A DNA stretch of 20,000 nt from the IMG/VR virus record IMGVR_UViG_3300022836_000006, one strand, 5' to 3'. This document shows positions 1 through 20,000 of the stretch, in pieces. The stretch's first letter is position 1, and every line of letters begins with the position of its first letter. Under the pieces are notes generated by a model. The model searched no databases. It was not told the DNA's origin and was given only the letters and a program-made list of their open reading frames with translations. The stretch comes from an uncultured virus (IMG/VR IMGVR_UViG_3300022836_000006) (taxonomy: Duplodnaviria; Heunggongvirae; Uroviricota; Caudoviricetes). A program made the translations under genes and the position numbers.

Positions 1-41
1 GCGATCTGGATGGCACGGAGAGCAGTGTTAATATCAGCCAT
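1..41 (-). CDS. 5' end of the gene downstream of the major capsid gene (truncated by window edge); probable virion protein
   Basis: ATG at 41-39 preceded by AAGGA; reads MADINTALRAIQI... with no stop before the edge; directly follows the capsid gene. Confidence 0.6.
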   Translation of the reverse strand, partial: MADINTALRAIQI

Positions 42-84
42 GGGAATTATTCCTTAGTAGAATTGTTACGGTTGCGGGGAGGTC

Positions 85-987
85 TTAGGCAGTCTCATCA
101 CAGAAGATGAGAGTGACTCGTTCCTCTTCCATGCGGGTGGCACCAAGCATCATCTTGGTCCGAATCTGAACGGTCTCGTTCATGTCATCACGGATGGACA
201 TCTTGACCGAGCGATCCTTGCTCTCACCGAGAAGCACGCCCGCTTTGTGGTAGGCGATACAGGTGCGAACACTTGTTGCCGCGACAAGCGTAAGTAGCTC
301 CAAGCGGCAGAACTCGAAACCAAGGAACCGGGTCACGGTGCCTTCATTGAGCGCCTTGACGTTGGCGTAGTCAGAAGACTTCACCTCGATCACATTCTCC
401 AACAGGTCAGAGAGCTGCTTGGCACTGTGCAGGAAGTAGCGGTCTTCATCGGGGACTTCCGCCACGTCTTGGAGGTATTTGGCCCGAATGAGCTTGTCCA
501 AGGTCAGGCCGGAATTGGCAGCACCACCCGATTTGACGTAGGCGACCTCAACCTTCTGGGCGGCTCCTAGGTCCACGGCATCAGTGCCTGTGTTGCCGAT
601 GTAGGCAGTGCCCTCGAGTGCGGCGATGATGACCTCGTCCATGGTGCGCTTAGCAGCCATGGCGTGATTCATCACATGCTCAGAATCTGGTTCCGGCAGC
701 TCGCCCAGCGCAATGCCGTCGAACTCATCGATGTGGGTGACCTCATCATAGCCGATGGGACGAACCCAACGCTTGGCCATGGTGGTGTTCGACGCGATGG
801 TCTTGCCATTGCGCGTAGTGATCATCCGCATACGGGACTTACCGAGCTGGGAGAATTGACGTTCCTTGCCCTTAACGGTGGCGCGGCGGCACTTACCCTC
901 AAGGCGGGATTCCTTCTGCTGAAGGAGGTGTTCCCAGTTACTTGCGAACTGGGTCTGATAATGATCAGGAAGACTTTCGAGAGACAT
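85..987 (-). CDS. major capsid protein (podovirus-type, HK97 fold)
   Basis: 300 aa; motifs QFASNWEHLLQQKESRL, AAKRTMDEVII, SSDYANVKAL..G.V.RFLGFEF and GATRMEEERV are typical of this capsid family; follows scaffold and portal. Confidence 0.9.
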   Translation of the reverse strand: MSLESLPDHYQTQFASNWEHLLQQKESRLEGKCRRATVKGKERQFSQLGKSRMRMITTRNGKTIASNTTMAKRWVRPIGYDEVTHIDEFDGIALGELPEPDSEHVMNHAMAAKRTMDEVIIAALEGTAYIGNTGTDAVDLGAAQKVEVAYVKSGGAANSGLTLDKLIRAKYLQDVAEVPDEDRYFLHSAKQLSDLLENVIEVKSSDYANVKALNEGTVTRFLGFEFCRLELLTLVAATSVRTCIAYHKAGVLLGESKDRSVKMSIRDDMNETVQIRTKMMLGATRMEEERVTLIFCDETA

Positions 988-1123
988 TTTAGAATAGAGA
1001 TTAGAGTTGGATCGAACCAGCTGGTGCTGGCGTTACGCCGTTCGCTCTGGGTGTCCTATCGGGCCGTTGCTTCGGATGCTGATAGTTCAGGCTCCCGCCA
1101 AGGGAGGTGTCTGCTCTGTGTAA

Positions 1124-1155
1124 CCACTAATCCGCTACTGTGATGCATCTGTCAA
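1124..1155 (-). promoter_or_regulatory. putative promoter upstream of capsid gene (TTGACA-N19-TTAGTGG)
   Basis: Perfect TTGACA at 1155-1150 just after a terminator; same motif and spacing recur at 10356-10325. Confidence 0.5.
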
Positions 1156-1171
1156 CTGGATACATGCCCAC

Positions 1172-1202
1172 AAAAAAGACCCGGGCTGTTACACCCGGGT
1201 CT
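1172..1202 (-). terminator. intrinsic terminator after scaffold gene
   Basis: Minus strand AGACCCGGGT-GTAACA-GCCCGGGTCT followed by a U-tract. Confidence 0.8.
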
Positions 1203-1249
1203 CCCCCATATGTCTTATGAAACCGAGGTGGCTACCTACCCCTAAGCAG

Positions 1250-2263
1250 CTACCTCGGTTTGATCTTCTCCCCAGACCCTGCCTTATACAAGGACGAAAC
1301 AGCAGCGACTGCCTGCTCTTTCGATGGGCCAGCCGGTCCCCAGTATGCTTGGTGCTGCGGGTTGGCTGGGTTGTTGATGATGTCGTTGGCCTTCTCGGTG
1401 TTGGTCATCCCGGTGCTACCACCTGAGGTGTCACCATTGACCAGCGAGTCCTCACTGATGTGGGGCATCATCTTGGCGAACGCTTTGACTACACTCGCCG
1501 ATTTGAACATCGGGTCATTGGCCGGATCCAACCCGAGGGTGCGGGCGACACGGGATGCGTTGTCTGCCTCCTTGGCGAAGTCACCACCCCATGCTTCTTT
1601 AAGGCTATCGATCTGGGCCTTGTCGTGTGCTGCGGTGGTCACCTCTTGCTGAGCTCGAAGCGATGAGGCTTCTTTGATGTCAGCGTCCACCAATGCCCGA
1701 ACCAACTCTGGTGATGCGTTGTGCTGATGAAGGATCCCGACCATCCCGTTGACGTAGTCCCCAGCCCATGCCTCTTCAGGAATGTCATCAGGGCGCTTGA
1801 TGCCATAGTCTTCGGGCTTCTCTGGGACTCCGTTGGCAATCCGCATGTGGTCGCTGCGTGCCTGCTTGTCAGCATCGCTGGCATCTGCGGGCAGGGGTTG
1901 CATCTGCTTACTGCCAACCAGCTTGGTCATGTTGAACATGCCGCGCATCATGTCTGCCTCGGTCTTGTATTTGCCCAAGGTGTCCTTGAACCCACGGATG
2001 TCCTCTGGGAGGGTCGCTAGCCGGTCTGGCACTAGATCACCCTTTTCGTCGTAGAAGCTGCTGAGGCGCACGGAACCGGAACCGGAACCGGCACCACCGG
2101 CATCACCTGCGCCTTCACCACCAGCGCCTTCACCACCTGCGGCGGAACCTTCTCCACCTGACAGCAGCGTTGTGCCACCACCTGAGCCACCAGATCCACC
2201 AGTGCCTCCGTCTCCTCCACCATCCTCTTCCCAGAGGGTTCTGAATTGTGTGTATTTGATCAT
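1250..2263 (-). CDS. capsid scaffolding/assembly protein
   Basis: 337 aa between portal and capsid; Gly-rich N-terminus, GVPEKPEDYGI, LKEAWGGDF and a C-terminal AYW...H/K...AV..V..LY-type motif typical of these scaffolds. Confidence 0.8.
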   Translation of the reverse strand: MIKYTQFRTLWEEDGGGDGGTGGSGGSGGGTTLLSGGEGSAAGGEGAGGEGAGDAGGAGSGSGSVRLSSFYDEKGDLVPDRLATLPEDIRGFKDTLGKYKTEADMMRGMFNMTKLVGSKQMQPLPADASDADKQARSDHMRIANGVPEKPEDYGIKRPDDIPEEAWAGDYVNGMVGILHQHNASPELVRALVDADIKEASSLRAQQEVTTAAHDKAQIDSLKEAWGGDFAKEADNASRVARTLGLDPANDPMFKSASVVKAFAKMMPHISEDSLVNGDTSGGSTGMTNTEKANDIINNPANPQHQAYWGPAGPSKEQAVAAVSSLYKAGSGEKIKPR

Positions 2264-2275
2264 CGGTTACAGGGG

Positions 2276-2821
2276 TTAGTCTGAATACATGTCGCTGTCC
2301 GTCTCGCCGGACTGTGGCAATTCGGTGAGGTGGGTCTTGCGGGTGGCCAAGATGCAATCCTGCTCGTAAGGAACATCAATGGGCTCACCCGTTTCATCGT
2401 CCAAGGCCTTGCGCCACTTGGTGACCTTGCCCGGGCCGATGATGCCATACTTGGCCTTGTATTCTTCGGGCTTGTAGTCCCGATACCACTCCACCAATTC
2501 AGGCGTCTTGTCGCCGGCTTGACGGGTCATCTTGGGCATGGGTGGGATAGCCTGCTTGGAGCGGGCGTGCACTGCTGCCTCATCACCGATCAGGATGACC
2601 GACTTCACCGTCTTCAGGTTGGGCTCACCACTGAGCCAGCGGTTGACCGCTCCTCGATACTTCTGATGGTCAGGATGGATCGAAAGAACCCCTCCTGAGA
2701 AGTTGGCCACGTGGGTGACGTCGCCGTCGTCGTGGCGCATGATCTTGGTGCCCTCGAAGGCGTATCCACGTTGTGGAGCGTCCTCTGGGTAACCGTCCTC
2801 TGTCTTTTTGTCTTCTGACAT
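2276..2821 (-). CDS. hypothetical protein
   Basis: 181 aa ORF with AAGGA upstream, co-oriented and tightly packed in the head module. Confidence 0.7.
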   Translation of the reverse strand: MSEDKKTEDGYPEDAPQRGYAFEGTKIMRHDDGDVTHVANFSGGVLSIHPDHQKYRGAVNRWLSGEPNLKTVKSVILIGDEAAVHARSKQAIPPMPKMTRQAGDKTPELVEWYRDYKPEEYKAKYGIIGPGKVTKWRKALDDETGEPIDVPYEQDCILATRKTHLTELPQSGETDSDMYSD

Positions 2822-2849
2822 GTCTTATCCTTTGCTGATGGTTTGCTGA

Positions 2850-3128
2850 CTATTCGGGTCTTGCCCGAGTAAACTCTTGAATCTCGAGGAACAGCATTCG
2901 CTTGCCCTCGGCTTGTGCAGTCCTGAGTGGGCACAGGTGGCCTGCCTTGTCTGGCACCATGGTGGGGCGGTTGGCGTAGCATGCAGCCATCATGTCGTTC
3001 CACACGATCTGCTGTGCCACGGTCCTGTCTGCGTCGGTGCCATACACTGACCGGTAAGCCTTGATGCGCCTGATCTTGGCCTTGCGGATCTCTGCTGCGT
3101 CTTCCTGCGCCTTCTCTATGTTGGTCAT
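2850..3128 (-). CDS. small conserved head-module protein (Bbp19-like)
   Basis: 92 aa directly after portal; Y..V(F/Y)GT...Q.VW.DM...C...PT...TA.AEGKR.L.L.I pattern. Confidence 0.65.
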   Translation of the reverse strand: MTNIEKAQEDAAEIRKAKIRRIKAYRSVYGTDADRTVAQQIVWNDMMAACYANRPTMVPDKAGHLCPLRTAQAEGKRMLFLEIQEFTRARPE

Positions 3129-3130
3129 GA

Positions 3131-4807
3131 TTATGGTGACAGGGTGTTGCGCCCGCCTTCGTTGGCAGAACTCAGATCCTTCACAGCCTTGGCAATGCCG
3201 GGCGCTGCTTCAGCTGCCATGGCCTGCTGTTGCTGCTCTGCCCGTGCTTCTCGCATTGCGTCCCGGTCGAATACGTCACGCATCCATTCGGTGGGCAGGG
3301 CGAGGTTGTGACTGATGCCACGGGCGATCTTGTCGGTGTCCCAGTTGTCCATGATCTCTGGGGCAATCTCCATCATTGGTTGGAAGATCGAGATCAGCTG
3401 GAGGAATGCGTTGTTCTCCACTGCCTTGATTGCCATGGCCAGCTTCGAGGTGAGCACGACCTTGGGCAGCGGCAGGATGGGTGATCCATCAGGTCCGGCC
3501 ATCATTGCGCCGATGGGGGGCTCTTCGAATCTGCCGGCACGATACATCATGTTGAACACCCGGGTGAGCACTGGGGTGAGAACCTCATGGTCAATGCGGT
3601 AGAACGTCGGGCTGAAGTTGGCCACCTTCTCTGCCAATCGTTCGGCGATCTCGTAAGCAGTGCGGTCACCCTGATCCATGGACTTGAGCATCTGGAACAG
3701 GTCCACGTGGTAGGCTCGGTTGATGGCCTCGTCCTTGGACTCGATACGATCCTTGCCGATGTCGTAGCGCCCCTGCGTGCCCCACTCCTCTGGCTTGGCG
3801 TGTGGGGCGGCTGGGTTGACGTCGTATGGCGTGATGCCTCCTGAGCGTAGATCGATGTCACCCTCTTGGCCGGATGGGGTGAGGATCCGTGGGAATGCTG
3901 CGATCTCTGCGAGTGCATCCATCTGCTGCTCGATGAAGTTGACCTGCTTGACCGTGGGTAGCGTGGAGATCGATGGGCTGTAACCGTAGGGGTCTTTGCC
4001 CCACTTGAGGTAGCGGCTGATCATGGTGGGCATCTCGTCGTAGCCACCTTCGGAAATGACCTGCGAGTCCTTGACTGCCACGTAGGTGGATCCGATGCGC
4101 TTGTTGATGCCATCGAAGCGTTTCACATCCCGGCCCATGCGTGGCTCAATCACGTGGAGCAGCTCGAACTTCTCATCAGCTGCCTTGGTGTTCTCGCTTT
4201 GCTGGTAGTCCTGCCATGCTTTTAGAATGATCGGTGGCAGCTTGTCCTCACCGAACTTCATGGCGCACTGCCGGGCAGTCATGGAGAACTGTCGGAACAC
4301 TGTATCCACATACCCCTCATCGTCCTCGCAGACACAGAAGTCACCCACATCGAACTTCTGGAAGTTGAGCAATGAACGCTTGCCCTCCTCTAGGTGCAGG
4401 GAGGCTGTGCCGAATCCACCACGATCTAGGAAATGCTCATGGATGTTCAGGTAGAAGTTGGACCGGGCCAGCTCCATCATCGCCCGCTTGGTGGCCTTTC
4501 GATACCACATGATCGCATCGTCGTCCTCACCCAGCTCTTCGGGTGGCTCCCATGCGAACCAGTTGCCGCTGACCATGTAGTCCTTCTGGCCAGCTGCGAG
4601 CACCCCGTTGGCCTCCACTGCAGTCTGGTTGTAGAGGTCCGAGTTAAGGTCTGACCCGGGGGTTCTGCTGGTGGTGATCTGGGCCTTGCGTGGCATCACG
4701 TAGTCGGCGATCTCCTGCCATAGTGATTCCCAGCTGGACGCATTGGTCTTGAGCTGGGAGTGGCGCTTGAGCAAGTCGAGTGCTCGGGGGTCTTTGGTGA
4801 TCGTCAT
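3131..4807 (-). CDS. portal / head-tail connector (T7 gp8 / BPP-1-like family)
   Basis: 558 aa; WESLWQEIADYVMPR, SNFY...E.F.D...FGTA, VDTVFRQF, RY.K....PYGYSP, RTAYEIAER motifs. Confidence 0.92.
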   Translation of the reverse strand: MTITKDPRALDLLKRHSQLKTNASSWESLWQEIADYVMPRKAQITTSRTPGSDLNSDLYNQTAVEANGVLAAGQKDYMVSGNWFAWEPPEELGEDDDAIMWYRKATKRAMMELARSNFYLNIHEHFLDRGGFGTASLHLEEGKRSLLNFQKFDVGDFCVCEDDEGYVDTVFRQFSMTARQCAMKFGEDKLPPIILKAWQDYQQSENTKAADEKFELLHVIEPRMGRDVKRFDGINKRIGSTYVAVKDSQVISEGGYDEMPTMISRYLKWGKDPYGYSPSISTLPTVKQVNFIEQQMDALAEIAAFPRILTPSGQEGDIDLRSGGITPYDVNPAAPHAKPEEWGTQGRYDIGKDRIESKDEAINRAYHVDLFQMLKSMDQGDRTAYEIAERLAEKVANFSPTFYRIDHEVLTPVLTRVFNMMYRAGRFEEPPIGAMMAGPDGSPILPLPKVVLTSKLAMAIKAVENNAFLQLISIFQPMMEIAPEIMDNWDTDKIARGISHNLALPTEWMRDVFDRDAMREARAEQQQQAMAAEAAPGIAKAVKDLSSANEGGRNTLSP

Positions 4808-4810
4808 TGA

Positions 4811-5020
4811 TTAGCCTCCTAGGAGTGTTTGCGGTGCGGTGACTGCTCCACCCGTCTCACCTGCGATGAGTGTCTTCCGGTAGCCTGACCGGCGCTTGGC
4901 ATCACGTCTGGACTGCATGGATGCTGCCTTCACTTCGGTGGATCGTTCGGTCACGGGTGGCGTGATGGTTGGTTGCGGATTCGATGCCCGGTCTGGGCTT
5001 TTTGAGCTTCTGAAACACAT
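4811..5020 (-). CDS. small basic virion-associated protein upstream of portal
   Basis: 69 aa, starts MCF and ends RR.G.RKTLIAG...TLLGG, as commonly seen just before this portal type. Confidence 0.6.
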   Translation of the reverse strand: MCFRSSKSPDRASNPQPTITPPVTERSTEVKAASMQSRRDAKRRSGYRKTLIAGETGGAVTAPQTLLGG

Positions 5021-5021
5021 G

Positions 5022-5372
5022 TTAGATTTCCCCTATGAATAATTCGCCTGCTCCAAGGCGGGTGAGTCCCAGCCTTTCCAAGTATTGGTAATATGGTGAC
5101 GTTGTCTCTGTGGGCAAGATAATGCGGGCGTGGCCAAGGTCGCGCATGGTCTGTCTGATGTGGCAGAAAACCTTGAACGAAACCATGGGGGTCTGGGCTG
5201 AGTGAACCCACATAAACACGGCCGGTGCGTAGACCGTCGAGAAGGCAGCGATGATCTGTCCTTGGTCATCTGATACAGCATGGCTAACGCATGGCACGTT
5301 GTGACCATCCATCACCATCAGGTTGTGGACATAGGCCGACTCGACCGGGGTGGTTATCTGGTATGTTTTCAT
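5022..5372 (-). CDS. hypothetical protein, possibly GNAT-like fold
   Basis: 116 aa overlapping TerL stop (ATGA); C-terminal ..YLERLGLTR resembles the GNAT terminal motif (weak). Confidence 0.55.
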   Translation of the reverse strand: MKTYQITTPVESAYVHNLMVMDGHNVPCVSHAVSDDQGQIIAAFSTVYAPAVFMWVHSAQTPMVSFKVFCHIRQTMRDLGHARIILPTETTSPYYQYLERLGLTRLGAGELFIGEI

Positions 5373-6976
5373 CGGATACTTCTGGGGGCGCGGGCGCGGG
5401 GTCTGTTGATTGCACCATGGTTGGATCTGATGCCCGTCTTGGCCTGTGGGTTGAGCCCGGTCTTGGGCTTGGCTGGGATGGCTGATCGGTCGGTGAGGTA
5501 GCCACCTTTGATCGCTTGGTGAATGTAGCCAAAGGCTGTGCTGAAGTGGGATGCCCAGTCATGCACCGGCACGTTGCGCACACTCTGCCCGTCGCTCTCC
5601 TCCTTGGACCTGAACGCATCCAATGCATCGATACCGCCCTCGCACCCGTCGAGGTTGAAGGCACAGCGGGCGATGGATGCCAGACCTTGGTTGATGTTGT
5701 CCCACTCATTGATATTGCGGGCCATGCAGACGGTGTGGTCGAGGCCTGCCCTGATCAGCTGGCCTTGGTAGTCCACTGCAGCGTCATGTGGGAGGAAGTG
5801 ACCACCGTAGTTGAATGGCAGCGCCTTGATGCGTTTGGCCCATGCACCGGCGTGGTTGCAGTCGTCCCCACCCGTCAGGGACAGCAGCAGGTTGATGCGA
5901 TCACCCACCACTTGGAAGAACCACACCTTGGTGTTCCACGGTGCGCCGATGTCCCATGCCGTGTAGACCGGGAGTGCATCGTAGTGCAGCACCATGTTGT
6001 TGATCCGGCCATCACCCCGGGCCTTGTCCACATCTGATGCGTAGATGGCACCCGGGAATGGGGCACGCCAACACTCCTCAATGGTGCTGGGATACTCCGA
6101 GTAGATCATGCGCTTCAGGCTGACCTTCTTTTTGAAATACCAGAGGCGCTGGCCACCACTCAGCTCGATGCCCAGCTGCGTCTCAAGGTCATCCAGATAC
6201 TTGACCACCTTGGGCGGGATCTGGGAGACGTCGCCCTCCAGCGTGTATCGAGGCTCCAAATACCAGCCAAAGAACAGCACCTTGTAGTCGATCTTGGTCC
6301 GGTGCTCTGGTGAGACGGTCAATGCATCAGTGACCAGATCATACCATGCTCCCCCTTTACCACCCTTGTGCGTCGACTCGAAGATCACGATGGCGCTCTC
6401 CCCTGAGGCCGATGGCACAGCACCTGTCAGGATCTCTTCCGCCCGCTTTGGATCGTTGAAGGCGATGATGCCGAACTCTGAAACGTGGACATACTGATTG
6501 GTCGCACCCCGGGCATTCTTGCCGGCATACACTGCCGAGTCATTGGCCCAGCCTAGGGCGCTCTGGTTGTCCTCGGTCAGTGCGTCCCGTAGCTCTTGGG
6601 GCAGCCGATCATAGGCATACTTGACCATCTTGAGCTTGTTGGCGGCATCGTCGTGGGTCTTGTCCACGATGGAGCAGTTGGTGTCGTTGGTGAACAGTGA
6701 GGTGTCCAGCGCGATGATCGCCGCTAGGGTGGTGATGCCAAGCTGACGAGCCTTTGGGACGGCAAGGCGCTGCTCATGGTTGATGAACAGCTCATAGAGC
6801 ACCACGCACTGCGCCCAGTTGGGGACGAACTTGGTCTCCACTCCCTCGGCATTCTTGATCCAGTAGAGGTTACATATCCGAACCAATGGGTCGGTGAGTA
6901 GGTCGGCAACTTGCTCGTCGGTGGCATCGTCGGGTATCCGATAGTCGGCTACGTCGATAGCTTGGTGGGTGTTCAT
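5369..6976 (-). CDS. terL: terminase large subunit
   Basis: 535 aa; Walker A-type KARQLGITT, Walker B VHVSEFG, motif III FESTHKG, nuclease AWDIG, FLPHDA, PVHDWASH. Confidence 0.93.
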   Translation of the reverse strand: MNTHQAIDVADYRIPDDATDEQVADLLTDPLVRICNLYWIKNAEGVETKFVPNWAQCVVLYELFINHEQRLAVPKARQLGITTLAAIIALDTSLFTNDTNCSIVDKTHDDAANKLKMVKYAYDRLPQELRDALTEDNQSALGWANDSAVYAGKNARGATNQYVHVSEFGIIAFNDPKRAEEILTGAVPSASGESAIVIFESTHKGGKGGAWYDLVTDALTVSPEHRTKIDYKVLFFGWYLEPRYTLEGDVSQIPPKVVKYLDDLETQLGIELSGGQRLWYFKKKVSLKRMIYSEYPSTIEECWRAPFPGAIYASDVDKARGDGRINNMVLHYDALPVYTAWDIGAPWNTKVWFFQVVGDRINLLLSLTGGDDCNHAGAWAKRIKALPFNYGGHFLPHDAAVDYQGQLIRAGLDHTVCMARNINEWDNINQGLASIARCAFNLDGCEGGIDALDAFRSKEESDGQSVRNVPVHDWASHFSTAFGYIHQAIKGGYLTDRSAIPAKPKTGLNPQAKTGIRSNHGAINRPRARAPRSIR

Positions 6977-6985
6977 AGATTGGTC

Positions 6986-7369
6986 CTACCTCTTGCCCTT
7001 GCGGATCCGGTAGAGCAGCGAGCCTTCAACCTTCAGCTCCATCTTCTCGGGTGCATCGTAGCCACACATCTTGGCTGTGCGCTCAATGGCTGATATCTTG
7101 TCCCGGTTGGTGGCCTTGGGTGACTGGGCTATTCCGGCCAGCAGTTCGAGCGACTTGGCCCGGTCGAGCATCTTGGCTTTATCCTGCTTCGCACGCTCTG
7201 TGGCCATGTATACCCGCACCCCCTTGTGGGCAACAAGGTCCACTGCCTTCCTCGCTACTGCCCTTGTGCTGCCCCGGGTGTTGTAAGCCCCCCGGTAAGC
7301 GTCCGAACCAGTGCTGCCCTTGAGGATGAAATCGGCGAACGCGATCTGCTTGGCTGATAGAGGTCTCAC
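6986..7369 (-). CDS. terS: terminase small subunit
   Basis: 127 aa immediately upstream of terL; LSAKQIAFADFILKG.TGSDAYRGAY HTH-like N-terminus and DKISAIE..AKM.G C-terminal motif. Confidence 0.8.
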   Translation of the reverse strand: MRPLSAKQIAFADFILKGSTGSDAYRGAYNTRGSTRAVARKAVDLVAHKGVRVYMATERAKQDKAKMLDRAKSLELLAGIAQSPKATNRDKISAIERTAKMCGYDAPEKMELKVEGSLLYRIRKGKR

Positions 7370-7707
7370 TTGGATTCAGGGGATGGAGGGCCGTAACGAG
7401 GGCGGACTAGGGCGAATGTGAACGCCCCGTCTATCCACCTGACGATGCTGTAGCCGCAATCGAATACGGCTGCTAGGAGATTCCAGACTGGGAGGATTGC
7501 TGCTACTGATCTGCCTAGGACTGCCCCAATGGTGAGCTGGGGGTTGTAGTATTTCTCTGTGCAGTTCTGGGTGTCTAGCTTCCAGCCTCTGACGCAGCGT
7601 CCGCTGTAGCAAATGGTGCAGATGGTGAGGGGTAACCAGTAAAGGAATACAGCGAGGAGGCTGTTGAATTCGAATGATGTGAGGAGGTGGAATATGCGGT
7701 CGAACAT
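7366..7707 (-). CDS. small membrane protein (113 aa)
   Basis: Likely start ATG 7707 (MFDRIFHLL) just after the upstream stop, rather than 7785; two hydrophobic segments; stop overlaps terS start. Confidence 0.6.
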   Translation of the reverse strand: MFDRIFHLLTSFEFNSLLAVFLYWLPLTICTICYSGRCVRGWKLDTQNCTEKYYNPQLTIGAVLGRSVAAILPVWNLLAAVFDCGYSIVRWIDGAFTFALVRPRYGPPSPESK

Positions 7708-7714
7708 GATGGTC

Positions 7715-9397
7715 TTAATTGTTGTTGAACGTTGTGAAGGTGGGGCCGGTGGCTCCGTGGCTGATAGTGGTGCCTCCCATGGCAATGTTGTTGCCGCACT
7801 TGTTGGTGGAGGAGGCCTTGAGCTGGTTGTAGCTCAGCCACGTGGATGAATTGGTGTTTGATAGGACTCCACTGATCAGCACGTCCTCCATGGTCAAACT
7901 ACCTTGTGATCCTCCCGGGGTGAGGTAGATGGCTTCGTTGCCTCCGTTGGGGATTTCGATGGAGGTGTTGGCGATGGTGAGTCCTATCCAATTGGTGCCT
8001 GATGCTGTTTCGTCGATGGCTACTCCCCGATAAAATGCTGTATCCGTTTCGCGGATGCTGCCACCAATGATCGCCACGCTGCTGAAGTCTCCGATGTAAA
8101 TTCCCACGACACTCTTGATGTCATCTATTACGTTTTCCGAGCACGTCACATTGTCCGCTCCTGTGATGCGGATTCCGTAGCCTGAGTAGTATCCAACATC
8201 CCCTGTGATCATGTTGCCACGCAGCTGGATCTGCTCTGGTCGCCCGCCTGACTCTTTGACCACGATGATCCCGGACTGTTTGACCTGACTGATCACGTTG
8301 GACTCGACCATGATCTGCTTGGTATCTGCGAGAATGGCGATGCCTCTGCCCCATGCTGAGATTGCAATGGTTGCAGTTGCGCCGGATCCGCCTCCACCGG
8401 TGAACCCCACGGTGATTGCTGCAGCTACTGCGTCAGTGTGTCCGGTGCCGGAAGTGGTGATCAATACCAGCCTGACGATGCCCCCCGTCACTACTGCTGT
8501 AGCTGCTACTCCAGCCGGTGCTCCGGTCAGGGTTACGGTTGGTGCTGTCGTATAACCTGTGCCTCCTGCTGTGACTCCGATGGTCATAACATCCCTTCGG
8601 GCTCGACAGATGTTGTTCGAGATTAGCACGTCCTGACTTTCACTGCATGCGATGATGTCGTCGTCGCAGCCAAGTATCATGTTATTGGATATGACTGCGT
8701 GCAGCAGGTTCTTTGTGTTGATCCCGTCTGCGTAATTGTTGCCGACTAAGTTGTGGTGGCAGTTGAGGCCGATCATCGGATCAGTGGAGAGGTCTCTGCC
8801 CCCCCCGAACTGGAATGCAAACTCACCTGAGTTGATTACTTCATTGTCGTAGAAACTGCAGTAGTCTGCATCGACTACCACTGCCTGCTGGCCCGGTTTC
8901 CGGTAGACGCAATTGCCATCAAAGGTCATGCCGCAGATGGTCACGAATACACAGTCCTCATCGACATCCAGCACCCTCCCGCCTGTGGTTGCGGGGTGAT
9001 CATAGGTGCCGTCAGATACCGCTGATGTCCCGGTATTGCGTAGCGTGCTTACCCCTTTCCCTTCCCCCTTTATTGTGATTCCGGTCAGGTTCGATATGGC
9101 CACATCTCCAAGGTAGACACCGGGAGGGAAATACAGGACAGAGTCGTCGGTCATTGCTGCCACTGCTGCGTCAATCGCTGTCCGATCATCGGTGGCACCA
9201 TCACCCACTGCGCCGTGGTCCTTTACGTTGATCCACCCCAGCTCGGTCATGGTGATGTCACCTGAGCCACCACCACCACTGCTGGTGGGCGTGCCTCCCT
9301 TTGCTGCGTTGCCTCCATCACTGGGCACGTCAGGTGCTGGGCCTGCTATGGCGCGATCTCTGAGCGTCGAGCCTGAGCTGTTGGTGCTAATGGCCAT
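7715..9397 (-). CDS. parallel beta-helix / pectin-lyase-fold protein (tailspike or depolymerase-like)
   Basis: 560 aa; WINVKDHGAVGDGATDDRTAIDAA...VLYFPPGVYL N-terminal signature plus repeated ISNN/DGI beta-helix rungs. Confidence 0.82.
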   Translation of the reverse strand: MAISTNSSGSTLRDRAIAGPAPDVPSDGGNAAKGGTPTSSGGGGSGDITMTELGWINVKDHGAVGDGATDDRTAIDAAVAAMTDDSVLYFPPGVYLGDVAISNLTGITIKGEGKGVSTLRNTGTSAVSDGTYDHPATTGGRVLDVDEDCVFVTICGMTFDGNCVYRKPGQQAVVVDADYCSFYDNEVINSGEFAFQFGGGRDLSTDPMIGLNCHHNLVGNNYADGINTKNLLHAVISNNMILGCDDDIIACSESQDVLISNNICRARRDVMTIGVTAGGTGYTTAPTVTLTGAPAGVAATAVVTGGIVRLVLITTSGTGHTDAVAAAITVGFTGGGGSGATATIAISAWGRGIAILADTKQIMVESNVISQVKQSGIIVVKESGGRPEQIQLRGNMITGDVGYYSGYGIRITGADNVTCSENVIDDIKSVVGIYIGDFSSVAIIGGSIRETDTAFYRGVAIDETASGTNWIGLTIANTSIEIPNGGNEAIYLTPGGSQGSLTMEDVLISGVLSNTNSSTWLSYNQLKASSTNKCGNNIAMGGTTISHGATGPTFTTFNNN

Positions 9398-9819
9398 TAG
9401 TTGCGGGTGTTCAGGTTTTTCCAGTGCCAGACGTGGTGAAGCTCTGGTCGCCCGCCTTCACCTGTGATGATATGGGTCTCTGGCTCCGTCCGCAGGACCA
9501 TGGCTACGTCATCCCAGCACACCCACACCGTTTGCCCGTCTTGCGACCGCTCGTTTAGGTGATTTTTAATCGATTCCTCCGATTGCTTCTGCCCGGTGTG
9601 GACCCGAATTGTCTCTGCCGTCAGCTCACACAATTTCGCCACGTAGTTGTCGGCAATCTTGGTCGCAAGCACTCGGGTCAGGCCTTCATCTTCCACGACT
9701 TGGAAGCTGGATCGCTGCTCGGTGGTCTCATCGAGGATGGTCATGCCTAGGACATTGGCCAGTTTCAGGCTGCTAGGCAATGATGATTGATGCGCTGCAA
9801 AGTCTGGAGGAGCGGACAC
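9397..9819 (-). CDS. hypothetical protein (start uncertain: GTG 9819 or ATG 9744)
   Basis: Stop overlaps next start (TAATG at 9399-9395), implying translational coupling. Confidence 0.6.
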   Translation of the reverse strand: MSAPPDFAAHQSSLPSSLKLANVLGMTILDETTEQRSSFQVVEDEGLTRVLATKIADNYVAKLCELTAETIRVHTGQKQSEESIKNHLNERSQDGQTVWVCWDDVAMVLRTEPETHIITGEGGRPELHHVWHWKNLNTRN

Positions 9820-9882
9820 ACTTCACCTAAGCAGATGAAGTGTGATGATTCGTGCAAATGCAGTTATCGCGTATCACTTTAC

Positions 9883-10127
9883 CCGTAGCAAATCCCCCCG
9901 GCATACGTCCAATTCAAGGGTGTAATTAGCTGAGTCGGTGGCACAGGATTTACGCCTGCCGTCTGGATCATTGTATCCGGTCCAGTCCGCTGCGGTCGCG
10001 ACCCGCTTGCCAAAACCGCCTGAGAGGGACCACCGACTCAGCCAATTACATGCTACGGTCCTCAGCTCTTTCGAGCACGTAGAATTAAGTCCGGTTGGTA
10101 GTAGTGTATTCAGGCCGGACACCGTAG
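9883..10127 (-). ncRNA. candidate structured non-coding RNA downstream of tRNA-Met
   Basis: 22-bp stem (10050-10029 with 9942-9921) whose non-canonical pairs are G-U only on the minus strand; internal hairpins incl. T-arm-like GCAGG-CGUAAAU-CCUGU; outer CCGUAGCA/UGCUACGG stem; GCUC-GAAA-GAGC hairpin. Confidence 0.6.
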
Positions 10128-10135
10128 ACAGGCAT

Positions 10136-10211
10136 TGGTAGCAGAGGAGGGATTCGAACCCCCGACTTCCAGATTATGAGTCTAGCGATCTAACCGCTGA
10201 TCTACTCTGCA
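10136..10211 (-). tRNA. tRNA-Met (CAU), CCA encoded
   Basis: UGCAGAG UA GAUC AGCGGUUA GAUC G CUAGA CUCAUAA UCUGG AAGUC GGGGG UUCGAAU CCCUC CUCUGCU A CCA; full 76-nt cloverleaf. Confidence 0.95.
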
Positions 10212-10324
10212 ACAATGGCCTGTCATGCCTCCCGGGTGGCGCTCTTGCGAGGTTCGAGCCTTGGGGAGGGGTTCCAGTGGCTATCGCTGAGAGCTGGGAT
10301 CAGTGACCATTCTTCGTGGTTGAG

Positions 10325-10356
10325 CCACTAAGATCGGATCCGCCCTCCAATGTAAA
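10325..10356 (-). promoter_or_regulatory. putative promoter for tRNA/late arm (TTTACA-N19-TTAGTGG)
   Basis: Same motif and 19-nt spacing as upstream of the capsid gene; also directly after a terminator. Confidence 0.45.
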
Positions 10357-10360
10357 CACC

Positions 10361-10392
10361 AAAAAGCCCCAGCCAATGAAGGCCGGGGCTTT
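10361..10392 (-). terminator. intrinsic terminator-like hairpin
   Basis: Minus strand AAAGCCCCGGCC-TTCATT-GGCTGGGGCTTTTT, with a G-U pair and a U-tract in this orientation. Confidence 0.7.
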
Positions 10393-10501
10393 AAGGAAAA
10401 ACGATCACTGTATGCGATAACGCCCCAATTTCTGGGGCCGGCTGCCACCGTCTGCAAGCTAAAATGCAGGTGAGTTTACCACTGTCAGAACACTTTCTTC
10501 A

Positions 10502-10528
10502 TATAGCAGTGATTTAATTATTGCTATA
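10502..10528. promoter_or_regulatory. operator-like inverted repeat in the divergent intergenic region
   Basis: TATAGCA-N13(AT-rich)-TGCTATA between the two transcription arms. Confidence 0.4.
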
Positions 10529-10612
10529 CCGCAGCAGGTATGATCCAGATGGAGGCCACGTCAGTCACTGCTTCGCTCACAACGAGGCTTCACCTCCCAA
10601 ATAACTCAGACC

Positions 10613-11005
10613 ATGAAGTCCTTCAAGATTCTTTCCCGCCACCCCACCCTCGCCGCCGCTGTTGCAGCTGCTGGCATCGATCTCTCATACAATGAGCCTG
10701 AAGCCCGCCGCGAAATCGCCACCACCGACAAGCAGGTGCTGGAGGCCTTCATCGTCGAGAAGTATGGCGAACCTATTGTCCTGTATGTCTACGACTGCGA
10801 CATCCGCCTTTTGAACACGTTCACCCCGTTTTCCAGTTGCCTGTCCGGCAGTGACTTTGGGGTGGCTGCACTGAGCACGGACGGCACCGAGATCGTTGCC
10901 ACCGAGGCTTCAGTTCGATACAGCCGCAACTGCATTTATCGCGTCCAATCAACCCAATGCATTTCCAAGATTGGTGCGATCTGGGCCACCAAAGATTTCT
11001 GCTAA
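10613..11005 (+). CDS. hypothetical protein (first early gene)
   Basis: 130 aa ORF with phage-like codon usage; first ORF of the plus-strand arm. Confidence 0.7.
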   Translation: MKSFKILSRHPTLAAAVAAAGIDLSYNEPEARREIATTDKQVLEAFIVEKYGEPIVLYVYDCDIRLLNTFTPFSSCLSGSDFGVAALSTDGTEIVATEASVRYSRNCIYRVQSTQCISKIGAIWATKDFC

Positions 11006-11087
11006 CCCTCCCACCTGCCTGACCCCTGCCCTGACCCTAGCCCGGTCGGGGGTTTCGGGTGCCCGCTTCTGGGCATCCCTTAATCTT

Positions 11088-11339
11088 ATGAAACAATCCC
11101 CCACCATCATCCACGCATGCCAAGTGCTGCGCTCTCGCGTTGCCTACAAGACGGCAGGTCTTCGGCTCAAAAAATCGTCCCTCATGAACACCGAACGCGA
11201 CACCAAGGCCATCCAGCAGGCCACCGAGCGTTACCGCAATTCGTGGATCGATCCGATCATCGATGCCATCGAGACGGGTGACCTGAAGATGCTCAAGGAT
11301 CTCACGGAACTCGAATCTGGAACCCACATCGAGTCATGA
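11088..11339 (+). CDS. hypothetical protein (83 aa)
   Basis: Start moved to ATG 11088 (MKQSPTII); stop overlaps next ATG (ATGA). Confidence 0.65.
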   Translation: MKQSPTIIHACQVLRSRVAYKTAGLRLKKSSLMNTERDTKAIQQATERYRNSWIDPIIDAIETGDLKMLKDLTELESGTHIES

Positions 11340-11734
11340 GCCAAGTCATCCCAGCCCGCCACGAACTGGTGCTGATGTTCCCACCCTCCTCGTCGTGGGA
11401 CAGCGTCCCCTACCCGATGAAACGCTACAGGGGCGCACTCACCACCATCGCGGACATCCCCTTTGGATCAATGCAGAAGGCGCGAATAGTCCACCTCTGC
11501 GTTCGCCGCAACATGGAGGCAGCGATCCACGACGGAGCTGGGAACAGGGCAGCCCGCCGGGAGGTGATCATCATCACCGATCAGCTCCAGCGCATCCGCC
11601 TCGCAAGAGGCTACCATGCCACCCTTAGCGCCGTCACCTACTGGGCAGACACACCTCGCCCCACACCTCAATCTGCCCGCCCTCTCCTCATTAACCCACA
11701 TGGAGACATCGAGTCTTCAGAACCCTCCCTGTAA
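11336..11734 (+). CDS. hypothetical protein
   Basis: 132 aa, ATGA-coupled to upstream gene. Confidence 0.6.
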   Translation: MSQVIPARHELVLMFPPSSSWDSVPYPMKRYRGALTTIADIPFGSMQKARIVHLCVRRNMEAAIHDGAGNRAARREVIIITDQLQRIRLARGYHATLSAVTYWADTPRPTPQSARPLLINPHGDIESSEPSL

Positions 11735-11741
11735 TATCATT

Positions 11742-12602
11742 ATGACTACATCATCCCCCACCATCATCGTGTCCGCTTTGGATGCGATCACTACCACTGC
11801 CACTGAGGCAGCTATTTCCCGACGTGACGAGTTGCTTGCAACCTGCTCACGTGGACGAAGTGTGCCGACTGCCGAGTCTGCTACCAAGGCCACCGAGGTT
11901 CTGCGGGAAGTCACCACTTTCACGCGCACCATCGAAGCTGCCCGCAGGGATGCCAAAGCGCCGGTCCTAGCTCTGGGCAAGCGCATCGACGCCGTGGCCG
12001 CAGATCTGACCGCTGAGCTCACGGCTGAGTTGGGCCGTATCAATTCGCTAGTGAGCGAGTTCAATGTCACTGAGCAGCGCCGGGCTGCTGAAGAGCGCCG
12101 GAAGGCTGCTGAAGAGCAAGATCGCATCTACCGTGAAGCTGAGCAGAAACGCTTGGACGAAGCTGAAGCTGCCCGTGCTGTTGAGGCTGCTGCCAAGGCC
12201 AAGCAGGATGAGTTGGCGCTGAAGGCATCCCGGGCCAAGTCTGAGGAGCGCCGGGCTGTGCTGGAAGCGCAAGCTGCCAAGGCCAAGGCCAAAGCTGAGG
12301 CTGATGCCGTGATCGAGGCTAAGCGCATCAAGGCTGAGAAGGATCGCGAGGCGCAGGAAATGGCCGCAACCCATGTTGCCGTCGCCATGGCCCAGCCCGT
12401 GAAGGCAGCCGGCACCGCTCTGCGGATGGAGACCAAGTTCGAGATCACCGACATCTACGCATTGTTCGATGCAGTCCCCGGCATGGTCATCCTCACCCCC
12501 AACAAGGCCGCGATCAAAGCCCAGATCAAGACCCTGCCTGAGGGTGCTTCCCTCCCCGGGGTCAAGCACTGGCAGGAGGCTAAAACCACCATCCGCTCGT
12601 AA
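11742..12602 (+). CDS. coiled-coil protein, Gp157/Gam-like phage recombination-module family
   Basis: Start ATG 11742; long Ala/Glu/Lys heptad region, IEAAR...KAPVL..GKRIDA and C-terminal KFEITD...PNKAAIKA.IK....LPGV signature. Confidence 0.7.
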   Translation: MTTSSPTIIVSALDAITTTATEAAISRRDELLATCSRGRSVPTAESATKATEVLREVTTFTRTIEAARRDAKAPVLALGKRIDAVAADLTAELTAELGRINSLVSEFNVTEQRRAAEERRKAAEEQDRIYREAEQKRLDEAEAARAVEAAAKAKQDELALKASRAKSEERRAVLEAQAAKAKAKAEADAVIEAKRIKAEKDREAQEMAATHVAVAMAQPVKAAGTALRMETKFEITDIYALFDAVPGMVILTPNKAAIKAQIKTLPEGASLPGVKHWQEAKTTIRS

Positions 12603-12772
12603 TGAAATACGCACTACGCTCCATTTGGATCCGCTACAATATCACGATGAGCCATGCGGCCAAATTCCTCTCCGACTCTCTCGGTGCCACTGCCTCTGCG
12701 CATTGGAATCGTGCTCAGAAATCAACTGTCGCTTCTCTCAATGAGACGCGAGTAAACCTCGAAATACGCTAA
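12602..12772 (+). CDS. small hypothetical protein (56 aa, not in ORF track)
   Basis: MKYALRSIWIRYNITMSHAAKF...VNLEIR; TAATG overlaps at both ends, exactly filling the gap. Confidence 0.65.
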   Translation: MKYALRSIWIRYNITMSHAAKFLSDSLGATASAHWNRAQKSTVASLNETRVNLEIR

Positions 12773-13179
12773 TGAAGAATCACACCCACAACCTCAAAAC
12801 TCCTGCCGGCCATATCCGGCTCGATGTGCGCCAGTTCGTTGGCCAGCGCACGATACCCAAGGAGCACGTGACCAACATGACCAACTCCGAACTGATCGCT
12901 GAGATCAAAGACGAGACGGGTGATCTGGTTATCCAGAACATCCTGCGCGTGCCCGGCAAAGAGTTCGACAGCAAGGTCGTCTCCTACGGCACCACGTGGT
13001 GGGACGCTTGGAAGATTGCCCACCCCCGGCTCGCTAAGCTGTTCCGCATGGAGCGTCCTCGCGTGACCGTGGCCTCCATCACTGCCAACTCCTTCTACCC
13101 ATCCCTGCGCGTGCCCAATCACAAGGCATTCGTGCAGGTAACGCTAGGTAAGCGCACGGGGACTCTCGATGACTACTAA
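12772..13179 (+). CDS. hypothetical protein
   Basis: 135 aa, TAATG-coupled. Confidence 0.7.
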   Translation: MKNHTHNLKTPAGHIRLDVRQFVGQRTIPKEHVTNMTNSELIAEIKDETGDLVIQNILRVPGKEFDSKVVSYGTTWWDAWKIAHPRLAKLFRMERPRVTVASITANSFYPSLRVPNHKAFVQVTLGKRTGTLDDY

Positions 13180-13414
13180 GGGAAAACCACATCACAATCA
13201 GAAGGGCACGGCACCCCGGGTCCGGCTGGGTGGTGGTCCGTTCATCGACGTCCGCACCATGGCCAAGTTGAAGGCATGGCGCAAAAACGGAGCATCCTTT
13301 GGCGAGATCATCGACCGTCTAACAACTCTCGCGTGCGATCATGGATTCGATCCAGCAACCCTCGCGTATAACAAGAAAACCAAAAGCAAAGTCCCCAGCA
13401 CTGCTAAGCAGTAA
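13169..13414 (+). CDS. small DNA-binding protein, ribbon-helix-helix-like
   Basis: 81 aa, basic; FIDVRTMAKLKAWRKNGASFGEIIDRL fits a strand-helix-helix pattern. Confidence 0.55.
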   Translation: MTTKGKPHHNQKGTAPRVRLGGGPFIDVRTMAKLKAWRKNGASFGEIIDRLTTLACDHGFDPATLAYNKKTKSKVPSTAKQ

Positions 13415-13489
13415 CCGGGGACAATCACGTCGGTCCCAAATAAAAGACCGAGGTGAGTCATCCATAACGTCAGTTAAAATACAATCAAA

Positions 13490-14224
13490 ATGAGTTCAGC
13501 AATTATCACTATCACCCAAATCCTTGCGCTGGTCCCCGGCCCTAAGGGCAAGGCAACTTGGATCAACGAGGAGTTCGACGCTCTCGTCTCCTTCGTCAAG
13601 CAGGACGACAAGAAGGCGGACATCATCCTCCACGACACCAATCAGCCTCAGATCCAGATCGCGGCTACCGTCTGGGGTCGCAACTGCCAGAGCTACCACG
13701 GCACGGTCTGCCACCTCAGCGGCGCTGGCATGTCCCGCACTGAGTTCAAGCAGACCCCTCAGGTCAGCATCGGCGAGAAAGCCGTGATCCAAGTTCTGGG
13801 GAATGCCCCGAACGGGATGGCGGCACCTGCACCTTCACCACAGACGGCACCCGCTGCCTACGTGCCTCCTGTCGCTCCTGCGCCACGCACCCACGCACCC
13901 AAGCCCATCCACGGTGCTACGGTGGGGATGGCCATCAATCAGGCCTGTGGCTTGATCAAGGTCACGCTGGGTGGCATGTCGGACACCTCTGCATTCGGCT
14001 ACCTTCAGTCGTCGGCCTTCTCGAAGGACATGCATGGGCTGGCCAGTGACATCCTGCGGGTGTCAATGCACCTTGAGGCTGGTAACCTTGCCCCGAGTGC
14101 GAAGGTTCGGGAAACGGCTCCTGCTCCTGCTCCGGCTCCTGCTCCTGCTCCTGCTCCCTATCTACAGGATCCGAAGCCCGCATTCCCGGTAGATGACAAC
14201 CTCGACGAAGACGTCCCATTCTAG
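13490..14224 (+). CDS. single-stranded DNA-binding-like protein
   Basis: OB-fold-like beta-rich N-terminus (IQIAATVWG...LSG....EFKQTPQVSIG), Pro/Ala linkers, acidic tail DDNLDEDVPF like the SSB C-terminal motif; adjacent to exonuclease. Confidence 0.65.
   Translation: MSSAIITITQILALVPGPKGKATWINEEFDALVSFVKQDDKKADIILHDTNQPQIQIAATVWGRNCQSYHGTVCHLSGAGMSRTEFKQTPQVSIGEKAVIQVLGNAPNGMAAPAPSPQTAPAAYVPPVAPAPRTHAPKPIHGATVGMAINQACGLIKVTLGGMSDTSAFGYLQSSAFSKDMHGLASDILRVSMHLEAGNLAPSAKVRETAPAPAPAPAPAPAPYLQDPKPAFPVDDNLDEDVPF
14117..14158 (+). repeat. 6-bp tandem repeat x7 encoding (Ala-Pro)7 linker
   Basis: GCTCCN x7 within the SSB-like gene. Confidence 0.85.
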
Positions 14225-14225
14225 T

Positions 14226-15059
14226 ATGAACGACTCATCACATTGGTATGATCGTGAGGGCAACCCCTGTCATACCCAAGCCACCAAGAAGGGGGCCAAG
14301 AATCCTACCCGGGCCACCACCGTCCGTGACGCACGGAAACTGGACCTGTTGGGATCCACCAGCGGCATGCTCGACGTGCTCAGCAAGGACGCTCTGATCC
14401 GCTGGAAGCTTGAGCAGGTCACGAAAGCGTGCTTCGCCGACGGTCATATCTCCTCCTCATACGTCTACCTGACGCCCGAGCAATACCACGAAAAAATGGT
14501 CGATCAGGCCTTCACCAAGGTGGAGCAGGCAGCTGATGCTGGGACTCTCATTCATGCCGCGCTGGACTTAGCATTCCAAGGCGCTGAGTGGGATCACGAT
14601 CAGCAGGTCTTCCTGCCTGAAACTGGATCGGTCGAACCCATGAGCACATTTATCCTGCCCACCCTCGGATGGCTCACTGCCAACGAGGTCGTGGCCACCG
14701 GATACGAGCAGGTCGTGGTCAACGACAAGGAAGGCTACGCTGGCACAGCTGACCTGCCCTACACCCGGCGCAGTGCAGTGGGTGTAGGTGACTACAAGAC
14801 CCGCAAGACCAAGGTCGGAATGCCCGTGAAGGCCTACGACACGCAAGCGATGCAGATCGCCTCCTACCTCGCAGGATTGAATGACAATGTCATCCCAGAG
14901 GGTGCCGAGGGGTTCAACTTGTTCATCTCCACCACCGAACCGGGCCGTATCGAGGCAGTCTGGTATAACCAATCTGAACTCCAGAAAGCATGGGAGGCAT
15001 TCAAGGCCTGCTGTGCAATCTGGCGCTTCCAGAAAAACTACGATCCTCGGATCACTTAA
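14226..15059 (+). CDS. PD-(D/E)XK exonuclease
   Basis: Start ATG 14226; AADAGTLIH, YEQVV...GYAGTADL, GDYKT, MQIASY motifs. Confidence 0.85.
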   Translation: MNDSSHWYDREGNPCHTQATKKGAKNPTRATTVRDARKLDLLGSTSGMLDVLSKDALIRWKLEQVTKACFADGHISSSYVYLTPEQYHEKMVDQAFTKVEQAADAGTLIHAALDLAFQGAEWDHDQQVFLPETGSVEPMSTFILPTLGWLTANEVVATGYEQVVVNDKEGYAGTADLPYTRRSAVGVGDYKTRKTKVGMPVKAYDTQAMQIASYLAGLNDNVIPEGAEGFNLFISTTEPGRIEAVWYNQSELQKAWEAFKACCAIWRFQKNYDPRIT

Positions 15060-15091
15060 TCCCCCGCACAGGCGGAACAACAACCCATAAA

Positions 15092-15706
15092 ATGAAGATC
15101 CTAAAAGTAATCCGTGATAATAATTTCGTGCAAATCAAGCACGAGGTTCAAGGCTATCAAGCCGTCGAAGAACGCGACATCAAAGCGCATGAGGCTCCCC
15201 TCAAATCGTTTGACGATGCACTACAGGCACTCGCCCCTGTCGTCGTCAAATTGCTGGAGTATCCACCATCCAGCAGCTCAACCATCGTGATCAAAAGCAT
15301 CTCGGTGTCCCACACCACCAAGGGCACTCGCTCCGTGGGCATCAGCTTCCGAAAGAAGCTCAACGCAACTGGCAACTATCACCCCATGAGCACCCCAATG
15401 GTGCAGTTCGATGACGCAGCTGAAGGAGAGGGCAACCGCAAGGAAGTCCACGCATCCCATGCGGCACTGATCGACCTGTCTATCGCTGAGGCCATCCGGT
15501 ATTCCGAGGGTGAGCGTCAGCAGGCCTTGCTACCTCTCGACGATGTCGGAAGTCCGGTCTCGCCAGCTGATGGGGACGAGCTGCGTTACGATACCGCCCC
15601 TGCCGGCGATGATGGAGAGGACAACGTCGAGAAGTTCCCTCCTGCCAAGAAGAAGGCACCTGCCAAGAAGAAGGCACCTGCCAAGAAGACCATCGCTAAA
15701 GCCTAA
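15092..15706 (+). CDS. hypothetical protein with acidic linker and histone-H1-like PAKKK tail
   Basis: Start ATG 15092 (MKILKVIRD); ends PAKKKAPAKKKAPAKKTIAKA. Confidence 0.72.
   Translation: MKILKVIRDNNFVQIKHEVQGYQAVEERDIKAHEAPLKSFDDALQALAPVVVKLLEYPPSSSSTIVIKSISVSHTTKGTRSVGISFRKKLNATGNYHPMSTPMVQFDDAAEGEGNRKEVHASHAALIDLSIAEAIRYSEGERQQALLPLDDVGSPVSPADGDELRYDTAPAGDDGEDNVEKFPPAKKKAPAKKKAPAKKTIAKA
15641..15689 (+). repeat. 18-bp tandem repeat x2.7 (PAKKKA)
   Basis: CCTGCCAAGAAGAAGGCA twice plus 13 bp of a third copy. Confidence 0.9.
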
Positions 15707-15719
15707 CCCTTAAACGCTC

Positions 15720-15751
15720 CCCGGGTGCGTCAACCCGGGCCTTTTTCTTTT
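15720..15751 (+). terminator. intrinsic terminator
   Basis: CCCGGGT-GCGTCA-ACCCGGG then CCTTTTTCTTTT, just after the stop at 15706. Confidence 0.7.
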
Positions 15752-16120
15752 ATGTCTACTACCCACCTCCCAATCGAACGCCGTCTCTTCATTTCCCAAG
15801 CTAGTGGATGGAGTGACTTCAGGCAAATCGGTGATCGCCTCTTTGGCGTCCCCCCCGGTCATGTCCCGCTTAACGAGTGCGACAAGTTCCGACTCGTCCC
15901 AGACTACGACGTGGATCTCGATGCCTGCCATGCGGCCGAGAACCTGATGAAGGAGTCCCTCGGTGATGCCTACGCTATCACCCTGCGGATGGTTATCCGT
16001 GAGCGTTACCGGAAGGTGAACAAACCCCATTCGAGCGTCCCAGCATGGCGCAACTACAGCGCCACCGCTTCTGAGCGGACCGAAGCAATCTGCCGCCACC
16101 TCCAACCCAACCCCCAGTAA
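15752..16120 (+). CDS. phage protein, ABA-sandwich/NinX-like family
   Basis: Start ATG 15752; VPDYDVDLDACHAAE and ATASERTEAIC motifs. Confidence 0.6.
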   Translation: MSTTHLPIERRLFISQASGWSDFRQIGDRLFGVPPGHVPLNECDKFRLVPDYDVDLDACHAAENLMKESLGDAYAITLRMVIRERYRKVNKPHSSVPAWRNYSATASERTEAICRHLQPNPQ

Positions 16121-16125
16121 TCATC

Positions 16126-16524
16126 ATGTCCCAGACCCTAGGCCAGTTCGTCGAGTCGGCCATCTTCGACGCCAAGAAAGCGGGCAAGCAATTCCCCCGG
16201 GGAGTGTTCGCCCTTGAAGTAGACAAGCTCCATGCCGCTTGGCTGGTTCAGGACCAGTTCAAACTCGAGGAGGATTGGCCCAAGAATAAGTTCCCCCCCC
16301 CGCACGAAGCAGTGACGCAATACGCGCAGAGCATTGGCTACCCGCTCGACGGTCGATCATTCTGCGACTCCTACGGTCAAAAGGGCTGGTTAGTTGGCAA
16401 GGCCAAGATGAAGGACTGGCAAGCCGCCGTGCGTAATTGGAAATCAAACACGTGGGGCGTGCTCATCACTGCCTCCAGAGCTGCCGACAACAACAACCAA
16501 GCCCGCGACTACACCCAAGTATGA
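16126..16524 (+). CDS. replication-initiator C-terminal-domain protein
   Basis: FPPP.EAV..YA.....DG.SF.D.Y..KGW.VGK.KMKDWQAAVRNW motif; ATGA-coupled to the DnaC-like ATPase. Confidence 0.7.
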   Translation: MSQTLGQFVESAIFDAKKAGKQFPRGVFALEVDKLHAAWLVQDQFKLEEDWPKNKFPPPHEAVTQYAQSIGYPLDGRSFCDSYGQKGWLVGKAKMKDWQAAVRNWKSNTWGVLITASRAADNNNQARDYTQV

Positions 16525-17441
16525 CCACCGAAATCACTATCGATCCTGAGGCAGAAGAAAAAGTTCTGGCACTACGAAATCAGCGTGATGCCTTCCGCGA
16601 AGCTAAGCCCAACTGCGACCGAGTCGTCTTCATCCCGGGTGGTGGCAGCATCCCACACTGTGGAGTCGCTGACATTAACGAGGTTGGCGGACTCAACATG
16701 TTCCACTTGGCTGAACTCCACCGGAACCCTGACCACCCCATGAATGAGGTAATCGACGGGGAGTGCTCGCAGGGATGTGGGACCAAGTTACGGATGTCCC
16801 GCTTCTGGATGCCTAAGACAGCTTGCGATGAGTGCCGGGCCAAGGCCATCGAGGATGCCATGAACGATGAATGCAGAAAGGAATGGGAGCGTGTATGCCC
16901 GAAGCAACTACGTGACACCGACTCCAACCACCCGGGCTTCCCTAAGCATATCTATCGCGAGAACATCGGCTACGATGGGAACAGCAGCCTCTTCCTGTTT
17001 GGCCCCACAGGGTCAGGGAAATCACGCTGTGGTTCCCTCCTGATGAAGCGGGCATTGATGAAGCGCAAGACGGTTAACTTTCTATGGCCGGAAGAGCTGA
17101 AGGCCTATGCCAAAAGCAACAACGAGCGCCTCAAGTTCATCCGCGAATACGGATCAACCAATGTGCTGCTCATGGATGATGCGCTGCTGACTGGCGCTCA
17201 GGACGAACGCATCGCTGACTTTTTGAAAGACCTCATCGACTTCATGCAGCGCCACGGAAACCAGATGATCATCACCAGCCAGATCGGTGGCGAAGATTAC
17301 GAAGAGCAGGCCAACAAATTCGGCAACATCACCAAGACCGACCGGGAGCGCATCGATGCCCTGATGCGCCGGATCCGTGAATCATTTAAGGTCATCCCCT
17401 TCGTCGCCTCATCTGCACCTGAAAACAAGGAGATGTTCTGA
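16521..17441 (+). CDS. DnaC/IstB-like AAA+ ATPase (helicase loader)
   Basis: Start ATG 16521; Cys cluster CSQGC...CDEC, Walker A LFLFGPTGSGKS, Walker B VLLMDD, IITSQ, RRIRE. Confidence 0.82.
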   Translation: MTTEITIDPEAEEKVLALRNQRDAFREAKPNCDRVVFIPGGGSIPHCGVADINEVGGLNMFHLAELHRNPDHPMNEVIDGECSQGCGTKLRMSRFWMPKTACDECRAKAIEDAMNDECRKEWERVCPKQLRDTDSNHPGFPKHIYRENIGYDGNSSLFLFGPTGSGKSRCGSLLMKRALMKRKTVNFLWPEELKAYAKSNNERLKFIREYGSTNVLLMDDALLTGAQDERIADFLKDLIDFMQRHGNQMIITSQIGGEDYEEQANKFGNITKTDRERIDALMRRIRESFKVIPFVASSAPENKEMF

Positions 17442-17767
17442 TGAGTAAATCCACCAAAAGCGTGAAGGTCAAAGCGGTGCCGGGTGAGATCCTGCGCTAC
17501 CAAGTCGAGAGCTGGGGCCGGGCCGATCTCCACCACATCGTTGACCTCATGGAGCAAGGCGGAAACGGGGAATGCGGTTGCACCGACTTCAGGATGCAAT
17601 GCACGACCAACTGGAAGGAGAACGGGGGCGCGTGGGTGCTCTACGGTTTCCCGGGTCACCCTGATCCTAAGCGCACCCAATGCAGGCACATCTACTGCGC
17701 CCGCATGAAGTTCACCAACGACACTCTCAAGCTCCTGTCCAAACAGCAGGCGCAACCCCAGTCATGA
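17441..17767 (+). CDS. SWIM-type zinc-finger protein
   Basis: YQVES.....HIVDL......ECGCTDF...CRHI pattern. Confidence 0.7.
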   Translation: MSKSTKSVKVKAVPGEILRYQVESWGRADLHHIVDLMEQGGNGECGCTDFRMQCTTNWKENGGAWVLYGFPGHPDPKRTQCRHIYCARMKFTNDTLKLLSKQQAQPQS

Positions 17768-18021
17768 GCAAAGGTGTCGGTCGGATCTGCTCATTCTACC
17801 CTGACCCCAACATGGTCAAGCAGTGCGTGGTGCAACCCGGCGCTCAGCGCCTCACCGGGGTCGTCACCGAATGCGTCAAGGCTCCTCCTCCTAAAGGATG
17901 GAAGCGCCCAGACTTTACTCTAACTGTGCGTGGCAAATCCGGTCGCACCGTCACCATCAGCCTCATCGAAAACTACGCCCAGTTCCACGCAACGTGGCCT
18001 GCATCATCCCAATCCAAATGA
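17764..18021 (+). CDS. hypothetical protein (85 aa)
   Basis: Start ATG 17764 (ATGA overlap with upstream stop); its stop overlaps next start. Confidence 0.6.
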   Translation: MSKGVGRICSFYPDPNMVKQCVVQPGAQRLTGVVTECVKAPPPKGWKRPDFTLTVRGKSGRTVTISLIENYAQFHATWPASSQSK

Positions 18022-18470
18022 CTACTCCGATCCAAACATTAACCAACGCCGAAATCATCGCAGAGATGTGCCGATTGTTGCGCCTCCTATCCAAGCGGGC
18101 CGACGCCGCCATGCCGGTCCATTCTCCCGATCGCTCCGCGAACAAATTGATCCTTATACAACAGGCGATTTGCGACGTGTTACGCACTCCGATCGCGGTC
18201 ATGTCATCCCGAGCCCGACCTGACAACTACGTCCAAGCACGGCACATCGCGATGTTCCTGAGCCGCGAGCTGACCGAATACTCCATGCAAGATATAGCCA
18301 AATCGTTTCGCCCGACAATGAACCACTCCACGATCACTCATGGCCACAGAGCGTGCCTCGATCGCATGATGCACGTCAAAGGATTTGAGTCGCTTGTCGA
18401 TGCCTGCAAACAACGGGCGCTGAAGCTAATCGACAACGCCGGCCTCCCCCTCTTCCAGCAATCGTTGTGA
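18018..18470 (+). CDS. DnaA C-terminal (domain IV) HTH protein
   Basis: Start ATG 18018; S..R....VQARHIAMFLSRELTEYSMQDIAKSF....NHSTITHG matches the DnaA domain IV consensus. Confidence 0.8.
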   Translation: MTTPIQTLTNAEIIAEMCRLLRLLSKRADAAMPVHSPDRSANKLILIQQAICDVLRTPIAVMSSRARPDNYVQARHIAMFLSRELTEYSMQDIAKSFRPTMNHSTITHGHRACLDRMMHVKGFESLVDACKQRALKLIDNAGLPLFQQSL

Positions 18471-18841
18471 AAAACATTAAATCCCTATTCCCAAATGCCT
18501 CCCCTTCCTTCCTCAAACTCAACGGTCTTCCGGATGACGTGCCAACACCGAGTCCCAAGCCTAAACGCGCTGTTCGCTCTAAACCATTGGGGGCGACTAA
18601 AGTTAAAAAAAGAGATTCAAGCTTCTATGTTGTCCGGATTAAAAGCTTCCGAGTCCGATTGCTCGACACAGACAACCTCATTCCGAAGTGGCATGTTGAT
18701 GCCCTCCGCTACGCTGGAATCATACCTGATGACTCGCCGGAGCTTGCCGACATCACGACGACACAAGAAAAAGTCGCCACCAAAGCCGAAGAGCGCACCG
18801 AAATCGAAATCACGCGACACCTAGAACGCCCGGCACTGTGA
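18467..18841 (+). CDS. rusA: RusA-like Holliday-junction resolvase, catalytic part
   Basis: RLLDTDNLIPK..VDAL..AGIIPDDS...Q.K.....ERTEIEI carries the RusA DxDN..K..D.L...DD motif; GTGA overlap with upstream gene. Confidence 0.75.
   Translation: MKNIKSLFPNASPSFLKLNGLPDDVPTPSPKPKRAVRSKPLGATKVKKRDSSFYVVRIKSFRVRLLDTDNLIPKWHVDALRYAGIIPDDSPELADITTTQEKVATKAEERTEIEITRHLERPAL
18495..18824 (+). CDS. nested +1-frame ORF encoding a RusA-N-terminus-like segment
   Basis: VFRMTCQHRVPSLNALFALNHWGRLKLKKEIQASMLSGL resembles the RusA-family strand-PSxN-helix N-terminus missing from the other frame. Confidence 0.55.
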   Translation: MPPLPSSNSTVFRMTCQHRVPSLNALFALNHWGRLKLKKEIQASMLSGLKASESDCSTQTTSFRSGMLMPSATLESYLMTRRSLPTSRRHKKKSPPKPKSAPKSKSRDT

Positions 18842-19035
18842 TCACATGCATCCCAAACGTCAGGCGGCTCTATTGCTCCTTTTTCGGTCATGCAAAGCAG
18901 CACGTAATCGACACCTACCCATCCCCAACCCAAGTTCCCGCCTATCCCCGGGCCGAAACCGTGAAGGTCTTGTGCCCTCGATGTCGGCTCATCTACATCA
19001 CCAAAGTGTTCACCCTCCATCCCCCATCAAAATAA
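18838..19035 (+). CDS. small Cys/His protein (C.FFGH...CxRC, DUF1660-like)
   Basis: 65 aa, GTGA overlap; RRLYCSFFGH...CPRC. Confidence 0.55.
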   Translation: MITCIPNVRRLYCSFFGHAKQHVIDTYPSPTQVPAYPRAETVKVLCPRCRLIYITKVFTLHPPSK

Positions 19036-19042
19036 GAACCAA

Positions 19043-19324
19043 ATGAACCCTAACCTAATAGACCTCCTACAGCGCGTCCAAACTGGCCACGCGACCTGTA
19101 TGTTTGCGGCGAAAGAGATCGAAGCCAATGAGGAAAAACTCCTCGGCCTAATTGAATCGGCTGCAAACCGGCTCGAAACGATACAGGAAACCGACACCAC
19201 TGGGCTACAACTGGCCGCCGACATTAAGCGCCTTCGCGCAGTGTTTCGGTCTGCGAACAACACTATGAGACACGGGCCTGACGCGCCCGAAAACAAAAGC
19301 GGCGAACCACCGTTGTCTCGATAA
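19043..19324 (+). CDS. hypothetical protein whose C-terminus is encoded by att-like site 1
   Basis: 93 aa; reads through AAC 19256-19258 in frame and stops inside the hairpin's right arm. Confidence 0.65.
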   Translation: MNPNLIDLLQRVQTGHATCMFAAKEIEANEEKLLGLIESAANRLETIQETDTTGLQLAADIKRLRAVFRSANNTMRHGPDAPENKSGEPPLSR

Positions 19325-19335
19325 TCTGGTTCAAC
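19252..19335. mobile_element. attC-like recombination site 1
   Basis: TGCGAAC-aacac-TAT GAGACA CGG...CCG [T] TGTCTC [G] ATA-atctg-GTTCAAC: AAC/GTT cores, 5-nt unpaired spacers, two extrahelical bases. Confidence 0.8.
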
Positions 19336-19344
19336 TTTTTTACT

Positions 19345-19713
19345 ATGAAACCGATACTCAAATACGATGGTGACCGCGCCGAATCAGCGGCGTGCCTTTT
19401 AACAGACCTCGACGAGTTCGATGGGGAGTCTGCCGACGCCCAACGCATGATCGAAGAAGCGATGGCCTGCGAGGTTCAGCGAGTGCTCAAACGGATAACC
19501 CGGCACACGGAAAACGAAGGCGTCTACGGATGGAGGGTAGTGTTCGATTACGATAACATCCATGACGGGGCGCGGATTCTTGACGGAGACGGCCACTCGA
19601 TGGCGGAGTGTTATGAGAAGGGCGAGCCGGACGATCAATTCGTGAGGGCGATAGACTCACTCATTCGCGGCCCGTTGAACAACGAGGTCAGACGCGACCC
19701 GTCGAAGGCTTAA
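19345..19713 (+). CDS. cassette-borne hypothetical protein
   Basis: 122 aa between sites 1 and 2; reads in frame through AAC 19678-19680 and stops in the loop of site 2. Confidence 0.7.
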   Translation: MKPILKYDGDRAESAACLLTDLDEFDGESADAQRMIEEAMACEVQRVLKRITRHTENEGVYGWRVVFDYDNIHDGARILDGDGHSMAECYEKGEPDDQFVRAIDSLIRGPLNNEVRRDPSKA

Positions 19714-19802
19714 AACCTCAACCAACCAATAAAAATGTCATACCAAAATAAAATGTCAGAAGCCGGACAGCGAGGGTCGTTGTCTGAAGTGGTTTGTTAT
19801 GC
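19674..19802. mobile_element. attC-like recombination site 2
   Basis: GTTGAAC-aacga-GGT CAGACG CGACCC...GGGTCG [T] TGTCTG [A] AGT-ggttt-GTTATGC; same spacing as site 1 with a compensatory G-C to C-G change. Confidence 0.8.
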
Positions 19803-20000
19803 TCAGATTGGCATCGACTGCTGCAATCAACCGATAATCCCAACGCGTGCCAAGCTGTCGATGCACACCAATCGGCACACCAGCACGTCAGGAAACTCGT
19901 GGGGATGGGTCGATGGTTGCTCGCTAAACATATGCTGGTCAAACGACGGCGAGAAATTCAACAGAAAAAAGGCCGCTGAACTGGTTGCTTTGCATAACAA
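19735..20000 (+). CDS. cassette-borne hypothetical protein (partial, not in ORF track; start 19735 or 19753)
   Basis: MSYQNKMSEAGQRGSLSEVVCYAQIGIDCCNQ...KKAAELVALHN, open to the window edge; starts inside the loop of site 2. Confidence 0.7.
   Translation, partial: MSYQNKMSEAGQRGSLSEVVCYAQIGIDCCNQPIIPTRAKLSMHTNRHTSTSGNSWGWVDGCSLNICWSNDGEKFNRKKAAELVALHN
19992..20000. mobile_element. left core of attC-like site 3 (truncated)
   Basis: GCATAAC-aa is the exact reverse complement of site 2's right core GTTATGC, followed by the same 'aa' as sites 1 and 2. Confidence 0.7.

Follow-up and report, generated by a model that had tools for sequence, protein, structure and literature searches.

E. coli RusA (DLP12 prophage; PDB 1Q8R, 2H8C and 2H8E; PF05866) is one chain of 120 residues written in one frame, and its catalytic residues are D70, D72, K76 and D91. 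The single-chain RusA-like proteins P0314, the L087 gene (an ORF of MW202801.1), Gordonia phage Budski gp95 and Microbacterium phage Footloose gp53, which all match PHROG 34, also carry both halves of the protein in one frame, with 48–58 residues between PxxN and DxDN. Two overlapping frames on the same strand are found in programmed -1 frameshift genes, such as dnaX (tau/gamma) and the tail assembly chaperone G/GT. Overprinting yields a new, unrelated protein. Long same-strand overlapping (overprinted) viral genes have been reviewed (PMC8227390); in them, as in the locus described here, one DNA stretch encodes two proteins and one frame is constrained at most positions.

We analysed a window of 20,000 nucleotides from a salt-lake phage (IMG/VR record IMGVR_UViG_3300022836_000006), in which a RusA-like locus has two overlapping frames on about 375 nt (Table 1). 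The GTG of ORF A overlaps the TGA of the DnaA_C-domain gene directly upstream. After its Pro/Lys-rich leader, ORF A reads ...FYVVRIKSFRVRLLDTDNLIPKWHVDALRYAGIIPDD..., and ORF B reads ...RVPSLNALFALNHWGRLKLKKEIQASMLSGL.... An earlier note on this DNA had proposed that frame A contains only the C-terminal catalytic half behind a Pro/Lys-rich leader, and the ORF translation bore this out. Its further claims also held, namely that a strand-PSLN-helix module lies in the nested +1 frame, that the B helix EIQASMLSGL and the A strand YVVRIKSFR have the same coding nucleotides, and that an A7 run stands in frame B in the phase A_AAA_AAA. The catalytic chain of the window thus differs from E. coli RusA in having no N-terminal 50 residues of its own, this part being written in the +1 frame. 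Unlike in the single-chain relatives, the halves here lie in different frames with nucleotides in common, and in contrast to other overprinted viral genes, the two frames carry halves of one known enzyme fold.

Table 1. Features of the RusA-like locus and their positions in the window.
Feature	Positions	Strand	Description
ORF A	18467-18841	+	124 aa, GTG start; RusA-like catalytic half behind an N-terminal motif and a passenger leader
N-terminal motif of A (I..LFPNASPSFLKLN)	18476-18523	+	frame-A conservation in some of the relatives
Leader of A, residues 20-50	18524-18616	+	B-coding nucleotides in the other frame; weakly conserved protein, always open
RusA-like catalytic half of A	18617-18823	+	strand-helix-strand-strand; D67, D69, N70, K74, D78, D88, D89
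ORF B	18495-18824	+	109 aa, ATG start; +1 relative to A, nested
RusA-like N-terminal module of B	18528-18647	+	strand, PSLN (18555-18566), helix with HW.R.K.KK, invariant Leu49 (18639-18641)
Tail of B, residues 52-109	18648-18821	+	out-of-frame reading of the A catalytic half; Lys/Arg-rich, kept open
A7 run	18605-18611	+	A_AAA_AAA in frame B
Dual-coded junction	18620-18646	+	end of the B helix and start of the A catalytic strand from the same bases

The catalytic half of A was compared with the RusA family by sequence and by structure. In hhalign, A residues 51–91 aligned with residues 52–93 of the E. coli RusA family (E 0.0083, 38% identity) with the catalytic residues in register, so that D67, D69, N70, K74 and D88/D89 of A correspond to D70, D72, N73, K76 and D90/D91 of RusA. 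D67, D69, N70, K74, D78 and D89 are invariant across 38 A-type proteins, and these homologues share the layout of A. Both alignments place the catalytic acidic residues and the lysine of the RusA family in A. PHROG 34 (RusA-like) matched A residues 64–118 (E 6.9e-7), and PHROG 1682 matched with an E of 4.7e-4. The AF2 model of the catalytic half (pLDDT 87–97) is predicted to have the strand-helix-strand-strand fold of the RusA catalytic half. Foldseek ranked 1q8r_B first (probability 0.98, 34% identity, rmsd 2.3 Å over 67 columns), with an E of only 0.17. VIA also ranked 1q8r_B first and superposed A residues 50–119 on E. coli RusA 51–118 (Z 4.9, rmsd 2.7 Å, 65 residues), a modest margin over the next unrelated fold (Z 4.2). 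No Pfam match was obtained for A or B at E ≤ 10, and the Pfam RusA model, in which this locus differs from E. coli RusA, found no match in the whole virus record in six frames. Searching PDB sequences with the profiles of A and B gave chance rows only, and tblastn of A matched one metagenomic record.

In the structural alignment, residues 1–49 of A contain no counterpart of RusA 1–50, and the N-terminal module sits in frame B instead. It has a strand followed by P-S-x-N, as in ITLPWPPSNN of RusA. A frame-B ATG lies upstream of PSxN in all 63 complete loci, and the motif strand-P-S-[LW]-N...HW.R.K.KK is found in every locus displayed, one of them (L012) reading PLWN. AF2 predicted an extended segment at B residues 11–20 and helices at 23–28 and 31–55, with pLDDT up to 96. 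A profile of the N-terminal part of B matched 316 database representatives (50% identity) at E ≤ 1e-3. B alone gave no significant family or fold match in Pfam, PHROGs, the PDB, Foldseek or VIA. No common family was obtained when 35 B proteins were searched against PHROGs and Pfam, one of them matching PHROG 1682 (E 0.033), and Foldseek and VIA-wide on the B model returned nothing or generic long-helix matches only (Z ≤ 5.3). A search of the ESM Atlas with B residues 8–56 gave no usable match, and no relevant match came from 50,697 phage records searched by tblastn with the B module. As a further difference from E. coli RusA, hhalign of the B module with the narrow enterobacterial (E. coli-type) RusA profile produced no meaningful alignment.

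The putative link of B to RusA comes mainly from P0314, a rare metagenomic protein of 129 aa in a single frame that matches PHROG 34 with an E of 5.6e-9. Its residues 3–31 aligned with the B profile (hhalign E 2.9e-5, probability 74%) and its residues 45–125 with the A profile (E 1.8e-11). Its N-terminal part reads LPSLN..HW..RK.LK and its C-terminal part R.R.LDTDNL...DDSPKW...RTEIEI. Since P0314 matches the B profile and then the A profile, the two ORFs appear to be the two halves of one ancestral protein. In three further single-chain RusA-like proteins the N-terminal PxxN..HW segment aligned with the B profile (E 0.012–0.047), and in all four the B-module alignment lies upstream of the catalytic half. 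BLASTP of the window B against P0314 recovered PSLN..HW only (E 0.88). As judged from these profile alignments, each half can be taken as homologous to the matching half of the single-chain relatives. The single-chain L087 gene (L087:403-798) is unannotated, the start of the next gene overlaps its end, and no other plus-strand ORF of at least 30 aa starts inside it before that gene.

These results bear on a reading in which A alone is a working mini-resolvase and B is a separate small protein (a regulator, an inhibitor or a DNA-binding partner) that shares its DNA. All of the residues that we take to be catalytic in RusA fall within the A half, AF2 folds the A core confidently without B, and B alone has no significant family match. 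The open, basic tail of B also suggests that B has a function of its own. In this tail 12 stops were observed versus 26.5 to 52.3 expected, and it was free of stops in 23 of 31 lineages versus 20% of 941 control windows. The B stop lies within 45 nt of the A stop in 26/31, and the K+R fraction of the final 30 residues is 0.34. Nevertheless, this reading is unlikely, because in four single-chain RusA-like proteins the B module aligns to the N-terminal segment, and a counterpart of RusA 1–50, absent from A, is present in every single-chain relative examined. Moreover, with about 40 residues the conserved part of B roughly matches in size the piece missing from A.

Relatives of the locus are encoded in 138 viral stretches. 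The comparison set consisted of 66 distinct gene copies, that is, the window and 65 related viral loci. The +1 frame is open for at least 87 codons in 63 of the 66 copies, and a contig end cuts two of the remaining three; the +2 frame of these copies contains 1–17 stops, and its longest open stretch is 18–81 codons. The two-frame layout was retained in 65/65 related loci from many samples, although these loci are mutually related and their counts are not independent events. Of 62 loci, 58 have a spacing of 131 nt and the remaining four deviate by multiples of 3. The start codon of A lies 49–149 codons upstream of K74 in every complete locus. As a third option the earlier note had considered an indel or a mistake in sequencing. 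Two such frames could in principle arise from a single RusA gene, either through an indel introduced in sequencing or assembly or because the gene is a pseudogene that broke recently, and the old SPP1 record X97918.2 shows a two-frame split of the RusA-like gene 44/45, which we take to be a sequencing error. For the present locus, the conserved layout with its fixed spacing, the frame-specific selection on both sides and the contigs from four other runs, which are identical across the A7 run with no indel, reduce the chance of an artefact almost to nil, and we regard this option as excluded.

Frame-specific selection was measured on 31 representatives at ≤88% nucleotide identity. In positions 18527–18631 protein identity was 0.44 in frame B versus 0.26 in frame A, and the third codon position of B was the most variable. 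In positions 18647–18805 it was 0.51 in A versus 0.31 in B, and the third codon position of A was the most variable. Across the leader of A, identity was 0.26 in frame A, 0.44 in frame B and 0.29 in the unused frame. No stop was found there in frame A of the 31 representatives, versus 103 in frame +2, and the AF2 pLDDT of the leader is about 60. The N-terminal motif of A was found in 20 distinct of 81 loci (15 representatives). Conservation in it falls on frame-A codon positions 1 and 2, with position 3 free to vary, also outside the search motif (I4, F15, L16 and N19), and frame B carries stops across this region in 7 of the 15 representatives. Both frames are therefore open, have their own starts and show purifying selection, each over some part of the overlap, as is found in same-strand overlapping gene pairs. 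The long open state of both frames in homologous viral loci, which the earlier note had put forward for checking, was thus confirmed, with selection in both. With both frames under selection, the enzyme probably consists of two proteins, each translated separately.

The switch between the conserved frames occurs at 18632–18641, where the constraints of both frames interleave. V56 and R57 of A (18632–18637) are constrained in frame A, with a free third base and a CGN/AGR switch. The next codon (18638–18640) is NTT in 56/56 copies, its first base varying among G, A and C, whereas only 32% of comparable codons end in T. This constancy means that Leu49 of B is fixed. No single shift point includes both V56/R57 of A and Leu49 of B.

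These data also bear on the possibility that one full-length RusA-like chain arises by a shift from B to A, either through programmed -1 ribosomal frameshifting or through slippage in transcription. The earlier note had listed a -1 shift at the A7 run as its first option. Like programmed -1 frameshift genes, the window has two overlapping same-strand frames and an A-rich heptamer. The heptamer in frame B is a perfect A_AAA_AAA, A_AAA_AAG occurs there or close by in eight further representatives, and the B-to-A order is that of the halves in single-chain RusA. Furthermore, among the best 150 representatives matched by the B profile, three (P0054, P0079 and P0131) change from the B to the A reading part-way, P0131 and P0079 being database examples of in-frame B-to-A joins. 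These three could be assembly indels or real fused variants.

In contrast to programmed -1 frameshift genes, however, a slippery heptamer between PSxN and DxDN exists in only 9 of the 31 representatives and is missing in the other 22, and a homopolymer of at least 6 is absent there in 21/31. No stimulatory RNA structure was found downstream of the A7 run in the window, where 18612–18680 folds with -12 kcal/mol (z -0.23 versus shuffles). The downstream frame starts on its own, has a leader that is always open and carries a conserved motif at its N-terminus, features that a frame reached only by a shift would not need. The upstream frame stays open for about 55 codons past any shift point. In the window PSxN and DxDN are 98 nt apart (32.7 codons), so fusing the frames at the A7 run would put 33 residues between them versus the 48–58 of single-chain relatives, which is 15–25 residues too short, and the invariant Leu49 of B would be lost. 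These results do not support the first option, and we consider such a shift very improbable as the source of the enzyme in this family. The A7 run is a lineage-specific by-product of Lys-Lys codons and not a conserved shift site. As its heptamer is perfect in frame B, a minor fused product may be made in the window phage. Two other candidates were dropped. A double shift from A to B and back to A, which would yield a single chain, is at odds with the ATG that B has in every case, and the T conserved at 18640 lacks any slippery context that would make it an element of a shift signal.

We favour the reading that the RusA-like Holliday-junction resolvase consists of two separately translated polypeptides that are encoded in overlapping frames and assemble with each other, and we consider it fairly probable. 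It corresponds to the second option of the earlier note, two complementing polypeptides, which gained support from the separate starts, the frame-specific selection and the interleaved constraints, physical complementation being what we infer from them. The DNA of the two halves overlaps, so that no single reading can include both. Protein B, translated from the ATG at 18495, would supply the strand-PSxN-helix module and, behind it, a basic tail read out of frame. Protein A, translated from the GTG at 18467 and coupled to the stop of the upstream gene, would carry the acidic residues in its catalytic half, preceded by a short N-terminal motif and a passenger leader. A and B may then associate non-covalently and rebuild the RusA fold, and the rebuilt fold would dimerise and cut junctions as single-chain RusA does.

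A more specific version of the two-polypeptide reading can be offered only tentatively, and it is rather doubtful that all of its parts hold jointly. It describes an obligate two-subunit resolvase, one fold kept as two overprinted genes, with a subunit ratio set by start competition and with recruited by-products of the overlap. About 330 nt would be read twice, and in a short core the bases coding for a helix in one subunit would also code for the catalytic strand in its partner. The subunit amounts would be set by two competing starts 28 nt apart on one mRNA. The Lys/Arg-rich tail of B, selected to stay open, might serve as a DNA-binding arm, and the N-terminal motif of A as an assembly or targeting element.

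A literature search covering titles and abstract openings found no published description of a split or two-frame RusA. If the two-polypeptide reading is true, the locus would be a rare natural case in which one small enzyme fold is divided over two overlapping frames and kept across a large phage family. It would bear on the origin of overlapping genes, a gene having been split here rather than a new gene invented, on the tolerance of a protein core to dual coding and on how phages control subunit ratios. Of the two ORFs, gene callers retain a single one, which they annotate as hypothetical, so resolvases of this split family are probably missed or mis-annotated in viral metagenomes.

The two-frame layout described in the earlier note, with ORF B nested in the +1 frame of ORF A and a run of seven adenines (A7 run), was borne out by the window sequence. 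ORF A reads MKNIKSLFPNASPSFLKLNG, a Pro/Lys-rich stretch and FYVVRIKSFRVRLLDTDNLIPKWHVDALRYAGIIPDD...ERTEIEI, and ORF B reads ...VFRMTCQHRVPSLNALFALNHWGRLKLKKEIQASMLSGLKAS followed by a tail rich in Ser/Thr/Lys. The 38-kb virus record from which the window is taken has head, portal and terminase genes on its minus strand and a replication/recombination block with two exonucleases and a DnaC-like loader on its plus strand. The product of the gene directly upstream of ORF A, also in this block, contains the helix-turn-helix domain of DnaA and lacks the DnaA ATPase part. Its stop (TGA) overlaps the start of ORF A in the string GTGA, which suggests translational coupling of ORF A to this gene.

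Features of the two-frame locus in the window
Feature	Coordinates	Strand	Description
Bac_DnaA_C-domain gene	17898-18470	+	directly upstream of ORF A; Pfam E 7e-15, residues 87-151
ORF A	18467-18841	+	GTG start, 124 aa
ORF B	18495-18824	+	ATG start, 109 aa, nested in +1 frame
A7 run	18605-18611	+	A_AAA_AAA when read in frame B

A Pfam search of ORF A gave no match. Its residues 64-118 matched PHROG 34, the RusA-like Holliday junction resolvase family (E 6.9e-7), and it also matched PHROG 1682 (E 4.7e-4). A word-indexed protein search with ORF A returned 39 candidates, 38 of which share its layout. In the alignment of 38 A-type proteins, D67, D69, N70, K74, D78, R81, Y82 and D89 are invariant and the front is poorly conserved. 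The AlphaFold2 model built with this alignment had a mean pLDDT of 81, with 87-97 in the core (strand 53-62, helix 74-82, strands 94-102 and 110-118) and about 60 at residues 21-50. Foldseek ranked E. coli RusA (1q8r_B) first (probability 0.98, E 0.17; rmsd 2.3 Å over 67 columns, 34% identity). VIA-align placed model residues 50-119 on RusA 51-118 (rmsd 2.7 Å, 65 residues) with a Z of 4.9, a small margin over the 4.2 of unrelated folds. hhalign against an enterobacterial RusA alignment placed A 51-91 on RusA 52-93 (E 0.0083), and the acidic residues and the lysine line up. These PHROG, Foldseek, VIA-align and hhalign results identify ORF A as the catalytic (C-terminal) half of a RusA-like protein, with nothing that corresponds to RusA residues 1-50.

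B alone had no significant match in Pfam, PHROGs, PDB sequences or PDB folds. In the AlphaFold2 prediction, residues 11-20 are extended, residues 23-28 are helical and residues 31-55 form a long helix; pLDDT reaches 96. When 1.84 billion proteins were searched with a profile of the 40-residue B module, 316 representatives matched at E<=1e-3, and an in-frame A-type catalytic segment was absent in 147 of the best 150; in P0151 the pattern D.D[NG] was matched only at the far C-terminal end. P0314 is a rare single-frame relative of 129 aa, reached via an unannotated ORF of MW202801.1. Its residues 5-101 match PHROG 34 (E 5.6e-9), residues 3-31 match the B profile (hhalign probability 74%, E 2.9e-5) and residues 45-125 match the A profile (97%, E 1.8e-11). 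P0314 is the decisive link between B and the N-terminal half of RusA. The B profile also aligned with the N-terminal PxxN..HW of the MW202801.1 ORF (E 0.019), Footloose gp53 (E 0.012) and Budski gp95 (E 0.047); each match is marginal and the placement consistent, with the B-like segment always upstream of the catalytic half. A narrow E. coli-type RusA profile gave no alignment with B. The comparison of each frame with RusA proposed in the earlier note was positive for A, and for B it succeeded through the N-terminus of P0314 and failed with the E. coli-type profile.

Three of the best 150 B-profile matches begin as B and go on in the A reading. P0131 changes frame directly after B's helix (..FLFALSA/RRRRLLDQNQDNL..), P0079 within the DxDN region, thereby losing DxDN, and P0054 late, near the C-terminus, without the acidic motif. 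Indels from assembly, decay of the copies or genuine re-fusion could account for them. The MW202801.1 ORF (L087:403-798; 5749-6144 in the record) encodes 131 aa (GTG) or 121 aa (ATG) in a single frame; most of it falls between two genes annotated as hypothetical, the second of which it overlaps at the start, and it matches PHROG 34 (E 1.8e-5) and, below the cut-off, Pfam RusA (E 0.0032). In Vibrio phage D505 (OZ195742.1, L086:282-671), the annotated RusA-like CDS of 87 aa starts at an internal ATG and lacks the N-terminal half, which is restored by a TTG-start 129-aa ORF in the same frame (PHROG 21721 match over residues 2-126). The RusA-like annotation is probably N-terminally short in other Vibrio phage records of the same listing as well.

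A scan of viral contigs gave 138 stretches encoding a relative, of which 80 loci were kept; the window and 65 viral loci made up 66 distinct gene copies. The +1 frame is open for at least 87 codons in 63 of these; two others (L009, L054) are cut by contig ends and the third (L028) has 70 codons. The +2 frame contains 1-17 stops. Every locus encodes the B-frame module, a hydrophobic strand and P-S-[LW]-N followed by x6-HW-x-R-x-K-x-K-K-x-[IL]-Q-x-x-F-L-S-A-L; L012, which reads PLWN, was not caught by the strict PSxN motif. PSxN in frame B and KWHVD in frame A are 131 nt apart in 58 of 62 loci, 128 nt in two and 137 nt in two. An indel or assembly artefact, the last option of the earlier note, is contradicted by the two-frame layout being kept across all related loci. 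In addition, Logan contigs from four other salt-lake metagenome runs (low depth, possibly one campaign) are identical over 18400-18900 without a gap, and the A7 run is unchanged.

A divergent two-frame member occurs in BK063671.1 (Caudoviricetes sp. vir555; L082:1309-1740 and 1439-1726), with PLATWN in B and DSDG replacing DxDN in A. This is the one GenBank phage record with a family member; it names Methanomicrobiales as host, and its annotation covers the B-type ORF alone (95 aa), labelled hypothetical. A split superficially like the A/B layout exists in the old record of Bacillus phage SPP1 (X97918.2, genes 44/45; L083:11776-12485), where gene 44 ends with ...YPSANAIY...EGKLLEWKNLAAS and a short basic tail, and gene 45 in the next frame carries the catalytic half (...VVLEMEFYLPDDGKVRDTHNAKKLLLDALEG...) of a RusA-like protein. 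Because G44P was reportedly characterised as one protein of ~27 kDa, this split is probably a sequencing error.

Selection was analysed in 31 representatives (<=88% nucleotide identity) from 56 gapless distinct copies. Over 18527-18631, identity was 0.26 for A, 0.44 for B and 0.29 for the unused frame, and B's third codon position was the most variable; over 18647-18805, the values were 0.51, 0.31 and 0.29, and A's third position was the most variable. The switch between the two segments is not clean. V56 and R57 of A (18632-18637) behave as A-constrained codons with a free third base and alternating CGN/AGR, and the B residues there vary (S/C/F/Y/L and A/G/E/V/S). All 56 copies have NTT at the following codon (18638-18640), with G, A or C as first base, whereas a final T occurs in only 32% (204/635) of comparable codons farther along the gene. 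This T keeps residue 49 of B a leucine, and the B alignment has only two other invariant residues. Since constraints on A lie upstream of a constraint on B, no single shift point joins both in one chain.

Frame B offers an ATG 6 or more codons before PSxN in 63 of 63 complete loci (two further loci run off contigs and are outside this count), and several, e.g. L034, L068 and L070, have a good Shine-Dalgarno for it. In the region constrained by B, frame A has 0 stops versus 103 in the +2 frame (31 representatives). Of 81 loci, 20 distinct ones (15 representatives) carry the motif [FM]P[NQ]AS..F...N at the N-terminus of A. The third codon position of A varies freely there while the first two are conserved, also at residues beyond the search pattern, and frame B has stops at the motif in 7 of the 15. 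The B ATG, the open A leader and the A-constrained motif point to separate starts, with translation of A beginning upstream at a start of its own and that of B at an internal ATG. The L020 group has the reversed order, B's ATG lying upstream of A's start.

Past the junction, B's sequence is that of a passenger, but its frame has stayed open. Over 18644-18803, 12 stops were observed in the 31 representatives, whereas permuting synonymous codons within the gene predicts 26.5 and the codon usage of the locus predicts 52.3; 23 representatives had none. In 941 same-length control windows from long ORFs of the same loci, observed/expected was 0.99 and 20% lacked a +1 stop. We take this depletion as a sign that translation of B runs to the end of the ORF, which lies <=45 nt from A's stop in 26 of 31; the last 30 B residues average 34% Lys+Arg.

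The earlier note had also offered a -1 frameshift at the A7 run, fusing B and A. The run is a canonical frame-B heptamer between PSxN and DxDN, but such heptamers are limited to 9 of 31 representatives, and homopolymers of at least 6 (10/31) are located in Lys-Lys codons. The RNA downstream of the run has no notable structure (z -0.23), ORF A brings a start and an N-terminus of its own, and frame B remains open far beyond any shift point. Only 98 nt separate the PSLN Asn codon (18564-18566) from the first Asp codon of DTDN (18665-18667), so the fused chain would have 33 residues between the motifs, versus 48-58 in single-chain proteins (Footloose gp53 48, Budski gp95 49, MW202801.1 ORF 52, E. 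coli RusA 55, P0314 58). Because the same bases encode A's catalytic strand and the last part of B's helix, a fusion must lose one of the two. These results argue against the fusion, which could conceivably arise in the window as a minor product.

Separate starts, frame-specific selection and half-by-half homology support two complementing polypeptides, the option favoured in the earlier note. Our results showed that the locus has two translatable ORFs. Selection acts on each of them separately, and each corresponds by homology to one half of single-chain RusA-like proteins. We are highly confident that both are real coding frames carrying two RusA halves, and it is fairly likely that A and B work as a non-covalent two-subunit resolvase. 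B's strand and helix would pack on the three-stranded sheet and helix of A, rebuilding the RusA fold, which would then dimerise and cut junctions. The arrangement may have originated when a change of frame between helix 1 and strand 2 divided a P0314-type single-chain gene, after which each half would have grown out of frame across the other, with A gaining an upstream start and B keeping an open tail. The RusA-like resolvase family is known and the two-frame gene architecture seen here is new: the titles and abstract openings searched contained no account of a RusA that is split or written in two frames, and as far as these cover the literature, the architecture is unprecedented.

In several relatives the resolvase locus is followed by a segment of ~45 residues (ELIEAYWA.C...WNR.AFD.F...L.....L..Y...G) that had no Pfam match. 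Frame A runs into it without a stop in L011:3367-3498, L014 and L068. In L031:3008-3478 and P0042 the segment is in frame with B, giving B ORFs of 155-157 aa. One possibility is a small downstream gene of its own, fused to different partners in different lineages.

Follow-up and report, generated by a model that had tools for sequence, protein, structure and literature searches.

The 3' end of the window (the whole stretch of DNA analysed, 20,000 nucleotides of an uncultured Caudoviricetes phage, IMG/VR record IMGVR_UViG_3300022836_000006) raised the question of whether the imperfect hairpins between its last small genes are recombination sites of the integron type, and which enzyme could move genes between them. 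The phage was podovirus-like and of salt-lake origin, and the 3' end of the window was found to be the start of a small integron-type cassette array, supporting the original prediction, each testable part of which held. In the accessible text of its source, a CALIN is defined as a group of at least two attC sites that share a strand, are separated by less than 4 kb and have no IntI in the vicinity (PMC4889954). Two sites were found in the window, 339 nt apart on one strand, and no PF00589 match was detected in the 38-kb record of the phage (~90% complete), so that the lack of a tyrosine recombinase first remarked for the window applied to the record as a whole; without such a recombinase the array was not a complete integron. 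Because no integrase was found in the phage record, the array was assigned to the CALINs, and it can be held with good confidence that it is a CALIN of integron-type gene cassettes in a phage from a salt lake, for which a host IntI is proposed as the recombinase.

The last backbone gene of the phage, gene A (19043-19324, + strand, 93 aa; from the list of open reading frames and frame analysis), ended inside the first site, which encoded its final 23 codons from an in-frame AAC at 19256. Site 1 (19252-19335), identified by the geometry scan and by covariance model R2 (see below), was attC-like with its bottom strand on the + strand and formed the left (distal) edge of the array. It read TGCGAAC, AACAC, TAT, GAGACA, loop, T, TGTCTC, G, ATA, ATCTG, GTTCAAC, with 9/9 Watson-Crick pairs, TGCGAAC and GTTCAAC as cores and T19313 and G19320 as extrahelical bases. 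The predicted cassette 1 (19258-19679, + strand) ran from the left-core C through the body of site 1 and gene B (19345-19713, + strand, 122 aa) to GTTGAA; as read from the sequence, it would be bounded by AA|C crossover points and would have a circular form. The last 12 codons of gene B were supplied by site 2, from an in-frame AAC at 19678.

Site 2 (19674-19802, + strand), recognized by the same scan and model, possessed a long variable loop and read GTTGAAC, AACGA, GGT, CAGACG, loop, T, TGTCTG, A, AGT, GGTTT, GTTATGC, with GTTGAAC and GTTATGC as cores. Both hairpins were thus present at the positions first proposed for them, and the location and geometry of site 2 were as described, but its hairpin was weaker: the 6-bp box contained five Watson-Crick pairs and one G.T, and the 3-bp box was poor (one Watson-Crick pair and one wobble). 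Both the gene B stop codon and the gene C start codon lay in its loop, and in a second phage contig (L001) the site 2 body stood behind a different gene. Cassette 2 (19680-19997, + strand) comprised the site 2 body, gene C and then GCATAA. Gene C (19735-20000, + strand; from the list of open reading frames) was cut by the window end and was 102 aa long in L001 and 99 aa in L049, a metagenome contig that extends the array of the window phage to window-equivalent ~21450; its C-terminal tail past the junction Asn varied with the downstream site. The left core of site 3, GCATAAC, occupied 19992-19998 (+ strand), with the remainder of the site beyond the window. On both contigs the extension past 20000 completed the same hairpin, as anticipated, in two different contexts (window-equivalent 19992-20087 in L049 and 10085-10151 in L001), and four attC-like sites in total were present in L049. 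No function could be assigned to gene A, B, C or D with PADLOC, PHROGs or Pfam (gene D being carried by cassettes of L049 and L001), and the protein atlas gave no usable lead for gene B.

In structure, every site is a genuine attC: it has AAC/GTT cores, unpaired spacers of 5-6 nt, a stem of 3+6+n bp, an extrahelical T, another extrahelical base and a variable loop. The features that define attC sites, including the unpaired central spacer, have been described in PMC2727003, and the criteria applied here were the consensus RYYYAAC / GTTRRRY for the cores and, for the extrahelical bases, a T plus a G 6-8 nt away on one arm only. AAC and GTT were invariant in 16/16 aligned phage sites, and the four variable core bases followed RYYY only loosely (e.g. 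TGCG, GTTG), several cores, among them TGCGAAC and GTTGAAC, departing from RYYYAAC. In sites 1 and 2 both spacers measured 5 nt, and left spacers were 5-6 nt in the relatives and in the aadA1 attC. The extrahelical T was present in all strict-scan sites, while the second base was G in site 1, A in site 2 and G, A or C in the relatives. Loop lengths ranged from 3 nt (L001 site 4) to ~85 nt (site 2 of the window). The base after AAC was A in both window sites and is G in most attC sites (PMC2727003, in the part available).

The strict geometry scan returned two matches in the window and four in L001, all on the + strand, against 0.11 matches per ~20 kb, summed over the two strands, in dinucleotide shuffles (200 per sequence). 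As the rule itself came from the window, the count there is circular, whereas the three further L001 sites were independent of that derivation. In an alignment of 16 phage sites, 99% of cells were paired and compensatory changes occurred in 9/10 stem pairs, values attained by 0/500 shuffles. A MAFFT alignment of all five first sites was dropped, as the long-loop sites were misaligned. DNA-fold z-scores were between -0.3 and -1.6 for sites 1 and 2, 0.1 for L001 site 3, and between -2.5 and -4.4 for L001 sites 4 and 5; thermodynamic stability was therefore rejected as a mark of sites 1 and 2, for which the z-scores were uninformative. L001 also harbored relic or degenerate sites (8444, 10380 and 10710), an orphan core (9517) and an orphan half-site without hairpin (GCCCAAC at 12089).

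Two covariance models were used, R1 built from three L001 sites and R2 from 19 bacterial sites only. R1 was too narrow, giving 14.6 bits to site 1 and mis-registering site 2, and was superseded by R2, which is not fully independent because its training sites were chosen with the phage-derived R1. In the positive control, R2 ranked the attC of aadA1, a class 1 integron cassette on plasmid R100, first in 50 kb (25.8 bits). Both window sites were matched at full length on the + strand (site 1, 15.3 bits, E 0.043; site 2, 24.2 bits, E 6.9e-5), with no match in the remaining 18.3 kb of the phage or anywhere else in its 38 kb, so that the covariance-model check proposed at the outset agreed with the geometry; 14 further sites were matched in phage loci. 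The placement of site 1 at the left edge of the array was consistent with this, as no GTTCGCA occurred upstream on the + strand and the bacterial model found no other site in the phage. A specific sequence pattern gave no match in genome contigs. A looser pattern returned 24 loci in these contigs, nine of them with sites accepted by R1 at E<=0.01, the remainder looking like chance, as did the viral pattern matches L007, L008 and L012.

The cores of neighbouring sites were related across the intervening gene. Both relations first noticed in the window were confirmed (GTTCAAC is the reverse complement of GTTGAAC, and GTTATGC that of GCATAAC at 19992-19998), and among adjacent phage pairs the right core was the exact reverse complement of the next site's left core in 10/15 cases, the other five pairs being inexact. 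Exact complements were found in 17/405 non-adjacent pairs and within none of 21 sites, in agreement with the mismatch of cores within one site that had been pointed out from the window. The same rule was followed in 5/6 adjacent pairs of the Opitutales arrays.

The original prediction put the crossover at the left AA|C, so that a gene would carry its site along at its 5' end, and the limits of identity between phages fell at this position. By BLAST, positions 19678-20000 were 100% identical to L001, the identity being confined to that stretch and starting at the left AAC. Cassette 2 (19680-19997) was thus 100% identical in an otherwise unrelated phage (L001/L048): tblastx of L001 against the record of the window phage showed no similarity beyond the shared cassette, and one short further match to that record (~80 residues) was found in L004, another stretch of L001's contig. 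Both upstream and downstream, cassette 2 was found next to two alternative neighbours, and L049 carried the sequence of the window phage up to 19999, followed by a different site 3. Mutual identities among three other phage contigs (L006, L013 and L009) also began at the left AAC. The gene D cassettes of L049 and L001 aligned with 53% identity from M1, which lies in the loop of the site, as far as the Asn encoded by the junction AAC, so that a homologous unit of site plus gene ended at the junction AAC, as expected for this crossover point. No relatives of the window phage were found in a search via its DnaA_C-like protein; it was the junctions in L001, in L006/L013/L009 and in L049 that placed identity boundaries at AAC.

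The assembly graphs of four metagenome runs branched at the left AAC (19678), and Logan contig ends or loose ends occurred at 19678 and 19999. The right boundary of cassette 1 (19678-19680) therefore coincided with the start of L001 identity and with the graph branch in 4/4 runs. Contigs of 4/4 runs joined another upstream context at 19678, and one run showed another downstream context after 19999, a comparison that rests on assembled contigs and to which the uncovered parts of the stretch in X19, X21 and X23 are uninformative.

Classical polarity, in which the gene lies on the top strand and is followed by its attC, was not found in the phage arrays. In the window, L001, L005, L006, L009, L013 and L049, the strand with the extrahelical bases was the gene-sense strand and the site preceded the gene, while in three controls (the R100 aadA1 attC, the Opitutales arrays and phage TJE1) the same scan and model located the extrahelical bases on the antisense strand. 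The phage cassettes are inverted because the genes lie on the other strand in all three, which bore out the flipped orientation first suspected from the window. With the bottom strand as the gene-sense strand, a phage cassette therefore reads C, site, gene, xxxxAA, with the site 5' of the gene. The start codon fell in the loop of the site or just behind it, and the upstream gene read through AA|C in a fixed frame with AAC as an in-frame codon, taking its last residues and stop codon from the next site. No description of a fixed reading frame across the crossover was found in the literature searched, as far as that reached, and this feature bears on how the cassettes are built.

The search for an IntI-like recombinase, suggested for both phage and host, succeeded in bacteria and not in the record of the window phage. 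A TIGR02249 IntI above cut-off was encoded by 4/5 bacterial genomes with the attC family of the phage sites and by 0/14 control genomes, and attC sites adjoined intI in 4/5 intI loci. Judged by their sequences, the phage sites fall within the attC family found in chromosomal integrons of Opitutales (Verrucomicrobiota), and from this attC likeness only, Opitutales are the likely hosts of the phage. A second explanation, judged improbable, is that a tyrosine recombinase other than IntI, borne by a phage or not, acts on the sites, in a phage-specific system that resembles or descends from attC. Such a system would agree with the separate pool of phage cassettes, whose genes lie on the strand opposite to that of bacterial cassettes, with the cores and the base after AAC that stray from the classical consensus, and with the tyrosine recombinase encoded ~11 kb from the array on L001's contig. 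That enzyme, however, was a generic phage integrase below the Pfam cut-off with no TIGR02249 match; it looked like an ordinary lysogeny integrase and was rejected as an IntI candidate. The window's phage, moreover, had no PF00589 match at all, and its stems, including CAGACG/TGTCTG with the same G.T pair, were common to Opitutales attC sites beside IntI genes.

Under the favoured reading, a host IntI would bind the folded bottom strands during infection and exchange strands at the left AA|C. Recombination of attC with attC would excise cassettes as circles, which could re-enter attC sites in that phage or in another one infecting the same cell, and accessory genes would thereby be shuffled among unrelated phages of one host. 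That phages borrow the host's integron enzyme to trade accessory genes is suggested because one module was identical in an unrelated phage. The cargo of the sister arrays included, by domain matches, an Acb2/Tad1-like sponge, a DNA methylase, a Lar-like protein and a pentapeptide protein. More speculatively, a bottom strand on the coding strand might be exposed during transcription and, if replication runs with the genes, also on the lagging-strand template; in Vibrio, a bottom strand on the lagging-strand template has been described to raise excision (PMC13108822, in the part available).

It is also unlikely that the array is a passive relic, i.e. a piece of a host array or single attC sites picked up by illegitimate recombination and no longer recombined in the phage, with sharing between phages through homologous recombination at hairpins as in modular mosaicism. 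Routes of this kind have been proposed for phage CALINs (Qi et al., PMC9892861, section 3.4, as far as its text is available), and the relic or degenerate sites of L001 and the 5/15 imperfect adjacent core pairs could be read in the same way. A captured host fragment would, however, lie antisense to phage transcription because host arrays have their genes on the other strand, and the phage cassettes instead carried long sense ORFs, one of them with the Acb2/Tad1 (anti-defence) domain match. Moreover, identity was limited exactly at AA|C and not anywhere within the ~60-130-nt repeats, and the four variable core bases co-varied with the neighbouring cassette, which is accounted for by site-specific crossover and not by homologous exchange.

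That the hairpins act in mRNA, as terminators or as processing or translational-coupling elements, with a coincidental likeness to attC, is very unlikely, since their position on the sense strand with G.U-compatible pairs (A.C on the other strand), the upstream ORFs ending inside them and the downstream start codons in or just after them leave unexplained both the exact core complementarity across a whole gene (10/15) and the architecture common to the bacterial attC model and a bona fide class 1 attC; an RNA role could be a side effect.

Integrons are familiar as devices with which bacteria capture genes, and the phage cassettes described here show that an inverted class can exist apart from the bacterial one. 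Two unrelated phages of the same community had an identical cassette with AA|C at its limits, the sites matched the integrons of the likely host, and domain matches of the counter-defence or anti-restriction type occurred among the genes of the sister arrays. If host IntI is responsible, phages would possess a site-specific route of accessory-gene exchange alongside homologous mosaicism, and would turn an adaptive system of the host to their own arms race. A broader reading, offered tentatively and as the less likely case, is that phages of integron hosts keep their own pool of inverted cassettes with standard junctions, through which every gene could be fused in frame to whichever site follows, and trade them among unrelated phages, counter-defence genes included, via host IntI; the polarity would put the recombining strand on the exposed coding or lagging-template strand and so make the arrays fast shufflers. 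Recent preprints, in their accessible text, report anti-phage defence systems among integron cassettes, and an inverted phage pool, if real, would mirror the stockpiling of defence cassettes in bacterial integrons.

Among known systems, the Opitutales integrons (Opitutaceae MAGs and Pelagicoccus sp.; L022-L034, L040-L045) shared stem sequences, the G.T pair and the spacer GTCTG with the phage. Their arrays were classical, with ORFs opposite to the strand of the extrahelical bases and IntI beside the sites, whereas the phage had no IntI. The aadA1 attC of R100 (L015) read AAC, spacer, GTT+AAGCCG, loop, T, CGGCTT, G, AAC, GAATT, GTTAGAC, and L001 site 4 (AAC, AATTA, GTT+CAGAGG, loop, T, TCTCTG, G, AAC, GTCTG, GTTAGAC) matched this architecture position for position. 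In R100 the matching strand was antisense to aadA1 and the site followed the gene, while in the phage it was the sense strand and the site came before the gene.

Small accessory genes flanked by repeated hairpins and shuffled among phages are also found in the PeSL cassettes of T4-type phages, where exchange proceeds by homologous recombination between repeats and no attC geometry, AAC/GTT cores or core-complementarity rule is known. The window array is alike in its hairpin-flanked accessory genes shuffled among phages, and differs in its attC geometry. Reverse-oriented cassettes, e.g. of Vibrio toxin-antitoxin (TA) systems, are a minority with their own promoters in otherwise classical sedentary chromosomal integrons. 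Their gene lies on the bottom strand, as in the phage, which differs in that the whole array is inverted and stands within a phage operon. The orientation of TA systems is noted for a Vibrio array in the Fig. 1 legend of PMC13108822.

Published accounts of attC clusters in phages date from 2023 (Qi et al. 2023, Front Microbiol, PMC9892861). According to the available part of that article, phage CALINs consist of attC sites and cassettes with no nearby IntI in virulent or temperate phages, their arrays have a typical bacterial structure, and IntI1 recombined 5/6 of the phage attC sites tested. The window phage resembled these CALINs in its attC sites and cassettes without a nearby IntI, and DNA methylases were among the cargo of these CALINs and of the sister arrays. 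In the published phage TJE1, the R2 match was antisense to, and 3' of, its gene, whereas window-type cassettes were all inverted, with the site 5'. The window-type arrays further differed from the published CALINs, as these are described in that part of the article, in the in-frame read-through of the crossover and in the presence of one identical cassette in two unrelated phages.

The gene content of the window identified it as a segment of a phage genome. Family matches on the minus strand between 85 and 9800 comprised a capsid protein (PF19821), a portal protein (PF12236), terminase-like proteins and a pectate-lyase-type tail protein, and those on the plus strand between 10.6 and 18.8 kb comprised replication and recombination genes (exonucleases, a DnaC-like ATPase, a DnaA_C helix-turn-helix protein and a RusA-like resolvase). 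The 560-aa protein with pectate-lyase-like and beta-helix domains encoded at 7715-9397 (minus strand) is probably a tailspike or depolymerase. Runs containing window DNA were labelled as salt lake metagenome.

Both attC-like hairpins of the original prediction were recovered, at 19252-19335 (site 1) and 19674-19802 (site 2). Site 1 consisted of AAC, a 5-nt spacer, 3+6 bp, a loop, an extra T, 6 bp, an extra G, 3 bp, a 5-nt spacer and GTT, with Watson-Crick pairing in 9/9 pairs. Site 2 followed this layout, except that its 6-bp box contained one G.T pair and its 3-bp box was poor. The strict geometry rule gave two matches in the window and four in the viral contig L001, every one on the plus strand; the mean for the dinucleotide-shuffle background was 0.11, both strands combined. 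By folding energy, sites 1 and 2 were not distinguishable from shuffles. The core complementarity was exact, both between sites 1 and 2 and between site 2 and GCATAAC (19992-19998), and no GTTCGCA partner for site 1 was present upstream on the plus strand.

As a calibration on a real site, the attC behind aadA1 on plasmid R100 was run through the identical geometry scan, which returned ATCTAAC GCTTGA GTT AAGCCG ... T CGGCTT G AAC GAATT GTTAGAC on the strand antisense to aadA1. A search for the L001-site motif in one genome per prokaryote species yielded 24 loci, nine of which contained sites accepted (E<=0.01) by R1, a covariance model built from three L001 sites: six Opitutaceae MAG contigs, one Pelagicoccus scaffold, one contig binned as Myxococcales and, weakly, one binned as Synergistaceae, which was not taken forward. 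In the other eight, sites occurred singly or in arrays; one example of their stems is CAGACG/TGTCTG, whose G.T pair is identical to that of window site 2, and neighbouring cores in these bacterial arrays were exactly complementary in 5/6 pairs. An IntI that passed the TIGR02249 cut-off of 265 bits, with 363-373 bits, was encoded in 4/5 genomes with this attC family and in 0/14 control genomes, and sites of the Opitutales attC family adjoined intI in four of the five intI loci. Verrucomicrobia are listed as an integron-bearing phylum in the text of PMC4889954.

A second covariance model, R2, was built from 19 sites of these eight contigs, all bacterial, and on 50 kb of R100 it ranked the attC of aadA1 first (25.8 bits). 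R2, whose bacterial training sites had been chosen with the phage-derived R1, matched 19674-19802 (24.2 bits, E 6.9e-5) and 19252-19335 (15.3 bits, E 0.043), both on the plus strand and at the predicted hairpins, with no further match elsewhere in the window or across the remaining 18.3 kb of the phage. When 16 phage sites were aligned by fitting to the R2 model, 99% of cells paired and compensatory changes were present in 9/10 stem pairs, values that shuffle and slid controls came nowhere near. The array is a real phage-borne CALIN (an attC cluster lacking an integron integrase) of the Opitutales attC family.

The exact-word search retrieved two viral contigs, L001 and L002, whose match to the window was confined to 19678-20000, at 100%. 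The third site predicted after GCATAAC was present in L001 (AAAAA GTT CAGAGG ... T TCTCTG A AAC GTCGA GTTAGAT). A second, different site 3 followed the window phage's sequence in the metagenome contig L049, which contains 18408-19999 at 100% and then ACCAC TAT CAGACA ... T TGTCTG C ATA ATCTG GTTCTGT, a member of the site 1 subfamily, beyond which lie gene D, then a fourth site and an HNH-like gene. Base 20000 of the window is A, as in the L001-type site 3, and L049, which otherwise has the window phage's sequence, has C; the window contig may represent a third arrangement or an assembler crossover in the repeat.

Sites of the same family were also found in the viral contigs L005, L006, L009 and L013. 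Across all phage arrays, the right core was the exact reverse complement of the next site's left core in 10/15 adjacent pairs, compared with 0/21 within a site and 17/405 non-adjacent pairs; some of the adjacent pairs that missed involve relic sites in L001. The window and L001 are identical from A19678, within the left AAC of site 2, and upstream of it lie different genes, B in the window (19345-19713, 122 aa) and B' in L001 (82 aa). The left core at the end of each gene is complementary to the core preceding that gene (GTTCAAC/GTTGAAC for the window, GTTAGCC/GGCTAAC for L001). Logan contigs from 4/4 runs joined the L001-type upstream sequence at 19678, and those from one run had the L049-type sequence after 19999. 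L006, L013 and L009 have a common site body with identity from the left AAC onward, continuing downstream in L006 and L013. Gene D of L049 and its L001 homologue each begin inside the loop of the respective site, and their 53% alignment runs from M1 to the Asn of the junction AAC, beyond which the tails differ. By these boundaries, the moving unit is the site plus its following gene, cut at AA|C, as originally proposed. They are not the boundaries that right-core crossover would produce.

By tblastx, the window phage and the L001 phage were otherwise unrelated except for one short stretch elsewhere. This sole non-cassette similarity (window 9874-10122, minus strand, vs 545-782 of locus L004; ~60-75% identity over ~80 residues) lies in a small gene where two gene blocks diverge. 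The phage's own record, G000 (38,086 bases, ~90% complete), overlaps only window 1-19804, so that the final 196 bases of the window are absent from it. It ends exactly 127 bases past 19678, the first base in common with the other phage, as would fit a branch in a k=127 assembly graph at the shared cassette or repeat.

In L001, the left part of the array appears to have decayed. An orphan right core GTTAGCC (9517-9523) precedes gene B' with no recognisable left half, and a further site (8444-8570) ahead of a 300-aa gene has a core, GTTCGGC, mismatched to the next site. At 12089-12095, a left core GCCCAAC exactly complementary to the right core of site 5 has no hairpin after it, and may be the original insertion point (attI-like or a secondary site) at the array's right end.

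The left-core AAC was an in-frame Asn codon of a long upstream ORF in 18/22 phage sites (8/10 and 10/12) and, in addition, in both new L049 sites (2/2); the loci concerned are 19256, 19678 and 19996 of the window and sites of L001, L005, L006, L009, L013 and L049. Of the exceptions, two were genes ending before the core, one had TAA within the core, and one was a relic located inside an ORF. A gene's last residues and stop codon are therefore supplied by whichever site comes next: gene C (from 19735) ends in ...LHNKKFRGEESAANAVL in L001 and in ...LHNTTIRQEGQPNE in L049. Long ORFs were absent from the same strand of the bacterial arrays. The in-frame AAC would represent a standardised junction, or translational coupling through the hairpin. 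The start context TTTTACTATGAAA, which is without a Shine-Dalgarno-like sequence, is common to 19336-19350, after the right core of site 1, and to L001 10152-10166, after site 3.

The strand whose 3' arm carries the extrahelical bases coincided with that of the Pfam-matched flanking genes (RusA-like, Acb2/Tad1, methylase, M15 peptidase, pentapeptide, Lar, AAA and terminase) in the window, L001, L049, L006, L013 and L009; ORF strand agreed in L005, where the ORFs were without a strong family match. In contrast, genes lay opposite the extrahelical-base strand in R100, in the Opitutales arrays, where opposite-strand ORFs fill the inter-site spaces in the classical polarity, and in the published phage TJE1, where R2 matched 244-293 on the minus strand, at the 3' end of the plus-strand orf1. 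The inverted orientation proposed for the window phage held in the window, L001, L049, L006, L013 and L009.

Among the cargo of sister arrays, the L001 cassette gene between site 5 and the GCCCAAC half-site (11747-12055) matched the Acb2/Tad1 hairpin domain (PF24729) above cut-off (31.3 bits), a domain of the anti-CBASS/anti-Thoeris sponge type. The genes at L006 2975-3739 and at L013 3317-3934 and 4055-4648 (all minus strand) comprise an N6/N4 DNA methylase carried as a cassette and, adjoining the sites, a pentapeptide-repeat protein and a Lar restriction-alleviation-domain protein.

No tyrosine recombinase was found in G000. The L001 contig encoded one, ~11 kb from its array; this phage integrase of ordinary type scored below the Pfam cut-off, had no TIGR02249 match and was rejected as an IntI. 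The most economical reading, from the common attC family, is that a host IntI would act on the phage sites. In the 6-bp box, the innermost pair (column pair 24/182 of alignment A4) was G.T in 8/16 phage sites and also occurs in the bacterial family (L025, L028, L030); as G.T becomes an A.C mismatch on the other strand, bottom-strand folding would be favoured. According to the text of PMC13108822, folding and excision are far more frequent when bottom strands lie on the lagging-strand template. Speculatively, where bottom and coding strand coincide, the bottom strand would take the lagging-template position if replication runs with the genes.

Arrays of attC sites in phages are not new, as the text of Qi et al. 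2023 (PMC9892861) reports three complete integrons, one In0 and 17 CALINs in phages, with IntI1 recombining 5/6 tested phage attC sites. There the phage arrays are described as typical, with methylases in their cargo. In a literature search outside subscription journals and the supplements of PMC9892861, no account was found of phage cassettes in inverted orientation, of the in-frame junction, or of unrelated phages sharing an identical cassette. Relative to known phage CALINs, the array is new in its inverted polarity, its in-frame junctions and its evidence of cassette exchange between phages.

Follow-up and report, generated by a model that had tools for sequence, protein, structure and literature searches.

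The analysed window, a stretch of 20,000 nucleotides from an uncultured virus (IMG/VR IMGVR_UViG_3300022836_000006), belongs, as judged by its gene content, to a podovirus-like phage. The genes for the major capsid protein (PF19821), T7-type portal (PF12236), large terminase and a beta-helix tail spike are located on the minus strand (window positions 85–9819). The early and replication genes, encoding two exonucleases, a DnaC-like loader and a DnaA_C helix-turn-helix protein, occupy the plus strand within 10613–20000, as does the gene for a RusA-like resolvase (18467–18841). Positions 1–19804 are identical to a 38,086-base IMG/VR record with an estimated completeness of 90%, and this phage is referred to below as phage A. 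The remaining 196 bases (19805–20000) lie outside that record and are confirmed, with 100% identity, by L080, an independent contig of 43 kb from a metagenome. Phage B, with which phage A is compared below, is represented by the records G001–G003, 99.8–100% identical among themselves, and by a variant contig (L079) that is 99.9% identical to them.

The last 750 bases of the window open an integrase-less array of integron attC sites, i.e., a CALIN, which is recognized by at least two attC sites and no integrase nearby. Phage A carries four such sites, two of them complete in the window. No matches to TIGR02249 or PF00589 were found in the 38-kb phage A record, and no Rfam family was found in window positions 18500–20000 at E up to 1.

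Three plus-strand ORFs are associated with these sites. The last gene before the array (19043–19324) codes for a 93-aa protein reading ..RSA-N-NTMRHG.., with the Asn codon at 19256–19258 and the stop at 19322–19324, 22 codons past Asn; site 1 encodes both this stop and the 21-residue tail before it. The next ORF (19345–19713) encodes a 122-aa protein reading ..GPL-N-NEVRRDPSKA, with Asn at 19678–19680, and its tail and stop (19711–19713, 11 codons past Asn) are encoded by site 2. Gene 3, which encodes 99 aa in phage A, starts with ATG at 19735, has a second ATG at 19753 and runs off the window at 20000. Its frame passes through the right arm and GTT core of site 2 (..GSLSEVVCYA..) and reaches ..ALH-N at 19996–19998. 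The loop of site 2 contains both the stop of the 122-aa gene and the start codons of gene 3. The first-pass annotation had read the core AAC as an in-frame Asn codon in all three genes, had let the first two stop only within the following site (19324 and 19713) and had placed the starts of gene 3 (19735/19753), followed by read-through of the right arm and GTT, in site 2; all this is confirmed in the sequence, with the AAC codons beginning at 19256, 19678 and 19996.

The same annotation had treated all three as cassette genes. This holds for the 122-aa gene and gene 3, but the 93-aa gene probably belongs to the backbone, fused to site 1, and not to a cassette. Similarity to its homologue P0008 (68% identity) is lost about 4 residues short of the Asn; P0008 ends ..RLRAAL-PGTPS, and it is the lack of both the Asn and the tail there that suggests a backbone origin. 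No loci related to the 93-aa protein were found in viral contigs.

Alignment of the phage A and phage B sites, read on the gene strand, revealed the common layout xxxx-AAC, 5 nt, 8-nt arm, variable stem-loop, complementary arm, 5 nt, GTT-xxxx, with one extra base in the 3' arm after the fifth pair. Site 1 (19252–19335, plus strand, read as attC bottom strand) comprises AAC (R' core, 19256–19258), a 5-nt spacer, the arm TATGAGAC (19264–19271), the loop, the arm GTCTC[G]ATA with its extra base (19315–19323), the spacer ATCTG and the R'' core GTT (19329–19331). Site 2 (19674–19802, plus strand) has a long loop and consists of AAC (19678–19680), the spacer AACGA, the arm GGTCAGAC (19686–19693), an inner stem GCGACCC/GGGTCG, the arm GTCTGA[A]GT (19782–19790), the spacer GGTTT and GTT (19796–19798). 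The window ends with the first bases of site 3A (19992–20000, plus strand; AAC at 19996–19998), whose remainder is present in L080 (reverse-complemented, 4020–4107). Published attC sites carry, on the bottom strand, AAC in R', extrahelical bases near L'', an unpaired central spacer and a variable terminal structure (PMC5027507). Sites 1 and 2, like every other phage site listed, have AAC and GTT at fixed geometry; the 8-bp L box, set off by 5-nt spacers, pairs at 8/8 positions in site 1 and 6/8 in site 2, and the spacer of site 4A is 4 nt long. The RYYY/RRRY consensus is poorly matched on the AAC side (TGCG, GTTG), where the bases belong to the upstream gene. The R and L boxes are formed in the minimum-energy DNA folds of both sites, 1 and 2, whose energy is no better than that of shuffled sequences (z of -0.58 and -0.33, respectively).

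Five sites of this architecture are present in phage B (G003 35539, 36862, 37180, 38140 and 38752) and four in phage A (L080); L079 has one extra, and four other IMG/VR contigs contain such sites as well. A geometry scan for AAC, 5 nt, an 8-nt arm, a complementary arm with one extra base, 5 nt and GTT, with 8/8 arm pairs required, returned a single match (site 1) in the 38.3 kb of phage A versus 0.1 expected from 30 shuffles, and three matches in the 46.5 kb of phage B versus 0.3 expected from shuffles. This description replaced an early motif, AAC-N7-TSAGAS...STCTSA-N8-GTT, which matched only site 2 in the phage A record. The right-arm motif of phage A, scanned over viral sequences, gave 31 loci, of which three represent the phage B half-site and 28 lack a left arm and are chance matches; the exact host-type site had no matches in viral contigs. 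A half-site of phage B (G003 35201) also has an in-frame Asn and was left out of the junctions tabulated below. A promoter and terminator scan found no excess at the sites, with one promoter-like site on the minus strand versus 0.9 expected and no terminator-like sites on the plus strand. A reading of the hairpins as RNase III or other processing sites was dropped, since the outer helix is only 3–5 bp long and the junctions described below point to DNA recombination.

The reading frame was tabulated at 17 phage gene/site junctions: sites 1, 2, 3A and 4A of phage A, sites 0, 2, 3, 4 and 5 of phage B, two sites each in L079, L016 and L017, and one each in L015 and L020. AAC is read in frame as Asn at 15 of them, in 13 unrelated gene families. 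The read-through genes code for proteins of 82–254 aa and reach their stop 2–24 codons past AAC, all in one and the same frame (15/15). The exceptions are a weak site of L016, where the upstream gene stops 30 nt before AAC, and a weak site of L017, which is ambiguous. The suggestion that the recombination sites double as coding sequence, made from three genes only, is borne out by this larger set, in which the tails and stops of 15 of the 17 junction genes are encoded by attC.

Swapping of tails in the phage cassette genes is seen directly. Six gene 3 sequences were aligned, one from phage B and five homologues from databases. All have the Asn, followed by tails unrelated to each other; the homologue P0002 is 99% identical up to ..LHN and completely different after it. 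Beyond ..LHN, gene 3 continues with TTIRQEGQPNE in phage A, KKFRGEESAANAVL in phage B and NVMSQPAKGSENQSEPGPGLAR in L079, since a different attC site comes next in each of the three. Conversely, NNEVRRDPSKA is the tail of both the 122-aa protein (phage A) and an 82-aa protein (phage B) unrelated to it, because both genes precede site 2, and the tail N-DEFRGGCKPSSGTSCS is common to three unrelated proteins encoded in L016, L017 and L020. Homologous proteins of phages A and B end ..HFSQN-TKLINKAKPV and ..HFTQN-N. It had been predicted that rearrangement would exchange C-terminal tails while keeping the frame, and that similarity between homologues would break off at the Asn. Both predictions agree with the gene 3 comparison, in which one protein carries three tails and relatives diverge right after the Asn, and the former also with the unrelated proteins that share one tail. 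The 122-aa protein has 47 distant relatives; their tails all differ, and the conserved core ends about 8 residues before the Asn. A word-indexed search with this protein retrieved only the protein itself, on 16 contigs.

Integron integrases cleave the attC bottom strand between A and C of AAC (PMC5027507). With the cut at this position, each mobile unit begins with the C of an AAC and closes with the AA of the AAC that follows. Cassette 2 (19680–19997, 318 nt) comprises site 2 and the body of gene 3; cassette 1, with site 1 and the body of the 122-aa gene, would span 19258–19679, as given by the crossover rule and the junction at 19678. Cassette 2 is 100% identical in phages A and B, which are otherwise unrelated: the only DNA common to them is 9883–10126 (84%) and 19678–19998 plus one further base (100%). 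The identity starts exactly at the AAC of site 2 (19678) and ends at the AAC of the next site (19996, as continued in L080), and the shared piece is exactly one cassette, 318 nt plus cores. In phage B, site 2 is preceded by the 82-aa gene, unrelated to the 122-aa gene found there in phage A. A second event is visible in L079, which differs from phage B by one extra 528-nt unit; this comprises a new attC with two ORFs, is inserted where site 3 has its AAC, and carries AACAA on either side. The limits of the A/B identity and the L079 insertion both conform to crossover at AA|C and to units of cassette size. Whole cassettes are exchanged and inserted, with junctions at AAC.

Three assemblies break exactly 127 nt past such junctions (the one at 19678 for G000 and G001, the AAC of site 3 for G002), which presumably reflects a branch in an assembly graph built with k = 127. 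Among independent contigs from four salt-lake runs, phage B sequence splits off at 19678 in every run and the continuation of phage A at 19999 in two of the four, indicating that phages A and B co-occur in one community. The 24 listed runs are all salt-lake metagenomes of one year and represent essentially a single community. The depth of the shared cassette exceeds that of the phage A-specific parts. Neither joints nor a circular-cassette junction were found among the contigs of the four runs, in which rare forms cannot appear.

One pattern derived from the phage sites was scanned over 185,579 species genomes and gave 24 loci, eight of which held nine complete sites. The genomes with complete sites are Opitutaceae MAGs, a Pelagicoccus assembly and one 'Myxococcales' MAG; the other 16 loci lack the AAC geometry and are about as numerous as expected by chance according to our own estimate. 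Integron integrase (IntI) scoring above the TIGR02249 cut-off is encoded in four of the five site-bearing genomes (363–373 bits versus a cut-off of 265) and in none of the 14 control genomes. A narrow regular expression detected no sites beside intI, and the geometry scan then found sites of the phage type adjoining intI in the canonical direction (L054 6414–6466 and L055 4279–4331). The site model is matched 14–78 times per host genome, for the most part on short contigs or at the ends of contigs, which is the pattern that a large chromosomal integron would produce. The textbook example of such a sedentary chromosomal integron is the Vibrio superintegron.

The Opitutaceae-type chromosomal integrons (G004–G007) share with the phage sites the order AAC, 5 nt, GTTCAGAS, stem, STCTGA[A]AC, GTCTG, GTT, with the extrahelical base at the identical position, but the host sites are nearly identical to one another, whereas the loops of the phage sites are diverse. 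A covariance model (R1) built only from 11 host attC sites finds phage sites, all on the gene strand: L015 (E of 1e-13), and sites 5, 4 and 3 of phage B (7e-13, 2e-9 and 3e-6, respectively). Site 1 is matched with 20.4 bits (E about 1e-3) and the long-loop site 2 partially, with 12.8 bits (E 0.37). Sites 3A and 4A and the extra L079 site were not reported by this model at E up to 1, so their assignment is based on geometry and junctions. Among 58 matches, 88.4% of cells are paired versus 28–41% when the partner column is slid, in an alignment fitted to the model, which favours structure. In the same alignment both sides change in 17 of 19 pairs, and the covariation score of 0.357, compared with at most 0.066 for slid partners, was reached by none of 500 shuffles. 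The phage site family is kin to the attC repeats of IntI-encoding Opitutaceae-type chromosomal integrons. Gene 3 itself was not found in the 151 genomes searched in the family of G004.

Orientation distinguishes the phage cassettes from those of the hosts. All model matches lie on the gene strand, which places the phage genes on the bottom strand of attC. Two methyltransferase genes confirm the direction of coding: an N6_N4 methyltransferase gene that reads through the L016 site and a Dam methyltransferase gene that follows the L017 site. Long ORFs of the host arrays, on the contrary, occupy the top strand, each leading into the attC of its own cassette, which is the canonical arrangement; the phage cassettes lack such a top-strand promoterless CDS followed by its own attC. 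From 95 model matches in host arrays, 27 opposite-strand or partial doubles were dropped, and 18 of the 68 remaining best-strand matches had no AAC at the relevant end, leaving 50 evaluated. Host canonical ORFs of at least 100 codons (n = 16) enter R'' in frame 0 in five cases, in frame 1 in ten and in frame 2 in one; only one bottom-strand ORF of at least 100 codons occurs in the host arrays. Host genes are thus top-strand and of mixed frame, whereas phage genes are bottom-strand and in frame 0, and the mixed frames of the hosts indicate that the fixed frame is a property of the phage arrays. Location of the phage genes on the attC bottom strand also explains why the junction is found at the left AAC and not at the right GTT: the tail of a phage gene belongs to the downstream cassette, with crossover at the left AAC (AA|C).

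It is highly probable that the window comes from a phage carrying an integrase-less attC array of the Opitutaceae type, with bottom-strand, open-ended cassettes completed by the attC of the neighbour. In this reading, the gene-sense (plus) strand is the attC bottom strand, on which an integron integrase would cut A|C of the 5' AAC. A mobile unit consists of an attC with one or two genes behind it. Its last gene lacks a stop and ends in ...AA, and the neighbouring cassette supplies the C that completes the Asn codon, a tail of 1–23 residues and the stop. In a free circular cassette the gene would be completed by its own attC. Given the common frame of all read-through genes, any attC of the pool can terminate any gene, and the frame may be a selected convention that makes this possible. 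The stop-to-next-start distance is 20–24 nt at sites 1–3, and it is plausible that translation into the hairpin couples or assists the start of the next gene, an idea with precedents in ORF-11 of class 1 integrons and in the stem-loop barriers formed by attC (PMC8876359).

No integron integrase was found in the phage A record, estimated as 90% complete, or in four other viral records, and with IntI absent from the phage records the array is not a complete integron. Phage B encodes a 398-aa generic tyrosine recombinase, which scores 24 bits on PF00589, below the Pfam cut-off, and 19 bits on XerC models. Since the phage records lack IntI and the phage B recombinase is a weak match, the acting enzyme is one that we infer; an indirect link of the sites to IntI is provided by the hosts, where the same site family adjoins intI and four of five site-bearing genomes encode the integrase. 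Host IntI may act in trans during infection. A broader proposal, in which phages maintain a distinct class of inverted cassettes obeying a shared frame rule and host IntI shuffles these cassettes between co-infecting phages, is tentative, and our confidence in it falls somewhat short of even.

Absence of IntI from the phage records, together with the mosaic nature of phage genomes, would also be compatible with the hairpins being conserved gene-boundary repeats, at which modules are swapped by homologous or illegitimate recombination without any integron integrase; motifs of 15–25 nt common to the sites could seed homologous exchange. However, the junctions seen directly (the ends of the A/B cassette and of the L079 insertion) and three more deduced from contig ends all coincide with AAC, never with the interior of the longer arm motifs that the sites have in common. 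The sites agree with the attC of host integrons down to the placing of the extrahelical base, and promoters or terminators are not in excess at the sites. Such an origin of the junctions is considered improbable. Slightly less probable still is a phage-autonomous system driven by a phage-encoded enzyme, either the 398-aa protein of phage B or an unrecognised recombinase. Tyrosine recombinases are indeed encoded in phage B and in the record of L016, but none is found in phage A (90% complete) or in the record of L015 (97% complete), and the phage B enzyme, with its low scores, is not IntI-like and lies about 11 kb from the array beside an HTH gene, like a lysogeny integrase. That nothing special has happened, AAC being a common Asn codon and the palindromes being due to chance or acting at the RNA level as terminators or processing sites, has a negligible probability, since the shuffle-like folding of sites 1 and 2 and the lack of an Rfam match are set against geometry matches about tenfold above shuffles, strong covariation, exact cassette exchange, one frame in 15/15 read-through genes and no terminator-like sites on the plus strand.

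The preferred reading, an integrase-less attC array with open-ended bottom-strand cassettes, has several consequences. The A/B exchange is natural evidence that integron cassettes pass as units between unrelated phages in one community, joined at the canonical crossover point; in the 2023 report on phage attC sites (PMC9892861), recombination is described, in the parts compared here, only in a laboratory assay. With a stop-less bottom-strand gene in a fixed frame, a cassette design that we did not find described, every attC becomes a universal terminator and each rearrangement alters a protein tail. For annotation, this means that the ends of cassette genes depend on context, and pipelines expecting a top-strand CDS followed by attC may miss phage arrays. 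The attC family also points to an Opitutaceae-type host for the uncultured salt-lake phage. If the broader proposal of host IntI shuffling inverted cassettes is true, integron recombination would be a regular engine of mosaicism in phage accessory genes, with C-termini rewritten at each move.

Hairpins at gene borders that mark mosaic junctions are known from the mobile promoter/stem-loop cassettes (PeSL) of T4-type phages and from the boundary sequences of lambdoid phages, which act by homologous recombination and carry promoters. The phage sites resemble them as short repeated hairpins at the borders of accessory genes, but differ in that there is no promoter excess, that the junctions lie within a core of 3 nt and that the sites are homologous to attC. 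The combination of an early promoter and a stem-loop at ORF borders, typical of PeSL, was not found in the phage array.

Closer to the present case are the integrase-less attC arrays (CALINs) reported in phage genomes by Qi, Rajabal, Ghaly, Tetu and Gillings in 2023 (PMC9892861), where five of six phage attC sites recombined with attI1 through IntI1 in an assay. They resemble the array described here as integrase-less attC arrays in a phage, and some of their cassettes encode DNA methyltransferases (PMC9892861), as do L016 and L017. As far as the compared parts of that report go, its arrays are from isolated phages and natural exchange between phages is not mentioned, whereas cassette sharing and insertion polymorphism are observed here. 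The same parts make no mention of bottom-strand or junction-crossing genes. In a full-text literature search we did not find bottom-strand stop-less cassette genes sharing one frame described, nor natural cassette exchange between phages, which is no proof of either being unpublished.

The nearest precedent for the coding arrangement is provided by ORF-11 and ORF-18 at attI1 of class 1 integrons (PMC8876359). There, too, an ORF spans the crossover point and the inserted cassette supplies an in-phase stop, the peptide tail of ORF-18 varies with the neighbour, and a role in coupling translation and relieving stem-loop barriers has been proposed (PMC8876359). ORF-11, as described in that source, is a single leader peptide of 11 codons at attI1 on the top strand, whereas the genes that cross attC x attC junctions in the phage arrays are full-length (82–254 aa), bottom-strand and all in one frame. 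Phage CALINs and the crossover-spanning ORF-11 were thus known already, while inverted, open-ended cassettes sharing a single frame appear to be new as far as the literature searched goes.

The right arm AATTGTCTGCATAATCTGGTT is identical in the half-site of phage B (G003 35201-35290, the same as L009 15201-15290) and in site 3A of phage A, located in metagenome contig L080 (reverse-complemented 4020-4107). The genes starting in the loop read this arm as the peptide NCLHNLV in phage A and phage B alike, indicating that N-terminal segments are also encoded by attC arms.

Three viral records, namely the IMG/VR record of phage A (window 19804) and the phage B records G001 and G002, end exactly 127 nt past a cassette junction. 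Such ends suggest that phage contigs are broken during assembly where a cassette is shared, and, as a consequence, the database copies of phage attC arrays are likely truncated. In phage B, a direct repeat of 45 nt (G003 36044-36088 and 36572-36616), with copies 93% identical and 528 nt apart, lies within the first long cassette. Besides the shared cassette, the only DNA common to the two phages is a segment of 244 nt with 84% identity (window 9883-10126), located between the block of structural genes and the divergently oriented block of early genes. This segment may be conserved for a regulatory function or as an origin.

Among the 68 best-strand attC matches retained from host loci with chromosomal integrons, 18 lack AAC at the R' end, where crossover occurs (loci L054, L056, L058, L060-L062, L064, L067-L069, L071, L073, L074, and L076). 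In most of these 18 matches AAC is replaced by ATC, often as ACATATCGCCAA. Within the chromosomal integron, these may form a class of sites that is non-canonical or has been disabled.

Just downstream of the phage A array, after its last attC site, a gene for a 119-aa protein (L080 3232-3591, minus strand of the locus) has a weak match to HNH endonucleases (E 0.005), below the cut-off. Cassette-associated DNA methyltransferases are encoded by two other viral contigs with attC-type sites: N6_N4_Mtase in L016 (2475-3239, minus strand; 5e-13) and Dam in L017 (2538-3014; 3e-33). Their presence agrees with the methyltransferase cargo of phage CALINs, attC clusters without an integron integrase, reported by Qi et al. 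(2023, PMC9892861).
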